From: Candidatus Babeliales bacterium
GTDB lineage: Bacteria; Babelota; Babeliae; Babelales; Vermiphilaceae
Direction of reading: 5' to 3'
Assembly (NCBI GenBank): GCA_963743635.1
Contig: CAVUQO010000002.1
Coordinates: 530,568-594,567 of the forward strand
DNA length: 64,000 nucleotides
Shown: positions 1 through 64,000 of the stretch, one piece after another
Numbering within the stretch: position 1 is the first letter of the stretch
How the letters are laid out: every line of letters starts with the position of its first letter
Position numbers and translations under genes: made by a program
Notes under the pieces: generated by a model
What the model was told of the DNA's origin: nothing
Database searches by the model: none
Seen by the model: only the letters and a program-made list of their open reading frames with translations

Positions 1-417
1 TCCGCCTAGGCAAGCACTGGTGGCAATGAGTCCCTCAGAATATTCTTCGAGCACATTGTAATCGATGCGTGGTTTAAAGTAGAAGCCTTTTTGGAATGAA
101 AAAGAGATCAGTTTGCAGAGATTTTTATATCCTTGTTCATTCTGCACGAGAAGAATTTGGTGATAATATTTATTTTGCGCGTTTTTAATGCTCGCATCTT
201 CAGTAAGATACGCCTCAATACCTACAATCGGCTTAATGCCGGCCTTTTTGCATTTCTCAAAAAATTTGACCGCGCCAAAGATGTTACCATGATCGGTAAT
301 AGCTAATGCTTTGAGGTTTTGTTCTTTGCCGAAGGCAACCAGCTTATCAAGCGATATGGCACCATCCAGCAATGAATGATCAGTATGCAAATGCAAATGA
401 GTGAAATGTTTTGACAT
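1..417 (-). CDS. dnaE: DNA polymerase III alpha subunit, N-terminal PHP domain (partial, runs off window start)
   Basis: Manual translation from ATG at 417: MSKHFTHLHLHTDHSLLDGAISLDKLV...ALAITDHGNIFGAVKFFEKCKKAGIKPIVGIEAY, the typical DnaE N-terminus. Confidence 0.95.
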   Translation of the reverse strand, partial: MSKHFTHLHLHTDHSLLDGAISLDKLVAFGKEQNLKALAITDHGNIFGAVKFFEKCKKAGIKPIVGIEAYLTEDASIKNAQNKYYHQILLVQNEQGYKNLCKLISFSFQKGFYFKPRIDYNVLEEYSEGLIATSACLGG

Positions 418-498
418 GCCAAAAAATGTTTTGAGTTTACAATATAGGATTTGAGACGGTATTAGTGTAGGTCAAAACGGGCAAAAAGTGTAGAAGAA

Positions 499-1392
499 TC
501 ACACAATGTTCTGTGTTTGTTCACGCGCTTTTTCAAGTTCAACTTTCACGTTAATGGCAAGAGATCCGATCGTTGCATCGGAACATTTTGCTGCAATGGT
601 GTTAATTTCACGTGCAAGTTCTTGCAGGGTGAAATCGAGTCGTTTACCTTTTTCGATGGAATCTGATTTCAGATGCGCGGTGAGACTTTTCAGATGAGTT
701 TTGAATCGAACGATTTCTTCGTGGATGTCCATTTTATCAAGGAGCGTATACAGCGTGTTTTTATGAAAATCATTCGCTTTGGTTTCATCTTCGGTCATCT
801 CTTTGAGCGCAGCATGAAGTTTTTCTTTTTGTGCTTCCATCAGACCAGCAGAATTGTGTTCAATAGTCTCGATCTCTTTTTGCATGATCGCAATGCGTTG
901 AGTGATATCTTCATGCAATGTTTTACCTTCAACTTCTTGCGTTTCAATAACTTCATCAATCAGTTGTTTTGTGGTTTGTAAAATCAGTTCCGTTGATGCG
1001 GCATCAAGACTTTTTTCAGCGAGATTAAAGACGTTGGGCAGCTGAAGAATGTTATCTAGTGTGAGCGATCCTTCGAGCTTGCAGTCCTTTTTTATGATAT
1101 CGATTGCGTGTAAATATTCATGTACGATTGAAAGGGATGGTTCAACAACGCTTTTAAATGCATTGGGCGTATTAGTATTGATCGTAAAGTAGATGTGTCC
1201 GCGATAGAGATGCTGCTTGAGGAGTTTGGTAATCTCTGTTTCAAGATTACTAAGCGGGTAGGGCAATTTGCAGGTTACTTCAAAAAAGCGAGAATTGAGT
1301 GATTTAAGACTGATGGCAACTTGGGCTTTGCTCCCATCTTCAAGGGTAAACACTAAGCTCTTGGTCGCAAAACCGGTCATACTTCGAATCAT
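499..1392 (-). CDS. yicC: YicC/YloC family endoribonuclease
   Basis: MIRSMTGF start, SLNSRFFE, and C-terminal GKRLDFTLQELAREINTIAAK...ELEKAREQTQNIV. Confidence 0.92.
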   Translation of the reverse strand: MIRSMTGFATKSLVFTLEDGSKAQVAISLKSLNSRFFEVTCKLPYPLSNLETEITKLLKQHLYRGHIYFTINTNTPNAFKSVVEPSLSIVHEYLHAIDIIKKDCKLEGSLTLDNILQLPNVFNLAEKSLDAASTELILQTTKQLIDEVIETQEVEGKTLHEDITQRIAIMQKEIETIEHNSAGLMEAQKEKLHAALKEMTEDETKANDFHKNTLYTLLDKMDIHEEIVRFKTHLKSLTAHLKSDSIEKGKRLDFTLQELAREINTIAAKCSDATIGSLAINVKVELEKAREQTQNIV

Positions 1393-1405
1393 AAACGCCT
1401 TTTAG

Positions 1406-2123
1406 TTATACGAGGTTTGAGAATACATTTTGCACATCATCATGATCTTCAAGTTCAGTCAAAAACTTGTAGACTTCTTCACTATCCGAATCAGAAAGTT
1501 CTATGGTGTTTTTAGGTACCCATTCAAGATCAGCGCTTTCGATTTTAAATCCTAATTTAATAAGCTTGTCTTTGATTGGTTCAATGGATTTAGGATTGCA
1601 ATAAATAGAGAAGAATCCTTCATCATTTTTAATTTCATCCACATCATATTCCAGCAGGTGCTCGAGTAAATCATCTTCAGTGATACCTTGCTTTTCGGCG
1701 CGTACTACACCTTTGCGTTCAAACATCCAGCTGACGGTTCCAGTTTCCCCCAAGCTAGCGCCATGAGAGGTAAAGAGTCTACGAATTTCGGCAACGGTGC
1801 GATTTTTGTTGTCAGTTAAGCGCTTCGATTACGATGGCAACATTATGTGGGCCATAGCCTTCATACATAATGTGCTCATAATTTGCGCCAGTGGTATCGC
1901 TAGTGCCGCGCTTGATGGCGCGTATTGCATTTTCTTGTGGCATATTGATTGCTTTGCTTTTATCCAAGAGCAATCGTAAGCGTGGATTGCCAGCAGGATC
2001 TCCGCCGCCAAGTCGTGCACATACCGATATTTCTTTGATAAGTTTGGTAAACGCTTTGCCGCGTTTTGAATCTTCTACTGCTTTTTTTCGTTTAATGGTA
2101 GACCATTTTGAATGACCGGACAT
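1406..2123 (-). CDS. yebC: YebC/PmpR family protein, split by a 1-nt frameshift near 1815
   Basis: [14 protein letters not shown]...YEGYGP in ORF 1812-2123 and [11 protein letters not shown]...[13 protein letters not shown] in ORF 1406-1753; removing one A in CTTAACTGAC restores EALTDNKNR. Confidence 0.93.
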
Positions 2124-2235
2124 AGCCAGTTTCTCCTGACCAACATATATAATGTATAAAATACTTGTTTTGTTAATATCCTATCGTTTTATACTCGAGA
2201 TGTCGAATGGTTATACCACATAACAGGGAGGAAGT

Positions 2236-2538
2236 ATGACTAGACGTTTTTTACTACTATTGAGTGTCACGTGTATGGGGTATGCGATGAATAATGGCCG
2301 GTTTGCTGATGCGATAAATGGGCGACAGTACAATGAAAATCAGAGGTTATTGAATAGACAGCGCGATCAAGAAAACTGCGTGCAGGCTGTCGTGAGGTAT
2401 TGCACTGATCGTCGCGCTGGTGCATTAATAGTGTGTGGTAATTGTTTGTGTGCAGGGCTTATTGGGGTGGCATGTTGGCATGCAGGGTGTGTAGATGCAG
2501 GACAGGCGAGTCGAATAGTTGCACAGGTAATGCAATAA
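2236..2538 (+). CDS. Small secreted/membrane Cys-rich hypothetical protein
   Basis: RBS (agggagga), signal-peptide-like N-terminus ending GYAM, Cys-rich hydrophobic C-terminal segment. Confidence 0.7.
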   Translation: MTRRFLLLLSVTCMGYAMNNGRFADAINGRQYNENQRLLNRQRDQENCVQAVVRYCTDRRAGALIVCGNCLCAGLIGVACWHAGCVDAGQASRIVAQVMQ

Positions 2539-2552
2539 AAGGGGGATGGCCA

Positions 2553-2945
2553 ATGCGTCTTTTTCTATTGGTGGCTCTGAGTAGTTCATGTTTGAGTTAC
2601 GGCATGAATGACAATAATAATAACAATAATAATGGGTATTGCAGTGAGGTAGCGATGCAATATTGTTGTGGTCTTTTGACGGAAAGTATTATCGCGCGAT
2701 ACAGTGCAGAGCGGCAAGCGCTCTTAACTCTGGGAATATACAGCAATCTCCGAGTATCGGGGAGCGTACGTGCCGTGCATGTTGTGCTCGCCATTGGGGC
2801 AAGATATGTTGCTGCTGCTCGTGTTGTTGTGTATCGGTTGCTGGTGGAGCAATTGCGTTTGCGGGAGGGCATAAGGCGGGGTGTTGATGCGATGAAGAAA
2901 AGTGCTAATACGGGCGGTAATGCAGTAGTTTTTAGCGCAAAATAG
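2553..2945 (+). CDS. Paralog of 2236-2538 with a poly-Asn tract; probably two compensating frameshifts (about 2727 and 2885)
   Basis: MRLFLLVALSSSCLSYGMNDNNN; the alternative frame over about 2727-2885 (...KICCCCSCCCVSVAGGAIAFAGGHKAGC) aligns by eye with the C-terminus of the upstream gene. Confidence 0.6.
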   Translation: MRLFLLVALSSSCLSYGMNDNNNNNNNGYCSEVAMQYCCGLLTESIIARYSAERQALLTLGIYSNLRVSGSVRAVHVVLAIGARYVAAARVVVYRLLVEQLRLREGIRRGVDAMKKSANTGGNAVVFSAK

Positions 2946-3954
2946 TATTTTGTCCCAAGAAACGCTGCTTTAAGAGCGCCAATTTTTTGGGGGAATTTGT
3001 CGGCCGCGGGGTGTTTTTTCAAGATAGCCTTTTTGCATAAGAAACGGTTCATAGACCGCCTCGATGGTATCTTTATCTTCACCAATAATTGATGCGAGTG
3101 TTTCCAATCCAACAGGGCCGCCATTAAAATGTTCCATAATTTTTTGCAGAAGCATGAGATCAACTTTGGTCAGACCTTCGGCATCGAGTGCCTAAGAAAG
3201 TCAAGTGCTTCATTCACCAATTTTTCATCGGCAATATTTTGATTGTTAACTTGCGCGAAATCTCGCACTCTGCGCAAAATTTTCTTTGCAATGCGGGGTG
3301 TTCCGCGTGCACAGCGCGCAATTTGAGCGCTGATTGCATCGATAATTCAAGTGCAAGAAAACGGGCACTTTGCAGAATAATGTCGCGCAGTTCTTCATCG
3401 TTATAAAAATCGAGTCGTTCAATAATGCCAAAGCGGCTGCGCAATGGCGCGGAAATCATACCACTTTTGGTGGTGGCGCCGACAAGCGTAAAGGGATTGA
3501 TCGGTAGATTGATCGATTTTGCGCCTGCGCCTTGACCAATAATGACGTCAATCCGAAAATGTTCCATCGCATTGTAAAGCACTTCTTCAACATTGCTAGG
3601 CATGCGGTGAATTTCATCAATAAATAAAATATCGCGTGCATCTAAACTGGATAAAATGGCCACCAAATCGCCGGTGCGTTCCATCATGGGGCCACTGCAA
3701 ATTTTAATATTGGTGCCCATAACGTGTGCCATAATTTGTGAAAGCGTAGTTTTACCAAGTCCAGGAGGCCCGAAAAGCAGCAGATGATCGAGCGGTTCAT
3801 TGCGCATTTTTGCAGCTTGCGTATAAACTGCTAATTTTTCCTTGAGCTCTTTTTGCCCCAAATAATCATCAAATGTTTTGGGGACAAAATCGTGTGTTTT
3901 TTCTTCGGGAGTTTCGTGGAGGGTCAGAAACTCAATACCGTTGATTTCTTCCAT
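2932..3954 (-). CDS. ruvB: Holliday junction branch migration helicase RuvB, frameshifted in the 3' third
   Basis: [31 protein letters not shown]...PLRSRFG; C-terminal [10 protein letters not shown]...[18 protein letters not shown] lies in another frame (2970-3155); the end coordinate is inferred. Confidence 0.95.
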
Positions 3955-4193
3955 GGATGGCACTTTTGATTAAAGGGTTGCACTTGGAATGGAGTGTATA
4001 CCAAAGCAGTATGGTTGTGAAATGATATGCATGATTTTTGCAAATGCGTTGCAAAAATTTTTGACGAGATAGTAGATTGGTTTCAGCCTTAGAGCCTATA
4101 TTTTTTATGATCATATTTATTGAGGAAATATACTTCTGGAGCTTGTTTTTTGCAAATGTTCTTTAGATTGAATTCACGTTAAGGTGGGTAATT

Positions 4194-7100
4194 ATGTTTC
4201 TTAAATTCTCGAAAAATTTTCAGATGTTTTTCATCTGGGGTGTAATCGAAAGCTTATTGCTTTCAGGCTCTCTTTTGGCCGCTACAATTCAAGTCACCAA
4301 TACCGACGGTGGGTCATATCTACCTGGTTCTCTAGGCCTTGCTATTCAGCAAGCCCAAGATGGTGACATCGTCGACTGTTCACCTATCGCCGGACAAACA
4401 ATCAGTGTGTCAGGGGAGCGCCTATCACCAATTGTATCTTCTTGCACTATTTTGGGCAGTGGCGTGATCATCGATGGCGGCAGTGAATATCCCGTTTTCT
4501 CGTCAGCCCAAGGCTCGGCTAGCATTACTGATTTCATCATTCAAAATGGGCTTTCGCAAGGCGGCGCTGGAGGTCTTGGGCAAACCGGCGGGGGCGGCGG
4601 AACCGGTGGCGGTGGTGCTCTTTATATACACTCAGGCACTACTTTGACCATCTCTGCAATAAGTCTCAATACCAACCAAGCCATTGGTGGTGCTGGCGGC
4701 GCTGGTAACACCGGCGGCTCTGGCGGCGGCGGTGGCGGTTTTGGCGGTGGGAGGGGTGGCGTTTCGACGCATACTGGTTCTACTGCTGGCGCGGGCGGTG
4801 GCGGCGGTGGAAATAATGGTGGATTCATGGTGGACTCAAGGGGCTGGGTCACCCAATACGTTTTGCAAATTATGCCGGTGCTGGCGGTGGCGGGGAGATT
4901 CCTTCTGAATATGTGCCTGCGGGACACGGAGGTAGCGTTGCCGCTACTTATACGACTCCTGCCATAAATGGTGGAGGGGGGCTCGGGCAGCGCAACTAAT
5001 GGTGCAGGAGGCGGAGGCGGCGCTGGCTCGGGTGGAAGCGGTTCGCAGGGTTCTGATTCGATCGATGAGGGGGGAAGTGGTATAGGGGGTGCTGGCGGTT
5101 TAGGCATCGGCGCTGAATTATGGTGCTGGTGGTGGAGGCGGCGGCGGAAATGGCGGTGGCGCAGGCCATGGCATAAGTGGCGGTGGCGGAGGATTTAATG
5201 GTCCTGGAGGTTCGGAGGTATTTTGGGCGGCGGAGGCGGTGCTTCAAGCAGTAGTGCGGGTGGCAATGGCGGTTTCGGTGCGGGCGGTAGGCGGAGGCCA
5301 TGGTGGTGGCGTCGATATTTATGGCCTCGGTGGAGCGGGTGGCTCAGCAACAGACGAGCCTGCAGGCGGCGGCGGAGGATCTGGACTTGGCGGAGCCATA
5401 TTCATTCAAAAAGGGGCCCAACTCATCATTCAAGATGGCGTCAGTTTTTCTGGCAACTCGACGACCGCTGGAATGGGCGGTACAGCAGCGGGATACGGTA
5501 GTGGAGAAAATGGATCTTCTCTTGGACAAGATATCTTTATCCAGTCGGGAGGAAGTCTTAACTTTCAGGTCAATGGTGCATTAATACTTTCCAATCCAAT
5601 TGAGGGAGCGGGTTTTTTATCCGAAGCCACGGAGCCTGGACTCATTAAATCGGGCACGGGGACTGTTAGTCTGACTGGTGCTAATACTTATCTGGGCGGT
5701 ACCCTCATTCAATCGGGAACATTGAACTTGAATGGATCTGTCAGTGGAGATGTGAATATCGAATCAGGCGGCACATTATCGGGCAATGCAATTGTTAATG
5801 GTAACATCTATAGTAATGGATCGATCTCACCAGGTAATTCGATCGGCGAAATTTTTACTACCGATCTCTATTTATATCCTACAAGCATCTATAACGTCGA
5901 AGTCAACTCTGCAGGCGATAGCAATATAATCACTGCGTCTGGATTCGCTCAGATTGGCGGTGGTGTCGTAGTGAGCCCTGATAATTTCAATTTCACGACG
6001 CCACTTACCTACACCATCATCAGTACGAGCACCGGCGTGATCGGAGAATTTTCTTCGCTCACCAGTTCCGTTCCATCTCTCATGAGTTTGATTTATAACC
6101 CTCTGACCGTTCAACTCACTTACTTGCCGTTAGATGCCATCGGTCTTACATGCAATGCGCGCAACGCTGCAAACTGTTTTGCTACGCTTTCAGCGCTTCC
6201 AGGGTCAGATGCAGCAACGATCAGCAATGCTTTGCTTGCTTTAAACTTTGATAGCATCGAGGCAGCCTTTGAACAGATGAGTCCTGCGCAGTTTTCGGGT
6301 CCTACAGAAGTTCAACTTCTCGATGCCATCCTCGTTCGTTCTACTTACACCAAACATTTGCAAAAATTTTGTTTCAATCAAGATCCGTATTATGAACAAC
6401 CGCTCAGTCTTTGGATCGATGGCATTGCTCAATGGCAGAATCAAGGAAATCCATTTGGATATAAGGACACCACTGCCGGCGCTACGATCGGCCTCGATTA
6501 CTTCATTCGTGACTGGCTCTTGGGATTGGCTTTCAGCGTCACGAACGATCACTGCCATTTGAAACAGTGCGCTGGCAAAGCCACTATTAACAGCTATTAC
6601 GGAGGATTATACGGCTGTTGGAATCGCGATCGATTTTATCTGAATGCCGCCGTTCTCGGCGCGTTCAACAAATATAAGACCACGCGCCAACTCAATTTTG
6701 GCACCATCGAACGATGTGCGTACTCTCAACATAATGGGAATGAGTGGTTGCCTCATGTGGGCTTTGGGTATCAAGCGCGCTCGCCTCATTTCCAGTGGAC
6801 TCCTTACCTCAATCTCGATTATGTCCTAGAGCATGAGCAGAGCTACACTGAAAGTGGCGCTGATAGTCTTAACCTCCACGTGAACTCCAAAAATGCAAGA
6901 CTCTTTCAAGGAGAGGTTGGAATTTCTCTGAGCACTACCTATGAAGCTGGTAATGGCGTGTTTATGCCAATACTTAGTTTGGCGTATATAAACCAAACTC
7001 CTTGCGCGAGCAAACAGTACGGTGCAAATTTCGTAAATTCTTGCTGCTCGTTTACTGGTAAGGGCGGGAACTATGAACGAAATTTATTTGTCCCTCGTCT

Positions 7101-7209
7101 GGCTTTCATTTATCAAGGTTTCTGCGATGTCTCGATCTATTATGACGGCCAGGTAGGTAATAAATACTGGGCTCAAGACGTGGTATTTGATCTCACGTTC
7201 CATTTCTAA
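4194..7209 (+). CDS. Autotransporter with Gly-rich passenger, PATR-type repeat and C-terminal beta-barrel; several frameshifts in 4830-5300
   Basis: Signal peptide, GGxGGGG runs across several frames, LIKSGTGTVSLTGANTYLGGTLIQSGTL repeat, SISPGNSIG, barrel ending ...FDLTFHF. Confidence 0.85.
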
Positions 7210-7210
7210 T

Positions 7211-8320
7211 TTAAATGTGCATATCAATATAGAATCTGCGCATTGAAATGCCATTTAACCAGCCGAGTGATGCAAGTGTAATCCATAAATTACTCACGCC
7301 GTAACTGATGAGCGGTAGCGGGATGCCGACGATGGGCAGTAAGTCAGTTACCATGCAGATATTAATGAGTGCCGAAAATACGATATGCATCAAGAGTCCT
7401 GTGGCAAGGACTTGAATTGCCAAGTGCTTGATGGTAGCTACCATGGCAAAGAGGCGAGAAAAGAGCAGGATGTACAGTAAGATAATGATTAGTACGCCGC
7501 AAAAACCAACCTCTTCTGCAATCACTGCAAAAATAAAATCGGTACGACTTTCAGGTAAAAAAAAGAGCTGGTTTTGAGTGCCTTGTAAGAATCCTTTGCC
7601 GGTCATGCCGCCCGATCCAATGGCAATTTTTGATTGTTCAATTTGATAGCGCTCTTTCTGCGAGCTGCCATAACCGAAAAATACGAAAATGCGTTGCTGC
7701 TGATAGGGTTTGAGGCAATGCCATAAAACGGGTGCTGCAATGGCACATGCCAAAAAGCCGCAGATGAAAAACTGCTTATCAACGCCGGCGACCCAGAGCA
7801 TGCTGAAGGTAGCGAATACTAAAATTAGTGCGGTGCCCAAATCTGGTTGTTTAACGATTAATAAAAAGCTGATAGCAAGGAGTATAAAGATGGGGATGAA
7901 ATCTTTGAACGTTAGTTTGCGTTCATAATGGGTGTAAAGGTAATAGCCAAAAAATGCCGGAAAACATAATTTTGTAAGCTCAGATGGTTGCACTTTAATA
8001 ATACCCAAATTAATCCATCGCTGCCCACCCATGCCAATATGCCCCTTAATAATCGTAAATATTAAAAGTCCGATGAGGATGAAATATGCAAAATATCCCC
8101 AACGCATAAGCGATCGATAATCGGTGAACACAAAGATGAGATAGATGATAAATCCAGAGATGCAGCCAATGAGTTGCTTATAAAAGAAGGTAGAGTAGGG
8201 CTGATCAACGCGATACGTTGCGCTGTAAACTGCAACTAAACCGATGCCAACCAAAATGAGCGTGAGTATGAAACTCACCCAATCAAAATCGCGTATATGA
8301 TAACTTTTTATACGTGCCAT
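7211..8320 (-). CDS. rodA: Rod shape-determining protein RodA (SEDS family)
   Basis: GGQRWINLG...QPSELTK, QPDLGTA, YQIEQSKIAIGSGG, LPESRTDFIFAVIAEE, GIPLPLISYG. Confidence 0.93.
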   Translation of the reverse strand: MARIKSYHIRDFDWVSFILTLILVGIGLVAVYSATYRVDQPYSTFFYKQLIGCISGFIIYLIFVFTDYRSLMRWGYFAYFILIGLLIFTIIKGHIGMGGQRWINLGIIKVQPSELTKLCFPAFFGYYLYTHYERKLTFKDFIPIFILLAISFLLIVKQPDLGTALILVFATFSMLWVAGVDKQFFICGFLACAIAAPVLWHCLKPYQQQRIFVFFGYGSSQKERYQIEQSKIAIGSGGMTGKGFLQGTQNQLFFLPESRTDFIFAVIAEEVGFCGVLIIILLYILLFSRLFAMVATIKHLAIQVLATGLLMHIVFSALINICMVTDLLPIVGIPLPLISYGVSNLWITLASLGWLNGISMRRFYIDMHI

Positions 8321-8438
8321 TAAAAAACCTTTAGTATTGAGATGCTACTAGGATAGCCTGATTTTCAGTTATGTACAAAATGATGATAGTGTATTATGGT
8401 TGCTGTATTGAGCATTGATTTGTTTTAAGGGGTCATTA

Positions 8439-8882
8439 ATGAAAAATGTGATGTTGAGCATGATGTTATTTAGTGCATTTGCTTTAAATGCAATGGATGG
8501 CAATAATTTTGAAGGTGGGCGTGATCTAGAAGCGGGCACCGCCATGTCCGATTTTAGCAATCATCACATTCAAATGCTACCGGCGCATTATCCATCATTG
8601 ACTCCGGAAATAACGCCGCATGCATTGCTTTTAGAGCATCAATATCAAGACCATTCGCCATCAGCATCGCCAACGACGCTGTTGAATGTCTATGTGCCTC
8701 AAGCGGTCGATAATAATGCCGAGAATCGCTATTATATCCATGGAAATCGATTGCTTCATTATGTGCGAATTCCTTTTTTGCATAATGAGACAAAAATGTA
8801 CGGAGCGGGGTTAGCTGTATTTGCCCTTGGTGCGATAATAGGATTGAAAGCGAGTCCTTGGTTGAACGGATGCAATCAATGA
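8439..8882 (+). CDS. Secreted hypothetical protein with a C-terminal transmembrane segment
   Basis: Signal peptide ending ALNAM; C-terminal hydrophobic helix YGAGLAVFALGAIIGL. Confidence 0.7.
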   Translation: MKNVMLSMMLFSAFALNAMDGNNFEGGRDLEAGTAMSDFSNHHIQMLPAHYPSLTPEITPHALLLEHQYQDHSPSASPTTLLNVYVPQAVDNNAENRYYIHGNRLLHYVRIPFLHNETKMYGAGLAVFALGAIIGLKASPWLNGCNQ

Positions 8883-8888
8883 TGATTG

Positions 8889-9713
8889 TTAGATTTGGCA
8901 AATTTCAACTGATTCATTAACTATCGCTTCGATTTCTTTTTGAGAAAATCCTAATTTTTTTAAAATGTGAGCATGCTTTTCTACGTCATGACACAAGACC
9001 ACATTTTCTCCTATGAGCATTCTCTTTTGACTTCCACTCAAACTCGTGAGTGCCGTGACCGGATGCAATCCATATTTGGCCACAAGGTCGGGCAAGGACT
9101 TGCCCTCGGGGTACGACCATCCAAGGAGCTGAATGTTTCGACATTCGGCAAATTTGATGGCTTGCGTGGTGAATTTGGTATTGGTCACGATCCATGCTTG
9201 GTGAAATTCTGGCGCTCGCTTTTTTCCCCATGCTTCCTTTACATCATCAAATCGCGCTTTGACGTAGAGTGATACTTTTACATCGCATTTCAAATCCTGA
9301 CGCCCGTGAAATTTACATTCAACCATATATCGTTCGTTATTGTTGGTGCAAATGGCATCGATTTCATGGTCGACGCAGTGGCCCGTCACAATTTCATTCG
9401 TGGTTACCGTATATCCTTCTTTGCGAAACAGGTCGGCGATGTATTGCTCGAAGGGAAATCCTGCGGGTCCTAATTCAAGGAGTGCTTGCTTTAAGCTATA
9501 GCGGCCGCCAAATGATGGTTTTGTCTTTTTCAAATGGCTGTATGCAAATTCGTAAATCTTTTGCGTGGTACGCAAGTCCGTATTTTTTGTAACTTCTTCA
9601 AGGATTTCTTGAATCAGCTCTTCCGGCGCTCTTGATTTGCGCAGAGACCGTTTTAATTTTTCCGGATCGAATAATTCTTTCTCACCCGACATTTTCGTTA
9701 TATAAAAGGACAT
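8889..9713 (-). CDS. ATP-cone domain plus Mrr-like PD-(D/E)xK restriction-endonuclease-fold protein
   Basis: N-terminal ITKMSGEKELFDPEKLKRSL (ATP cone); GFPFEQYIADLF...HEIDAIC...MVECKFH (nuclease motif). Confidence 0.8.
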   Translation of the reverse strand: MSFYITKMSGEKELFDPEKLKRSLRKSRAPEELIQEILEEVTKNTDLRTTQKIYEFAYSHLKKTKPSFGGRYSLKQALLELGPAGFPFEQYIADLFRKEGYTVTTNEIVTGHCVDHEIDAICTNNNERYMVECKFHGRQDLKCDVKVSLYVKARFDDVKEAWGKKRAPEFHQAWIVTNTKFTTQAIKFAECRNIQLLGWSYPEGKSLPDLVAKYGLHPVTALTSLSGSQKRMLIGENVVLCHDVEKHAHILKKLGFSQKEIEAIVNESVEICQI

Positions 9714-10462
9714 TGTTCACCACCATGCGTAATAGTTGGGGTATTTTGTTCACGCTCTCAAGGGTAGCCGCGAAAGAGGTCTGATGTAAATAGTAGCGTA
9801 TTTGAACTCTCAAATAGGTTTAAGTAGTGAATGGATTCTTGTTGCAAAAAGAGGGCCCAACCTGTCGGCAGGACCATGTCCATTTTTCAGCATGAAAGAA
9901 TACGGGGTTTTGGGCGCCGCGTTGCCACAGTGATGCTCTCTGGAAAGAGCGTTAAAACTGTGCATAATATGCGCGAGTGCAATAAAAGCAACGCGTTTTT
10001 GAATTATCAGCCTGCACGGTGTTGCGAGTGTCTTTTTGTCTCATTTGTAATGATTTTAAAATATTTTTTTTTAATTTTAACATTAACTATGTGAAAGGTT
10101 TTTGATTTATCAAGGTTCGGTGACGCTTGTTTTTGCATTTTTGAGGATGTCAGGCAGAAATCTGTGCTTTTTGTGCTTTTGGTGTGCTTGCTTATAACTT
10201 TTTTTGAGTTATACATGGATTAATATATTAAGAAAAACTTTAAATATTGAGGGATTTTTGTGCGGATAAATGAATAATGCAGGCAGCGATCTAATCCAGG
10301 CTTCATTTGTTCAGTCTGCGCTTCCTGCGGAAGCTACTTCTGACAAGCCGGCCTGTCCGACATAGCCGTAGGCGACGACGGAACTTTCTATTCGCATGAA
10401 GACGAGGACAAAAACTAAGTTTTTTTATGCGAATGAAACGCCATATAACTGGAGTAAGAGAC

Positions 10463-10810
10463 ATGAAACCAATCAAAATCATAGGATACCTCCTCGTGAT
10501 TGCAGCGCTTGAAGGGGCGGTGCAAGAGTATCTGAGGATGACCGCATCACATGCGAAAGAGGATCCTTATTATTATGGGGATTATCATAATCCCGTGCGA
10601 AAGGATGATCGAAAGAAGGAATCGACTCATTCATGGTACGAGATTGTGTTGGCGATCATGCAGAGCCTGTGGGCGATGTTGGTTCGCACTGTACAATCAA
10701 TGTGGCATGCTATTCGCGAATGGGTTGAACTTGTACTGATAGTTTTTGAATGTTCAGAACTCGTTCATAAACTTGCAGGACGGTTCAATTTGTGGGGAGG
10801 ATTGCAGTAG
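10463..10810 (+). CDS. Hypothetical protein
   Basis: ORF with a ggag RBS and hydrophobic N-terminus MKPIKIIGYLLVIAAL. Confidence 0.55.
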   Translation: MKPIKIIGYLLVIAALEGAVQEYLRMTASHAKEDPYYYGDYHNPVRKDDRKKESTHSWYEIVLAIMQSLWAMLVRTVQSMWHAIREWVELVLIVFECSELVHKLAGRFNLWGGLQ

Positions 10811-10871
10811 GTGCGTGTGCGGGAAAGGGTGCGCCTTGAATGGCGCATTCTCCTTGCGCAATGAGATTAAT

Positions 10872-10905
10872 AAAAAAGGCTCTCTTCAAACAAAGGGAGC
10901 CTTTT
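10872..10905. terminator. Intrinsic terminator, related to those at 11624 and 14206
   Basis: aaaaaaggctctctt...aaagggagcctttt hairpin with A/T tails. Confidence 0.7.
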
Positions 10906-10924
10906 AAACTGAGTGCTGAGGATG

Positions 10925-11488
10925 TTATTCGGTTGGAGTAATTTTTTTAACTTCTTCTTGTCTTACCAAGACCCACTTCAAACCTTGTTCACCGATTTGT
11001 TGTCTTGCAGGAATATGGTCCATTTGTGTATCTGGAATGAGTTGGCGCTGCATGTCGTTGTATCTGATTTCTTCGCCTGCTGCAATTAGACAACCTAAAA
11101 TGGATAAACCAGCGGGTAAAGACGTGTCTACTTTATGGACTAAACCGTAGACGTGAGTAGCGACGCCTAAAGTTCCAAGGACAACCTTGGCGAAGGACGC
11201 ATTTCCTTTTCTCGCGTCAAGTAATGCGACTGCTTGAGGACCGAATGCTTTGTAAGTGCGGCGTAGCGTTACGTTATTATTGTTGTTGTTATCATTGTTA
11301 TTATTTGTTGATTCTACATGGTCATAACTAATTTTGTAGCGGGCTTGTCCCAAAAGTGAACGTGTGTCTACAGGGTAGTCTTTGCTGAGAGTTATGATTT
11401 CTGCAAGTCCTTTGCTTCCACTGGGGCTTGCATGAAGGTTGCCCATAGTTGAGATCAGTAATGCTGCTGCAATAATGCGGTTATTCAT
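10925..11488 (-). CDS. Secreted/membrane hypothetical protein; RING-less paralog of 11695-12672
   Basis: Signal peptide, poly-Asn tract, two hydrophobic segments; by-eye alignment to 11695-12672 (DTRSLLG/DTSTLG, MDH...KWVLV/EDH...AWFLV). Confidence 0.75.
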   Translation of the reverse strand: MNNRIIAAALLISTMGNLHASPSGSKGLAEIITLSKDYPVDTRSLLGQARYKISYDHVESTNNNNDNNNNNNVTLRRTYKAFGPQAVALLDARKGNASFAKVVLGTLGVATHVYGLVHKVDTSLPAGLSILGCLIAAGEEIRYNDMQRQLIPDTQMDHIPARQQIGEQGLKWVLVRQEEVKKITPTE

Positions 11489-11623
11489 AATCGCCTTTCA
11501 TTGTGGTTTTTAAGGAGATTTTTATCGCATATAAGGTTACTGCAAATCATGTGTATTGCAATAGAAATGTGATTGCTATTGCCGTAATTCTGTATAACGT
11601 GATATCGCGCTTGATATTACAAT

Positions 11624-11668
11624 AAAAAAGGCGCTCTCTTTAACCGAGGTAAAAGAGAGCGCCTTTTT
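11624..11668. terminator. Intrinsic terminator
   Basis: aaaaaaggcgctctcttt-aaccgaggta-aaagagagcgccttttt inverted repeat. Confidence 0.8.
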
Positions 11669-11694
11669 ATGAGAGATTGTGTTACGAAATTAGG

Positions 11695-12672
11695 TTATTG
11701 GTTTTGTCTACAATATGGACATGTTTTAGTGATATTGGGATCATAGAGATTATTGAGATCGATACACTCTTTATGGAATTTATGTCTGCATCTTAATGAT
11801 TTAATGGGGCGAGCACTATCCATCGTGGAATAGCATATGCTGCACTTGTTATCGGCGTTCTGAATTTCTTCAGGCATATCTGCTGCTGGCATAGATTCTT
11901 TTATTTCGCTTACCAAAAACCATGCAACATTTCGATTGTTCTGCTCAGCAGTGAATGCATGTAACGCTGAATGATCTTCTGTGTTATCAACATGGCCTTC
12001 TAGTAATCGTTCAGTATTGCGTGACTTCTTATGATTAAGATATGCCAAACCTGCACCAATAAGAATAGCGGCACCGGGTTTTAAGATAGAATCCTTGGTT
12101 CCATTCCACAGTATCGGCTTCACAATATCAAAAGATCCTGGATATTTTGTATTTAAGGCATAACATTCGCCGACGACTGTCAGAACACCTATTGTGTTTG
12201 CAAGAAGAGCAATAGATTTGTAGAATAGACCGGTGGTAAGGATGCTCTCGAGTGCATCATGAATATCACGCTCATTGCGTAATGTTGCGATCGTGTTTTT
12301 CGCCGATTTCTTATCATGAGCTTCATAGGTAATAGTGCCTTTGACCTCATAGACACGATCATAGTAGGTATGATCAAATCTATTAATTGGTGTGCCAAGT
12401 GTACTAGTATCTATTGCAATTGAATCATTGAGCTTAAGCTTGGCTTTCCAGTCATTTTTCAATTGTGTGGCCCCTTGAGGTTCCAGAGATTTAAGAATTC
12501 CGGCCACTTCAGGCATAGTTGGTGCTTGCACCAAAAGAAATGGTCTTTCTAATAAGCTTGCCTTCAGCAGTTTCAGCGATTTTGGTAATGGATCCATTGC
12601 CTGCATAGTCCCCTGGGAAATTAATCCCATGGTGAATGCGAGTAGTATTGATTTTAAAGTCGTCTTTTTCAT
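11695..12672 (-). CDS. Secreted protein with a C-terminal RING-H2 zinc finger (putative E3 ubiquitin ligase effector)
   Basis: Signal peptide ending QGTMQAM; CSIC...CRHKFHKEC...CPYCR. Confidence 0.85.
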   Translation of the reverse strand: MKKTTLKSILLAFTMGLISQGTMQAMDPLPKSLKLLKASLLERPFLLVQAPTMPEVAGILKSLEPQGATQLKNDWKAKLKLNDSIAIDTSTLGTPINRFDHTYYDRVYEVKGTITYEAHDKKSAKNTIATLRNERDIHDALESILTTGLFYKSIALLANTIGVLTVVGECYALNTKYPGSFDIVKPILWNGTKDSILKPGAAILIGAGLAYLNHKKSRNTERLLEGHVDNTEDHSALHAFTAEQNNRNVAWFLVSEIKESMPAADMPEEIQNADNKCSICYSTMDSARPIKSLRCRHKFHKECIDLNNLYDPNITKTCPYCRQNQ

Positions 12673-12710
12673 TATGGAGCCTTCATATTCGTTATTTTAA
12701 TTGAGATCAA

Positions 12711-13907
12711 TTATTGTTGTACTCTTCTACAGGTTGGGCACGTGAGCGCGTGATGATTTGTTCTTTGTGTTGCAAACCACCGATTGATGCAATCTGCATG
12801 AAATGTGTGTGCGCAAGTCAGTACTCTTAGATTATTATCATGAGATGGTATAGCATCCTGACAAATAGCACATTCACTTTCTTCCGCTTCATTTGCATCT
12901 ACGTGACGTTCAGCTACTGGGTGCGCTGCAACTGCGGCTCCTGGTAGTGCATATGCTGGTTCTGGTGCTTGTGCAGGGCGGTAGCTTTCAGCGATATGGA
13001 GCGCATTGTATGCGAGATGTACTCCACTAATACACATGAAGCCTATACAGACTCCTGCCACTCGAGGGAACTGGGTGACTATTCTACTTAAGGCAGAAGT
13101 TACCGATCGAGCAACCAATGATGGCAAAGTATTTGGTTCGATTTGTTGTGTCGGTGGTGTAATACCCAGAATGCGATCTCTCATGCGATCGCCGAGCGCC
13201 TGTAGGTTCTGTAATGATTCAAGAAGTGTGTCTTCAAATATACTGCGACGAGCTCCGAGATTTTGTAATGCTTCAATAAGTTTATCGAGTAATTTTTCTT
13301 GTCTGATTGCGGGAGCTTGCACCGAAGTCAATATATGATATGCCGCGATTGGAGTAGTTACGACTCCTGAGCATAACGCTGCGCAAAATATGTCGTATTG
13401 TTCAGGATTGAGTCGGCGTAACCTTGCCAACAGTGTATCAATGTTGTTTGAAATATCTGCGTTGATGCGATTCATAGCAACAGTTAATCTTGTTGCAGTC
13501 GGCATAATGCACGAATAAGAAGCAGGTTCTATTACTACAGGTTCTGCTGCTTGTTGGCGTGGCGCAATATCAAAAAGTTGTCTGCCGGTAAGTCTATTTA
13601 AAGCGTCTAGACCGGGTGTGATAACTGAGTAATGTCTGTCGTTTTCATTTGGTTGTTCCTGTACGGCAGGAGCTTGTTCTTGTCTTCGTGGCATGACATC
13701 AAAGAGCTGTCTGCCGGCGAGTCTATTTAGCATCTCTAGGCCGGGTGTGATAACTGAGTTATGTGTGCGTTCAGCTACTGCTGGTGCGGGTATTTCTGAT
13801 ATCTGAGAACTTGGCGATAATCGACCATTCATTGCCTGCATAGTTCCCTGGGAAATTAATCCCGCGGTGAATGCGAGTAGTAATTTTTTTATAGCTGTTT
13901 TCTTCAT
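12711..13907 (-). CDS. Secreted protein with an internal repeat and C-terminal RING-H2 zinc finger
   Basis: Same leader as 11695-12672; CAIC...CAHTFHADCINRW...CPTCR; repeat HNSVITPGLEMLNRLAGRQLFD / HYSVITPGLDALNRLTGRQLFD. Confidence 0.88.
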   Translation of the reverse strand: MKKTAIKKLLLAFTAGLISQGTMQAMNGRLSPSSQISEIPAPAVAERTHNSVITPGLEMLNRLAGRQLFDVMPRRQEQAPAVQEQPNENDRHYSVITPGLDALNRLTGRQLFDIAPRQQAAEPVVIEPASYSCIMPTATRLTVAMNRINADISNNIDTLLARLRRLNPEQYDIFCAALCSGVVTTPIAAYHILTSVQAPAIRQEKLLDKLIEALQNLGARRSIFEDTLLESLQNLQALGDRMRDRILGITPPTQQIEPNTLPSLVARSVTSALSRIVTQFPRVAGVCIGFMCISGVHLAYNALHIAESYRPAQAPEPAYALPGAAVAAHPVAERHVDANEAEESECAICQDAIPSHDNNLRVLTCAHTFHADCINRWFATQRTNHHALTCPTCRRVQQ

Positions 13908-14041
13908 GAAAACTCCTTTATTGGTATTGTTATTATGTTTTTATCTTCTATATAATATTATCAGATAGAAATGTGTTTGTAAAAAAGGGGGGCTGTTGTG
14001 GCTCTGGGAGGCTTGATTCATGTGAGGATAGGGTGGAAAGG

Positions 14042-14122
14042 GCCCTACTACGCTATCCTTCGCCTCCTTCGTCAGGCTCAGAACCCGTTCAGGGTGAGCA
14101 TAGACGAACCACGAAGGGCAGG
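14042..14122. repeat. Nested composite of two palindromic REP-like element families
   Basis: ccctactacgct...acgaagggcagg (compare 15060-15088) interrupted by ccttcgtcaggctcaga and cccgttcagggtgagc motifs (compare 35172-35258). Confidence 0.55.
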
Positions 14123-14205
14123 GTTGTTGAACCCGGGGTGAACCTGTGTTGAGGCCTGTATTTGTCTATCTGGGCCCTGGACTGACGCGTAGCAGTAATC
14201 AAAGT

Positions 14206-14245
14206 AAAAAAGGCCCTCTTTAACCGGAGTAAAAGAGAGCCTTTT
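14206..14245. terminator. Intrinsic terminator, paralogous to 11624
   Basis: aaaaaaggccctctttaaccggagtaaaagagagcctttt. Confidence 0.75.
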
Positions 14246-14260
14246 AAGAAATTGAATTAC

Positions 14261-14890
14261 TTACTTTGTAGGGATTTCAAGATTGAATGTATTGGAGTTA
14301 GTTTTCATGAAATCAAACCAGCTGTTTGATCGCAGTTCGATTGAAGTCTCCAAAAAATCAGGGACAACAAAGGATTGTGTTTTCCCGTCGGCATCTTTAG
14401 GGTATTCAACGTCAGCAAAAATCACTGTTTTAAATGTTGATCCTGGTTCAATCGTAATAGGTTGATCGCCCGAGCTAAATCGTTCAATGAGTGGCTTTAA
14501 GGCCTGCAGCTGTCCTGCTAGGTTGGATGTTGCAAAAGCGAGAGGTATAAGAGCGATCGTTATTACAAAAAAGAACGTACCAATATTGAGAGCGCTTATT
14601 TGTGAGTCTATGCTTTTTGGTGTGAGTACTTTGGCATTCAATACTTCAGTGAAGTTATTCGAAAATACTGTAGCCTTACTGCTATTATTCGTTATAGAAA
14701 GAATGATGGGATAGACATGTTTCGTATGCAAATCTTGATAAAAAGTATCTAAGCATTCTCCTGCAGACATTGCCCGTGCAGTGATAACTATTCCATCCTG
14801 TGATTGCGAAACGAGCTCTGGTCTAGCGGCATATGCCAGTGGGCTGAGTAATGCCAACGCGAGAATTATTTTAGATAGGTTGAGATTCAT
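14261..14890 (-). CDS. Secreted/membrane hypothetical protein
   Basis: MNLNLSKIILALALLSPLAYA signal peptide; internal hydrophobic segment. Confidence 0.7.
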   Translation of the reverse strand: MNLNLSKIILALALLSPLAYAARPELVSQSQDGIVITARAMSAGECLDTFYQDLHTKHVYPIILSITNNSSKATVFSNNFTEVLNAKVLTPKSIDSQISALNIGTFFFVITIALIPLAFATSNLAGQLQALKPLIERFSSGDQPITIEPGSTFKTVIFADVEYPKDADGKTQSFVVPDFLETSIELRSNSWFDFMKTNSNTFNLEIPTK

Positions 14891-15159
14891 TGTTATGACT
14901 CCATTCTGATATAAAAGGTGCACTAAAATGATGGTAGTTTAGCCTAATTATGAAACAATAAAAAGGGACTTTTTAGACCGACCTTTTGGCCGTTCAGATT
15001 GGGAAATGATGGATGAGTACAGGTGATTTTTTTGCCTATTGGTTAGGCAGGATAGGTACCCTACTTCGCTAAAGCTTCGAAGGGCAGGCTGGCTCGCCAT
15101 TCATTTTTATCGGCTGCGACGGAAGCGTTCAGCTAAAGAGGATTGAAAAATGAATGTTT

Positions 15160-15408
15160 TTACTGTCGGAAGAATCGCTTCATTATAAAAGCTCTTCCTG
15201 ACTGAGTCTTTAAATATTTCTCAAATTCTATGGCTGTAGATTTTTCCATAAACCCTGTGTGAGCAATCATATTCCAGGGTCTATATTTAGCTGTATGAGG
15301 TGATCCACCAGTATTGTGAATTCGTAAACGATTAGAAATGTTTGCTGTGTAGCCAATGTAAATTTGGTCAGGATCAGCAATCGAATGGAGTAAGTATACG
15401 TAATACAT
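15160..15408 (-). CDS. Stand-alone GIY-YIG nuclease (UPF0213-like)
   Basis: MYYVYLLHS...IYIGYT...RLRIHN...TAKYRPW...EFEKYLK. Confidence 0.9.
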   Translation of the reverse strand: MYYVYLLHSIADPDQIYIGYTANISNRLRIHNTGGSPHTAKYRPWNMIAHTGFMEKSTAIEFEKYLKTQSGRAFIMKRFFRQ

Positions 15409-15566
15409 GCTGAGTAAGGTTTAAATTAAGAGAATGTTTTTTTATAAGGAGGTCCGTCTACGCCTTTGGCTACGATCGGACAGTCTACGTTCTGTCTCTT
15501 TTTCTATCAAGTAACATTCATTAAAAAGACTGGCGTGCCAGACGTAGTTCCGTAAGGAACGTAGAC

Positions 15567-15642
15567 TGGTCGGGGTGGCCAGACTCGAACTGACAACCCC
15601 TCGCTCCCAAAGCGAGTGCGCTACCAATTGCGCTACACCCCG
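15567..15642 (-). tRNA. tRNA-Pro(TGG)
   Basis: CGGGGTGTAGCGCAATTGGTAGCGCACTCGCTTTGGGAGCGAGGGGTTGTCAGTTCGAGTCTGGCCACCCCGACCA; cloverleaf, encoded CCA. Confidence 0.95.
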
Positions 15643-15789
15643 ATGACCAAATTTTCAATCATAGATTTGTTATTCAGACGCTTTATGTATAAAGCAGAAT
15701 AAGATTTACCCTAATTTAGCTGTTTTTCAGGCGCATTGCAACTGAAATTCATAAATTAATTACGCCATAGCACTATGCGCGAAGGCGAA

Positions 15790-15866
15790 TGGGGTGAATG
15801 GTGGGAATCGAACCCACGACCACCAGAGCCACAATCTGGTGCTCTACCAACTGAGCTACATTCACC
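15790..15866 (-). tRNA. tRNA-His(GTG)
   Basis: GGTGAATGTAGCTCAGTTGGTAGAGCACCAGATTGTGGCTCTGGTGGTCGTGGGTTCGATTCCCACCATTCACCCCA; G-1 and CCA present. Confidence 0.95.
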
Positions 15867-16052
15867 ATGTCAATTTTAGGGTACGGGTTAAGTATACGGT
15901 GTTTATTGCAAAAATCAACGAATCCGACACGGTTTGTGCATTTTATCTTACTCGCGATATATGGTATCATAGAGTATATAAAGTATCAGTTCAGGTTGCA
16001 ATGATCGAATCGGGTACAATTTTATACGTAAATCATCAAATAAAAGGGGGTC

Positions 16053-18631
16053 ATGATGGCTCAAAAACATAGCTGGATTAAGGTCTTCGGTGCCAAAGAG
16101 CACAATCTAAAAAATATTAATGTCGATATTCCCAAGGATGCGCTGACGGTTATTACCGGGCCATCTGGATCAGGGAAAAGTTCCTTAGCGCTCGATATTC
16201 TCTTTACTGAGGGTAAACGGCGTTATATGGAGTCATTGTCTTCTTATGCCCGTCAGTTTCTTGGTGTCGCTAAAAAGCCTGATGTAGATCGTATTGATGG
16301 GCTGTGTCCAGCAATTGCAATTGAGCAGAGTACGGTTGGTTCAAACCCACGCTCAACGGTCGGCACCATTACCGAAATTTATGATTATTTACGCGTGCTT
16401 TATGCGCGTATCGGTCAAGTCCATTGCCCTAATTGTCGCATGCCTATTCGCGCAGAATCTCCTGAAAATATTACTGCTATGTTACTTGAAAATTTCAATG
16501 ATCGCCGTATTGCCATTGCGGCGCCTGCAGCGCACGAAAAAAAGGGTGAGTTTACCAATGAAATCCTTGATCTTTTTATAAAGGGTTTTTATCGTCTACG
16601 CATCGATGGCGTCATGCATCGATTTCGACTCAGAAGCTGAAGTAAAGGCGCTTAAGTATCAAAAAAACATACAAACACACCATTGACGTGATGATCGATC
16701 AGATTGACGTACATCATGATGATCGCGCGCGTTTGCAAGAAGCGATCGAAACCGCATTTAAATTGAGCGGCGGCATGGTAAAGATTATTGTCGGTGAGCA
16801 GGAGCATATGTATTCATCGCATCGCATGTGTATTCGCTGCGCCGAATCGATGCCAGAACTCGAGCCGCGATTTTTCTCATTTAACTCACCGATTGGTGCG
16901 TGTGAGCAGTGTCATGGTATTGGCATTATTCACGAATGGCCATGGGAAGAGGGTGATGCTGAATCATGGAAGGAGCGATATCCGGATTATTTTGGCCATC
17001 AGTGCGCAAGAAAAACACTTGTTCGCAGTGTCATGGCAAGCGTTTGAATAAATATGCATTGGCGGTCACTATAGGCAGCAAAAATATTTATGACGTTTGT
17101 GAACTTTCGGTAAAAGATTTATGTGCCTTTTTTGAAACGCTCAAACTCAATCGATACTGACCAAGAAATTGGCGGAGGTTATGGTACAAGAAATTTCAAA
17201 CCGATTACACTTTTTATATGATGTTGGTCTTTCCTATCTTTCGATGAATCGTTCAGCTCGCACACTTTCAGGCGGTGAAGGGCAGCGCATTCGCCTTGCA
17301 ACGCAAATTGGTTCCGCATTGAGTGGCGTTTTATATATTCTTGATGAGCCAAGTATCGGTTTACATCAGCGTGATAATGATCGCTTGATTGAAACCTTAA
17401 AAAAGTTACGCGATCAGGGCAATACGGTGGTTGTCGTTGAGCATGATATGGATACGATTGAACAATCAGATTATCTCATTGATATGGGGCCTGCAGCCGG
17501 CGTATTGGGCGGGCAAGTTACCGCGTTTGGTACACCAAAACAGGTTGCGCGCAAATACCGATTCTTTAACGGGTGCCTATTTAGCTGGCCGACGTGCTAT
17601 TGCCGTGCCTAAAGTGTTACGAAAGCCAGAAAGCTGGTTAACGCTTGCACATGCTCGAAAAATAATTTAAAAGATTTGACCGTACAAATTTCCGCTTGGC
17701 GTTATTTGTGGCGATTTCGGGCGTTTCGGGTTCCGGTAAAAGTACGCTCATTATGCAAGAATTAGTTCCTGCAGTAGAACGAGAATTGCTCGGCAACAGA
17801 CAGTTCCCGTGCCAGATGCCGATTCAGGCGATTTGCAGGGCGCAGCACATGCTTGAAAGTATGGTGGTGATTGATCAAAGCCCGATCGGCCGTACGCCGC
17901 GCTCAAATCCAGCCACCTATTTGGGTGTGTTTGATGAGATTCGTAAGTTGTTTGCGAGCTTGCCAGAAAGTAATGCGCGCGGGTATAAAGTTGGGCGCTT
18001 TAGTTTTAACGTGCCTGAAGGGCGTTGTTTTGAATGCCATGGTGATGGTGTTATTAAAGTGACGATGCATTTCTTGCCTGAGGTAACGATGATATGTAAA
18101 TCATGTAACGGCAGACGCTATAATAGCGAAACACTTGCACATTATCTATAAAGGCAAATCGATTGCAGATGTTCTTGAAATGACTGCTTATGAAGCGCTT
18201 GAATTCTTCAATGCACATAGCACGATTGCAAAACGATTACAGTTGCTGTGCGATGTTGGCCTTGATTATCTTAAATTAGGCCAAGCATCAACGACGCTTT
18301 CAGGCGGTGAAGCACAACGTATTAAGCTCGTTGATGAACTTGCAAAGCGCGGCAATAAAACGCTTTACATTCTTGATGAGCCAACAACTGGTTTGCATAC
18401 AAGTGATATTGAAAAATTACTTGATGGTGCTTAATCGGCTTAGTCGATAAAGGTAATTCAATGATTGTGATCGAACATAATCTTGATGTGCTCAAAACCG
18501 TTGATTATCTGATTGATCTTGGCCCTGAAGGGGGCGATGCGGGCGGTACGATTGTAGCTACCGGTACGCCGCGTGAAGTAGCCAAAGCTCCGGCAAGTTA
18601 CACCGGCAGATATCTGAAGAAATTATTGTAA
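16053..18631 (+). CDS. uvrA: Excinuclease ABC subunit A, broken by many single-base frameshifts; insertion domain largely absent
   Basis: [84 protein letters not shown]...[11 protein letters not shown]; ends YLKKLL-TAA at 18631. Confidence 0.95.
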
Positions 18632-18805
18632 CGCGTACAGCATTAAAAAGGTTAAGGGCCTCGAAGATACTTTCTTCGAGGCCCTTTTTTATGTTTGCTG
18701 ATTACTATTCAGACGGCTTCTTGTTAGATGTGAGAAGAATGCAAAGAACTACGTTGCTCTCATCTAATTCTCGCTTTCAATAACTACTTTCAATAAGTTG
18801 AGACC

Positions 18806-19273
18806 TTAGGGATATGAAGGGGCCCATAGAATATTTTGATTTTGTATGATATTACGAATGATGCGTGTGGCTAAGTGCCGATATGTGGGCTGCATCGCAT
18901 AATAGGCATCTAATACAGCCGCAATCAAATTAAATGGGATTGGATTTTGTGGGTTATTTTGGACAAAGTTCACAAGTTCGTAAAATAAGTTCATATTATT
19001 ATCTCTCAGAGCCTCAAGTTGTCGAATAATAGTTAGGTATGTCTGTGGAAAACATAGGAATTGACCATTGTTTTCATAGATTCGGTAGTCGCCATCTTCT
19101 TCTTGAAGTGTAATGCCATTGAGATGTCGAGTCTGCAATTCTGTAACAATGGCATCATCGTTCATGGCGTCCACTTGTAGCTTTATGTGTGCTTGAGGAC
19201 CAAGATTCATTGCCAATACTGACTGTCCATGGCAAACCAGGGCTACCATAGTTAATAGTTTTAAAATCTTCAT
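18806..19273 (-). CDS. Secreted protein, MKNLK-leader family member 1
   Basis: MKILKLLTMVALVCHGQSVLAM leader; mature part aligns by eye with the 19513, 23638 and 24444 proteins. Confidence 0.8.
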   Translation of the reverse strand: MKILKLLTMVALVCHGQSVLAMNLGPQAHIKLQVDAMNDDAIVTELQTRHLNGITLQEEDGDYRIYENNGQFLCFPQTYLTIIRQLEALRDNNMNLFYELVNFVQNNPQNPIPFNLIAAVLDAYYAMQPTYRHLATRIIRNIIQNQNILWAPSYP

Positions 19274-19512
19274 ATTCTTTTTTCCTTTTTTATTAATGGT
19301 TAATGTTTGTTATCAACTATAAGAATACTAAAAGTTAAAGTTAAAAATCAACAATTTTCAACACTTTTATCATTTACAGGTTGAGATTTTGGTGCGCTGC
19401 GCGTGAAATAGCCAAAATTCCGGCACGTTACATAGGCAGATATTTGAAGAAATTATTGTAATCGAACATAAAAAGAGTTCCCGGCGGCCACTCATTTTAT
19501 GTTCTTCGTAAA

Positions 19513-20000
19513 TTATCGACTGGGTTTTGGTACGTGCGTTAAATTACGATTTTTTATGATGTGCTTGATAACTGCGTCGCTTTCTTTTTTTTCATAGTCG
19601 TTATAATTAATGATGTCATAACCAACAACAGCTGTAAGTAAATTTAATGGTAAGAGGTTATTTTCGTTATCGGGATTTAGGACGAAATTTTGAATTTGAT
19701 TGAATGTTCCGCAATCAGTTAGGCGTAAATTGGCAAGTAAATCGCAGGTTGCAAGATACTGTCTTGCCCTGCCTAAATCGATATATTGATTTGGTTGATT
19801 CGGCTGTGTAGCATATACCCATATTCGACCATTTTCCACGTACCCAAATCCATTGAGTGTTTCTGAGCGCTCTTCGACCATGTCATCACTCATATTTTCT
19901 AATTCCGTATAATTTGTTGTCTTTGTTGCTCTGTCAGTGCCAGTGCTAATTGTCCGTAGCACAGCAGGGTGATGAGAGCCATTAATTTTAGGTTTTTCAT
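19513..20000 (-). CDS. Secreted protein, MKNLK-leader family member 2, with a frameshift near 19908
   Basis: ATG at 20000 gives MKNLKLMALITLLCYGQLALALTEQQRQQI; the protein continues in the ORF-track frame as TELENMSDD. Confidence 0.75.
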
Positions 20001-20332
20001 ATTCTTTTTCTCCCTTTTTGGTCACGCCATAACTTTAGCGACGGCGGATTGTGAATATTAATACTATAATCATTTACTAGCTTAATAAAAGTTAAAGTGA
20101 AAAATCAACAATATTATCGCCCAATGACTTATGATTTCAGGTTAAAAAGGCGAAATTTATGGTTTGTAGTCTCAAGGGGGAGACTGCCCAGGGTGGGCCA
20201 CAAAAGCCTTATTTTAGCTGTCGAAAAGCTGAAGGTGATATTTGAAGAAATTATTGTAACGCGTACAGCATTAAAAAAGATAAGGGCCTCGAAGATACAC
20301 TCTTCGAGGCCCTTTGTTATGTTTTCTGATTA

Positions 20333-20860
20333 CTATTCCTTTTTCCCAAGAAGTGAGGGATGAGTGGGTAGTTGAGGTCGTCTTAATGTTATGTCGACAC
20401 TCGATGCCGGAACATTTGGCGCGGTAGGCGTGCTTTTTGATGATGAACCACGGTATGCAGGAAGATTGGTCTTTTTCGCTTGCTCTTCTTCTTCTTCTTC
20501 CACTGGAAATGCAGGCCGTCTGAGTTCTGCTTGTGAGGCTTGTGGTTGTTGCTGAAGGAGGGAAGGATGGATAGGAAGCTCAGGCCGTCTCAATGTTGTG
20601 TCGACACTCGATGCTGCGCTGCTTGAAGATGCAGGGGCTTTTTGGGAGCTTTCGGTGAGACTTAAGCGTATTGCCTCTTGTATCATTGCATCCTCTTCTC
20701 GAGCTCGTGCCTCTGCCGCTGCTTTTTGGGCATCTATGATACGTTGAGCCTCGTGTTGTTTTTTAACTCTTTCAAGCGCTTGCTCGCTCATTGCGAACAT
20801 TGGTTGGGCACAGAAAGTTAATGTTAGTGCAATAATGTTTATTATTTTGCATGTCTTCAT
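20333..20860 (-). CDS. Secreted low-complexity protein with a UIM and Pro-rich repeats
   Basis: Leader ending QPMFAM; EEDAMIQEAIRLSLTE fits the UIM consensus; SSVDTTLRRPELPIHPSLL / SSVDITLRRPQLPTHPSLL repeat. Confidence 0.75.
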   Translation of the reverse strand: MKTCKIINIIALTLTFCAQPMFAMSEQALERVKKQHEAQRIIDAQKAAAEARAREEDAMIQEAIRLSLTESSQKAPASSSSAASSVDTTLRRPELPIHPSLLQQQPQASQAELRRPAFPVEEEEEEQAKKTNLPAYRGSSSKSTPTAPNVPASSVDITLRRPQLPTHPSLLGKKE

Positions 20861-21070
20861 AGTACGTGGATCCTTTGAAAAAAGGGTTATAAAAGTTCAT
20901 TATGTTCAAAAATAAAAAAGGGAGCGCGAAAAACGCAATATATTTCATTGGGTGTCGGAATGTGTGGCTCGATTTTTGGAGAATGTGCGATCGCTCTAGA
21001 GTAAAGTAGGCCTTGGGAATACATGCTCTAAGGCCTACTCGTATTGCTTAGCGATTCTTTTGGCAGTTGA

Positions 21071-21355
21071 TTACTGCTTGCGCGTTCGCTTACGGTTTCT
21101 GAATAGCTTTTCAAGCGCTTTATCAAGTTTTGCTTCCGCTCGTTCCTGTTCAAGTAGATCCGAGGCTTTTTCAAGTTGTTCGTTCGCGCGTTGAATGTCT
21201 AGTATTGCTTCTCTTCGAGATTTTGTAATATCTGCCTGCAGTCTAGCATCGAAAGCTTGTTCTGTTTGGCTGAGTCTCTCTCTTTCTGTCATCGCCAGCA
21301 TTGATTGCCCGTAGCACACCAATACCACGAGAGCCATTAATTTTAGATTCTTCAT
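21071..21355 (-). CDS. Secreted coiled-coil protein with MKNLK leader and an unrelated payload
   Basis: Leader identical to that of 23638-24126 through SMLAM; basic C-terminus RNRKRTRKQ. Confidence 0.75.
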   Translation of the reverse strand: MKNLKLMALVVLVCYGQSMLAMTERERLSQTEQAFDARLQADITKSRREAILDIQRANEQLEKASDLLEQERAEAKLDKALEKLFRNRKRTRKQ

Positions 21356-21375
21356 ATTCTTTTTCTCCTTTTTTA

Positions 21376-21406
21376 GTCACGCCATAGCTTTAGCGACGGC
21401 GGATTA
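21376..21406. mobile_element. 28-nt palindromic element plus TTA duplication in a 5' UTR (also at 20021-20048 and 24147-24174)
   Basis: Filled site ctcctttttta-gtcacgccatagctttagcgacggcgga-ttatgaagatt versus empty site ctccttttttatgaagatt at about 24907-24925. Confidence 0.65.
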
Positions 21407-21434
21407 TGAAGATTAATGTTAATTATCAATTACC

Positions 21435-21464
21435 AGCATAATAAAAGTTAAAGTTAAAAATCAA
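21435..21464 (-). promoter_or_regulatory. Conserved sigma70-like promoter TTGATT-N18-TAnnnT upstream of all five MKNLK-leader genes
   Basis: TTGATT-tttaactttaacttttat-TATGCT here; equivalents near 19322-19351, 20079-20108, 24206-24235 and 24944-24973. Confidence 0.65.
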
Positions 21465-21716
21465 CAGTTTTCGACTTTTTTGTATCATTTGCAGGTTGAG
21501 ATTTTGGTACGCCGCGCGTGAAATACCCAAAATTCCGGCATGTTACATAGGCAGATATTTGAAGAAATTATTGTAACGCGTACAGCATTAAAAAGGTTAA
21601 GGGCCCCGGAGATACGCTCTTCGAGGCCCTTATCTTTTGTTTTCTGACTGCCCTAGAGTAAAAAAGAAGGGCGCAAAATGCTATGCATGGTGTTTGGAAT
21701 GTATAAATGCATAATA

Positions 21717-23429
21717 CTAATCCCCATTCCATCTTCCTAGATCGAGTATCGTAATTAATTTACGAGCTTTTATGGCAGCTCGGCCAGCATTTCTGTTCTG
21801 TGCTACTTCTTCAAATATTGCACGAGCCCCTTGATAGTCCCCACTATTTGCAGCGTTTCTACCTTCTGTCAAACGAGCCCAAGCCGCTTGTTCAGCGGGG
21901 GATTCATCATAAAAAGAAGATAATGATGTTTGTGCCGCGCCCCCAAACTGAGGGGTTGTTTGCTCTCGAGTAGAAGCCTGGCCAGATTCAGTTTGAACTA
22001 CCGATTTTTTACTACATGGTGGCATTAAGAATGTGGCATAAAGTTCGGTGTCAGTTGCCGTTTCAGTTGATTTTGAGGTGAATTGAATCCGAGTGACCGT
22101 GAATTCAGAGTCAACAAGTTTGAATTCATTGCCAAACATATCCGGACCGAGGCCTGAAATGCCTAGTATTTGCAGTATGTTATTTCGCTGTACTGAACTC
22201 AAACCATCTATGAAATTAAAACGTTCAGTTTCTTCCCAAATGGCCTTTCCATCAGCATCTACCCAAACATTTTCTCCAATCATGTTCCGGACAAGCTTTG
22301 CTCGTGCGCTCGGCTGATTTCGTGCAAGTACTTCTTTTATATACGGTGGATTTAAACGACCCAATGAGATATGCAGATTGTTGCCTGTTAATACTTCATT
22401 TCTTTCTTGGGGTGTATAGGTTCTGAATGTTTTTGGCAATTTGGCTGAATCCATAAAACAATTGCCATTCTGGGTTTGGACTCTTTGTAAATGATTTTTA
22501 ATGGTATCAAGGAGCGATAGGAGTGCTTCGCCTGATTGGCGCGATTGGGGGAGTATTGCGAGCGGAACCCATATTTTTTGATGACTTCCATACGGAGGCC
22601 ATTTTATGCTGCCAGTTGTTAAATCCAGAGGTCCGCATTGCTGTGAGACAGACCACTCATTGATGGCGGTTTCCACTGTTCTTACTACTTGATTGATAAT
22701 ATCATTTCGTCTTGGATCTCCATCATACATATCACCAAGAGTTGGCAGCGTAATGTGAATATTGTCGGGATCTTGTTCGTAAAAAGAAAGGCATTTTTGT
22801 TTTGGTGGTATGAGAGTGAGCAATCGTATTGGTGCTGTTGGATGTGATTGATTGTAGGGTAAGATTTGCTCGTTGTTAAATCTCACTATTTCTTTGTTTT
22901 TTGCATTAATTTGCTCAGGAGTTGCGGTTGATGAATCGATTTTTTGTGGTCGTGCTTTGTGGAGGTCTGTGGGCAGAACGGAAGCCGCATTATGGTATCC
23001 AGCGTTGATCCGATTAATCTTTTCTTGCTCTATTGGGAAAAAATTGCAGTCCGGATCTCTGATATTATTGATTTGAGTAATCTCGTCTTTTACATTCCGT
23101 ATAAGGCCTCGAACCTTTTGTATTACGGTTGGCAAGTGTTCAACGTTGATGATTAAAGCATAGGTTCTTAAGGTACCTTGCTGAGAGGGTACATATGCCG
23201 CAATAGGGGCAACCTGGGAGGCGGATGATGCTGCGCTTCCTGAGGATACCGGGGGCCTTTGGGAGCTTTCGGTGAGACTTAAGCGTATTGCCTCTTGTAT
23301 CATTGCCTCCTCTTCTCGAGCCCGCGCCTCTGCCGCTGTTTTTAGTGCTCGCTCGTTCATCGCCAGTACTAATTGGCCATAGAAGGTAAGTGAGAGTATT
23401 GCAATCACTATTTTTTTGAATGTCTTCAT
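21717..23429 (-). CDS. Secreted protein: UIM plus predicted 2H phosphoesterase domain plus C-terminal TPR-like helix pair
   Basis: Leader ending VLAM; EEEAMIQEAIRLSLTE; PDNIHITLPTLG and NLHISLGR (paired HxT/HxS motifs); WARLTEGRNAANSGDYQGARAIFEEV. Confidence 0.7.
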   Translation of the reverse strand: MKTFKKIVIAILSLTFYGQLVLAMNERALKTAAEARAREEEAMIQEAIRLSLTESSQRPPVSSGSAASSASQVAPIAAYVPSQQGTLRTYALIINVEHLPTVIQKVRGLIRNVKDEITQINNIRDPDCNFFPIEQEKINRINAGYHNAASVLPTDLHKARPQKIDSSTATPEQINAKNKEIVRFNNEQILPYNQSHPTAPIRLLTLIPPKQKCLSFYEQDPDNIHITLPTLGDMYDGDPRRNDIINQVVRTVETAINEWSVSQQCGPLDLTTGSIKWPPYGSHQKIWVPLAILPQSRQSGEALLSLLDTIKNHLQRVQTQNGNCFMDSAKLPKTFRTYTPQERNEVLTGNNLHISLGRLNPPYIKEVLARNQPSARAKLVRNMIGENVWVDADGKAIWEETERFNFIDGLSSVQRNNILQILGISGLGPDMFGNEFKLVDSEFTVTRIQFTSKSTETATDTELYATFLMPPCSKKSVVQTESGQASTREQTTPQFGGAAQTSLSSFYDESPAEQAAWARLTEGRNAANSGDYQGARAIFEEVAQNRNAGRAAIKARKLITILDLGRWNGD

Positions 23430-23637
23430 GAGACCCTCAATTCTTTGAAATAAGATTATAAAAGTTCATTATGTTCAAAAATAAAAAAGGGAGCGCGAAA
23501 AATGCAATATATTTCATTGGAGTCAGAATATGCGGCTTGATCTTTGGAGAAATACTTGTAACACGTACAGAGATAAGGGCCTCGGAGATACGCTCTTCGA
23601 GGCCCTTATCTTTTTATTCTATCGGCAGCTTTCGCAT

Positions 23638-24126
23638 TTACCGTGGCATGTTCATTGTTACTATGTGGTTGATGACAGAACCTGGCGCCGAGTTCCCTTC
23701 AAAAATAACAAGCATTGGATACTGCTTAAGTTCCTCAGCATTTTGTATATTTGCTGGGAAGGACGTGTCTTGGCTTCTAGAAGTCTCTATTGCGGCCACA
23801 TAGCGGTTGTAAAAGTCAGGATTAGATGCTTTTAATGCTCTCAGCTGATTGAGTAAAGATATATAATATCTAGCAGTTCCCCACATACGTGGAGCATCAG
23901 GGGAATTGCCTATGATAAAGTTAAGTACCGGATTGCCTTCATCATCTTCCTGCATTTTCACGTCATTAATTTTAATACCATTAAGAGCATTGATTTCAGC
24001 CTTTAACGTGTCTGCTTCCATCTTCATCACTGCTTTATCAATCTCTTCTCCTGAGATGCTCATTGCCAGCATTGATTGGCCGTAGCACACCAATACCACG
24101 AGAGCCATTAATTTTAGATTCTTCAT
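23638..24126 (-). CDS. Secreted protein, MKNLK-leader family member 3
   Basis: MKNLKLMALVVLVCYGQSMLAM; LNG...ARYY...LRALK...VINHI pattern shared with the paralogs. Confidence 0.8.
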   Translation of the reverse strand: MKNLKLMALVVLVCYGQSMLAMSISGEEIDKAVMKMEADTLKAEINALNGIKINDVKMQEDDEGNPVLNFIIGNSPDAPRMWGTARYYISLLNQLRALKASNPDFYNRYVAAIETSRSQDTSFPANIQNAEELKQYPMLVIFEGNSAPGSVINHIVTMNMPR

Positions 24127-24443
24127 ATTCTTTTTCTCCTTTTTTAGTCACGCCATAGCTTTAGCGACGGCGGATTATGAAGATTAATGTTAATTATCAA
24201 TTAACAGCATAATAAAAGTTAAAGTTAAAAATCAACAATATTATATATTAAGTTTTAAATAAGGCTTAAATTTACTATTTTTCGCTGGAATTAGTACATT
24301 TAGGAGGATGTAGGGCAGGGTAGAATAGGTGAAGAAAATAGTTGCAAGACGTGCAGTATTAAAAAGATAAGGGCCTCGGAGATACGCTCTTCGAGGCCCT
24401 TCTGGTAATAATATTGGACTATTTTCTTCTGCTGAGCAGATTA

Positions 24444-24899
24444 TTACTTAATATTTATTGTGTAATTCCGATTTTGCATGATGTGAGCGATTATGTCTCT
24501 GGCAAGGGCGATGTCTTCATAATTATCACCAATAACAGCTTGGAGTAAAGACCATTTCAAGGATGGATAATCTATACGTTTATAGTTATTCATAATGCTT
24601 TCGAATGTTGTCGCATCGGTTTCGCGCAACTCATTGACCCATCCTAGAATCAATAAATATTCTCTTGGAGTGCATAACTTAGACGATGTCCCATCCAATT
24701 TTTTATAAAAATCTGACGACCCATCGCGATTGTAACCTATGCTACCGCCTTTTAATTTCGTCGCAATATTATCCACTTGTTGTTCGGTCATGCTATCTAT
24801 CTCGTTCTTAATGACGGCTCTTTCCGCATCGTTAAGCGCCAGTACTGATTGCCCGTAGCACACCAATGCCACGAGAGTCATTAATTTTAGATTCTTCAT
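24444..24899 (-). CDS. Secreted protein, MKNLK-leader family member 4
   Basis: MKNLKLMTLVALVCYGQSVLAL; PREYL...LRETD...LLQAV...IIAHIMQNRN. Confidence 0.8.
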   Translation of the reverse strand: MKNLKLMTLVALVCYGQSVLALNDAERAVIKNEIDSMTEQQVDNIATKLKGGSIGYNRDGSSDFYKKLDGTSSKLCTPREYLLILGWVNELRETDATTFESIMNNYKRIDYPSLKWSLLQAVIGDNYEDIALARDIIAHIMQNRNYTINIK

Positions 24900-25061
24900 A
24901 TTTTTTCTCCTTTTTTATGAAGATTGTACTATTACCAGTTATCAGCTTACTAAAAGATAAAGTTACAAATCAACAATATTGGTGATTTGTTGGTACATGC
25001 AGGTTTGAATCATGATATTTGGCCAGTTTTCTTTGTCCTTTTCCGAGGCAGGCCACGAAGA

Positions 25062-27728
25062 TTATTGGCTATCGAACGGTCGTTCTTTTAGCTTCCAAAG
25101 AAGATCAAAGGCCATTTTTGGTGAGAGCTCATCGTAATTGAGTGTCCTGAAGGGATTGAGAATTTGCTCGAGGACAGCCGCTTTTTGATGCGCTTCTTTG
25201 TAAGCATTCAAAAGTTGCTTGTTTTCGGTGCGTAAAGCCGTTAGTTGGTGGCCGAGGAGGGCGTCAGTTTCCTGATCGCGGACAGCGCCTTGCATGCTGC
25301 GAGCTAATGCCGCGCTTTGCTGCTCTTCGCTGACTTGTAAGGTTTGCAAAATATGTTCAGCGCGTGTAATGACTGCGCGTGGCAATTCGGCTCGTTTTGC
25401 CACTTCTACGCCAAAGCTGCCATCGGCAACGCCCTTAACAATTTGATGCAGTAGTACAATGCCATGTTTGCCATTACTGCTTGCCGCATAATAACTCGCA
25501 ATGCCAGGCAGATAATCTTGTAGGTGCGTAAGTTCATGATAATGGGTTGCAAAAAGGCAACGCGCTTTGATGTGCGTATGGATGTATTCCACTACCGCTT
25601 GCGCGATTGCAAGTCCATCGAAGGTACTCGTACCGCGTCCTACTTCATCAAGGATAACTAAACTTCTTTCCGTTGCATGTTGGCAGATATGTGCCGTTTC
25701 TTCCATTTCAACAAGAAAGGTGCTCTTCCCTTGCGCCACGTTATCGCCAGCGCCGATGCGCGTAAATATGCGATCCAAGAGCGGTAATGATGCTGCTTTT
25801 GCCGGCACGTATGAACCAATTTGTGCCATAATTGAAATGAGTGCAACCTGGCGTAGGTAGGTTGATTTGCCGCCCATGTTTGGTCCGGTGATGATCCATA
25901 ACGATTCTGCATCGGTGAGCATCGTATCATTTGGAATGAAACGACAATCCAAGCTTTGTTCAACAACCGGATGGCGGCCTTGTGTAATTGCTATTGAACG
26001 TGCATCATTCCACGTTGGGCGTATATACCCGCGTTCATAAGCCGTATATGCAAGGCTTAAGAGTACATCAAGATGGGCGAGTGCATGCGCTGCCTTGCGC
26101 AACGGATGTATTTGCTCAAAGACCTGCGCTTTGATTTCTTCAAATAACTGTTTTTCAACGGCATCGATTTCATTACGTGCGGTGACTAGTTCATGCTGCA
26201 GATTTTGGAGCTCGGGCGTGATATACCGTTCGCGGCCGACGAGTGTTTGTTGGCGCTTATAGTGTGCGGGCACTAAATCAAGATTGGTTTTGGTAATTTC
26301 AATGTAGTAACCATGCACGTTATTATAGCGAATTTTGAGTGAATTAATGCCGGTTGCTGCTTGTTCTCGCAATTCAAGATCAAGAATGTTTTTATGCGCA
26401 TTGTGCACGAGTGAACGCATGCGATCAAGTTTGGCATCAAATCCTTGTTTGATGATCCATTCTGTACTGGTATCGGTATTGAGTGCACGCTCGAGTAGAT
26501 CACATAATGCGCTAAAATCGCCCAAATACTGATGTATGCTTGCAAAGATAATCGTCTTTGTGTGCGGGTAGAGCAGTTCGCGCAATTGTGGTAATCGCGA
26601 GAGTGATTCATGCAATGCCTGATAATCATGCATATGCGCGCGATTGAGTGCGATGCGGCCGATGATACGTTCTAAATCGCCAATTCCTCGTAAACCTTTT
26701 TGCGTTTGCTGCATGAGCGTAATGTGTTGCATAAAGGTGGCAATAATGTCGTGCCGATGCGCTATTGCATCCTGTTTGACGAGCGGGCGCAGGAGCCATT
26801 TTTTGAGCATGCGAGAACCCATTGAGGTGGTAGCCGTATCGAGAACTGAAAAAAGTGTGTGCGCCGTACTGCCATCATGATTGTTTTTAACGAGTTCTAA
26901 ATTGCGTTGCGTTGCCGCATCGATGAGCAAAAAATCATCCGGTTCATAAAAATGAATGGAGGTGAACTGTTCAAGGGATGATGATTGGGTGCGTTTAAGG
27001 TAGGCAAATAAATTGTAGAGTGCTTGTTGTAGTGCTGCATCAGTGCTTACCTTATCATGCGTTTCTCGATGCAATGTACGTTTGATGAGTGCGCGTATGC
27101 TATCGGTTTCATCATGATCATGCATGATGGTGGTGAAGTAGCCGAGTTGTTTGAAATTTTGTTGCAGCTGTTTTGCTTCAGACGATTGCGGAATTAAAAT
27201 TTCATCGGGGAAAAAGCGAGAGAGCTCGGCCTCCAGTTGTTTAACGCTGTCTGTAGGCAGGATCGTGGCAAAAAGTTGTGCGGTTAATAATTCGCCAAAT
27301 ACCAAGCCCCATGATGTTTTAAGCGGTACGAAGGAAAATAAATAGGATGCAGATTTTTCATTGAGCAGCGTACTTTCAACGAGGGTGCCGGGAGTGAGCA
27401 ATTGTGTGACGCCTCGTTTAACGACAGTGCCTGGCTTTGGCTCTTCAAGCTGATCGCAGATGGCAACTTTAAAGCCGCCTTTAACCAGCTTTGATACATA
27501 ATGATCTCGCGCATGGACAGGGACGCCGCAGAGCGGGATCGGTTCCCCCTTACTTTTGCCTCGTGCGGTGAGGGTAATGCCTAAAAAGGCCGCTGCGGTC
27601 TTCGCATCATCATAGAAAAGCTCATAAAAATCCCCCACCTGGAACAAAAGGAGTGCGTCAGGATACTCGGCCTTTATGGCCTCAAATTGTTGCATTAAGG
27701 GGGTGGATTCTTTTTTATCTATGTCCAT
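25062..27728 (-). CDS. mutS: DNA mismatch repair protein MutS
   Basis: TPLMQQF, FQVGDFYELF, ITGPNMGGKSTYLRQ, STFLVEM, DEVGRGTST, FATHYHEL; intact 888 aa. Confidence 0.98.
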   Translation of the reverse strand: MDIDKKESTPLMQQFEAIKAEYPDALLLFQVGDFYELFYDDAKTAAAFLGITLTARGKSKGEPIPLCGVPVHARDHYVSKLVKGGFKVAICDQLEEPKPGTVVKRGVTQLLTPGTLVESTLLNEKSASYLFSFVPLKTSWGLVFGELLTAQLFATILPTDSVKQLEAELSRFFPDEILIPQSSEAKQLQQNFKQLGYFTTIMHDHDETDSIRALIKRTLHRETHDKVSTDAALQQALYNLFAYLKRTQSSSLEQFTSIHFYEPDDFLLIDAATQRNLELVKNNHDGSTAHTLFSVLDTATTSMGSRMLKKWLLRPLVKQDAIAHRHDIIATFMQHITLMQQTQKGLRGIGDLERIIGRIALNRAHMHDYQALHESLSRLPQLRELLYPHTKTIIFASIHQYLGDFSALCDLLERALNTDTSTEWIIKQGFDAKLDRMRSLVHNAHKNILDLELREQAATGINSLKIRYNNVHGYYIEITKTNLDLVPAHYKRQQTLVGRERYITPELQNLQHELVTARNEIDAVEKQLFEEIKAQVFEQIHPLRKAAHALAHLDVLLSLAYTAYERGYIRPTWNDARSIAITQGRHPVVEQSLDCRFIPNDTMLTDAESLWIITGPNMGGKSTYLRQVALISIMAQIGSYVPAKAASLPLLDRIFTRIGAGDNVAQGKSTFLVEMEETAHICQHATERSLVILDEVGRGTSTFDGLAIAQAVVEYIHTHIKARCLFATHYHELTHLQDYLPGIASYYAASSNGKHGIVLLHQIVKGVADGSFGVEVAKRAELPRAVITRAEHILQTLQVSEEQQSAALARSMQGAVRDQETDALLGHQLTALRTENKQLLNAYKEAHQKAAVLEQILNPFRTLNYDELSPKMAFDLLWKLKERPFDSQ

Positions 27729-27774
27729 GGCTATCGTTAAGTTGTGAAAGGACTATAAAACTGGTTCAACTGTA

Positions 27775-27912
27775 GCATAATTTCTCAAGAATGGCGACCT
27801 TGGAATGTGAGGTATAAGCAGGCGGGCACCGCAAGGGGGATTGCTGCCGTCCTTGGGTGATTCGATCGACATCTTACAGGTTCAGATGGCATGCTCTTGG
27901 CTGTTTTATGAG
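27775..27912 (+). ncRNA. Candidate structured RNA (long hairpin with central bubble, 6S-like)
   Basis: GC-rich intergenic island; caaga/tcttg, gacct/aggtt, atgt/acat and aggcgggca/tgccgtcct pairings around a cc-GCAA-gg tetraloop; folded by eye only. Confidence 0.35.
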
Positions 27913-28021
27913 GCTTTTTGCCCTGATCGGTCTGTACAATTGGCGCAATAATTGGTAGTCTGGGGAATATGTAGGTTATAATGTGAGCCAAATTCTTTGG
28001 TTCATAGAGGGAATAATTATC

Positions 28022-28930
28022 ATGAATATATATCTAAAAAATCTAGTCTTAGCGCTCGCTTTATGCGGTATGCCGCTTAACATCTATGCCGACACGCAAA
28101 ACGCAGCTGAAATTAATGCAGCTGAACCTGTAGCAGCAGTTTTTAATATCCCCAAGATTGAAACAATTCGCATAGACTCCAAACAACAACATTTTGATCG
28201 CGTAGCTACTCGTTATCAGTACCTAAAATGGGGCTGTATAGGGGCATTGTCAGCGTATGTGGTATATAAAAATTTCATACAATCTGATACCATAGCGCCG
28301 GAAGCCAAAAAATTGGCAGAACTTACTCAACAAGTAAATAGTCTGGCTGAGCAGGTTGAAAAATTGGGTAAACCAGCAAATGAAAGTTTATTGTCGCGGA
28401 TTGGTAGCACCGTAAGTAACATTAGTTTTGGCCTTGGGTTGAGTACCTTTATCCAAATTGTTGCCTATTCTATAGCGAGTAATAAATTAAGTCGCCTGGT
28501 AGACGTTGATAGTTTTTGGGAGACGATGCGATCCGAACCTGATTTGGTAAAAGGTATTATTGCGAAAAGCAAACGACTGGTGCCGGACATGAGCAAAGCT
28601 CCACTGACCAGCCTAGAAACAGATCATCTATGCCGTATGATCCAAGATAGTGGTGTGCTTCTTAAGAAAAACATTGAAGCGCTGATTGGCTTTATACGCC
28701 ACAAACAGAGCCAGGATAAAGATCTTGATCCTATCATTGTCGCACAAATCAATGATCAAATTCTCTATCTAACTATGACTTTTAACCATTTTGCTGAAAA
28801 AATGACCACTCTTTTGAATACTGACTATAGCAGCATGGATAAAAAGTCTGCGGCTATCATAGAGTGCGCGCAGCAATTTGGTGATGATTATGGCGTGATC
28901 AGAGATCAGTTTAAGGTACTCGCCGACTAG
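28022..28930 (+). CDS. Secreted/membrane hypothetical protein
   Basis: Signal peptide MNIYLKNLVLALALCGMPLNIYA; coiled-coil and hydrophobic segments. Confidence 0.75.
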   Translation: MNIYLKNLVLALALCGMPLNIYADTQNAAEINAAEPVAAVFNIPKIETIRIDSKQQHFDRVATRYQYLKWGCIGALSAYVVYKNFIQSDTIAPEAKKLAELTQQVNSLAEQVEKLGKPANESLLSRIGSTVSNISFGLGLSTFIQIVAYSIASNKLSRLVDVDSFWETMRSEPDLVKGIIAKSKRLVPDMSKAPLTSLETDHLCRMIQDSGVLLKKNIEALIGFIRHKQSQDKDLDPIIVAQINDQILYLTMTFNHFAEKMTTLLNTDYSSMDKKSAAIIECAQQFGDDYGVIRDQFKVLAD

Positions 28931-29150
28931 GATCGTTTATTAATCGGCAGGTACAAAAAACAGCCTAAAAAGGTTATGAAATAGTAGAGTAAGAAGGGCA
29001 TACAACTATGGACCAACCGATATAACTGTGCTATAATAGCTGTAATTCCCAAAAATGCCCCGGTTCATGAGACATTCGGATCGGTGTGGCTATGGAAACA
29101 TTAATTGGGTGTATCAATACGCATAACAGACTCAAGAGTAGGATAAGATT

Positions 29151-29516
29151 ATGGCAGAACAAAAACGAGGCCAATCGCCCGCAAAACCAGAAGAAATGCC
29201 GGTTTTCGAACAATATGCAATTTTCCAAACAGGCGGTAAACAATACCAAGCTATCCCTGGAAAAACGATCGAAATCGAAAAACTTGAAGGTGATGCTGGT
29301 AGTTCAATCGAATTTACTGAAGTATTGCTCAGAAAAACAGGTGACAAGAATGTTGAAATCGGCCGACCATACGTGGCAACTCCGGTAAAAGCATCTATCA
29401 TCAAACACATGCGTGGACCGAAATTGATTGTCTTTAAATTCAAGCGCCGTAAAAAGGTTCGCGTGAAAAAAGGACATCGTCAGCCACACTCAGTGGTTCG
29501 TATCGAATCGATATAA
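29151..29516 (+). CDS. rplU: 50S ribosomal protein L21 with an N-terminal extension
   Basis: YAIFQTGGKQY...IGRPYV...KKGHRQP. Confidence 0.96.
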   Translation: MAEQKRGQSPAKPEEMPVFEQYAIFQTGGKQYQAIPGKTIEIEKLEGDAGSSIEFTEVLLRKTGDKNVEIGRPYVATPVKASIIKHMRGPKLIVFKFKRRKKVRVKKGHRQPHSVVRIESI

Positions 29517-29567
29517 ATTTTGGTTCTACTTTCGCTCATCATGAGCGGGACAAAGACAGAACGTATT

Positions 29568-29597
29568 AAGGCAGGATTTTTTAAATCCTGCCTTTTT
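29568..29597 (+). terminator. rplU terminator; related copies at 31551-31580 and 32116-32150
   Basis: aaggcaggattt-tt-aaatcctgccttttt. Confidence 0.8.
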
Positions 29598-29887
29598 CCT
29601 TTTATATGGGCAAAAACAGCTGCCAACCCTGGGGGTTGGCCTTTTTTTTATTCTAGGTAGCCCAATATCAAAAAGCCCCTCCTCCTCCCTGCGAGCCCAG
29701 CACTCCCCTTCACCCTCTATTTTTTAGACAAAATATTACCAATAAGAAAAATATTATACCTTAAAAAAGGCTGGTTTGGCTGTTTTTTGCATTTTTGAGG
29801 GTAGGGGGGCGGTTGCGCAAAGTTTTCAATTTGATAATATTAAGAGTAGATAAAGTATTTTTAATCAAATAATGGGAGACTAATAGT

Positions 29888-30187
29888 ATGAAACGTATTT
29901 ATTTTAAAATTATCGTTCTTATGGCTGTTTTTGCTGTAGCAACACAGATGCAGGCGGGTAGGCCGAAAACAGCGCATGCAAAGCATGAAAAAGGGAGCCT
30001 CGTGACGCCTGCAGAACAAGACATAATGTTAGCAGCCGTCGCCAGCACCGATCAACCGCTCGAAAACTATTCATTAGAATCGAGTCTCAATAACTTGTCA
30101 GTAGAAAAAGTTGCAGTATTAAGTGCGCAATTAGAAAATACATTGAAAAATTTACATTACTCAGAGAGTCTTTTGTGGCGATCGTAA
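29888..30187 (+). CDS. Secreted hypothetical protein, MKRxY-leader family
   Basis: MKRIYFKIIVLMAVFAVATQMQA. Confidence 0.7.
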   Translation: MKRIYFKIIVLMAVFAVATQMQAGRPKTAHAKHEKGSLVTPAEQDIMLAAVASTDQPLENYSLESSLNNLSVEKVAVLSAQLENTLKNLHYSESLLWRS

Positions 30188-30213
30188 TAGTATAAATTTA
30201 ATGGAGGATTATA

Positions 30214-31530
30214 ATGAAACGTACTTATTTTAGAATTATAGGCCTTACGGCCATATCAATAGCTTCGCAGCACGCGTATGCGATGCAGAATGTAGTGAAG
30301 ACAATGTCGCGATTGATGCCGGTAATAACGGCATCAGCCAGAACAGCCGTCACCCCAACGGTTGCACCAGCGGCACGATTATTTACGGCGCAACCTGCAC
30401 GCTTAGCATCTACGGTTGCATCGCGTAATACATTTGGCTATCAGCCGGTTGAGAATGCAGCGCTTTTTGGAAGATCATTTTCTAGTACCGCAATCAGGCA
30501 TAAACCAGATTTTAGTTCTAAGGATCCCTACAAAGTACTCGATGTAAAACCTGGATCTTCAAAAAAAGAGATTAAAGCAGCTTATTATAAAGCTATGCAA
30601 GAAAATCATCCCGATACAAATAATCATCCCGATGCAAAATCGAACGCTCAGAAACTTAATGATGCCCATGCAAAGCTGACAGAAAAAGATACAGATGATC
30701 AAGGCTTTCAAGCCGAGGGATTTCAAGATGATTTCCAGAAAGCTGCGGCTTATCATCAAACATTCTATCAACCTTCAGCAAACCGCCAAGCGGCAATAGA
30801 TAGATCATTTTCATATGCATATCGTTGTGAACTTCCTGCACATATTTACGGTAATTTCCACGGTAAAGGGCCGCACTTTTTTGAAGGTGGGCGAGTTATA
30901 GCAGTAGGTTTACGCTCTTTTGATCGAGAACCTGTTGATCCAGATCATGTGAGAGGCGAAATTACCTTCCGACAATTTGGTTCAGGGATTCTTGACGGAG
31001 AATATTTAGAGGTTGAATATACCCGCCCAATCACTGCAGAAGATCGCGCAGCGAAAGCAAAAGTTAAAGAAATACTAGAGCGCGAATTGCCTGACATTGA
31101 AAAAAGACGGCTGGCTATTCTTGATAAGTGGGTTGAATATGGCGCATTGGATAACGACTATAATTACTTGTTAAATAAACGCGAAAACAAGTTTGTTGAC
31201 GTAGAAGCGTGTGACTTTAAATTGGGCTTTGGATTTATCTTGTATGATCGATATAACAAATTTGGCACTACGGTAGTGAATAAGGCAGAAAGAGCAAATA
31301 TCATTTTTGGAAATGTAGTTGATCAAGTGACTATAGACGATCTTATATACCATAAACAATGGAAATGTCTTGATCAATACGTCAATAAGAGCATTGTAAA
31401 TGAAAAATGGGATCTTGAAAAAAATCATGAAAATCTCGTGAAAAAGTATGAAGAAGCATTAGCGATTCATAAGCAAAAGCAATATAACAACATGATTGAT
31501 CGCATGATCGGTGATTCAGAGCCGTACTAA
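30214..31530 (+). CDS. Secreted J-domain protein with a mitochondrial-presequence-like segment
   Basis: MKRTYFRII...HAYAM leader; Arg/Ser/Thr/Ala-rich stretch ending GRSFSSTAIRH; DPYKVLDV...EIKAAYYKAMQENHPD. Confidence 0.8.
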   Translation: MKRTYFRIIGLTAISIASQHAYAMQNVVKTMSRLMPVITASARTAVTPTVAPAARLFTAQPARLASTVASRNTFGYQPVENAALFGRSFSSTAIRHKPDFSSKDPYKVLDVKPGSSKKEIKAAYYKAMQENHPDTNNHPDAKSNAQKLNDAHAKLTEKDTDDQGFQAEGFQDDFQKAAAYHQTFYQPSANRQAAIDRSFSYAYRCELPAHIYGNFHGKGPHFFEGGRVIAVGLRSFDREPVDPDHVRGEITFRQFGSGILDGEYLEVEYTRPITAEDRAAKAKVKEILERELPDIEKRRLAILDKWVEYGALDNDYNYLLNKRENKFVDVEACDFKLGFGFILYDRYNKFGTTVVNKAERANIIFGNVVDQVTIDDLIYHKQWKCLDQYVNKSIVNEKWDLEKNHENLVKKYEEALAIHKQKQYNNMIDRMIGDSEPY

Positions 31531-31770
31531 TGTCATTATGAGATTAAGGAAAGGCAGGATTAAACTCCCTGCCTTTTTTTGTGCCTTTTCTATCCGGTCT
31601 CTGACCTTGGGTAAACCTGGGGTGATCTGTGTTTCGGTCAAAATTTAAAAAAAAGCCAATAAAATCGCACAAATCATTGATTTTGGTCATTCCAACTTGA
31701 TACTATTATGGATGAGAAGGGGGATTGATGGTCAATCTCCGATTATTCTATATTTCAAGGTGAGGGACTG

Positions 31771-32091
31771 ATGAAACGTACTTATTTGACTATATTTGCT
31801 GTGGTGGCACTCTGTGCGGGAATGCATCAATTACAGGCAATGCATAGCGAAGAAATGAAGAGGATAAACAGGCGTATAAGTGTGCTAAAATACAAGGGTA
31901 ATACTGAAAGAAATAATATTGAAATGTCTGAATTATATGCGCGAAAAAGAGAACTAGAGCGACTTGACGTGGAGCAAGCTGCGCGAGGGCTCAGACAGAT
32001 GAGGCAGGAGCCACAGGGTAGAGATTCAGACGATGACGAGTTTAGACAGATGCAGCAGGAGCCACAGGGTGCAGATTCAGACGATGAATAG
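31771..32091 (+). CDS. Secreted hypothetical protein, MKRxY-leader family, with an acidic C-terminal tandem repeat
   Basis: MKRTYLTIF...QLQAM; RQMRQEPQGRDSDDDEF / RQMQQEPQGADSDDE. Confidence 0.7.
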   Translation: MKRTYLTIFAVVALCAGMHQLQAMHSEEMKRINRRISVLKYKGNTERNNIEMSELYARKRELERLDVEQAARGLRQMRQEPQGRDSDDDEFRQMQQEPQGADSDDE

Positions 32092-32219
32092 ATACTAGTG
32101 AATCAAATGAACCAAAAGAAGGCAGGATTAAACTCCTGCCTTCTTCTTTTTCTCAAAGTATTGATTATAGGGCTTGATTTGAACTATCCTCATAAAAAAG
32201 ATCGTATAAAGGGGGGACT

Positions 32220-32633
32220 ATGAAAAAGCTTGGGGAAAAAATTGGCTTTTTGGGAATTATGCTCTTATTAATGTCGTATCTGCATGGTGTTGCATATGAT
32301 ATGCAATGCACGGGCATGTTTATCAATAATAAAGTCGATCGTAAAATGCTCATACGTTTTTATAATGAATTTAATGATGAGCAACAGCGCTATGAGAGTT
32401 TGCCCAATGAGCATCGCGAAGTCAGGCTCAAGAATGGCGTTATGCAGCGATTGACGCGCGTGAGTGTTACGATGAGAGATCCAGAGACTGGTAATGATAT
32501 CATGAAGGATCTCGATTATGAGACTAGTCCGAAAAACAAAATTGTTGGTTTAGAAATAATCATGAATCCCGATCTTCAATTGCGATGGCATTATGAGGAT
32601 GAGGATCTTAAGCAAAATCCCTCAACTAAATAA
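32220..32633 (+). CDS. Secreted hypothetical protein
   Basis: RBS aaaggggg; hydrophobic N-terminus. Confidence 0.65.
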   Translation: MKKLGEKIGFLGIMLLLMSYLHGVAYDMQCTGMFINNKVDRKMLIRFYNEFNDEQQRYESLPNEHREVRLKNGVMQRLTRVSVTMRDPETGNDIMKDLDYETSPKNKIVGLEIIMNPDLQLRWHYEDEDLKQNPSTK

Positions 32634-32637
32634 TATT

Positions 32638-33372
32638 TCAGGCAGCTATGCGCTTGAAATATGCCAGAAATTCTTTGTTGCCGGTCGCGCCTTCGATAGG
32701 CGATTCAGTGACGCCGATGCATGAAAAGCCGACGGCTTCTATTCCTTTGGTCACGTGTTCAATCACGCTTTGATGGATAGCGGGATCTTTGATGATGCCC
32801 CCGCGGCCTACTTGTCCTCGTTGTGCTTCAAATTGCGGTTTGATGAGCACAATCATCTGACCATCATCTTTGAGCACGCTCAGGATAGCATCCATAACTT
32901 TCAGCACAGAGATAAAAGAAAGATCGAGTGTTACGAGATCAACTTTCTCACCAATATCACGCACTTCGCGCAAATTAGTGCGTTCTTTTACGATCACGCG
33001 TGGATCGGTACGAATTTTTTCATGAACTTGTCCATAGCCCACATCGATGCCGTATATTTTTTGTGCGCCGCGTTGCAGCAAGCAATCGGCAAAACCGCCA
33101 GTTGAAAGGCCTGCATCGAGGACTATCAAATTGGTCACGTCAATATTGAAATGGTCGAGCGCTTTTTCAAGCTTGAGACCAGCGCGACTGACATATTTTG
33201 GTTCTTCAATGTTGAGCGTTATGCGTGCATCATCTGGAACGAGGATGCCGTTTTTGGTTATAACGGCATCATTAACGATCACTTTTCCTTGCATAATCCA
33301 GCTTTGAATTTGTCGGCGGCTGTATTCTGGATGAAGCTCTAACAGTTTAACATCAAGTCTTTTCTTGCTCAT
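32638..33372 (-). CDS. tlyA: TlyA family rRNA methyltransferase
   Basis: S4-like RLDVKL, YVSRAGLKL, LDAGLSTGGF, DLSFIS, LIKPQFE, GNKEFL. Confidence 0.95.
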   Translation of the reverse strand: MSKKRLDVKLLELHPEYSRRQIQSWIMQGKVIVNDAVITKNGILVPDDARITLNIEEPKYVSRAGLKLEKALDHFNIDVTNLIVLDAGLSTGGFADCLLQRGAQKIYGIDVGYGQVHEKIRTDPRVIVKERTNLREVRDIGEKVDLVTLDLSFISVLKVMDAILSVLKDDGQMIVLIKPQFEAQRGQVGRGGIIKDPAIHQSVIEHVTKGIEAVGFSCIGVTESPIEGATGNKEFLAYFKRIAA

Positions 33373-35036
33373 TATGCCTTTGCGATTTTTAAACTGCGGT
33401 TATGTTGGCTTGCGATAATGTCACGCGACAAATCGGTTAGCTGATAGCGGAAATCTTTTGATAATTGTGGTTCTTCTTGAACTACCTTATCCATAGAGAG
33501 TGCTACGAGAATGTTATCTGAAGTACGTGTCAAGTTGTCAGTAGCGCGAATGGTTAAGAATGTTTCACGAGCACCATTTTTTATCGCTTTTCTGAAATCT
33601 TCAAGCGTATGGACGATGACACCGTTAACTTCATTGATGGTTGCACCAACGGTTAATGCGCGTGAGCGATGCAATTGAGAGTTCGGGAAAATATGTGTAA
33701 TCAAGAGTACCGGTTCAGCACGATTTGAGAGTTCAACATATTTCATTAAACCTGGAACGCTATTTTTCATCACATGAATATGATTAAAGGTGAGTTGCAT
33801 AACGACCATGCCACCAAAGATTTCATAATCTATGTTTTCGTACATTGGATAGACTTCACGAATTGGCGGAAGTTCGGTTTGGCTGAATTTTACAGACACT
33901 TCCTTTTTCTTGCCTTTTCGGTACGCGACGATGGTGACATCTTCGCCAATTGATATGCGCGATACATAGTTTACGAGTGATATCTTATCTTCGCTCCAAG
34001 GCACTTTCATTTCGCCATAAATGTCGATTGCATGTCCATTGATTTCATAGAGCATGTCGCCTTTTTCAATACCCGCTTTAAAGAGAGTGCTATCTTTCAC
34101 CACTTCAACCACGTAGCAGCCGCCCGGTGCCGGGTTGCCAAGATATTGGGTTAATTCGCTGCTGGCATTATTGAAAAGAACGCCTAAGAATGGTTTTCGT
34201 AATAATGTTACTTTATACAGATCAGCTTCTATCGCCTTAAGATCATTGATAGGGATAAAATAGCCAACGTTATTTGCATCAGCAATAATCGCGGTATTGA
34301 TCCCGACGACTTCGCCTCGTTTATTGAGGGTAGGGCCGCCTGAATTGCCGGGATTAAGAGCTGCGCTCATCTGAATCATATTTTGTTCGCGGCCGCTGAT
34401 GACGCCGGTAGTACTTTTGAGGCATTGTTGACCAAGTGGGTATCCGAGTGCCATCACTTCATCAGAGCGGAATACGTTATCTGAATTTCCGAGAGCGAGG
34501 TAAGGGATTTTGCCCAATTTGCTTTTTACTTTTTCATAGCTTTCAGGGGTTAGCTTCATAAGTGCAATATCACGTTCAGGAGAAATGCTCACCATGACCA
34601 CATCGATAATTTCCTTGCCGAGCGAAGGCATTTGAATCCAAATGGCGCGCGCTTGGTTGATGACGTGCGCGTTGGTAATCAGATATCCTTCAGCATTAAT
34701 AAAGAATGCGGTGCCATAGGCAGTGTATTGGTTTGGGGTTTTATACGGCTCTAACGTGTTAATTTCGGCTATTTGGGAAAATACTTGCACAACGGTATCT
34801 CTGACTGCGTCTTGTACCGGGCGCCATACTTCACTTTTACTAACGACCTCTATTGCTTCAGGGGAAAAATCAATATGGGTGCGCATGTCGGCGAGTTGAT
34901 TTTGATCATTACGGATGGCTTCAAGCGCTTTGCGAAGGGATTCTTGTTCTTTGATTATTTCGCGAGAGTTATACCATAAACCAGCGCAAGTGCCGAGTAA
35001 AACTACTATTATTAAACCAGTTTGAGTTATTCTCAT
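33372..35036 (-). CDS. HtrA/Deg-like trypsin serine protease with PDZ domain(s)
   Basis: LITNAHVI, DIALMK, LNPGNSGGP catalytic triad; N-terminal membrane anchor. Confidence 0.9.
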   Translation of the reverse strand: MRITQTGLIIVVLLGTCAGLWYNSREIIKEQESLRKALEAIRNDQNQLADMRTHIDFSPEAIEVVSKSEVWRPVQDAVRDTVVQVFSQIAEINTLEPYKTPNQYTAYGTAFFINAEGYLITNAHVINQARAIWIQMPSLGKEIIDVVMVSISPERDIALMKLTPESYEKVKSKLGKIPYLALGNSDNVFRSDEVMALGYPLGQQCLKSTTGVISGREQNMIQMSAALNPGNSGGPTLNKRGEVVGINTAIIADANNVGYFIPINDLKAIEADLYKVTLLRKPFLGVLFNNASSELTQYLGNPAPGGCYVVEVVKDSTLFKAGIEKGDMLYEINGHAIDIYGEMKVPWSEDKISLVNYVSRISIGEDVTIVAYRKGKKKEVSVKFSQTELPPIREVYPMYENIDYEIFGGMVVMQLTFNHIHVMKNSVPGLMKYVELSNRAEPVLLITHIFPNSQLHRSRALTVGATINEVNGVIVHTLEDFRKAIKNGARETFLTIRATDNLTRTSDNILVALSMDKVVQEEPQLSKDFRYQLTDLSRDIIASQHNRSLKIAKA

Positions 35037-35396
35037 ATTGTTTCCTTTTTCAAGATGAGTGTGGATAAATGATTGCTCAGAGATAGTCTACTGTAATAAA
35101 AAATAAAAACTATTGGCTCTTTTTATGGGCGAACTTCCTAGGCTTTGTGAACCAAATTTAGAGAACCCTGGTTCTTCGTCAGACTCAGAACTAAATGTAA
35201 GCCAATGCGCAATGACTATCGAGAGATTCAGGGCGCGCGGCCCGTTCATGGTGAGCCCTCAGCTCTGATTCTTGGAATAAACATCTTAAAGTTGAAATTT
35301 TGTTCACAGAACCTAGATTTTGAACTTATTGAGTGCTTCAGTTGCAAAAAATGCCGATTCTTATTAGGCTTTATCTGATAAACCCTCATAACACGT

Positions 35397-36722
35397 ATGA
35401 TCAAGGAGCTTTTCATGTCATCGTCGGTAAGTCTAGATACCATTATTTCATTATGTAAGCGTCGCGGCTTTGTATATCAATCGGCGGAAATTTATGGTGG
35501 GCTTAACGGGGTATATGATTTCGGGCCTCTGGGTACTCTTTTAAATCAAAATATTCGTGCGACATGGCGGACATCTTTGGAAAATCCAAAAGGCGAGATC
35601 GTTGAGCTAGAAGGCTCATTGCTTGGGCCTCGCGCTGTTTGGGAAGCATCTGGTCATATTTCAAATTTCAATGATCCGATGGTGGATTGTCTCAACTGTA
35701 ACCATCGTTATCGTGCTGATGATATTGATCTGAATAAGCCGTGCCCGCATTGCGGTCAAAAAAAGTGGAGCGAGGTTCGTCAGTTTAATCTGATGTTCAA
35801 GACGTACTTGGGCGCGGTAGTTGATAATGCATCTGAGGCTTATTTACGCCCAGAAACCGCCCAAACCATTTTTGTGAATTTCAAAAATGTGACTTCAACC
35901 ACGCGCGTTAAAATTCCATTCGGTATTGCGCAAGTTGGTAAAGCGTTCCGCAATGAAATCACACCAAAACAATTTTTATTCCGTGTACGCGAATTCGAAC
36001 AAATGGAAATGGAATGGTTTTGTTCTGCCAAGGATGCAGCAGAAGCATTTGATTTTTGGCGTGCAAAACGCATGGCATATTATGCTGAAATTGGCATATC
36101 AAAAGATAATGTGCGGTTTCATGATCATGGTAAAGATGAACTTGCACACTATTCAGTTGCCTGCACTGACGTTGAATACCAATTCCCTTTTGGTTGGAAA
36201 GAGCTTGAAGGTATTGCACATCGCGGGAATTTCGATCTTTCCCAACACAGTAAATTTTCGGGCAAAGATTTAGCCGTTTATGATGAAGAAACTAAAACAT
36301 CTGAATTGCTGACCGTGATTGAATCGTCAGTTGGCGTTGGACGTTTGTTTTTAGCATTACTCTGCGATGCCTATGCTGAGGATGAAGTTGAAGGTGAAAC
36401 ACGCGTAGTATTAAAATTTCATCCGCGTATTGCACCCATTAAAGCAGCATTTTTCCCACTCAGTAAAAAATTGTCTGAACCCATGGAAGCATTATTTAAA
36501 GCCGTTAAAAAAGAAACTGGCTACATGCTCCAATTTGATGAAACTGGTTCTATTGGTAAACGGTATCGCCGTCAAGATGAAATTGGTACGCCACTTTGTT
36601 TCACCTATGATTTTGAGAGTGAAACGGATAACTGCGTTACCGTTCGGCATCGAGATAGTACGAAACAAGAACGCATTTCTATTGACCAGGTAGCTACATA
36701 TATACGGCAACATATTGGGTGA
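35397..36722 (+). CDS. glyQS: Glycine--tRNA ligase, alpha2 type
   Basis: LCKRRGF...EIYGG, LRPETAQ, GKAFRNEITP, FRVREFEQME, SIGKRYRRQDEIGTP; start may be 35415. Confidence 0.96.
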   Translation: MIKELFMSSSVSLDTIISLCKRRGFVYQSAEIYGGLNGVYDFGPLGTLLNQNIRATWRTSLENPKGEIVELEGSLLGPRAVWEASGHISNFNDPMVDCLNCNHRYRADDIDLNKPCPHCGQKKWSEVRQFNLMFKTYLGAVVDNASEAYLRPETAQTIFVNFKNVTSTTRVKIPFGIAQVGKAFRNEITPKQFLFRVREFEQMEMEWFCSAKDAAEAFDFWRAKRMAYYAEIGISKDNVRFHDHGKDELAHYSVACTDVEYQFPFGWKELEGIAHRGNFDLSQHSKFSGKDLAVYDEETKTSELLTVIESSVGVGRLFLALLCDAYAEDEVEGETRVVLKFHPRIAPIKAAFFPLSKKLSEPMEALFKAVKKETGYMLQFDETGSIGKRYRRQDEIGTPLCFTYDFESETDNCVTVRHRDSTKQERISIDQVATYIRQHIG

Positions 36723-36774
36723 GCCGGTTCAAGGATGTCCATATATCTCTTTAAGCCAACAAATGATATAGTCT

Positions 36775-36950
36775 CCGTTCGCCCTGAGTGTTCTGAGCCG
36801 AATATATATGAAGGCGAAGAATGTATCGAATGGGTATGGAGCAAAATTAATATGCAATATTTCATGTTATATAAAATTATAAGCCAATATATCCCCGACC
36901 CATTCGATACATTTCGATCCTTATGGATCGAAACACTCAGGGCGAACGGG
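36775..36950. repeat. Inverted pair of REP-like elements with an AT-rich spacer
   Basis: Left arm ccgttcgccctgagtgtt-[variable]-aatgtatcgaatgggt; the right arm is its reverse complement with a different internal hairpin. Confidence 0.85.
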
Positions 36951-36993
36951 GAAAATTCCAATTTTATTGCATAGAAATATGGAAGGAAAATAA

Positions 36994-37602
36994 TTGTTTA
37001 CCTACATGAAAAAAATATATGAGTGGATGGGAAAACAGGTTTATTCTCCCTATGCGGGCTACATGCTTTGCATCATGTTCTATTTAGAAGCAATCTTCTT
37101 TTTACCAACCGATCCAATCTTGATGCTCTATTGCCTTGAGCGGCGCGATCGAGCATTGTGGTATGCAACGATCGCGACCATTGGTTCTGTACTTGGCGCC
37201 TTGACGAGTTATGCGCTGGGATACTATCTATGGCAGACGGTGGGCGATGCGATTATTCATCAGTCGTTTTTGAATCGTTTCATTAAGCCGGAAAATTTTA
37301 CTTATCTTTGCACTCAGTATCGCATTCACGATAGTTGGGCGGTGTTGGTTGCCGGATTTATTCCCATAGTTCCTTACAAGGCGGTCACGCTCACGGCAGG
37401 ATTTTGCCAATTATCACTCGTCCCTTTTACCATCTATTCTTGCATTGTGCGCGGGGTGCGATTCTATGCAGTTGCTATTCTCATTTCGATATGGGGCGCC
37501 CAAATTAAGCAATTTATTGACCAGTACTTTAGGCTCTTAGTAGCATTGGTGGTGCTAGTAGTTAGCATTGTCGTATGGATCATACGTTCATCTTATCAAT
37601 AA
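36994..37602 (+). CDS. YqaA/DedA (VTT) family membrane protein
   Basis: LEAIFFLPTDPIL, ATIGSVLGA, AGFIPIVPYKAVTLTAG, RGVRF. Confidence 0.88.
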   Translation: MFTYMKKIYEWMGKQVYSPYAGYMLCIMFYLEAIFFLPTDPILMLYCLERRDRALWYATIATIGSVLGALTSYALGYYLWQTVGDAIIHQSFLNRFIKPENFTYLCTQYRIHDSWAVLVAGFIPIVPYKAVTLTAGFCQLSLVPFTIYSCIVRGVRFYAVAILISIWGAQIKQFIDQYFRLLVALVVLVVSIVVWIIRSSYQ

Positions 37603-37614
37603 AGTAGGGAGTTT

Positions 37615-38958
37615 ATGGGAAAAAAGTTATCGCATTTTGCACCTGGTTTTATTGTATTTTTATCTTTTGCCGTTGTGATTCTTTCGGGCACCCTCGCCTT
37701 AATGCATCCGGCGTGTCGAACACAACCAATATCATTTATTGATTTATTGTTTACCGCAACGTCAGTAACCTGCGTTACGGGTCTTTTTACTGTGCCGATT
37801 GATCAGTTCACCACTCTTGGCCATGGGGTTATATTGGCGCTCATTCAAATTGGGGGCCTTGGGCTTATTACGCTCAGCGTCTTTTTGATTTCGCTTTTGG
37901 GGAATCTTGGGTTGACCACTAAAATGATGGCAGGGCAGTTACTCGATCTTGAGGAATCGAGTAATATACGCGCGATCATTTTATTTATCATTCGGCTGAC
38001 TCTATGCGTTGAGTTAGTTGGTGCGGTTTTGGTCTATTTTGTATTTCGCGAGAATTTCTCTCCCGGATATTCCTGGTTTTTGGCATTCTTCCATTCTGTT
38101 TCATCGTTTTGTAATGCGGGTGTTACCGTTTTTGATTATAGTTTGCTTACGTATAGAACGAATATAACCTTGTTATTAACCACCATGGGCTTGATGCTTT
38201 TTGGTGGTTTTGGTTTTATTACGTGGAAAGAAATTGCACAATATATTCGTTCCTTTTCTAAACGAAAGCGATATGCATTTTCTTTGCACAGCAAGATTAT
38301 ATTGTACGGTTCGGCCGTTATGATTTTGTGGACTACCTTTTTGTTATTAAGCCTTGAAGATAGAGGCGCATTTGCATCAATGAGCACGCCGTTTCGTATT
38401 TTAAATGCATTTTTTGAAGCGGTGTCATTTCGAAGTACTGGTTTTTTAACCATGGCATTAAACACTATGCAGCCGGCAACGGTGCTGTTGGCATTAGGCG
38501 TTTCATTTATCGGTTCATCGCCGCTTTCAACAGGCAGTGGTATCAAAATAACTACGTTCGTGGTCATATTGGCGACGGTACAAGCGGCGCTTGCAGGGCG
38601 CATGATGGTGCGTATCAGTAATCGTGAATTAGTTCCCGTGCAGGTGCACAAGGCATTAGCGATTATAATGGTCAGTCTTTTTTGGGTTATTGCAACGATT
38701 TTTTGTTTAGTAATAACTGAACCTCAAGGCGGGTTCTTCCAGATATTTGTTGAGGCGATTTCCGCATTTACTAACTTGGGACTTTCAGTTGGTTTTACCA
38801 GTCAATTATCAGCAATGGGTAAAATCATTATTATGACGAGCATGCTCATGGGGCGTGTTGGATTTATCACCATGGTGTTAGCCGTACGGCAACTGACAAT
38901 AGGTGAAGAAAAAAGTAGTATCGAATTTTCATATCCCGAAGAACGGGTTATGTTTTAA
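37615..38958 (+). CDS. ktrB: TrkH/KtrB potassium uptake membrane subunit
   Basis: LFTATSVTCVTGL, IQIGGLG, FHSVSSFCNAG, STGSGIKITT, SAFTNLGLS. Confidence 0.9.
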   Translation: MGKKLSHFAPGFIVFLSFAVVILSGTLALMHPACRTQPISFIDLLFTATSVTCVTGLFTVPIDQFTTLGHGVILALIQIGGLGLITLSVFLISLLGNLGLTTKMMAGQLLDLEESSNIRAIILFIIRLTLCVELVGAVLVYFVFRENFSPGYSWFLAFFHSVSSFCNAGVTVFDYSLLTYRTNITLLLTTMGLMLFGGFGFITWKEIAQYIRSFSKRKRYAFSLHSKIILYGSAVMILWTTFLLLSLEDRGAFASMSTPFRILNAFFEAVSFRSTGFLTMALNTMQPATVLLALGVSFIGSSPLSTGSGIKITTFVVILATVQAALAGRMMVRISNRELVPVQVHKALAIIMVSLFWVIATIFCLVITEPQGGFFQIFVEAISAFTNLGLSVGFTSQLSAMGKIIIMTSMLMGRVGFITMVLAVRQLTIGEEKSSIEFSYPEERVMF

Positions 38959-38970
38959 GTTAAAGGGACA

Positions 38971-39621
38971 TTGTGTATGAAGTTTTGTGTTATTGGTCTG
39001 GGAAGATTTGGTGAACAGGTTGCCATTACGCTTGCTGAAAATGGTATGGAAGTTTTGGCAATTGATAGTAATGAAAGCATTGTTGCTTCGATTCGTGATA
39101 GCGTCACGCAGGCTGTCTGTATGCGCGTGAGCGATGAGGTATCATTACGCAGTATTGGCGTTGATGAAATGGACGTTGGTATTGTAGCGATGGGCGAAAA
39201 TTTTGCGCAATCCATTTTGGTAACGATGCTTCTGAAAAAACGCCTTAATCTTCCGACTGTTATTGCACGCGGCATGAATGATATGCACAAAGAAATTTTG
39301 AAATTGATTGGCGCTGATCGCGTTATTTTACCTGAACGAGCAATTGGGATTCGTCTTGCGGATAATTTAAGTTCTCCTTTTGCTGAATTGACTCGTTTGA
39401 CCAAAAATTATTCGGTAAGTCAGATTCGCGCACCGAAATTATTTGTGGGTAAGACAGTTGAAAGTATCAAAATGTATGAAACATATGGTGTTTATTGTAT
39501 AGGGCTGAAGGTTTCAGATGAAAAGATGGTTCCTGTAGATCCAGATCATCTTATCCACGAAGATGATAAATTAATTTTTTCTGGATTGAATGCTGATCTC
39601 GAGCGCGTTGCACAGCTTTAA
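38971..39621 (+). CDS. ktrA: TrkA/KtrA potassium uptake regulatory subunit
   Basis: VIGLGRFG Rossmann motif, LKLIGADRVILPE; adjacent to ktrB. Confidence 0.9.
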   Translation: MCMKFCVIGLGRFGEQVAITLAENGMEVLAIDSNESIVASIRDSVTQAVCMRVSDEVSLRSIGVDEMDVGIVAMGENFAQSILVTMLLKKRLNLPTVIARGMNDMHKEILKLIGADRVILPERAIGIRLADNLSSPFAELTRLTKNYSVSQIRAPKLFVGKTVESIKMYETYGVYCIGLKVSDEKMVPVDPDHLIHEDDKLIFSGLNADLERVAQL

Positions 39622-39707
39622 TTTTTTAATAATTGATCAGATCATTGCAAAATAGTGAGCATCGCTATACAGTTATGTGGAATTTACGAACCTTAAAAGG
39701 AGATTCC

Positions 39708-40631
39708 ATGAATATCAGTTTGTATAGAAAAACATCATTTCTTGCACTTTCCATTCTTTTTTCAATCTCAGCGACGATCGATGCGCGACGCAGTACGCAA
39801 TTTGCCGATATTTTTATACCATTTCCGGCTGCCATGGAAGGTCATCCTTACGTGAATGCCGTCGAGGCATGTGATGCAAAAAACGAATGGCAATTGATTA
39901 AACGATTGTATACGCAATATTTAGTTACCGATCTTGATTGGGTTGATGAACCGCGCATTCCGAAAGTTATTCACCATATTTGGTTAGGCAGCCCGTTACC
40001 GGAAAAATGCAGAGTATTGCGTGAAACGTGGATGAAAAACCATCCTGACTGGCAGATGATTTTATGGACTGATAAAGAGATCGAGCAACTTGGTCTTGAA
40101 AATAAAGCATTGTATGATGCATCAACCAACTGGGGCGAAAAATCTGACATTGCGCGCTATGAAATTATCTATCGCTACGGCGGTTTGTACGTTGATACCG
40201 ATTTTGAAAGTATTAAGCCGATGGATGTGTTGCATCATACGCTCGATTTCTATACCGGCATTTATACAAGCCATTCGCGCGGCAGTTCACCATCACTCGT
40301 AATGGGCATGGGGTTAATCGGCGCACGTCCAGGACATCCGGTTATGAGAGCGCTCATTGACGGCCTCAAAAATACTCCAGTAGGAGGCGCGCATAATTCG
40401 TCTGCTATTCTTGCACGCACTGGCCCCTATTTCTTTACCCGAGTGGTACTCGAAAATGCGGGTAAAAACAATTTGCGCGACGTAATATTCCCGCCGCAGT
40501 TTGTCTATCCAACGCCTATTTCAGGGCGCGGCCAATCGCTGCAAGATCAACACAAAAATTTCATCAAGCATTCAACGTTTGCCAATCACATGTGGCACAT
40601 GTCTTGGATTAATCATTCAAAAAAAAAGTAA
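39708..40631 (+). CDS. Exported glycosyltransferase, GT32/Och1-like DXD family
   Basis: IPKVIHHIWLG, KSDIARYEIIYRYGGLYVDTDF, TGPYFFT, FANHMWHMSW. Confidence 0.88.
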   Translation: MNISLYRKTSFLALSILFSISATIDARRSTQFADIFIPFPAAMEGHPYVNAVEACDAKNEWQLIKRLYTQYLVTDLDWVDEPRIPKVIHHIWLGSPLPEKCRVLRETWMKNHPDWQMILWTDKEIEQLGLENKALYDASTNWGEKSDIARYEIIYRYGGLYVDTDFESIKPMDVLHHTLDFYTGIYTSHSRGSSPSLVMGMGLIGARPGHPVMRALIDGLKNTPVGGAHNSSAILARTGPYFFTRVVLENAGKNNLRDVIFPPQFVYPTPISGRGQSLQDQHKNFIKHSTFANHMWHMSWINHSKKK

Positions 40632-40807
40632 AGCGTAGACGATAGGCGACCAAATGAGGTCAAATAGACGCGAAAAATAAGCACTATCGTGCGTTAATAT
40701 GATGAGGGTTACCGAGCAAAAACGCGGTAACCCTCAAATTTTTTGTAATCAAGAAAAAGTAATTGAAATACTCTGTTTTAGACCATTTATGCAGTGAAAT
40801 AGAGGAG

Positions 40808-40881
40808 TGCGCCTGGTAGGACTTGAACCTACAACCAACGGATTCGAAGTCCGGTACTCTATCCAATTGAGCTACAGGCGC
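40808..40881 (-). tRNA. tRNA-Arg(TCG)
   Basis: GCGCCTGTAGCTCAATTGGATAGAGTACCGGACTTCGAATCCGTTGGTTGTAGGTTCAAGTCCTACCAGGCGCA; CCA not encoded. Confidence 0.93.
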
Positions 40882-40977
40882 GGATTGATACTCTTATTTG
40901 TACCATAAAAGGAGTAATTTTGCGAGAAAAAACATGTAAAAATTTTGTTTTTTAGCTATTCTTATGAAAATATTGAT

Positions 40978-41051
40978 GCGCCCGTAGCTCAGGTGGATAG
41001 AGCGGTAGATTCCTAATCTGCAGGCCACAGGTTCGAGTCCTGTCGGGCGCA
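40978..41051 (+). tRNA. tRNA-Arg(CCT)
   Basis: GCGCCCGTAGCTCAGGTGGATAGAGCGGTAGATTCCTAATCTGCAGGCCACAGGTTCGAGTCCTGTCGGGCGCA. Confidence 0.93.
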
Positions 41052-41444
41052 AACTGAATTTGAAAGCAGTATTCATCAGGACGAGAAGTTTATCCTGAGG
41101 GCTCCTGAGCGAAGCCAAGGGAGCATCGAAGGGAGTCCTGTCGGGCGCAAACTGAATTTGAAAGCAGTATTCATCAGGACGAGAAGTTTATCCTGAGGGC
41201 TCCTGAGCGAAGCCAAGGGAGCATCGAAGGGAGTCCTGTCGGGCGCAAACTGAATTTGAAAGCAGCATTCATCAGGACGAGAAGTTTATCCTGAGGGCTC
41301 CTGAGCGAAGCCAAGGGAGCATCGAAGGGAGTCCTGTCGGGCGCAAACTGAATTTGAAAGCAGTATTCATCAGGACGAGAAGTTTATCCTGAGGACTCCT
41401 GAGCGAAGCCAAGGGAGCATCGAAGGGAGTCCTGTCGGGCGCAA
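41035..41444 (+). repeat. Four 98-bp tandem units, each beginning with the tRNA-Arg(CCT) 3' end
   Basis: gagtcctgtcgggcgcaa at 41035, 41133, 41231, 41329 and 41427; units are identical except for single substitutions in units 3 and 4. Confidence 0.97.
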
Positions 41445-41709
41445 TTCATTTCACTTCATTGTAAAAAAAGTGACTTTAGCACAGACGTAAAAACGCCCGC
41501 AGTTATATATGAATAACTGCGGGCAAATCTTTTTGATATCAGTTTTTACGTGACGTTACTTTTTACTGATTTTGCTCAGTGATCTATTTTTTGACCAACA
41601 TTAGCGGTAATTGCCACATAATTGGTTGTTGTAAAGATTGAAAAAAAGTTTAGGATTGGCTGTCGTAATGTAATTTCATTATGACATGTATCATAGCTAG
41701 GGGACATCC

Positions 41710-42009
41710 ATGAAAGTTATTTGCAATAAATGCGGTCGCATAATGCAGCAAGGCGAGGTTATGACGCATGCAGGAATATATTTGGCAAGCCTCATGTCAT
41801 CCGTCTTCAAGGATATCTTAGTTAAGGCGGTAGTAACACATTTGGGATTAACCAAAAAATCCTGTTTTGATGATTCATTGGCAGCCATTGCAAACAGTAT
41901 TGCAATAGAATGCTCAGACTGCAAAAATGTGGCCTGTTGGAATCCATGTCCCGATGCAGTAGAAGTGACTTTGGAATCAACTGCGCAAGAAGATGTCGTT
42001 ATCAAATAA
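41710..42009 (+). CDS. Small putative zinc-binding protein
   Basis: CNKC near the N-terminus and CSDC...CW near the C-terminus. Confidence 0.7.
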   Translation: MKVICNKCGRIMQQGEVMTHAGIYLASLMSSVFKDILVKAVVTHLGLTKKSCFDDSLAAIANSIAIECSDCKNVACWNPCPDAVEVTLESTAQEDVVIK

Positions 42010-42041
42010 TTAAACCGTATAGAAAAGAAGGAGAATCTTTC

Positions 42042-42515
42042 GTGAAGGCATCAAAAAAATCATTGGTATTAGCGTGTCTGCTATCAACAACAGGCATGTC
42101 GGCGACTCAACACAATCGTTCAGTTGAAGTAATTCAACGTGCCTATTCGTTAGATCCAGCAGCAGCTCGATTGCAAGAAGTTCTAGAGACTATCCTTACC
42201 ACGGTAAAAATAGCTATAAGTTTTGAAGCAAAATACGCCTGCAAAGCGCAAGTACGTTGCACCACATGTCAGCAAGAAGCGGTGTATAAACTCGTTCTTG
42301 ATAACATTGCGCTCGAAGCCCTTGACGACATGGCTGTGAATCAAAACAAAATAAATGCAGCAAAAAGTTTAATGGTGCAAGCATTAGACATTTTCTCCCA
42401 TAGAGAGCTTGATGAGATACTCGAATTTATGGCGCGCGCTGCAAATGAGCTTGAAATGCCGTGCAGAGAACCTAATTGCCCCGGAAGGCACTGGGAAATT
42501 GTCCGCGCTAACTAA
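42042..42515 (+). CDS. Secreted putative zinc-binding protein
   Basis: GTG start after an aaggag RBS; signal-like N-terminus; CTTC and CREPNC...W. Confidence 0.65.
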   Translation: MKASKKSLVLACLLSTTGMSATQHNRSVEVIQRAYSLDPAAARLQEVLETILTTVKIAISFEAKYACKAQVRCTTCQQEAVYKLVLDNIALEALDDMAVNQNKINAAKSLMVQALDIFSHRELDEILEFMARAANELEMPCREPNCPGRHWEIVRAN

Positions 42516-42616
42516 GTGTTAGACGATAATTAAAGATATAAAAAGAATGCCCGCAGTAATTCAGAAATATGAATTACTGCGGGCATTCTTTTTATATCAG
42601 TTTTTTTTACGTGGCG

Positions 42617-42904
42617 TTACTTCTGCGATGGTCTTGGAGCACTTGGACCACTTTTAGATCCAACGGGTGCATTTATTTTATTTTGCAGCTCCATTACGCG
42701 TTTATTCACGTCGCCTACTTCTCTTCTGCGTGCTTCGTACCGTGCTCTTCGTTCTTCGTCTTCTTGCGCTGCTTTTTTACTCTGTTCTAAGGCGAGTTCC
42801 ATTTGTTCTTCTTCAGTCAATTGTGCTTGTTTTCCTTTGCCTTTGCGTATCATGCGACGTTCTTGCTCTTTTGCTTGCTCAGCTTCTTCAACAGGGCTTG
42901 GCAT
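42617..42904 (-). CDS. Charged coiled-coil protein with a UIM; no signal peptide, possibly a 5'-truncated remnant
   Basis: LTEEEQMELALEQSKK fits the UIM consensus; followed by a terminator hairpin at about 42541-42593. Confidence 0.55.
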   Translation of the reverse strand: MPSPVEEAEQAKEQERRMIRKGKGKQAQLTEEEQMELALEQSKKAAQEDEERRARYEARRREVGDVNKRVMELQNKINAPVGSKSGPSAPRPSQK

Positions 42905-43038
42905 GTAAAAAAGACACGTTATTATTGCAACCTCAGTATCTAAGGGAGTGCTGGCGGTGCAATTCCATAAATCAATGCATACGCAATAAAAAAGCCCTGA
43001 TGTGAGAAAACATCAGGGCTTTGGGTTTTTTAAGTTTG

Positions 43039-44115
43039 TTATTTTTGAACTATTCTATCGAGAAATGCGCGCACGGATTGTTGGTACCCAGTACTTTGTC
43101 CAAGATGTCCATGTCCGAGTGAGAGATTAGTATCTTCAAAACTTTCAACTTCTTTATGCGCATTTTGTAATGCTTGAACAATAGCTGCCGTATCGCGAGG
43201 ATTTGCAGCTTTGTCGCCGCACAAGTAGCCAATATGCAGTTTTATGTGATCAGGAATATCTGCTGTTTTATCAAGAATAGTTGGTTCATTCCATTTACAA
43301 TTGTGGAATGCGCCCTTGAAAATAAGTGGAATAGTCCATCGTAAGCCGCTTGGAACATGATTGTTAGCGACGTTCTCAGCAAATGGAGCAAGAGAACTTG
43401 ATGGTGATTCTAGAAAAACTGCTTTAACGGGTTTTAACTTATCATCGTTCTTATATTGTGGATTAATCAGATAGTTAAGAACTCCGGTGGCGCCTTTGCA
43501 ATCTCCTGAAAGGATGATTGATGCCTTAGGATTATTCTCTTTAACCCGATTATACACAAAGTCTAAACATTTTTGATCGAACGCTCCACCAAAACTGAAC
43601 GTTGAAGGATAATTGACTGGTCCTTCAAAACATACAACAGGTGTATTATCCGGGATTATGTTGTTCTTTAAGAGATTGATAGCTTCTTTTCCTGCCCATG
43701 CAAATTTAATGGGAGCGCTTCCCAAATAACCATCATACCCTGGACTGTGTACTACTATTGCGCTGGTATTACTTGGTATTTCGCAAGAAAGTTGGTATTG
43801 TTTTTCTCCTATCGCAACATATTTTTGATCAAGTTCCTGGCGCCGCCCTTCTTTTATGGCTCGACATACGTCGAGAGGTTGCAGCTCTTCACGAGCAGCA
43901 TCTTTTTCTACTGGTGTTATCGTGAAGACGTTCAGGTTATCAAGATTGGGTTGGAATGTTTCGCCGAAAGTAACAGCAGAACGATAGGTTGCCATGACGT
44001 TCGCTGCTATGTGGGGTGCGATTGCAGCGACTGCGAGCGCAGGTCCTTCGCATGCATGTATTGCATGACTTACGAATAGGACTGATAATAGAGACGTTTT
44101 TAACCAATTTTTCAT
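43039..44115 (-). CDS. Secreted alpha/beta-hydrolase-fold protein with a Cys nucleophile elbow
   Basis: VHSPGY, ILSGDCKGATG, AVFLESP, GDKA, GHGH. Confidence 0.7.
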   Translation of the reverse strand: MKNWLKTSLLSVLFVSHAIHACEGPALAVAAIAPHIAANVMATYRSAVTFGETFQPNLDNLNVFTITPVEKDAAREELQPLDVCRAIKEGRRQELDQKYVAIGEKQYQLSCEIPSNTSAIVVHSPGYDGYLGSAPIKFAWAGKEAINLLKNNIIPDNTPVVCFEGPVNYPSTFSFGGAFDQKCLDFVYNRVKENNPKASIILSGDCKGATGVLNYLINPQYKNDDKLKPVKAVFLESPSSSLAPFAENVANNHVPSGLRWTIPLIFKGAFHNCKWNEPTILDKTADIPDHIKLHIGYLCGDKAANPRDTAAIVQALQNAHKEVESFEDTNLSLGHGHLGQSTGYQQSVRAFLDRIVQK

Positions 44116-44285
44116 TATATAAACCCTCATTTTTGCAATAAACATATGAATTATTTATGATATATACTCTATTGTACAACTTTTTTTAAAAATTGTACAG
44201 GCCATGACTCGCTGCTTTTTGCCATTCAGGCGATTGCCGGGTATCTTAGAAGTATCATAAAATTAGGCTAATAACAGGATATACC

Positions 44286-45476
44286 ATGCAAAAAAGACAC
44301 ATTATTATTGGAAGCTCGGCAGCGGGGTTGAGTGCTGCAAAACGATTGGCGATTCTTGCGCCCAAGGATGAAATTATATGTATTTCGGATGAGCCGGTTT
44401 TGCCCTATAATAAGTGTCATCTTGCTTCCTACTTAGCAGGAGAAAAACAGGAAATTGAGGTTCTGACGTTGCAGCCAGAAGAGTTGGAAAATAAAGGAAT
44501 TACCTTCAATCTTGGGGTGCGCGTATTAAATATTGATACGGATGCGCAGGAAGTTACCTGCGATGATGGCAGTGTGTTGCACTATGATACGCTCTTTATT
44601 GGCACCGGAAGCTCTCCTAAGATGCCTCCCATTTTAAATATTCGTGATTGCAAAGGTGTGCTTACCTTTCATTCGCTCGAAGATGCGCAGCGATTATTGC
44701 ACCTGAAGGCAGAGAAAAAATTGCATACCGCGATCATTATTGGTGCAGGCCTCAGTGGACTTGAATGCGCTGATGCATTACGATCTCACGGCGTCGAAGT
44801 GCATGTAATTGAATTGCGCGATCGAGTATTGAGCCAACAAGTGAATGCTGCGGGGGCTGCACTCATACAGACCAATATGGAGAAAGTTGGTATCCATTTT
44901 TACCCCAATCAGCAGGTAACGCAGATTCTGGATATTGATGGTTTTGTTTCGGGCGTATTGCTGGCCGACGGCCGATCTCTGACTGCAGATACAGTGATTG
45001 TTACGACCGGGCTTAAACCCAACACCGAACTGCTTGATAATACCTCCATAGAACGCCTCCAAGGGCATATTATGGTTAATGAGTATATGCAGACTAATCT
45101 GTCGGGCGTATATGCTGGCGGGGATGCTTGCATGGTTATTGATCAAATTACCGGAGAGCGTGTGCCGAGTCGGGCTTGGTCCGACGCCATGCTCCAGGGG
45201 CTGACAGCCGCCTTCAATATGGTTGGGCAGAGAAAAATCTATCCTGGGACTGCTGTGGTTACCAGTTCAGCTTTCTTCAGCCTTAAATTTGCCACTTGCG
45301 GTGATGTGGTTGATATAGCCTCAAATAGTCAGGTACAGGAGGTCTCCACCTCCGATTCTTACCAGCTTTTTGTTACCAAAAATGGCATTTTGCGTGGTTT
45401 TCTCCTGGTTGGGGATACCAGTAAACTCAATCAATGCCGGCGCGCCGTGCTGACGAAAGAGCCGTTTTTAGGTTAA
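44286..45476 (+). CDS. FAD/NAD(P)-dependent oxidoreductase (NirB/rubredoxin reductase-like)
   Basis: IIGSSAAGLSAA, IGTGSSP, IIGAGLSGLE, VYAGGD. Confidence 0.88.
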   Translation: MQKRHIIIGSSAAGLSAAKRLAILAPKDEIICISDEPVLPYNKCHLASYLAGEKQEIEVLTLQPEELENKGITFNLGVRVLNIDTDAQEVTCDDGSVLHYDTLFIGTGSSPKMPPILNIRDCKGVLTFHSLEDAQRLLHLKAEKKLHTAIIIGAGLSGLECADALRSHGVEVHVIELRDRVLSQQVNAAGAALIQTNMEKVGIHFYPNQQVTQILDIDGFVSGVLLADGRSLTADTVIVTTGLKPNTELLDNTSIERLQGHIMVNEYMQTNLSGVYAGGDACMVIDQITGERVPSRAWSDAMLQGLTAAFNMVGQRKIYPGTAVVTSSAFFSLKFATCGDVVDIASNSQVQEVSTSDSYQLFVTKNGILRGFLLVGDTSKLNQCRRAVLTKEPFLG

Positions 45477-45613
45477 ATATGCGCAATACGCCCATTTGAT
45501 GAGGGCTTTTGCGGCACCTACTCCTATTTGTTATCCTATTAATAACTGAAGTAATTAAGAAGCCTTATCAGAGGCATACAGTTTAGGATCTTATAAATTA
45601 GTAGGAGGTTACT

Positions 45614-46699
45614 ATGAATAAGGCATTACATACAATCGTATTATCATTATTGGGCCTTACGGTCACGACTTCCCATGCCTTTGATGGCATAGTAGATTTA
45701 CAGGATTTTTTGCATGGCCAACCAGTAAAACAAATAGCGGCAAAAGTTACTCGTCCTATTATCCAGATGCCAAGGTTTTCACTACCTTCTATTGAAGCGG
45801 TGAAAAACGCTGCATGGACAGGCGCTTCAAGCGCAGCTAAAGCACTCTATTCAAAATGGGGCGCAGGAGTGGGCGTGGGCGTATCGTTAGCCGCTTATTA
45901 TTGGTTTGTTGAACGACATCGCGTTGCCATCAAAGCAATTAAAGACGAATTTAAACAACAAAATAGTATGGTATTAAGGCCTGCACAGGCAGCTCAACCG
46001 GTAAATCAACCTGTTCTAAACAATAGAGCAATTATCGAAATTTATAACTGGAGAAATCCTGAATGTTTAGATGCTGCAGCTCGAACACAAGCAGAAAATG
46101 CTGGTAATTATCCAACGCCTGGTAGCGTAGGAAGGGCAGAAAGACAGTGCATTACTCATCTTATTGCAGATGCCATGAATGGTCAGTTGGTTGGTTTTAA
46201 CCCTGATGTATATGGTGTAGCTAATAATGGAGATCTTCATCGACAAGCTGCTATCGATATATTAGCGATGATTGATCGTGAAATTAATCGATTAGATGAT
46301 GCACGTACGCGATTAAAGCCGCATATTTATTGTGCTGGATATCACTTAAAGTTTTGGACCAATCATAATAGTTTCGTTATTGATTATGCCAAAGAATTGG
46401 AATCTATTTGTAGAACGCAGAGCGCAAACGTGAATAATCCTGCGACTTGGACGATAGCTCAATATGATGCGATAGACGCACATATGAAACAGCGTGCGGG
46501 TGACAAATATATTAAATTCTTACGAGGTTATACCGCATACGCTCAAGCAGCGCGACTTGATTGGGATCTCTTTAAAAAATGGGCGCGACTTATCGCAATC
46601 AGACAAGCATTCGTGAAAGATACACGCGTGTTGCATGTGCTGCCTATCCCACCGCAATTGGGACACGTTGGGTTGCACATTTTTAATCACCAACAATAA
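45614..46699 (+). CDS. Secreted/membrane hypothetical protein
   Basis: RBS aggagg; signal peptide ending TSHA; one internal TM segment. Confidence 0.75.
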   Translation: MNKALHTIVLSLLGLTVTTSHAFDGIVDLQDFLHGQPVKQIAAKVTRPIIQMPRFSLPSIEAVKNAAWTGASSAAKALYSKWGAGVGVGVSLAAYYWFVERHRVAIKAIKDEFKQQNSMVLRPAQAAQPVNQPVLNNRAIIEIYNWRNPECLDAAARTQAENAGNYPTPGSVGRAERQCITHLIADAMNGQLVGFNPDVYGVANNGDLHRQAAIDILAMIDREINRLDDARTRLKPHIYCAGYHLKFWTNHNSFVIDYAKELESICRTQSANVNNPATWTIAQYDAIDAHMKQRAGDKYIKFLRGYTAYAQAARLDWDLFKKWARLIAIRQAFVKDTRVLHVLPIPPQLGHVGLHIFNHQQ

Positions 46700-46749
46700 C
46701 TTTTGAGTTACTATTCAGGGGGCCTTCTTACGAGGGCCCTCAATTATTT

Positions 46750-47946
46750 TTACGCGAGTTTAAACAGCTTTATCTGTATCGTGCTCACGATATTTCCATA
46801 CTTATCAAATCGTTCGATTGGTTGATTGTTCTCATAGGCAGCGATCAGATCGTCATACCTAGTGATGCCTTTAAATTCTTCTGAAAGCGGTATTTCGTGT
46901 ACTTTTCCATAGCCGTGTTCATAACCACGCGCTTCAATCAGCGTGTTTTTTTCAAGATCGGCCACGAGCATGACGTGCCCACGAATCCAAATGATATCTC
47001 CTATTTCCAATGGTTCTTTCTGAGTAACCGGCCGCAGCGTCGTTTCAACGGTGTAGGAATTCTTGCAAAAATACGGAATGCCAACTGATTGTGCGGCGAG
47101 CAGAATGAGGCCAGAGCAATCGATTCCTGTTTTAGGACTTTCGGATTTTCCAGGCCATTCGTAATAGGTGATAGATTCGCCGTTGGTACATTCAAGAATC
47201 TTTGTTTGCGCCTGCGGATAGTTTATTTTTTTGCTGATACTACACCCTCCCCATGCATAGGGAATAAAACCATGTTTGTTTGCAGACCAAGATCGCACCA
47301 AAGAAATCATCTGTGCGCGACGTTCTTTCAAGTTTGTTGACGAAGGTTGTACGCATAGATCGCGGGGACATGGTGAGATACCATATTGTTTTTTTGATGG
47401 ATCGAATACATAGATATGATGCCGCTTTTTATCCGAGTCTGAAGCTGCAAAGCGAGTTCCCGCAGAAAATAGAGTGTCTGTTTTAGCGTCATGCCATGGT
47501 TGCGCTAACGTTATTGCCTCGGTTATGGCTTCATTGATTTTTATAGGCTTTGGGATGCATACGTGATGCGGTGTTTCGGCAGGAAGATCATCGAGTGCAA
47601 TCAGATCTTTTTTTCGCATCCAATAGCTTTGCTGAGGTATAGTGCTATTCTGACGGAGATAAAAAAAGGAAGATATCTGCACTTTTACTTCGTCATTCAG
47701 TGCTCCAACAACGTTGACGATATCATTTGCCCGAAGTTGATGTCCTCGGGGACACATATTGGGCATTTCGTAATGGATGGGCATGAAAGCGTAAGAATAA
47801 CCATTTTTGTACTGTTCTTTGAGAATACTCATAGGCTGGTGCAGCAGATCGGCAACCGGACTGGTGACGACGGCAAGATATGATTGGAGCGAGAACGATA
47901 TGGTAAATAGAGCGGCCAAAGCGGACCCCCGAAATAAAATTTTCAC
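46750..47946 (-). CDS. NlpC/P60 family cysteine peptidase
   Basis: PYAWGG...GIDCSGL...GDIIWIRGHV. Confidence 0.85.
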   Translation of the reverse strand: MKILFRGSALAALFTISFSLQSYLAVVTSPVADLLHQPMSILKEQYKNGYSYAFMPIHYEMPNMCPRGHQLRANDIVNVVGALNDEVKVQISSFFYLRQNSTIPQQSYWMRKKDLIALDDLPAETPHHVCIPKPIKINEAITEAITLAQPWHDAKTDTLFSAGTRFAASDSDKKRHHIYVFDPSKKQYGISPCPRDLCVQPSSTNLKERRAQMISLVRSWSANKHGFIPYAWGGCSISKKINYPQAQTKILECTNGESITYYEWPGKSESPKTGIDCSGLILLAAQSVGIPYFCKNSYTVETTLRPVTQKEPLEIGDIIWIRGHVMLVADLEKNTLIEARGYEHGYGKVHEIPLSEEFKGITRYDDLIAAYENNQPIERFDKYGNIVSTIQIKLFKLA

Positions 47947-48127
47947 AAATTCCCCTTATTCTTATATAAATCTTTTATGTTTTAGTCTGCATAAATGCAT
48001 CAAAAGATGCAAGACTATTGCTAAAATAAATTATCACATTGAAATTATTGAATTCTTGACCAATATCATTTATCATAATAGAAAATAGACATCGAGAGTA
48101 AAAAAGAAGAGAGAGTAGGATCAAAAA

Positions 48128-49171
48128 ATGAAGAAATTAATATTACTTAGCTGTATCGTGGCCGCGAGTGCATCGCGATGCGAAGACCCTCGCGATGATT
48201 CATGGACCTGGTTGTATCAGAAAAAGTTCACCACACACGAACTGGAAGATGCTAAAAATAAGCAAGATTTAGTATTTTTAAAGCATGGGGTGCCACAATT
48301 TTCCCAATTGATGTTCTCGTGGAACGCTTTTAGGCCGTCAGAAGGTCATTTTACTTTTTATGTGCAAGTGCGCGATGCGAAGCGCAAAACATGGGGCGCT
48401 TGGCATAAAATGGCAGAGTGGGGCGCGCAGGTTCAGCGTTCTTTTGCCAGCACACCTGAGTGTACGACGAAATATCTTCATGTACGACTTGAAGCTAATC
48501 CCGGGCATTTATCAGATGCATTTCGATTGCGGGTGCAAGCATCGAATGGTGCGAGTTTAGAGCAGTTCCGTTCATTTGCAGTATCGCTTTCCAATTTCAA
48601 TAATTTTAAAGAATCATGTGTTGATAAAAATATATGTGCATTACCTTCTACCTACATTTCAAATGTACCGAAACAATCACAATTTAAAGTTCCGTATGAA
48701 CGTAATGATAGTATTTGTTCGCCAACATCGGTGGGCATGCTTGTGGGGTCATTAACGGAGCAAGATATTAATTATTGTGATATTGTACGCGGTTCATTTG
48801 ATGATGGTTTGAATATTCATGGAAGTTGGCCATTTAATACGGCCCATGCATTCGAGTGTTGTAACGGAGATGTTCATTTTTCAGTGGCGCGCCTTGCTTC
48901 ATTTATACAATTGCATGAACGGTTGAAAAAAGGGGTTCCAGTTGTAGTGAGTGTACGTGGATTTTTAGATGGAGCGCCAAAACAATACGACAAGGGACAT
49001 TTATTAGTGGTTGTTGGCTGGGATGCCAAACGAAAACAAGTTATTTGCCATGACCCTGCATTTCAATCGAATAGTAAAGTTCTGAAAAGATATTCAGTAG
49101 GAAGCTTTTTGCGCGCGTGGGACCGTTCGCATCGGCTTGCTTACTTAGCTGACCCGGTGAGGGCAATATAA
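48128..49171 (+). CDS. Peptidase C39-like family protein
   Basis: VPKQSQ, ICSPTSVGM, GSWPFNTA, GHLLVVVG, HDPA. Confidence 0.85.
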   Translation: MKKLILLSCIVAASASRCEDPRDDSWTWLYQKKFTTHELEDAKNKQDLVFLKHGVPQFSQLMFSWNAFRPSEGHFTFYVQVRDAKRKTWGAWHKMAEWGAQVQRSFASTPECTTKYLHVRLEANPGHLSDAFRLRVQASNGASLEQFRSFAVSLSNFNNFKESCVDKNICALPSTYISNVPKQSQFKVPYERNDSICSPTSVGMLVGSLTEQDINYCDIVRGSFDDGLNIHGSWPFNTAHAFECCNGDVHFSVARLASFIQLHERLKKGVPVVVSVRGFLDGAPKQYDKGHLLVVVGWDAKRKQVICHDPAFQSNSKVLKRYSVGSFLRAWDRSHRLAYLADPVRAI

Positions 49172-49204
49172 AGAATAAATAGAGGGTGGGAATATTTAGG
49201 GGGT

Positions 49205-49750
49205 ATGATGGGAAATAAAAAAAATTGGTACTGCATAGTACTCATGATAGGTGTTGGCTTTGTAAGTCTCGTTGCCTCAGGAAATCAGATGCGTAAGCCA
49301 TATGCTACATTACAGCGCGGTGAATATTGGTCCACACCTGATGATGCATCATTGCAGGTGGGGAAAGTGACACTCTATTTTTCAGAGCCTCCGATGGTAA
49401 ATCATTTGCCGCTCACCGTTAATACTAAACACAAAGATCATGTTTTCTTTATTCCCGCAGCGGATATTGCGAATGATCAACTTCATGCGATAGTGCAAGC
49501 AGCGAAAAAGAATAACAACAAATGGTATAGCGTTTCTCTATTGGTTGAAAATAAGCCAATGCACGGCATTAAGGTGGTCTTTAAGTATGATCCAGCAATG
49601 GTAGTTGTAGAGCATGCAACATTTGCTACGCCAGGTTCACAAGGAGTTTCTTTTAGACTCTATAATAAAGCAATGCTTGATGCATTGAAATTGCATGAAC
49701 GTTCATTGTTGCGAATTGCATATGTTTCATCGCATAGTTGTTTAGCGTAG
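49205..49750 (+). CDS. Exported hypothetical protein
   Basis: Hydrophobic N-terminus; co-oriented within the cluster. Confidence 0.7.
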   Translation: MMGNKKNWYCIVLMIGVGFVSLVASGNQMRKPYATLQRGEYWSTPDDASLQVGKVTLYFSEPPMVNHLPLTVNTKHKDHVFFIPAADIANDQLHAIVQAAKKNNNKWYSVSLLVENKPMHGIKVVFKYDPAMVVVEHATFATPGSQGVSFRLYNKAMLDALKLHERSLLRIAYVSSHSCLA

Positions 49751-49761
49751 GGGGGAGAACT

Positions 49762-51033
49762 ATGAAGCATGTTGTTTACGTAATGATGATGAGTGTAGTG
49801 TGTAGTATGCCGATAGAGATACGGGCCACATTTGCACTTGGTGTTGAAAATATTCCTCATAATTTTTTCCCGAAAATGAAAAAGGATTTGGGGCGTCCAG
49901 TGCGCGTTGGGCTCATTACCAATCAAACGGGTGTAACGCAAAGTGGAGAAAGAACGCTTGATGTACTGCGCAAACATGGCGTTGAGGTAAAGCGTTTATT
50001 TGTGCCCGAACATGGGTATGATGGTACGGCAGGAGCAGCGGTGCCGATCGATGATACGGTTGATGCGCAAACAGGTCTTGAAGTGGTTAGTTTGTATGGA
50101 AAAAAATTCTTCGGAAAAATAGGTACCAAAAAAATATCGCGGCATGCAATTGATGATCTTGATCTTTTGGTGTTTGATATCCAAGATTCTGGCATGCGTC
50201 ACTATACGTACATTTCGACCTTGCTTGATGTGATGAAAGCAGTTGCGCATGAAAAAAAACGTTTAGTGGTGCTTGATCGTCCAAATCCGCTTGGCGTATC
50301 GATGGAGGGAACGCTTGTTGAACCTCGTTATATATCATTTGTCTCAATAGCGCCAATTCCGGTGCGTCATGGTATGACTGTGGGAGAACTTGCGCGTTAT
50401 TTCAATCGTTTTGTGCTCACTGATCGTGCGCACTTAACCGTTATTCCTATGCGCGATTATGATCGATCTAAAGGATTTAATGGTGCATTCCTCGCCTATC
50501 TCTCTCCCGGGATTCGTGAAGAGGGTGCGGTCTATGGATATAGTTTCTTGGGGTTATTAGGCGAAGTGCGTCCTTTTAATTTCAAGCGCGGACTCAATAA
50601 AAAATATCAGTGTCTTGGGGTATTAAGTAGCGCCATTCAAGGCAAGGAGGGCGTACTAACCAAGATAGATACATTGCTTTCCAAGTATGGCATTCCACAC
50701 GTAGCCTATAAAGATGAAAAATATGAAGGCTTTGAATTGGATCTTAAGAATGCGAATTTTAATTCATTTTCTTTGTTAGTGAATATACTCAAAACATTTC
50801 GAGAATATGGCGTAGAAATTAGTTTTGCAAAAGATTTTGATTGGTCTGCAGGGACTGATAAGGTCAAACAGTTTGTAATGGGCAAAATGAAAAGCCAAGA
50901 CTTCATCGAGTATATTAATACGAATCTTAAAAAATTTTATGATGAAGCAAAGCCGATATTTTTATATCATCCCTATCTAGCACCAAAATACATACGTAAA
51001 TCAGGAGAGGTTAATAAACCCGCTATAGCATAG
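49762..51033 (+). CDS. Exo-beta-N-acetylmuramidase NamZ (DUF1343) family
   Basis: RVGLITNQTG, FVPEHG, FDIQDSGMRHYTY, LDRPNPLG, RHGMTVGELA. Confidence 0.9.
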   Translation: MKHVVYVMMMSVVCSMPIEIRATFALGVENIPHNFFPKMKKDLGRPVRVGLITNQTGVTQSGERTLDVLRKHGVEVKRLFVPEHGYDGTAGAAVPIDDTVDAQTGLEVVSLYGKKFFGKIGTKKISRHAIDDLDLLVFDIQDSGMRHYTYISTLLDVMKAVAHEKKRLVVLDRPNPLGVSMEGTLVEPRYISFVSIAPIPVRHGMTVGELARYFNRFVLTDRAHLTVIPMRDYDRSKGFNGAFLAYLSPGIREEGAVYGYSFLGLLGEVRPFNFKRGLNKKYQCLGVLSSAIQGKEGVLTKIDTLLSKYGIPHVAYKDEKYEGFELDLKNANFNSFSLLVNILKTFREYGVEISFAKDFDWSAGTDKVKQFVMGKMKSQDFIEYINTNLKKFYDEAKPIFLYHPYLAPKYIRKSGEVNKPAIA

Positions 51034-51044
51034 TTTTCCTGAAC

Positions 51045-52523
51045 ATGATACGATGTAACGCAGTGTTCTATTATATTTTATATAGTTTTGGAAAACGCGT
51101 GATTGCAGGAATTTGGGAAGAATTTTTAATGCTCGTCAAAGAGGAAGCCGGGAGCCGAGTGGTAGAAACTTGGTTCAAGGCAGTCTCGTTGCGCAGTTGG
51201 GATTCGCAAGAGCAAATTGTCTACCTTGAAGCTCCCAACCAATTTGTGCGTGATTGGATCAAAAATAATTATATTTCGTTAATACAACGCATATTGCAGC
51301 GATTGCTCAATGTTGAATCGATTAAGGTTCAGTTGGTAGATGCGGCTCAGCTGCAATCTCTTAACAAACAACCCACTCCGATACATGATCCGGAAGTGAT
51401 TCAGCCCGCGACCAAAACATCGCTGACCTACACAGAAATAAATCAAAAAAGTAGTGCGATTGCACCCCATGCGGTTTATCGTCAGTGGAATGGGATCAAT
51501 ACCAGTTATTCATTTGATACTTTTATTGTCGGTCCATCAAACTCTCTTGCCTATGCAGCATCTCAAGCAGTGGCTGAAAAGCCGGGGCAAATGTATAATC
51601 CATTATTTATTTATGGCGGTTCAGGTCTTGGTAAGACTCATTTGTTGCATGCGATTGGCAATGAGATTAGTCGCAAGGATAAGAAGGCAAAGATTGTGTA
51701 TCAAACGACTGATCGTTTTGTGAATGAATTTATTCATGCAATCCGTTTTGATCAGATGCATAAATTTCAAGCAAAATATAAAGATATTGATGTGCTTTTG
51801 ATTGATGATGTGCAATTTATTTCCAATAAAGAGCAAACGCAAGAAGCATTTTTTCATATCTTTAATGCACTCTATGAAGCGCGCAAGCAGATTATTTTTT
51901 CGAGTGATACCTACCCACAAAAAATTGAGGGTATTGCAGAGCGCTTGCGTTCGAGATTGGCGTGGGGATTGGTAACTGATATTTATGCACCACCACTGGA
52001 AACAAAAGTAGCTATATTGAAAAAGAAAGCGGAAATGAGTATGGAACCGTTACCCGATGACGTTGCTCATTTTATTGCATCACAGATGTTTTCTAATATT
52101 CGCGAACTTGAGGGTGCTTTGGTGCGGGTTATGGCATTTGCATCTTTAACCAGACAGCAAGTGAATTTAGAACTTGCGCAGAAAGTATTAGTGAGTACGG
52201 TGAGTTCAAATAAGTCACGCTCGGTGGGTTTTGATAGTATTATTCAATCAATACAGAAATATTATTCATATTCATTGAGTGATCTTTGCTCTAAAGCGCG
52301 TAATAAAGATCTTTCATTTGCACGGCAAGTGGCAATGTATCTGATGAAGAAAACCACCGATAAATCATTGCGCGATATTGGAGAGTATCTGGGCAATCGA
52401 GATCACTCTACCGTGATGTATGCGGTTGAGAAGGTTGAAAAACGATCAAAAAAAGATGCAGAGTTTAATCTAAAACTTGAACGCATGATGCATGACATTA
52501 CGCATCAGTCACAACAATCTTAG
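51045..52523 (+). CDS. dnaA: Chromosomal replication initiator DnaA (true start possibly GTG at 51099)
   Basis: YNPLFIYGGSGLGKTHLLHAIG, LLIDDVQF, RLRSR, NIRELEGAL, RDHSTVMYA. Confidence 0.98.
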   Translation: MIRCNAVFYYILYSFGKRVIAGIWEEFLMLVKEEAGSRVVETWFKAVSLRSWDSQEQIVYLEAPNQFVRDWIKNNYISLIQRILQRLLNVESIKVQLVDAAQLQSLNKQPTPIHDPEVIQPATKTSLTYTEINQKSSAIAPHAVYRQWNGINTSYSFDTFIVGPSNSLAYAASQAVAEKPGQMYNPLFIYGGSGLGKTHLLHAIGNEISRKDKKAKIVYQTTDRFVNEFIHAIRFDQMHKFQAKYKDIDVLLIDDVQFISNKEQTQEAFFHIFNALYEARKQIIFSSDTYPQKIEGIAERLRSRLAWGLVTDIYAPPLETKVAILKKKAEMSMEPLPDDVAHFIASQMFSNIRELEGALVRVMAFASLTRQQVNLELAQKVLVSTVSSNKSRSVGFDSIIQSIQKYYSYSLSDLCSKARNKDLSFARQVAMYLMKKTTDKSLRDIGEYLGNRDHSTVMYAVEKVEKRSKKDAEFNLKLERMMHDITHQSQQS

Positions 52524-52550
52524 TCTATATTTACGGCGCGTGCCGTTACC

Positions 52551-53603
52551 TCAATACAACTGAATGGTTCGTGAAGATTTTTCTTGTAATGCAAGTAGAT
52601 CTTTCTTGGTGCAAAAGATCATATCCTTACTGCATTTATCAATAAGATACATATAGTAGGATGTGTAGTTATCAAAACGCGGTATTTCCTTAAGGCCTAC
52701 CATTGTTGGAAAATGTTCTGTATCTACGATTGCTATTTTGCCCGTAGTTCTTTCGAACATAAAATTTGGAATATGGGGATCGATCCACATATCAAGATAA
52801 TTGCACAAATCTAATGACATGCGCGTATGCTCTTTGTTATACATTGAGAGGCTTTCGCCACAATCAATAGCATCAGCTACAATTCCATAGACGGCAGGGA
52901 TGTGCGTCATGATTGTTTTTTCGGGACCAATATTTTTGCCGGTTATTTCCATCCATTCTGCTTTTTTTGGCATCCAGAACCATTTTCGTGGAGTAACCAC
53001 TCGTTCTGACCAATATGCACTTTGGGCGAGCCGTTCATTGATAACGTGAAGATTCTTGATGCGCGTAAAACCACTTAAATGGCGATTCACTCCACCACCC
53101 ATATAAAAGAAAAAGGTTGGCTCAAAGCCCTTGTCGAATGGCTTTACAAATGATTTGGGGTTTTCCATGAATAGTTTTAGAACAAGAGGATAGTCATTAA
53201 ACTTGACGATCAGGAGTCCGCACTGCTGCCAGCGATTAAAGTTATGGTCAACCAATATGGTGAAGTGGCTATAGTTTTTTTTCTTTTTTCGGACTTCCTT
53301 GAGAAGTACTTCAATCTGATCCTTGAGGATCTTGCTATCAACCGACTGCCCTTGGTCAAAGGAAATTTTGCCAGGAATGGCCTGTTCCATCAAAAAGTCT
53401 TTATCGAAGGTCTCGAATATAGGATATTTTTCGAGGTGACGACTGCTTAATTTATAGGTTTTTTTTTCTCCCAGAAGGCGCGTCGTAATCTCAGGAGTCC
53501 GTGGATCCTTGGGGCGATGCACACTTCTACCCTGAAGGGTGGCAAAGGAGGCAATAAAAATGATCAAGCAGGCATATGCCAGGCTATTAATTTTTTGGTT
53601 CAC
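52551..53603 (-). CDS. Exported hypothetical protein, possibly kinase-like
   Basis: 350-aa ORF with signal peptide; LVLKLF, DPHIPNFM and IVDTE loosely resemble kinase-fold motifs. Confidence 0.7.
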   Translation of the reverse strand: MNQKINSLAYACLIIFIASFATLQGRSVHRPKDPRTPEITTRLLGEKKTYKLSSRHLEKYPIFETFDKDFLMEQAIPGKISFDQGQSVDSKILKDQIEVLLKEVRKKKKNYSHFTILVDHNFNRWQQCGLLIVKFNDYPLVLKLFMENPKSFVKPFDKGFEPTFFFYMGGGVNRHLSGFTRIKNLHVINERLAQSAYWSERVVTPRKWFWMPKKAEWMEITGKNIGPEKTIMTHIPAVYGIVADAIDCGESLSMYNKEHTRMSLDLCNYLDMWIDPHIPNFMFERTTGKIAIVDTEHFPTMVGLKEIPRFDNYTSYYMYLIDKCSKDMIFCTKKDLLALQEKSSRTIQLY

Positions 53604-53918
53604 GAATATCGTTGAGACCTATATGGTAAGGGGTTTAAGCTCTTAAGATCCAATGTATAGAAATAGGGTAACCCGTGTCAAATGGTTTTCGCTATTTAAT
53701 TCGATAATAACACCTATTTTGTCTCTTAAAAAGCATATTCTTGTTCGCCGGGTTTGTATTTGGTAATATCAGTATAGCATTTTTGAAAAAGACTACAAAT
53801 AGAAATAGTTGCACCCATTTGATGTTATCCGCGAGCTGAGGTATGGTGATAGTAAGGAGTGTATTAAAAGGAGTAGTAAAAAGGATATGGGTACCCCTCA
53901 GAATACGGAGGATGGGGC

Positions 53919-54431
53919 ATGGAACGACAAAGCGCAATGCTCAATTATTTGAGCCATTTACCACGCAAAATGTTGTTACTTCATGATCATGATGCTATCG
54001 CTGAACTTGTTTTACACGAGTTATGTAGCGAGCGTTGCTTTAATCTCAACAAAGCAGTTTATTTCGTAGACAATCCTGACTTTGACTGCATGAAAGGCGT
54101 TGCTGGTTTTTCTCGTGAGGAGGCCTTTAAGGAAGGCGAACGTATGTGGGCAGATCCCCATGCATTCACGGAATACATCAAAACGGCGCCATTCAATCAA
54201 AAAGTACGCAATATGCAACGATCGAGCATGAAGCTTCATAAGGAATCAGATGACGCTATAATACGTTCATTGGCCGAAGAATGTGCCATTGTGAAACCAG
54301 AATGTCATATGTGGGATATGAAGCATAACAATCGTGGTGTATTTATTTATGAGAAATCAGCAGATGCATGCAACGTGGAAGAGTATATACAAAATGGCGT
54401 GTGTCTACTTAGTTTTTGTCCTATCAGCTAA
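53919..54431 (+). CDS. Hypothetical protein, possibly a stand-alone GAF-like domain
   Basis: FNLNKAVYFVD...MKGVAG resembles GAF segments of sensor proteins (weak). Confidence 0.65.
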   Translation: MERQSAMLNYLSHLPRKMLLLHDHDAIAELVLHELCSERCFNLNKAVYFVDNPDFDCMKGVAGFSREEAFKEGERMWADPHAFTEYIKTAPFNQKVRNMQRSSMKLHKESDDAIIRSLAEECAIVKPECHMWDMKHNNRGVFIYEKSADACNVEEYIQNGVCLLSFCPIS

Positions 54432-55596
54432 AGAATGGCTTTAAACCAGGCAGTGGTGTACCACTTAAGTAGCTTAAGGTTGCACCACCGCCGGTTGAAA
54501 GGTAACTAAGATCATCCGCATAGCCCAATAATTCTGCGGCAGCGACTGAATCCCCGCCAGCAATTACCGAAAACCCATGCGAAGCCGCCATGGCATTCAA
54601 GAGGGCTTCCATGCCGCCCAGCGTTTCTTTGCGGGCAACGGCGCCCATCAAACCATTATAAAAAATAGTTTCTGAATTTCGAATAACGTCTCCAAAAAGA
54701 GCATACGTTTTTGGTCCAATCGCAATACCAACGCCATCGCGGGAAAACTGATCAGCATCCACGTGAGAAAGAGGTCCTTCAAAAGATCCCTGTGCAATCT
54801 GATAATCGAGTGGAAAGAATATCTTTACGTTATATTGGTGTGCTTGCTCAAGCAGCTCTTTGCACGTTTCGAGCCTCGCATCATCTACGAGTGATTTACC
54901 AACAGGCTTTCCAAGAGCTTTCAAGAAGCTAAATACAATCGCGGGGCACAATAGCAGGTTATCAATATGAGGCATAAGATTTTTAATGAGCGGAATTTTA
55001 CTATCCACCTTGCCACCGCCAAGTATCAGCGTGAATGGTCGGGTTGGTTTTTCAATCAAATGATTCAGATGTTTCAGTTCATCTTCAATCAAAAAACCGA
55101 TGGAGCGACGATCATGAGGAAAAAGCTCGGCAAGCAAGGTAATTGAAGTATCGTTACGATGGAGTAGTGCGAATGCATCATTCACATAATAATCGATTCC
55201 TTGAGCGAGATCTTGCGCGAAAAAGAGATCGTGTAATCGTTCACCCTTATAGAAACGCATATTTTCAAGCAGTATAATGGAGCCTGGATGCTCTTTCATG
55301 AGCGTGGGTACTGCATTAAGATCAGGCGCAAATAGCACCGTGTATCCATGAATTTTAAACCACGGCACAAGATGTCGCGTTGAAAGTTCGGGTTCATTAT
55401 TTTCGGGGCGGCCAATATGAGTAGCGAGGACAATAGTTGCATGATGATCAACCAAAAATGAAAGCGTAGGTATTAAAGATTTTAGGCGATGATCATTGAG
55501 AATAATACCATTTTCGATTGGTACATTAAGATCTGCGCGAAGAAATACTGTCTTGCCATTAAGATTGAATGATTTGAGGTGAGAAGTGAGGTTCAA
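54424..55596 (-). CDS. pgk: Phosphoglycerate kinase
   Basis: FLRADLNVP, THIGRP, LLENMRF, YVNDAF, ILGGGKV, AGGDS, STGGGA. Confidence 0.97.
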   Translation of the reverse strand: MNLTSHLKSFNLNGKTVFLRADLNVPIENGIILNDHRLKSLIPTLSFLVDHHATIVLATHIGRPENNEPELSTRHLVPWFKIHGYTVLFAPDLNAVPTLMKEHPGSIILLENMRFYKGERLHDLFFAQDLAQGIDYYVNDAFALLHRNDTSITLLAELFPHDRRSIGFLIEDELKHLNHLIEKPTRPFTLILGGGKVDSKIPLIKNLMPHIDNLLLCPAIVFSFLKALGKPVGKSLVDDARLETCKELLEQAHQYNVKIFFPLDYQIAQGSFEGPLSHVDADQFSRDGVGIAIGPKTYALFGDVIRNSETIFYNGLMGAVARKETLGGMEALLNAMAASHGFSVIAGGDSVAAAELLGYADDLSYLSTGGGATLSYLSGTPLPGLKPFFS

Positions 55597-55607
55597 GGTT
55601 TATTCCT

Positions 55608-56846
55608 TTAGGCTTCAAAACGCAATACGTTCGAGATATTAATTTTACGTGCTGAGCGCGCTGAAAAAAGTGTTGCGCAAAAACTCATGCCAAGAATCAG
55701 TGCAAATACGCAGACGTATATCGGCATATCTAATGCAACGGGCAGATTGGTAAAATAATAGGCGTCAGGAAGTTCAATGATTGGATATTGTTCAATGAGA
55801 AATCCAAGTATGGATGCAAGTATGAGTCCTGCGAGAGAGGCTGCGGTGCTGATAATCATGCCGATTGCTATAAAGATACGTTCTATTGCGGCATGGCTCA
55901 TGCCAATTGCTTGAAGAATAGCAATATCACCGCGTTTTTGCGTAATCTGCATAAATAAAACCGATATGATATTCATGCTTGCCACTAACACAATGAGTGC
56001 GAGTATAAGACCCATTGCATATTTTTCAATTTTAAGTGCCGAAACAAGCGCGGGATAAAGATCTTGCCAAGAATACACTTCCATTGCAAAGCGACAGCGC
56101 AATCGTTCGATGATCTCCTCTTCATTCACGTTTGGATAGAGCGCTATGTTGAGTTGCGTGATGCCGGCTTCAGGAAACATCTCTTGCAAAAAACCGAGTG
56201 TGCAAAAAGCAACGCCGGAATCAAATTCATCAATACCAGTTTTGAATGTGCCGCCAATTGATGCATTTACACGTTCAAGATTAATTTTTTTGCTGCGCGA
56301 ATGAGTATCTTGCGTAATGAGCAAATATACCGCATCTTCGGGTAAAAGATTCATGCTTTCAGCAAGTTTGTCACCAATGATAATATGATTTTTTGTAACA
56401 CTATCGGGTAATGTTTTTGAACGTCCTGGTATGATATGCGTTATTTTTTGATTGAGTGCAGTGGTAAGTTCTTCTTTTTCAGGATCAATACCTTTCAGGA
56501 GTACTACCGTACTGATATCATCTGAAGCAGGATGTTGAATAATTGCCTGCCGCGTATCGCTCGGGCTCCATGCGCGAATTTCCGGAAATTCTTCTTTTAA
56601 AATGGGCGCCATTTCATCTATCGCCAGTATATCTCCACGAGCGCGCATAATAATTTGTGCATGAATGCTTTGTAATTTTTGATGAGTAACTTTTTCGATC
56701 CCATTCATGACGCCCAGTACGAGCGCGAGTGCACATGAACCAATTAAAATACCTAAAAAGCAGACTTTAATCATAACGGAAATAGTACGTTCCTGCTTAG
56801 GGCCACGCAGATAGCGCCATGCGAGAAACAGTGAGACTGTTTTCAT
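55608..56846 (-). CDS. LolC/E-type (FtsX-like) ABC transporter permease
   Basis: FLAWRYLR, LGVMNG, LIVLVASMNIIS...KRGDIAILQAIG, VLRFE. Confidence 0.88.
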   Translation of the reverse strand: MKTVSLFLAWRYLRGPKQERTISVMIKVCFLGILIGSCALALVLGVMNGIEKVTHQKLQSIHAQIIMRARGDILAIDEMAPILKEEFPEIRAWSPSDTRQAIIQHPASDDISTVVLLKGIDPEKEELTTALNQKITHIIPGRSKTLPDSVTKNHIIIGDKLAESMNLLPEDAVYLLITQDTHSRSKKINLERVNASIGGTFKTGIDEFDSGVAFCTLGFLQEMFPEAGITQLNIALYPNVNEEEIIERLRCRFAMEVYSWQDLYPALVSALKIEKYAMGLILALIVLVASMNIISVLFMQITQKRGDIAILQAIGMSHAAIERIFIAIGMIISTAASLAGLILASILGFLIEQYPIIELPDAYYFTNLPVALDMPIYVCVFALILGMSFCATLFSARSARKINISNVLRFEA

Positions 56847-56954
56847 GAAATGCCTTTGCTGAATTATAGTTTTTGTGTAAGGGTACTTGTAAAAAATACT
56901 GGTTTTTTCTAGGCTACCATAATAATAAACGATTACTATATAAAAGGCTCAGAT

Positions 56955-57623
56955 ATGAAGTTTAAGCAACTGCAACGTATTATTTTCTTAAGTTTTTTGG
57001 TCTTGCTTCCAAACTGTGGGCGTGTTATTGATTGGGGAATGAGCAATTTTTATCAAGGTGAAGAACGGGTTTATGACCGCTCTGTTATGACCAAGTATCT
57101 TCGTTCAGTACGGGTATATGATCAACTTCATACCGCTGCAATGTTTGATGCGCTCTGGTTATCTCCTGCAGTGCGTACTGTTTATGCGGATATGGTAAGT
57201 AATGTGTATGGTAAAAATGAAGAAAAACATAATGCCTTCTTGCGCAGACAACTTGAAGAGGCGCGTCATTTTATATCATTTTATGTGATAAGTACTTATG
57301 GAATTCCGTTGGGAGAGACAACGTCTGAGTGGGTTATTACCCTCCGTATTAATGGTGTATCATACGTGCCTATTGAATTGAAAAAAGTTGAACTGCCGCT
57401 TGAATACAAATCATTATTTGGCGATCGGCTTAATAAGTTTAAATTGCCGTATCTTCTTAAATTTGATGCATGCGATGTTGAGGATAATGCACTACTAGAG
57501 AATGCAGATACTATAGAGTTGGTATTCCGTTCTATAGATAGAGAGGCGGTCTTGGTTTGGAAAGTAGATCGTACAAAGGATGCTGATACTGGAGAAATCC
57601 AAGAGAAAGGGAGTGTGCAATGA
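56955..57623 (+). CDS. Hypothetical lipoprotein-like protein
   Basis: N-terminus ...FLVLLPNCG; overlaps the rpiB start by 4 nt. Confidence 0.7.
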   Translation: MKFKQLQRIIFLSFLVLLPNCGRVIDWGMSNFYQGEERVYDRSVMTKYLRSVRVYDQLHTAAMFDALWLSPAVRTVYADMVSNVYGKNEEKHNAFLRRQLEEARHFISFYVISTYGIPLGETTSEWVITLRINGVSYVPIELKKVELPLEYKSLFGDRLNKFKLPYLLKFDACDVEDNALLENADTIELVFRSIDREAVLVWKVDRTKDADTGEIQEKGSVQ

Positions 57624-58063
57624 ATGATATAGCAATTGGCGCGGATCATCGAGGATATCGCTATAAGATGAGCTTGATTAATAGGTTTAAGTTAGAAGGA
57701 CATACTATTAATTGGATTGACGTTGGTACCTATGATGAAACGCGTACTGATTATCCAAAATATGCTCAATTAGTGTGTGAAAAAATACAGAGTGGTGAAG
57801 CGCAGTACGGCATATTGATTTGCGGTACTGGCGCTGGTATGGCGATCGTAGCTAATCGCTACAAAGGGATTTATGCGGCCGTGGTCTGGAATGAACAGGC
57901 AGCGACATTAAGCAAGCAGTATGACAATGTTAATGTGCTCGTCATTCCCTCAGATTTCGTGACTGAAGATGAGGCGCACGAAATGGTACGTGCATGGTTT
58001 AGCGCAAGTTTCCTTGAAGGCCGCTATCAAAAGCGTATTACAATGATTGATGAGATGCCATAA
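57620..58063 (+). CDS. rpiB: Ribose-5-phosphate isomerase B
   Basis: IAIGADHRG, DYP, GILICGTGAGMAIVAN, FLEGRYQKRI. Confidence 0.95.
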   Translation: MNDIAIGADHRGYRYKMSLINRFKLEGHTINWIDVGTYDETRTDYPKYAQLVCEKIQSGEAQYGILICGTGAGMAIVANRYKGIYAAVVWNEQAATLSKQYDNVNVLVIPSDFVTEDEAHEMVRAWFSASFLEGRYQKRITMIDEMP

Positions 58064-58092
58064 TGAATGCGAGCCCGATGTAAGGAGCATTT

Positions 58093-58280
58093 ATCCCTTA
58101 TGTCCCGCGTTACGCTTCGCTACTAGGGACGAACGGGAGTGGATGTTTGTTTCAAGAATTGGTTTTTTTATATGAATTTATTTATGTTTTTTCCTTTAAT
58201 AATGCTTAATCTAACTGAGGATTTCCATCCCCGTTCGTCCCTAGTAGCCCGCAAGGGCGTAACGCGGGATATAAGGGGAT
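58093..58280. repeat. Inverted pair of REP-like elements with an AT-rich spacer
   Basis: atcccttatgtcccgcgttacgc-ttc-gctactagggacgaacggg and cccgttcgtccctagtagc-ccgcaagg-gcgtaacgcgggatataagg. Confidence 0.85.
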
Positions 58281-58366
58281 CAATAGCTTTAATGAAACAT
58301 TAGCATAGAGAGGCCCGGTTTTCACCGGGCCTTCGTATTACTACGCAAATTCAATTGCTACAAATT

Positions 58367-61315
58367 CTATAACACTACTGCAGGATTTGTATTCATATCA
58401 TCCATCATATCAATAATGCTATTATCCTTGGCAAGCGGTGTTATGGTACATTCGCTCATCAGTGCATCAATATCTCTGCCCGTTAGGGTTTCATATTCTA
58501 ATAATGCACGCGCAAGGAGTTGCAATGCTTCTTTATTTTGTTCTAACAAAGTAGTGGCATTTTTGTAACATGCATTGCGGAGTGACATTGCGCGAGCAAG
58601 GTATTCATGCTTAAGTTTATCATCAAGCTGATCAATGTTAATGCCATTCAATACCGCTTTTTTAGCAATTTCAAACGCTTCTAATCGTTTTTCAGCAAGG
58701 TATGCATTACTATTGTTTGATTTGCTCAAAAGCACGTTTCCGGCAGCATAGCCCGCTAATGCAATGGTGCACGCGTTGATCTGCTCTTGGATGGTCTTGA
58801 GTGAATCATTATTATTCATGCTATAGGTAAACAGTTTGCCATGGATAATACGATCAGCCTTAGCAGCCTCTTCAGGACTATTTTTTGTATCAGTCATTTG
58901 ACTCCATACAGAACGCTCTTTAATGGCTTCTCGAATTGGCAGGGTGGTTACCTTTGCAATTGATTGTTTCGGAGCAAGCAATTTTGTAGCAAGTGTGTAA
59001 CCAGCTTGGTGTATTGCGACGATGCCTCGTTCTTGCTCTGATAATTCTCGGTCGGAATGCATAATAATGCCACGAATATTCTTATCAAAGCTCGCATCAA
59101 GATGTCGTTGAGAGAGAGTTTCTACATTGAACTTTGCGGTGATGAATGCATCTTCGATTGTTTTTCGAATATCTTCATAGGTGCAATCTTCAGATTCGCG
59201 TGCAAATTTACTGATATCAAGTGAGTTTGTATTTACTGAACGCTTTTCAAGAATGTTGATAATAAATGCCTTGCGATCAGCATACGTTGGATACTCAAAG
59301 CGAACTTCTTTGCTCAAGCGGCCAGATTGTCTTAAAGCTTTATCGAGACTATCTTCTTGGTTTGTAGCAGCGATTACAAACACTTTAGATTCGGGATCAT
59401 TACTCATGCAGCCACTCAATTCAGTTAAGAATTCACCAAGCAGAGCATTATTTTTACCTGCTTGAAGCTCGAGTAAATGAATTTCATCAATAAAGAGAAT
59501 GCATGGTGAAGAGCGCCGTGCAAGTTCCATGCACATGCGGAATCCGCCTGGTTCACGTAAGAAATCTGCAGGAGCCACCAAGAAGTTAAATTTATTTTTA
59601 TCTTTACCGTTACGCTCAAGAGTTTTACGAATTTCGCCCGCAAGTGCTTCAACCATGAATGATTTACCAGAACGTGCTTTCCCGGTGAAGAGATATCCTT
59701 TTTCCAGCTTTAAACCGCGGTTATCAATACCTTGTGGATCTTCAAAATAGCGTACGATTGTAGAAAGAGAATCCTTAATTTCTTGTTGGCCAACGACGTC
59801 ATCGAATGTGTATTTGGGATCAATACGGCTTATTTCATTATTTTTCTTTACGGCTTTTTTGCCAAGCAAGAAATTATATAAAGCAGTCTTTTTCTCATTA
59901 AACATTTTGTACATACGTTTAAAGTCGCTCATGCCATATCCAATCGCAAATCCTACAGGGACACTAATTGCCGGGTTAGCTACAATTATAGCAGCGTTAA
60001 GACCGATATTCCCCACCAATCCGAGCTCTTCTGGTTTTGGCATTGAGACTTGCCCAGTCATAGGGTCTTTTATAAATCGCTTACCATAAAACTTTACTCC
60101 GGGCAATTTTTTTCCTGTGTCGTCTACGCTTCCGCTAAAAGGAATATAAAAATCCCATGCTTCAGGCCAAAAGCCAAGTTGATGTATAACGGCGCTTGCT
60201 GCCAGTGTACTCACCGTTGGCCACAAAATACGGCTGCCGCCATCGAAATATTTTGTCCAAATTTCATCGAGCTTGCGGAAAAAATGATTGTACATAGTGA
60301 GGCCCGCATTTTGTGAATCATTGCGGAGTGATGCAAGAAGCTCTTCATTTTCTAAATATTCTTCATCAAGTTCTTCGAGGGTAATTTCTCGTTTGCCGCG
60401 AGTAAATATACTATCGATATCGATTTCAGGAATATCTTTAAAATTATTTTTGATAATGAATTTGATGTGCTCAATTAAATATTTGTTGAGTGCCAGTAGA
60501 GTGTCTATGCGATTTTCATCTACCTGTGAGCGATCATATTTGCATGGTTCGATAATGGCACGAATAGTTTTAATCGCATCTATGGCATCTCGTTTGTTTG
60601 CAACTTTGATCGATTGATTATCGATGAACTGAGCTAACTCTTCAAGAATGGTATCGACAAAACATAATTGTTTAAGTACCTGATCATTGACGCGATCAAT
60701 CTTTGTTTTGCTTTTCTTAGTGATTGCAGTATCGAGTGCTTTGAATTTTTGATTGGTCGTAAGAATTGCCTTTTCAAGATCCTTATCAGTGATAGTGCTT
60801 GCCTGAATCTCGCTTATGAGATCATCTACGTTTTGCTCGGTACTCTTTTTACCATTTATCAGATCTTTTAGACGATCAATTTGAACACCAATAACAAACT
60901 CTACTAAAACCTTTGTTTTAAGATCTGGACTTTGGGCTTTAATATCAGTTAAAAGCTGGGTGGCAAAATCTTTAGTATCTTTGAGTTCTCTCTTGAGAGA
61001 TTCTTGTAGGGGCAGCACGAGTATGCCGGCTTCAAGATTGCCGAGCAGTTCATCGCTCAGCATGCAAAGAAGGGTCAAATGGATAGTCAGCGGGTCTGAT
61101 GTCTCGATGACTTCGGCGTCAGTATCGGCAGGCACCGTACTCGGCGCGAGTGGCGCTTTGCCAGTATTTGATGGTACAGCGGCATTACCAAGAATAGCAG
61201 AATCGGTATTTTCAGGGTTGGTATTGGCCCAAATATTGGGTATACTGCTTGCAGTTAGAATAAATAAGGCTATAGAAATAGTGATTGGGTTAAACGTGCG
61301 ATTAGGAGATTTCAT
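58367..61315 (-). CDS. FtsH-like AAA+ ATPase with a large exported N-terminal region and a degenerate M41 protease domain
   Basis: [27 protein letters not shown]...LDKALRQSGRL; AIHQAGY in place of AxHEAGH; LLEYETLTGRDI. Confidence 0.85.
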   Translation of the reverse strand: MKSPNRTFNPITISIALFILTASSIPNIWANTNPENTDSAILGNAAVPSNTGKAPLAPSTVPADTDAEVIETSDPLTIHLTLLCMLSDELLGNLEAGILVLPLQESLKRELKDTKDFATQLLTDIKAQSPDLKTKVLVEFVIGVQIDRLKDLINGKKSTEQNVDDLISEIQASTITDKDLEKAILTTNQKFKALDTAITKKSKTKIDRVNDQVLKQLCFVDTILEELAQFIDNQSIKVANKRDAIDAIKTIRAIIEPCKYDRSQVDENRIDTLLALNKYLIEHIKFIIKNNFKDIPEIDIDSIFTRGKREITLEELDEEYLENEELLASLRNDSQNAGLTMYNHFFRKLDEIWTKYFDGGSRILWPTVSTLAASAVIHQLGFWPEAWDFYIPFSGSVDDTGKKLPGVKFYGKRFIKDPMTGQVSMPKPEELGLVGNIGLNAAIIVANPAISVPVGFAIGYGMSDFKRMYKMFNEKKTALYNFLLGKKAVKKNNEISRIDPKYTFDDVVGQQEIKDSLSTIVRYFEDPQGIDNRGLKLEKGYLFTGKARSGKSFMVEALAGEIRKTLERNGKDKNKFNFLVAPADFLREPGGFRMCMELARRSSPCILFIDEIHLLELQAGKNNALLGEFLTELSGCMSNDPESKVFVIAATNQEDSLDKALRQSGRLSKEVRFEYPTYADRKAFIINILEKRSVNTNSLDISKFARESEDCTYEDIRKTIEDAFITAKFNVETLSQRHLDASFDKNIRGIIMHSDRELSEQERGIVAIHQAGYTLATKLLAPKQSIAKVTTLPIREAIKERSVWSQMTDTKNSPEEAAKADRIIHGKLFTYSMNNNDSLKTIQEQINACTIALAGYAAGNVLLSKSNNSNAYLAEKRLEAFEIAKKAVLNGINIDQLDDKLKHEYLARAMSLRNACYKNATTLLEQNKEALQLLARALLEYETLTGRDIDALMSECTITPLAKDNSIIDMMDDMNTNPAVVL

Positions 61316-61433
61316 TAAAAAAAGGTCCTCTAGGGTAATTTTTTAGATTTTTAAGAAATACTTTATTTGTGTTATTGTAGTCGAAGTTATTGTTTTTGTC
61401 GAAGAATATAATGTTTTTTGAAAGGCGAGTTGT

Positions 61434-62926
61434 ATGAAAATAGTAAAATACACAGCGGGTGTGGCGATGGTAGCAGTCGTGGCATATGTTATGATGATGG
61501 CAGATTGCGGTAAAAGAGAGCATTTGCGGGGTGAAGTGGAGCATAAATCGATCAGTATGTCCGCGCTCACCGGCAAATCAAACGTGGTGCCTATAGCCGT
61601 TATCGGTTCAGGGCCTGCGGGACTCAGTGCGGCGACCTATGCCGGACGTTCAAAGCATCAGACCATCGTTTTTGAGGGACATAAACCGGGCGGGCTCTTG
61701 ATGGATACTACCTGGGTTGATAACTGGCCAGGCAGCGCTCCGGCAATGGGGCCAGACATCATTGAAGGGCTGCGCACGCAGGCAGAGAAGGCGGGAGCAA
61801 TATTCTTACCGTATGCAGTCAAATCAGTGGATTTCTCCGTTTGGCCTTATGCTTTGACTACCGAGGAAGGACTAACTTTTTATGCACTTTCAGTTGTGAT
61901 TGCAACCGGTGCAACGCCAAAAACTCTGAATGTTCCCGGCGAAAAAGAATATTGGGGGCATGGGGTAACGGCTTGTGCGGTGTGTGACGCGCCATTCTTC
62001 CGCGGTGAAGAAGTAGTGGTCATTGGTGGGGGAGACTCTGCGGTAGAGCAAGCAATTCAGCTTGCGCCATATGCCAAGAAGATTACGGTCTTAATACGAA
62101 AAAACCGCATGCGAGCGGCTCAATCGATGCAGGATCGTATCAAAAACTATGAGCATATTTCATTGCATTATCACGTAGATGTCCTTGAAATCGTCGGTAA
62201 TAATGAAGGCGTTACTGGGGTTAAGCTCTATAATAATAAAACAGAAAACGAAGAATTCTTGCCTGCAACGGGTGTGTTCTTGGCTATTGGACATACACCC
62301 AATTCAAGCATGTTTAAGGATAAATTAGAGGTGGAATTTGATGGGTATATCCGCACCATGAGCAAATCTCAGGAAACTTCGGTTTCAGGAGTGTTTGTGC
62401 CGGGGAAGTGGAAGACAACCATTATCGTCAGGCTGGCGTTGCTGCAGGTCGCGGTATTATGGCTGCCCTCGATCAATCGCATTCTTAAGCAATATTGGCT
62501 ATGATCTGAAAATGGCAGATAAAGTAAAAAATCAATTGGTTCGTAAAGAGGACTTTGAAGAGGCGATACTTGCGGATGTGCCGTTAATTACTGATTACGC
62601 TCAATTTAAAAAGCTTACCGCTCAAAACCCAAATTCATTGGTTATCATCGATTTCTTCTCTGAAAGTTGCTCATCATGTATGGCAATGTTGCCTGCTTAT
62701 TCCGCGGTAGCGCATACCTACAAAGACCAGGCTTTCTTCATGAAAGTGGACGTAGGTAGCAGATATGCGAGCTTGCGGAGAGTTCTGCGTCTATAAGGTT
62801 CCATGTATATTCGTCTATAAGGATGGTAAGCTGGTAGAGCGTTTTACTACTACGATGAGCAAGCAAGAATTGACCAATTTTGTAGAAAAATACATGGATG
62901 ATTCAATAGCCGCAGCTGCTGCATAG
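61434..62926 (+). CDS. trxB: Thioredoxin reductase with an N-terminal hydrophobic extension and probable fused C-terminal thioredoxin; frameshifted in 62400-62790
   Basis: IGSGPAGLSAA, IATGA, CAVCD, IGGGDSAVE; downstream frames give YRQAGVAAG, IDFFSESCSSC and VPCIFVYKDGKLV...AAAAA-TAG at 62926. Confidence 0.88.
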
Positions 62927-63199
62927 GCGTTCTGCTTAACCGGCATCACAGGTTTAAAGTATATCGGGATCCTTGGTATGTGGGCATGTCCCCCATATAA
63001 AGGGTCCCGATCTTTTTTTAGGGCGTTCGCTCCTTTTTTACTCGCCAAAACGATTCATATAGAAAATAATGGTTTCTGGATTTGTTGAATAACAGGGGTT
63101 TGCCGCTTTTTTATTGCTTAAAAATATTTTATAAAATTGTTGCAATATGTAATTTTATGTCAGTATACTCAGAAATGAGAGAAACATTGGGAGTTAAAC

Positions 63200-64000
63200 A
63201 TGGTAAAAGGGAAAAGTCATGAAAGACTTACGGAAACAGTTCGGTTTAAAGCGGTGGTTGCGGGCATTTATGCGGCATTTGCAGGCCTTTTAGTGATCTG
63301 GCAGCTCCACGCGGAATTGCCTGCCGTTTCCCCAGTTCTGACTCTATCTCCTATCGTAAATAAATCTGACGCGATTGAAGGGGGTTCTATTGAGGAATTT
63401 ACCTTATTTTCGAAGGAATCTGCCAATTCTGACAAAAAAATAGCCCGTAGGGCACAGTTAGTCCGGTATGACACTGCCGAGGCTACCGTGGTTATTTGCC
63501 ATGGGTTTATGTGCGATAAGTATGATGTAGCCTTTTTAAGGCGTTTATTCCCTAGAGGGAAGTTTAATGTGCTGACCTTTGATTTTCGTGGACATGGGGA
63601 AGAAAGATCTGATCAACAATGTACTTTTGGTCGCGATGAAATTTTTGATGTAGAAGCAGCCGTAGCGTATGTGAAAAATCATCCTAATCTTAAGGGGTTG
63701 CCGTGTATTGCCTATGGTTTTTCCATGGGAGCGGCTACCGCGATAGAATCTCAGGCGAAAAATCAGTCATTATTTGATGCGATGATTCTTGATTGTCCGT
63801 TTGATTCAAGTGAAAACGTGGTGAAACGTGGTATTGATGATCTGAAGGTATCAGCATTTGGTTATGAATTTAACATGCCGGGCCGTTCATTATTGCAAAA
63901 ATATGCATTTCATCCTCACGTACAGGCGTTTGTAAAAAACGTATTGCGCTGTATTACTGCGCTTAATCCGCGGGATATCAATATCAATATGTGCCGCGTA
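63200..64000 (+). CDS. Membrane-anchored alpha/beta hydrolase (partial, runs off window end)
   Basis: Manual translation from ATG at 63200: TM segment, VICHGF, FDFRGHG, YGFSMGAA. Confidence 0.85.
   Translation, partial: MVKGKSHERLTETVRFKAVVAGIYAAFAGLLVIWQLHAELPAVSPVLTLSPIVNKSDAIEGGSIEEFTLFSKESANSDKKIARRAQLVRYDTAEATVVICHGFMCDKYDVAFLRRLFPRGKFNVLTFDFRGHGEERSDQQCTFGRDEIFDVEAAVAYVKNHPNLKGLPCIAYGFSMGAATAIESQAKNQSLFDAMILDCPFDSSENVVKRGIDDLKVSAFGYEFNMPGRSLLQKYAFHPHVQAFVKNVLRCITALNPRDININMCRV

Follow-up and report, generated by a model that had tools for sequence, protein, structure and literature searches.

Seven genes for probably exported proteins behind uvrA in a Babeliales-type genome: a mosaic array probably built by recombination among repeats

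The stretch of DNA analysed here (the window; 64,000 nucleotides) belongs to the 85% complete genome of a member of the Dependentiae (Babeliales-type), a protist-parasite-type bacterium. Behind its uvrA gene (16053–18631, plus strand), seven genes for probably exported proteins are piled up, and copies of the uvrA end lie scattered among them. How could such an array have arisen behind a housekeeping gene? A first-pass annotation had read it as a uvrA-anchored system that grows by tandem duplication and swaps variable payloads between fixed modules.

Genes, hairpins and uvrA-end copies between uvrA and mutS

All seven minus-strand open reading frames previously noted were found. They converge on uvrA and lie downstream of mutS (25062–27728, minus strand), which forms the far boundary of the array and is inverted relative to uvrA, both here and in the sister lineage L036. 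Numbered from uvrA, genes 1 (18806–19273, 155 aa), 2 (19513–20000), 4 (21071–21355, 94 aa), 6 (23638–24126, 162 aa) and 7 (24444–24899, 151 aa) carry a P-type leader; genes 3 (20333–20860, 175 aa) and 5 (21717–23429, 570 aa) carry a Q-type (MKT) leader. The front-end modules are likewise on the minus strand. The P-type promoter and ribosome-binding site (RBS) of genes 1 (19274–19358) and 7 (24900–24990) are without a palindromic insert. The module of gene 2 (20001–20117) has such an insert of ~31 nt in its 5′UTR, and that of gene 4 (21289–21471) comprises promoter, palindromic insert, RBS and leader; the corresponding module of gene 6 spans 24060–24242. The Q-type promoters of genes 3 and 5 lie at 20861–21040 and 23430–23607, together with decayed uvrA-end material and hairpins. 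A consensus promoter scan returned 21 sites against 17.2 expected, which is chance level.

A bidirectional terminator-like hairpin, T0 (18654–18686; z −7.55 and −6.60), stands ~20 nt behind the uvrA stop and is common to uvrA and gene 1. Of the copies of the hairpin and/or the last uvrA codons described earlier behind each gene, the hairpin is confirmed at 18654, 20282, 21599, 23575 and 24369, and in decayed form at 21004–21040; gene 2 is instead followed by an unrelated hairpin (19464–19504; z −4.39). The hairpin pattern had 0 matches in the viral contigs searched.

Several hairpins adjoin orphan copies of the uvrA 3′ end, hereafter stubs. U1 (19391–19461, plus strand), which ends at the stop codon, and U4, with hairpin T4 (21506–21631, plus strand; 68 coding nt), reach 61–68 nt into the uvrA coding end, close to the ~70 nt first reported, and U2, with hairpin T2 (20237–20314, plus strand), holds 22 nt of it. 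The copies at 23533 (U5, decayed, with hairpin T5 at 23575–23607) and 24319 (U6, decayed, with hairpin T6; 24319–24401, plus strand) are weak, yet better than 2000 of 2000 shuffles. The copy near 20970, with the decayed hairpin T3 (21004–21040), does not exceed chance, since 1594 of 2000 shuffles scored equally well; only an 82% match to the copy at 23519 ties it to the uvrA end.

From their sequences, U1 and U4 are sister copies of one stub: they share a 2-nt insertion, substitutions and a promoter-side junction (19290–19461 versus 21404–21576, 88%), a pattern at odds with the repeated fresh breaks in uvrA proposed earlier. A scheme in which each stub marks a fresh insertion, with older ones further from uvrA, was rejected, U4 being better kept than U3 and U1 and U4 being sisters; stub decay does not rise with distance from uvrA. 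Compared with uvrA, a comparison blurred by errors in the assembled gene, U1 and U4 differ at 1 synonymous versus 4–5 non-synonymous codons (1:4 and 1:5). These counts point to neutral decay, and displacement by a foreign allele thus lacks support at this locus.

The array was compared with one sister lineage, L036, in which uvrA is followed by a homologous hairpin, an orthologue of gene 5 and then a uvrA stub. This stub is 89% like L036's own uvrA and 78% like that of the window. The comparison across relatives suggested by the first-pass annotation found a separate uvrA-end copy in L036, but few uvrA loci of the order carry one (1 of 20; 0 of 23).

Mosaicism and the origin of the array

The front modules of genes 4 and 6 (21289–21471 and 24060–24242) agree at 179 of 183 nt, 5′UTR and synonymous sites included, and the identity ends one codon past the predicted signal-peptide cut; beyond it the bodies have no similarity, 170 of 1000 shuffles scoring equally well. 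Both observations confirm the earlier description. The sharing described for genes 3 and 5 applies to upstream DNA (87%) and a UIM-like block (88%), but only weakly to the leader (65%). Gene 5 has its front end and UIM block in common with gene 3, unlike its own orthologue, which matches it at 57% over the core and has a P-type front end and a different tail. Among the P-type genes three groupings are incongruent: the 5′UTR insert unites genes 2, 4 and 6, the leader genes 4, 6 and 7 (90–97%), and the body genes 1, 2 and 7 (z 9.6–15.6; 0 of 1000 shuffles). In addition, a two-gene framework is repeated in order (20610–20983 versus 23227–23551, and 21289–21631 versus 24060–24401). Mosaicism is thus seen within the array and against L036. 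Because 5′UTR, leader and body group differently and the orthologue of gene 5 has another front end, body exchange behind conserved front modules is supported. The proposed payload swapping survives in this form, though the modules are not fixed, their leaders differing by 3–35%.

We consider it probable that the array was built by ordinary recombination among repeats: a single illegitimate join within the end of uvrA, followed by RecA-type crossing-over and conversion. At the outset, a leader-bearing gene would have faced uvrA with a bidirectional terminator in common, an arrangement shown for the sister lineage and presumed for the ancestor. An insertion or duplication, joined illegitimately at one point ~70 nt inside uvrA, could then have spared the gene itself while an orphan copy of its end, with the terminator, came to lie behind the new unit; anchoring at uvrA would follow because the terminator can be retained only if the break falls inside the gene. 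The mosaic patterns suggest that RecA-type unequal crossing-over and gene conversion subsequently acted on these repeats (stub plus terminator, and the P and Q modules). Such events would have raised the number of units, made front ends alike in patches and set bodies, whether old or new, behind those front ends. Of the earlier account, duplication of units bearing a uvrA stub and the shared bidirectional terminator is supported, and repeated breaks in uvrA are not. The array would need no machinery of its own, and the process would run genome-wide in the lineage. Strong purifying selection on leaders combined with fast body evolution could, even with no exchange, account for part of the pattern.

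Plain tandem duplication with rapid divergence, in which one or two ancestors gave rise to all units, selection kept the leaders alike and bodies were never exchanged, would leave homologous bodies, as found in four of the seven genes, and is compatible with the neutral decay of U1 and U4. Conserved signal peptides ahead of fast-evolving bodies are, moreover, common. We regard this account as unlikely: it does not explain why genes 4 and 6 agree at untranslated and synonymous sites without any similarity of body, why the front end of gene 5 matches that of gene 3 and not that of its orthologue, or the three incongruent groupings, and for the pairs 4/6 and 3/5 it is largely refuted.

Recombination among repeats also fits a wider pattern, in which the idea of a uvrA-specific system finds no support: the leader and promoter module occurs across the whole genome (29 nhmmer hits for the leader), and stubs and shared front ends are present at many loci. 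Orphan 3′-end copies behind inserted genes were found for 15 of 1040 genes here versus 4 of 1412 in comparison DNA; to the latter, other Babeliales-type DNA contributed 2 of 887 (Fisher p 0.005) and the remaining DNA 2 of 525. Front ends shared between dissimilar bodies number 17 pairs here against 1 in 2.1 Mb compared. Decayed or distant paralogs make up part of the 15 stubs and of the 17 pairs, genes 1 and 6 forming one such pair. Stubs hold 22–269 coding nt and lie downstream in 16 of 18 cases, and of the 16 copies listed from outside the window, 9 have their end no more than 7 nt from the stop. Outside the window, stub differences fall at third positions in 78 of 122 cases, with 68 synonymous versus 41 non-synonymous codons; by locus the ratios are 23:2 (L032), 8:4 (L036), and 9:1 and 7:4 (this genome). 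From this synonymous bias, the orphan end at several other loci appears to be a diverged, formerly working allele displaced by DNA arriving from a different strain. Uptake of DNA followed by homology-facilitated illegitimate recombination could produce such displacement. Genes for recA, a comEC-family protein and dprA are present, as this route would require; competence genes are also common in controls (10–11 of 14).

A site-specific system, integron-like or accreting cassettes in tandem at an att site in the uvrA 3′ end, with its integrase acting in trans, seems improbable. The direct repeats of gene ends do resemble attL/attR, the genome has 3 tyrosine and 2 serine recombinase matches, and one stub in this genome, 99% identical, delimits both a toxin-antitoxin-like pair and an island of 12 kb. 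However, the recombinase matches (PF00589 and PF00239) all lie outside the window, in line with the absence of an integrase noted at first sight, and in the 85% complete genome neither an integrase at or near the array nor a fixed site with a constant boundary was found. The uvrA stubs of the window have left boundaries at −68/−61 and −22, against −116 for the stub of L036 and −269 for that of L032. At 12 other target genes, neither a common core nor a shared junction motif was seen by eye. The descent of U1 and U4 from a single stub, and decay that does not grow with distance from uvrA, likewise argue against such a system.

Mis-assembly had been named as an outcome that would undermine the repeats. 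Short-read contigs from two studies (runs X1, X2 and X3, X2 being from a different study) tile the array almost without difference, matching 18631–19456, 19264–19641, 20904–21466, 21609–23287 and 24372–26382 with 0–1 differences. The uvrA gene, frameshifted in the assembly, is intact in L036, and the short-read contig over 15900–18644 differs by 71 letters and 18 gaps; its frameshift is probably an assembly error. Gene 2 has a frameshift between leader (start 20000) and body, after codon ~33, where the contig over 19432–20266 differs by 3 substitutions and 4 gaps, and here too an error is likely. Although these frameshifts are absent from the short-read contigs and none of the contigs listed spans the whole array, it is hardly credible that the repeats are artefacts of a noisy long-read genome, given the matching contigs, the patterned differences among repeat copies and the same design found independently in L036. 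In one X2 contig, 24079 runs on into 21309 across 124 identical nt, as would be expected of a mini-circle formed by crossover between adjacent units; the joint may also be an assembler path. Run X2 has low cover over 24126–24582, which carries no weight as evidence.

Relation to known systems

Shuffling of a similar kind is known from T4-type phages, Staphylococcus and Vibrio, and the locus may be viewed as a variant of promoter-early stem-loop (PeSL) shuffling combined with 3′-end displacement. In T4-type phages, repeated terminator and promoter units stand between non-essential, often orphan genes of a variable region, with homologous recombination between units, no dedicated recombinase and possible circles (PMC2839356, PMC4122927). 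Repeated units of stem-loop and predicted promoter between variable, non-essential genes are likewise found here, with exchange probably by homologous recombination and no dedicated recombinase. The array would work like PeSL without being a member: it lies in a bacterial chromosome between uvrA and mutS and not in a phage, a fragment of a housekeeping gene is attached to its terminator, and its repeat enters coding sequence (RBS and signal peptide), so that exchange would yield fused exported proteins.

The Vibrio cholerae T6SS and rhs/cdi loci are described as sequential displacement arrays formed by homology-facilitated illegitimate recombination (PMC5361080). Common to both is a conserved anchor gene behind which cargo enters, pushing the old 3′ end downstream as an orphan, with no integrase known; we found this arrangement in the window, in L036, in L032 and at 15 other genes of this genome. 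Relative to that account, the anchors here are housekeeping genes (uvrA and others) and not toxins, the anchor protein is unchanged, the cargo consists of whole convergent genes without recognised immunity genes, and the window stubs have no synonymous bias pointing to a foreign donor. The Staphylococcus aureus ssl, spl and lpl loci are tandem clusters of secreted paralogs (PMC2568036); here, unrelated bodies (a probable 2H enzyme, orphan peptides) stand behind the same modules, which are common to other arrays in the genome. A search of mostly open-access literature returned no description of such arrays in Dependentiae.

Predicted products and the candidate enzyme of gene 5

In Dependentiae, a large share of the small genomes encodes signal-peptide proteins without known relatives; in Chromulinavorax, 44% of genes have a predicted signal peptide, with enrichment in orphans (PMC6561590). 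The array suggests a concrete, dateable route to such orphan secreted proteins that would take no more than ordinary recombination: whole expression units are duplicated, front ends are traded at the signal-peptide cut, and core genes acquire cargo behind them. Orphan gene ends can moreover be counted, as a marker of how uncultured parasites gain genes. Export of the array products is probably through Sec, and the protist host may be the target of some of them, the label "effector" deriving from phylum lifestyle and a UIM-like motif that scores below the Pfam cut-off.

The payloads are not all unrelated, as first implied: four of the seven bodies (18806, 19513, 24444 and, more distantly, 23638) are homologous paralogs. 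This family A is lineage-restricted and diverges fast (13–30% identity), with one weak N-terminal match in 260 other genomes of the order and no usable match in an Atlas search. Pfam gave no passing match for the seven array proteins or for the family. The tail of gene 3, of low complexity with a 60-nt internal repeat, and the charged helical body of gene 4 are without known relatives; gene 4 matched only itself among 4 candidates of 51–165 aa, and nothing elsewhere in the genome.

More speculatively, this Babeliales lineage might create new proteins aimed at the host throughout its genome and without an integrase. Cargo would enter behind core-gene stops, and portable promoter-RBS-signal-peptide modules, moved by circles or conversion, would make exported proteins of foreign domains or even of formerly non-coding or orphan sequence (gene 4) in one step. 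Gene 5 would then encode an exported 2H phosphodiesterase, targeted to ubiquitin, with host nucleotide signals as its substrates. If so, core-gene stop codons would be entry points for cargo, leaving displaced allele ends behind.

Gene 5 offers a testable enzyme candidate. The 2H phosphoesterase superfamily includes LigT/ThpR, AKAP7-like proteins and coronavirus NS2a. As judged from sequence, the gene 5 protein probably joins a motif like the ubiquitin-interacting motif (UIM) to a 2H phosphoesterase core (about 22002–23198), followed by a helical tail. The UIM-like motif of genes 3 and 5 has the acidic-A-x-x-S pattern and scores 12.7 bits against PF02809 (cut-off 21, E 0.12). Pfam, queried with the gene 5 alignment, gave no passing match, and the gene 5 profile had 0 hits in a PDB sequence search. 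Two AlphaFold models (pLDDT about 40) are unusable as fold evidence, and the second had no match in Foldseek. No shorter relatives occurred among 1812 candidates, nor any relatives in the genome_contigs collection. The protein has in common with 2H enzymes the two conserved H-x-T/S motifs, but differs in its large insertions (the core spans about 400 aa), signal peptide and UIM-like motif. HITL at residue 225 and HISL at residue 353 are invariant in 7 rows from 2 lineages, and both motifs align with those of Babeliales PF13563 proteins. A feature search returned the 2H clan, and a targeted single profile comparison spanning both motifs (hhalign) reached 77% (E 2e-5, 104 columns), against 1.2% for the reversed profile and at most 0.41% in 15 shuffles.

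Layout and assembly of the uvrA–mutS array

Seven ORFs, all on the minus strand, lie between the uvrA stop at 18631 and mutS at 25062. Read along the plus strand, the array begins with the uvrA end and its hairpin (U0–T0), gene 1 (18806–19273) and a promoter–RBS–leader module of type P. It continues with U1, the first of the uvrA-end copies (stubs), another hairpin, gene 2 (19513–20000) and P; U2–T2, gene 3 (20333–20860) and a type Q module; U3–T3, gene 4 (21071–21355) and P; U4–T4, gene 5 (21717–23429) and Q; U5–T5, gene 6 (23638–24126) and P; and U6–T6, gene 7 (24444–24899) and P. The T0 hairpin has a folding z of −7.6 and is flanked on both sides by T runs. By inspection, the array leaders look like Sec signal peptides, with a basic start, a hydrophobic core and small residues before the cut.

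The window corresponds to C2:530568–594567 of genome G000 (1.45 Mb, three contigs, 85% complete). Sequence comparison places the organism among the Dependentiae; the nearest relatives of UvrA from the sister-lineage locus L036 (63–81% identical) are from Candidatus Dependentiae, Babeliales or TM6, and none of the 40 comparison genomes shares the genus of G000. The Dependentiae described in the cited source are protist-dwelling intracellular parasites (PMC6561590).

The array is real: over most of its length, contigs from three short-read runs of two studies agree with it to within 0–1 differences, although none covers it whole and one run may be the source sample. In the assembly, uvrA (16053–18631) falls into several frames, and contigs of the three runs agree otherwise, without the extra bases; one differs from uvrA by 71 letters and 18 gaps, and gene 2 differs from a short-read contig by 3 letters and 4 gaps. 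Because short-read contigs differ there, the uvrA frameshifts are errors of the present assembly, and that of gene 2 probably is too. The stretch is unpolished, and not a uvrA pseudogene.

Mosaic modules and payload bodies

Three adjacent segments, the 5′UTR, leader and body, give discordant gene groupings. A palindromic 5′UTR insert occurs only in genes 2, 4 and 6 (three copies genome-wide at ≤2 mismatches); the leaders unite genes 4, 6 and 7 (90–97%, against 76–79% to gene 2 and 67–73% to gene 1); and the bodies group genes 1, 2 and 7. Between genes 4 and 6 the modules agree at 179 of 183 nt, and the likeness ends one codon after the predicted cut, beyond which the bodies are unrelated. In one contig from the run of the second study, the gene 6 body leads through the shared module into the gene 4 upstream flank (24079 to 21309), as a 2771-nt circle or tandem repeat would produce; an assembler path is equally likely, because 124 letters fit both sides.

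The inserts (20021–20053, 21376–21402 and 24147–24173) have a core in common with 15066–15077, which adjoins a small GIY-YIG nuclease gene (15160–15408; Pfam pass). We presume that they may be REP-like elements, candidates for mobilization by small GIY-YIG-type nucleases. At 12592–13907 (C2:543159 and 544394), two neighboring genes have a common leader module of MKKT type (85% across 81 nt), with no body similarity detected between them.

The first-pass annotation implied that the payloads are unrelated, which holds for gene 4, whose leader-stripped body has no homology to other array bodies in the shuffle test, but not for genes 1, 2 and 7, which are homologous (z 9.6–15.6, 0/1000 shuffles as good). 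Gene 6 is weakly homologous to genes 1 and 2 (2/1000 and 8/1000 shuffles as good; 209/1000 against gene 7). A profile of these four bodies (family A) found 13 matches among 1.84 billion representative proteins: the four genes, eight proteins of 141–170 aa and one unrelated-looking repeat protein. Seven of the eight also carry an MK(I/L)LK leader type, and one is nearest gene 6. Family A has no label in Pfam or Atlas, and 260 other genomes of the order yielded no full match to it; a search for relatives of the gene 4 body and gene 3 tail found none.

Gene 5 is a chimera: it shares its front with gene 3 (promoter 87%, UIM-like block 88%), while in its L036 orthologue both promoter and leader are of type P and the tail differs. 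The single other cluster found has nine members (52%). The gene 5 core, which retains HITL and HISL motifs, is likely a 2H phosphoesterase. Its alignment to 2H proteins of Babeliales spans both motifs (hhalign 77%, E 2e-5; 16 of 18 extracted proteins, two of >300 aa omitted), against 1.2% for the reversed control and ≤0.41% for 15 shuffles. Atlas offers 2H families at 0.88–0.89, ranked under three unnamed clusters, as a lead only. Elsewhere in G000 (C2:175–177 kb, locus positions 1336–3135), a 599-aa signal-peptide protein combines an alpha/beta-hydrolase-like part (GHSFG motif) with a 2H-like C-terminal domain whose PF13563 match is under the cut-off.

uvrA stubs in the window and in relatives

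As matches to the uvrA end, U1, U2, U4, U5 and U6 each score above 2000 of 2000 shuffles (U3 does not beat them all). A series of separate breaks in uvrA is not supported: U1 and U4 derive from one stub, since the same 2-nt insertion, promoter junction and several substitutions occur in both. Most of the changes that set them apart from uvrA are non-synonymous (synonymous:non-synonymous 1:4 and 1:5), which points to decay.

In L036, uvrA is followed by a homologous hairpin, then by the gene 5 orthologue, a 111-nt uvrA stub, another hairpin and other genes. This stub is 89% identical to its own uvrA and 78% to that of the window, and marks an event independent of the window's. Other Babeliales-type loci have a uvrA stub in 1/20 (L032) and 0/23 cases (sets not deduplicated), and other bacteria and archaea in 0/38. 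The L032 stub (14385–14594, 269 coding nt, another family of the order) has 23 synonymous and 2 non-synonymous differences and is the clearest displaced allele seen.

The 20 relative loci were picked from 40 genomes, mostly with uvrA and mutS matches on one contig. In 19, uvrA and mutS are codirectional, with mutS second and a small number of lineage-specific genes in between; none of these genes is related to the array genes at E 1e-4. This interval is therefore a generally variable site. Among the loci compared, mutS is inverted only in the window (25062–27728) and L036. Separately, block 35397–39621 is inverted versus relatives, relative to uvrA/rplU.

Genome-wide occurrence and proposed mechanism

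The array had been read as a uvrA system; that reading is not supported, as the P-module profile matches G000 29 times (E up to 1), mostly at ORF starts that carry similar leaders, in several clusters. Orphan 3′-end copies, counted without stubs of >147 coding nt (hence that of L032) and the window's broken uvrA, accompany 15 of 1040 G000 ORFs (≥150 aa, 20-kb tiles), about a third of the 15 in paralog families, with 16 copies downstream and 2 upstream. Controls gave 1/563 in four other Babeliales genomes (800 kb), 1/324 in Babeliales-type uvrA loci and 2/525 in other prokaryotes. The G000 excess has Fisher p 0.005 and 0.002. Front ends in common with dissimilar bodies form 17 pairs, including at least one distant paralog pair, in 14 G000 tiles, versus one pair in 2.1 Mb of controls. 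Genes between anchor and stub in G000 are mostly signal-peptide-like; we take the genes at these loci to include murC, ftsY, a holA-like gene and mntA.

Outside the window, 78 of 122 stub differences fall at third positions, and codon changes are 68 synonymous to 41 non-synonymous (L032 contributing 23:2; G000 loci alone 36:35). Because differences favor third positions, some stubs appear to be displaced working alleles from another strain, and others decayed copies.

The first reading survives in part: the array is one instance of a lineage-wide recombination habit made of known processes. An integron or att-site array does not agree with the tests run: the recombinase genes of G000 lie outside the window, stub lengths differ, many stubs run as far as the stop codon, and their junctions show no evident motif. 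Instead, a founding illegitimate join would have been forced inside the uvrA end, because the shared terminator abuts the uvrA stop. RecA-type crossing-over and conversion among U–T, P and Q repeats may have followed, with uptake of strain DNA as one possible cargo source; G000 has recA, a comEC-family gene and dprA. The products would be exported and act on the host. As far as the cited accounts describe them, the array works like promoter-early stem-loop shuffling in T4-type phages (PMC2839356, PMC4122927), like the displacement of 3′ ends seen in V. cholerae at T6SS and rhs loci (PMC5361080) and like the S. aureus ssl/spl clusters (PMC2568036). The literature searched yielded no description of such arrays in Dependentiae.

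Further arrangements were seen elsewhere. At C3:664002–670722 of G000, three repeat-protein paralogs lie within a metal ABC-transporter operon with two 3′-end copies of the upstream gene. At C2:296447–309837, two further copies of a gene end (99% at +654, 95% at +12363) bound a toxin–antitoxin-like pair and a 12-kb signal-peptide gene block. Behind rplU, a small second array (window 29888–32091) holds three genes that have an MKR(I/T)Y leader in common but differ in their bodies, one of which has a J-domain; rplU terminator copies lie at 31551 and 32119. In L036 (841–965 and 3383–3507), an rplU 3′-end stub with terminator, of the rare upstream kind, precedes intact rplU and bounds an MKRTY-leader beta-propeller gene. 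In the comparison locus L021 (841–4730), whole rplU and a neighboring 649-aa gene are duplicated around a transposase-like ORF.

Follow-up and report, generated by a model that had tools for sequence, protein, structure and literature searches.

The window, the whole stretch of 64,000 nucleotides that was analysed, comes from a 1.45-Mb MAG of the Babeliales (Dependentiae/TM6; completeness 85%). On its + strand, at 30214..31530, lies an ORF with an ATG start and with the GC content of the MAG; it encodes a protein of 438 aa. A Shine-Dalgarno sequence GGAGG, read directly at 30203..30207 (+), stands 6 nt ahead of the ATG at 30214. The gene upstream (29888..30187, +; 99 aa) and the gene downstream (31771..32091, +; 106 aa, with an acidic repeat tail) carry leaders of the same family as the 438-aa protein; the upstream protein matches no Pfam family at its cut-off. 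This three-gene leader cluster is closed by a terminator-like hairpin at 32116..32145 (+), and a matching terminator-like pair lies at 29568-29640, after rplU. Both come from a consensus scan only, in which nine such sites were seen against 2.5 expected from shuffles. No RNA runs are listed for the sequence; the DNA runs listed are from peat and soil metagenomes.

Residues 1–23 of the protein (30214..30282, +) are a Sec-type leader, and the strong ribosome site places the start of translation at Met1. The leader has the n-region MKRTYFR with three positive charges, a hydrophobic core of 11–12 residues, A-Y-A before the predicted cut and then M, and it passes a rule-based screen for Sec (signal peptidase I) signal peptides; a leader ending HAYAM had been proposed in the earlier note and is borne out. 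Six genes of the MAG share this leader family; their similarity begins exactly at the ATG, and all six have a purine-rich ribosome site at equal spacing ahead of it. Among the leader-like ORFs of the MAG, Met directly follows the predicted cut in 54 of 424 (12.7%, against a background of 2.2%). No hydrophobic segment was found between the leader and the J domain, which would place the J domain outside the bacterial cytoplasm.

The J domain (Pfam PF00226) occupies residues 104–159 (30523..30690, +), matching profile positions 1–57 of 63 at E 1e-12 with 48.4 bits (cut-off 27.8). Its HPD at residues 131–133 (30604-30612) aligns to the HPD of DNAJA3; a second HPD falls at 137–139. Among solved structures the J domain comes closest to that of human DNAJA3 (E 7.5e-7), practically tied with Thermus DnaJ2 (1.4e-6). 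NCBIfam DnaJ models match the J part only, at 19–31 bits against cut-offs of 338–619, Pfam finds neither DnaJ_C nor DnaJ_CXXCXGXG in the 438-aa protein, and CxxC is absent from its sequence. The G/F region, zinc finger and CTD by which class A and B DnaJ (Hsp40) proteins are recognized are thus missing from the protein, in line with the earlier view that its C-terminal domain is not the DnaJ zinc-finger/CTD.

That C-terminal part (residues 165–438, 274 aa; 30706..31527, +) is an orphan for which no relative was found. Among 150 matches listed, none has its best-scoring stretch beyond residue 227; AF2 without an alignment gave the C-terminal part a pLDDT of 33.5, and the ESM Atlas held no usable match. 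A word-index search with the whole protein returned the protein itself only, the same kind of search with the J region against shorter proteins gave five candidates, none scoring, and a pattern scan of genome contigs with the whole protein gave 88 pattern matches, none confirmed. The sole match to the C-terminal part in 260 other genomes of the phylum (E 1e-3) was an ankyrin-repeat leader protein, which was taken as chance.

Between leader and J domain lies a presequence-like module, residues 24–96 (30283..30501, +), which begins with Met and is acid-poor and rich in Ser, Thr and Ala. Only once the predicted cut after A23 has removed the leader would the module, headed by Met24, form the start of the protein that the host cytosol meets. 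The earlier description of some 70 residues rich in R/S/T/A with a single acidic residue fits well: the 73 residues hold 7 R, 1 K, one acidic residue (E80), 16 S+T (22%), 13 A (18%) and 5 P, for a net charge of +7. Also as described there, the stretch closes with GRSFSSTAIRH (residues 86–96) just before the HPD-bearing J domain. The mitochondrial-type processing motif claimed for this site is present as R-x-F-S-x-T and can be refined: RSFSSTAIRH (residues 87–96; 30472..30501, +) is an exact regular-expression match to the R-10 motif, besides having R-x-F followed by S. As excerpted from PMC7996597, R-10, which marks cleavage by MPP and then Oct1/MIP, reads R-X-(F/L/I)-XX-(S/T/G)-XXXX. It is a short pattern, for which chance matches would be frequent in R/S/T-rich sequence. 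The helical moment of the module peaks at 0.54 over mature residues 3–20, a value reached by 159 of 2000 shuffles of the first 48 mature residues, so that its amphipathicity exceeds that of shuffled sequence only modestly.

The acid-poor stretch is unusual for the MAG. Acidic residues are absent from the first 50 mature residues in 17 of 755 leader-like ORFs (under a lax leader rule), and these 17 are mostly membrane or Gly-repeat proteins. Most leader proteins of the MAG are acidic right after the leader, so the acid-poor stretch is not a general feature of export.

A second copy of the module was found in the same MAG at the N-terminus of P0158, a protein of 754 aa (G000:C3:671055-673319) whose cargo is unrelated to the J protein. 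The two N-termini are homologous (BLASTP, residues 1–95 of the J protein against 1–110 of P0158, 30% identity, E 3e-4). P0158 has a leader of the same family, then Met, then a stretch of 87 residues ending RSLSSTAVQR, which like RSFSSTAIRH fits R-10 as a pattern match, not as evidence of cleavage. Residues 25–111 of P0158 contain 8 R, 3 K and 1 acidic residue (net +10), and the helical moment reaches 0.63 at mature residues 1–18, reached by 72 of 2000 shuffles. Both copies strongly prefer Arg over Lys (7:1 in the J protein, 8:3 in P0158) although K exceeds R in the MAG background. At 73–87 residues, with four to five prolines, they are long for a presequence.

Two islands, ARTAV and GRS[FL]SSTA, are conserved in both modules, and the second is carried by only these two ORFs of the MAG. 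Between the J protein and P0158, 21 of 37 identical residues are encoded by different codons, including 5 of 5 in ARTAV and 7 of 9 in AL-GRS-SSTA, with switches between TCT and AGT for serine and between AGA and CGC for arginine. That the islands are kept despite these codon changes points to selection on the peptide rather than to recent copying. Sequence comparison thus indicates that leader and acid-poor module are a conserved portable unit, evidently under purifying selection on a second and unrelated cargo. The cargo of P0158 is of bacterial type and includes a domain with weak likeness to ADP-ribosyltransferases; Foldseek with a model of that domain gave no match at E 1e-3 or better. A two-sequence profile of the module, run on 260 other genomes, gave four weak matches (E 7.7e-4 to 9.5e-3) covering at most the leader and first residues, and these were rejected. 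Against longer proteins among 5.8 billion, the module profile recovered only the two proteins of this MAG. By these searches the module is lineage-restricted.

Accessory J proteins with leaders are common in related genomes (28 of 33 accessory J ORFs examined), and a leader, a basic acid-free stretch and a J domain stand in this order in two further genera of the Babeliales as well. In one of them (G215), an ORF of 448 aa at L134:2113-3459 on the minus strand has a leader, Met23, 80 acid-free residues with RSFS twice, and a Pfam J domain; it aligns to our J protein with 28% identity over 139 aa (BLASTP, E 1e-8), and the RSFST ahead of its J domain fits R-x-F-S only, not the full R-10 motif. 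In the other (G244), an ORF of 329 aa at L117:2386-3375 on the minus strand has a leader, Met25, 39 residues of which 11 are basic and none acidic, and a J domain. The remaining four leader-to-J linkers (26–120 residues) each hold 7–26 acidic residues. In both the G215 and the G244 protein the J domain is followed by a hydrophobic segment that could retain the protein in the bacterial inner membrane if Sec exports it. Within the MAG of the 438-aa protein, a leader and a large domain are followed in P0155 by a membrane segment, with the J domain at the C-terminus, a layout that may be that of a DjlA-like protein with a cytoplasmic J domain.

Mitochondrial Hsp40s were said in the earlier note to carry their presequence directly ahead of the J domain, and eukaryotic J proteins with presequences do align into the RSF site. 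The Ascoidea rubescens yeast DnaJ-domain protein P0005 (XP_020045924.1) is 43% identical in a 74-residue alignment that starts at LFGRTFSSS and spans the J domain. By a crude rule, 38 of the 70 listed matches that have an N-terminal extension of 24–139 residues look presequence-bearing, the enrichment being circular in part, as the basic stretch belonged to the query. The J domain alone gave a median of 38.0 bits against presequence-type proteins and 38.2 against N-terminal-J proteins. Since J-only scores do not separate the two kinds of match, a eukaryotic origin of the J domain was dropped; judged by these scores, the domain stands as near to other J domains as to organellar ones. Its identity is 41–53% with foreign small J proteins and 36.5% with the MAG's DnaJ.

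The only export route found in the MAG is, by its gene content, Sec with secretins: two secretins and two full matches to type II secretion system (T2SS)-type ATPases were detected, and VirB4 and FHIPEP (the T3SS export gate) gave no match in this 85%-complete MAG. Type II substrates leave the cell folded, whereas mitochondrial import requires unfolding, which tells against import of a protein delivered in this way. Dependentiae are widespread protist parasites that import host ATP, and at least one of them remodels its host's mitochondrion; we know of no effector mechanism for the phylum. In the excerpted text of the Babela paper, type II is the sole secretion system, leader-bearing ankyrin proteins are regarded as secreted into the amoeba, and extra DnaJ-domain proteins appear as an unexplained ‘excess of chaperones’. 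The Chromulinavorax paper, likewise as excerpted, reports signal peptides on 44% of CDS and a bacterium wrapped by a host mitochondrion.

We propose that the 438-aa protein may be an effector delivered through Sec and the T2SS and imported into host mitochondria, where it would engage mitochondrial Hsp70 (mtHsp70). We hold this reading in delicate balance, leaning slightly to doubt; the comparative evidence points towards it and gives partial support to bacterial export followed by mitochondrial import. Sec would export the protein, with signal peptidase cutting after AYA, and either outer-membrane vesicles or a type II-like route through a secretin would take it out of the bacterium. In the host cytosol the new N-terminus from Met24, a basic, acid-poor stretch with a putative amphipathic start, would act as a matrix presequence; uptake through TOM/TIM23 would be followed by an MPP cut at the conserved RS-F/L-SST and then by the action of Oct1 or Icp55. 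The J domain would then be only a few residues away from the mature N-terminus, an arrangement known from mitochondrial J proteins of eukaryotes, and could stimulate the ATPase of mitochondrial Hsp70, the orphan C-terminal part conferring client or site specificity.

A broader proposal, more tentative and on balance doubtful, is that Babeliales possess a portable cleavable presequence behind a Sec leader that has moved between cargos, so that exported proteins are re-addressed to the host matrix and the J member takes over mtHsp70. The cargos here would be a J domain and the domain weakly like ADP-ribosyltransferases, and related genera would place their own basic versions before J domains. 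Given that mtHsp70 is the import motor, the J member could pull in or fold co-delivered effectors, or could reshape the organelle (compare the mitochondrial wrapping of Chromulinavorax).

Other explanations can be set against matrix import. The protein could be a secreted, host-directed J effector whose stretch is a non-matrix signal, for plastid targeting or for a role at the mitochondrial surface, which we think rather unlikely. Transit peptides have Ser/Thr and Ala content, prolines and length like those of residues 24–96, so the composition and the 73–87 residues of the modules suit them too, and a leader followed by a transit-peptide-like stretch resembles the bipartite signals of secondary plastids. 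At the mitochondrial surface, the protein could take a MAF1b-like hold on the import machinery and Hsp70, tethering the organelle to the bacterium. Excerpts from the literature lend a non-matrix role some plausibility: mitochondrial wrapping occurs without entry in Chromulinavorax, mitochondrial association by MAF1b requires TOM70 and HSPA9, and HopI1, which binds host Hsp70, is located at chloroplasts (PMC8982422). A non-matrix signal is, however, disfavoured by the excess of Arg over Lys against a K-richer background and by the amphipathic peak at the extreme N-terminus. The plastid form also sits poorly with the closest junction match, from a yeast, an organism without a plastid; moreover, secondary-plastid stromal import expects an aromatic first residue after the leader cut, and here it is Met. 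Less probable still, the module could be a device of the bacterium itself (a propeptide, a signal for sorting or secretion through the secretin pathway, or a flexible tether), the protein acting in the envelope or at the surface and the module's likeness to a presequence being compositional. Such a device would suit a lineage-restricted module in which ARTAV and GRS[FL]SSTA serve as recognition or cleavage sites of a bacterial factor, and it finds some company in the later hydrophobic segments of some related leader-bearing J proteins and in the DjlA-like P0155. The 438-aa protein, however, has no membrane segment between leader and J domain, and to our knowledge the periplasm has no Hsp70, no ATP and no J-domain partner; a single Hsp70 locus was found in the MAG. 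Nor is the stretch a general export feature, most leader proteins being acidic there, and mitochondrial J proteins of eukaryotes as a rule show the same layout beside the J domain.

Very improbable, in our estimation, is that presequence and J domain are the relic of a eukaryotic host gene that gained its leader later and has no present targeting role. The Met found after the cut in the 54 leader-like ORFs could mark old start codons, and the higher identity of the J domain to foreign small J proteins than to the resident DnaJ would agree; yet an unused stretch should decay, whereas the islands persist although synonymous sites are saturated, and do so on a second cargo of bacterial type as well, the GC content matches that of the MAG and J-only scores are alike for presequence-type and N-terminal-J proteins. 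Hardly credible at all is a start at Met24, or at both Met1 and Met24, giving a cytoplasmic partner of the bacterium's own DnaK. Met24 does directly follow the leader, at a position where Met is common in the MAG, but inspection of the DNA upstream of its codon (30283) found no ribosome site comparable to the GGAGG before Met1, and six genes have kept the leader as coding sequence.

Among known systems, eukaryotic mitochondrial J proteins whose cleavable presequence directly precedes the J domain (P0005, DNAJA3/Tid1) share with the 438-aa protein a basic acid-poor N-terminus, R-x-F-S-S 16–17 residues before the J domain, and HPD. The 438-aa protein differs in being bacterial, in having a Sec leader in front and in having an orphan C-terminus in place of the G/F region, zinc finger and CTD. 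DjlA-type proteins are likewise bacterial accessory J proteins with a hydrophobic N-terminus, but their J domain is cytoplasmic behind an anchor, whereas here its place would be outside, given the positive-inside n-region and the absence of any further hydrophobic segment; the NCBIfam DjlA model gives the 438-aa protein 27.5 bits against a cut-off of 162.

Fungal and oomycete effectors can carry a transit peptide or presequence behind a signal peptide, and EPEC Map and EspF and Anaplasma Ats-1 have N-terminal mitochondrial signals, are injected by type III or IV systems and are not known to have a Sec leader. Effectors that mimic targeting peptides resemble the present protein in placing the secretion signal first and exposing a host organelle signal on the mature protein (LOCALIZER, PMC5353544; Map, PMC7492733; both as excerpted). 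HopI1 of Pseudomonas syringae is alike in being a bacterial J-domain effector that binds host Hsp70 at a host organelle (excerpts of PMC8982422). In the MAG, by comparison, the T3SS export gate was not found, the J domain lies near the N-terminus (104–159 of 438) and a presequence-like module stands ahead of it. HopI1 is reportedly type III delivered, with its J domain at the C-terminus after a P/Q-rich repeat region and no recognisable transit peptide. Toxoplasma gondii MAF1b, in the excerpted source, is secreted and recruits host mitochondria in dependence on TOM70 and HSPA9; it differs in coming from a eukaryotic parasite, in having no J domain, in staying at the vacuole membrane and in having no sequence relation.

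A literature search returned no report of the leader-plus-presequence order in a bacterial J protein. Organelle-targeting mimicry being already known, the 438-aa protein would add a variant in which a bacterial J protein bears a Sec leader. If the import reading is true, no earlier bacterial effector with a J domain directed at mitochondrial Hsp70 would be known, and targeting-peptide mimicry, well known from fungi and oomycetes, would have arisen in bacteria that rely on Sec. The order of leader and mitochondrial presequence would then be a simple rule for spotting mitochondria-directed effectors in Dependentiae genomes, and the extra DnaJ-domain proteins of Babela would be host-directed.

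In the MAG sequence the dnaK locus falls into five apparent frame pieces. Reads mapped to this locus gave almost exclusively pieces that were 90–95% alike and came from other organisms.

The J protein is a 438-aa ORF at window positions 30214–31530 on the forward strand, to which the ORF listing of the window gives an ATG start; GGAGG lies at 30203–30207, 6 nt before that ATG. Its N-terminus reads MKRTYFR, a hydrophobic core, AYA and then Met, and the leader ending HAYAM described in the earlier note is indeed there. This leader type is common to six genes of the genome (G000; 1.45 Mb in three contigs, 42% GC, 85% complete), including both adjoining genes (29888–30187 and 31771–32091); in DNA alignment the similarity of the six begins at the ATG, and a purine-rich site lies at the usual spacing upstream of each. 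By these signs the leader is real coding sequence. Inspection of the sequence finds no hydrophobic segment between leader and J domain, and since three positive charges precede the core, the J domain should be carried out of the bacterial cytoplasm. Hsp70 and ATP are both absent from the periplasm, and G000 has only one Hsp70 locus, so that placing a J domain after a Sec leader makes sense only if its site of action is beyond the bacterium.

Residues 24–96 form a presequence-like module in which E80 is the only acidic residue, alongside 7 R, 1 K, 16 S+T, 13 A and 5 P; it ends in GRSFSSTAIRH and is the R/S/T/A-rich, single-acid stretch of the earlier note. The J domain follows at 104–159 (Pfam E 1e-12; 48.4 bits, cut-off 27.8), with HPD at 131–133, also as that note had it. 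PDB sequence matches are confined to this domain (human DNAJA3, 7.5e-7; Thermus DnaJ2, 1.4e-6), whose identity is 36.5% to the genome's own DnaJ and 41–53% to foreign small J proteins. The claim that the C-terminal part is unlike DnaJ stands too: NCBIfam DnaJ models match the J part alone, with scores far under their cut-offs. A HMMER search of 1.84 billion representatives gives 512 matches to the J protein at E 1e-3 or better, and among the 150 of these listed no best-scoring stretch runs past residue 227. Residues 164–438 find a single match in six-frame translations of another 260 phylum genomes, an ankyrin protein at E 1e-3; the ESM Atlas has no usable match to the C-terminal part, and AF2 without an alignment models it at pLDDT 33.5. 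By these comparisons the C-terminal part is an orphan.

Screening the leader proteins of G000 for acid-free mature N-termini yields a second module-bearing protein, P0158 (754 aa; G000:C3:671055–673319, L074:301–2565), laid out as a leader ending AQA, Met, and 87 residues (1 acidic, 11 basic) ending RSLSSTAVQR. In BLASTP, J-protein residues 1–95 align with P0158 1–110 (30% identity, E 3e-4) and the rest of the two proteins gives no alignment; in a six-frame scan of G000, GRS[FL]SSTA is confined to this pair. Codons differ at 21 of the 37 identical aligned residues: ARTAV is kept with 5/5 codons changed, and AL-GRS-SSTA with 7/9, including TCT/AGT serine and AGA/CGC arginine switches. Given such codon changes beneath kept residues, both module copies are old, with their conserved islands under peptide-level selection. 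The module behaves, to judge from these two copies, as a portable unit with differing cargo. The last 300 residues of P0158 fall in a family that occurs in multiple, often tandem copies, is seen in 77 of the other 260 phylum genomes and has no Pfam match. A model of this domain from 11 sequences reaches pLDDT 82.3 and pTM 0.84; Foldseek returns no match at E 1e-3 or better. In a wide structural search ADP-ribosyltransferase folds make up almost all of the best rows, with Z no higher than 4.0; as this is under the tool's meaningful level, the possible likeness is only a lead.

Both module copies fit R-x-F/L then S, the R-3 form of mitochondrial presequence processing sites. By pattern match they also fit the R-10 motif, R-X-(F/L/I)-XX-(S/T/G)-XXXX (PMC7996597). 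Arg:Lys is 7:1 in the J-protein module and 8:3 in that of P0158, while K exceeds R in G000 proteins. The helical moment peaks where the mature chain begins (0.54 in the J protein, 0.63 in P0158), values that 159/2000 and 72/2000 shuffles, respectively, reach and that are thus only moderately unusual. The yeast Ascoidea rubescens has a DnaJ-domain protein, P0005, that aligns with the J protein over 74 residues (43%), beginning at LFGRTFSSS and continuing through the J domain. The J domain can be located in 148 of the 149 non-self matches listed; it is N-terminal in 53 and follows a 24–139-residue extension in 70, 38 of which satisfy a crude presequence rule, an enrichment that is partly circular because the query included the basic stretch. 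With the J domain alone as query, presequence-type and N-terminal-J matches score alike (medians 38.0 and 38.2 bits), and so we make no claim of a eukaryotic origin for the domain.

A J-domain match is present in 79/80 genomes of the family, and 48 of the 79 other family genomes have two or more (counted from the table, as matches rather than copy numbers). From the top of the match list, and not at random, we took 40 loci of non-DnaJ J matches, which hold 33 J-domain ORFs. By our own rule, a leader and cleavage-type site are present in 28 of these, and another 2 show a hydrophobic start alone; Sec-type leaders on accessory J ORFs are thus common in the family (L096–L135). Among the 28, the J domain lies within 25 residues of the site in 8, a likeness to the ER-lumenal J proteins of eukaryotes, and more than 120 residues after it in 15; five have a linker of 26–120 residues, acidic in four (7–26 acidic residues). 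The layout of the J protein recurs in ORFs from two other Babeliales genera, with J domains confirmed by Pfam. The G244 ORF (329 aa) is the fifth of those with a mid-length linker; its 39 residues between leader and J domain include 0 acidic and 11 basic ones. The G215 ORF (448 aa), which failed our leader rule and whose leader was judged by eye, has Met and 80 acid-free residues with RSFS twice, then the J domain, and aligns with the J protein at 28% over 139 aa (BLASTP, E 1e-8). A hydrophobic segment further along complicates the topology of both.

We consider it quite probable that the J protein is some kind of J-domain effector directed at the host. In the fuller reading, which goes beyond the start codon, leader family, HPD-bearing J domain, conserved portable module and recurring layout shown above, the protein would be exported by Sec and cleaved after A23, would cross the outer membrane via the secretin route or vesicles, and would present its Met24 N-terminus to the host import machinery, to be cut at the RS-F/L site and to stimulate mitochondrial Hsp70. 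This whole chain we hold tentatively, at a little short of an even prospect. The same leader and J domain would also serve a protein bound for another host destination, or acting as a surface tether, a rather unlikely course. A portable unit shared by two leader proteins could instead be a bacterial sorting signal or propeptide, which we find improbable. An unused relic would sit poorly with the selection on the two copies and with their unlike cargoes, and is very improbable. As for translation from Met24, the residue lies just at the leader junction, and direct reading of the sequence finds no comparable ribosome site upstream of its codon (30283); we give such a start scarcely any weight.

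Three functional parallels come closest: HopI1, a chloroplast-localised effector with a J domain (PMC8982422); effectors mimicking host targeting peptides; and MAF1b, which requires TOM70 and HSPA9. Full-text literature, covering few subscription journals, gives no report of a bacterial J protein with Sec leader and presequence, nor of secreted J proteins in Dependentiae. The MutS of G000 is 49–58% identical to that of MAGs labelled Candidatus Babelota, Babeliales, Dependentiae or TM6, along with a few whose labels are generic or seem wrong, and beyond this top group identity drops to 42% or below. G000 has two secretins and two full matches to T2SS-type ATPases; VirB4 and the T3SS export gate were not found in this 85% complete genome. 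For Babela massiliensis, type II is described as the sole secretion system, secretion into the amoeba is considered probable for leader-bearing ankyrin proteins, and three DnaJ-domain proteins are given as lineage-specific and unclear in role (PMC4378268). In Chromulinavorax, 44% of CDS are reported to carry signal peptides and the bacterium to be wrapped by a host mitochondrion (PMC6561590).

The dnaK locus, the sole Hsp70 locus (G000:C3:746287–747997, minus strand; L136), lies in five pieces in frames 0,1,0,1,0; good DnaK sequence is still encoded by every piece, and homopolymers are not the site of at least two of the frame shifts. The locus is either an assembly error or a freshly broken gene. 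A T2SS-type ATPase match in G000 is likewise split over two frames.

Around the J-protein gene are four leader-like genes without a Pfam family (27983–28930, 29888–30187, 31771–32091 and 32220–32633). The neighbourhood is bounded by rplU (29151–29516) and a minus-strand gene (32638–33372) named TlyA-like methyltransferase from the look of its sequence, with terminator-like hairpins at 29568–29640 and 32116–32145. Elsewhere, a 192-aa protein (G000:C2:45840–46418; L076) combines a membrane anchor at its N-terminus with an acid-free basic stretch of 50 residues and DUF498 (PF04430, E 1.8e-8), a family which includes NDUFAF3, an assembly factor of mitochondrial complex I. P0155 (G000:C2:46676–48142; L002) is encoded directly downstream; this leader protein has a coiled-coil part and a membrane segment, with its J domain at the C-terminus. 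A 462-aa member of the leader family (G000:C3:134313–135701; L003) has weak WD40/beta-propeller matches, all under Pfam cut-offs.

Met comes first after the predicted cleavage, placed by our own crude rule, in 54 of 424 leader-like ORFs of G000 (12.7%; Met makes up 2.2% of the proteome). Such A-then-M junctions, as at window positions 30280–30285 and 31837–31842, may be old start codons of leader-gaining genes, or may reflect a second site of initiation or a preference of the peptidase, and the same junction is seen in leader proteins of related genomes.
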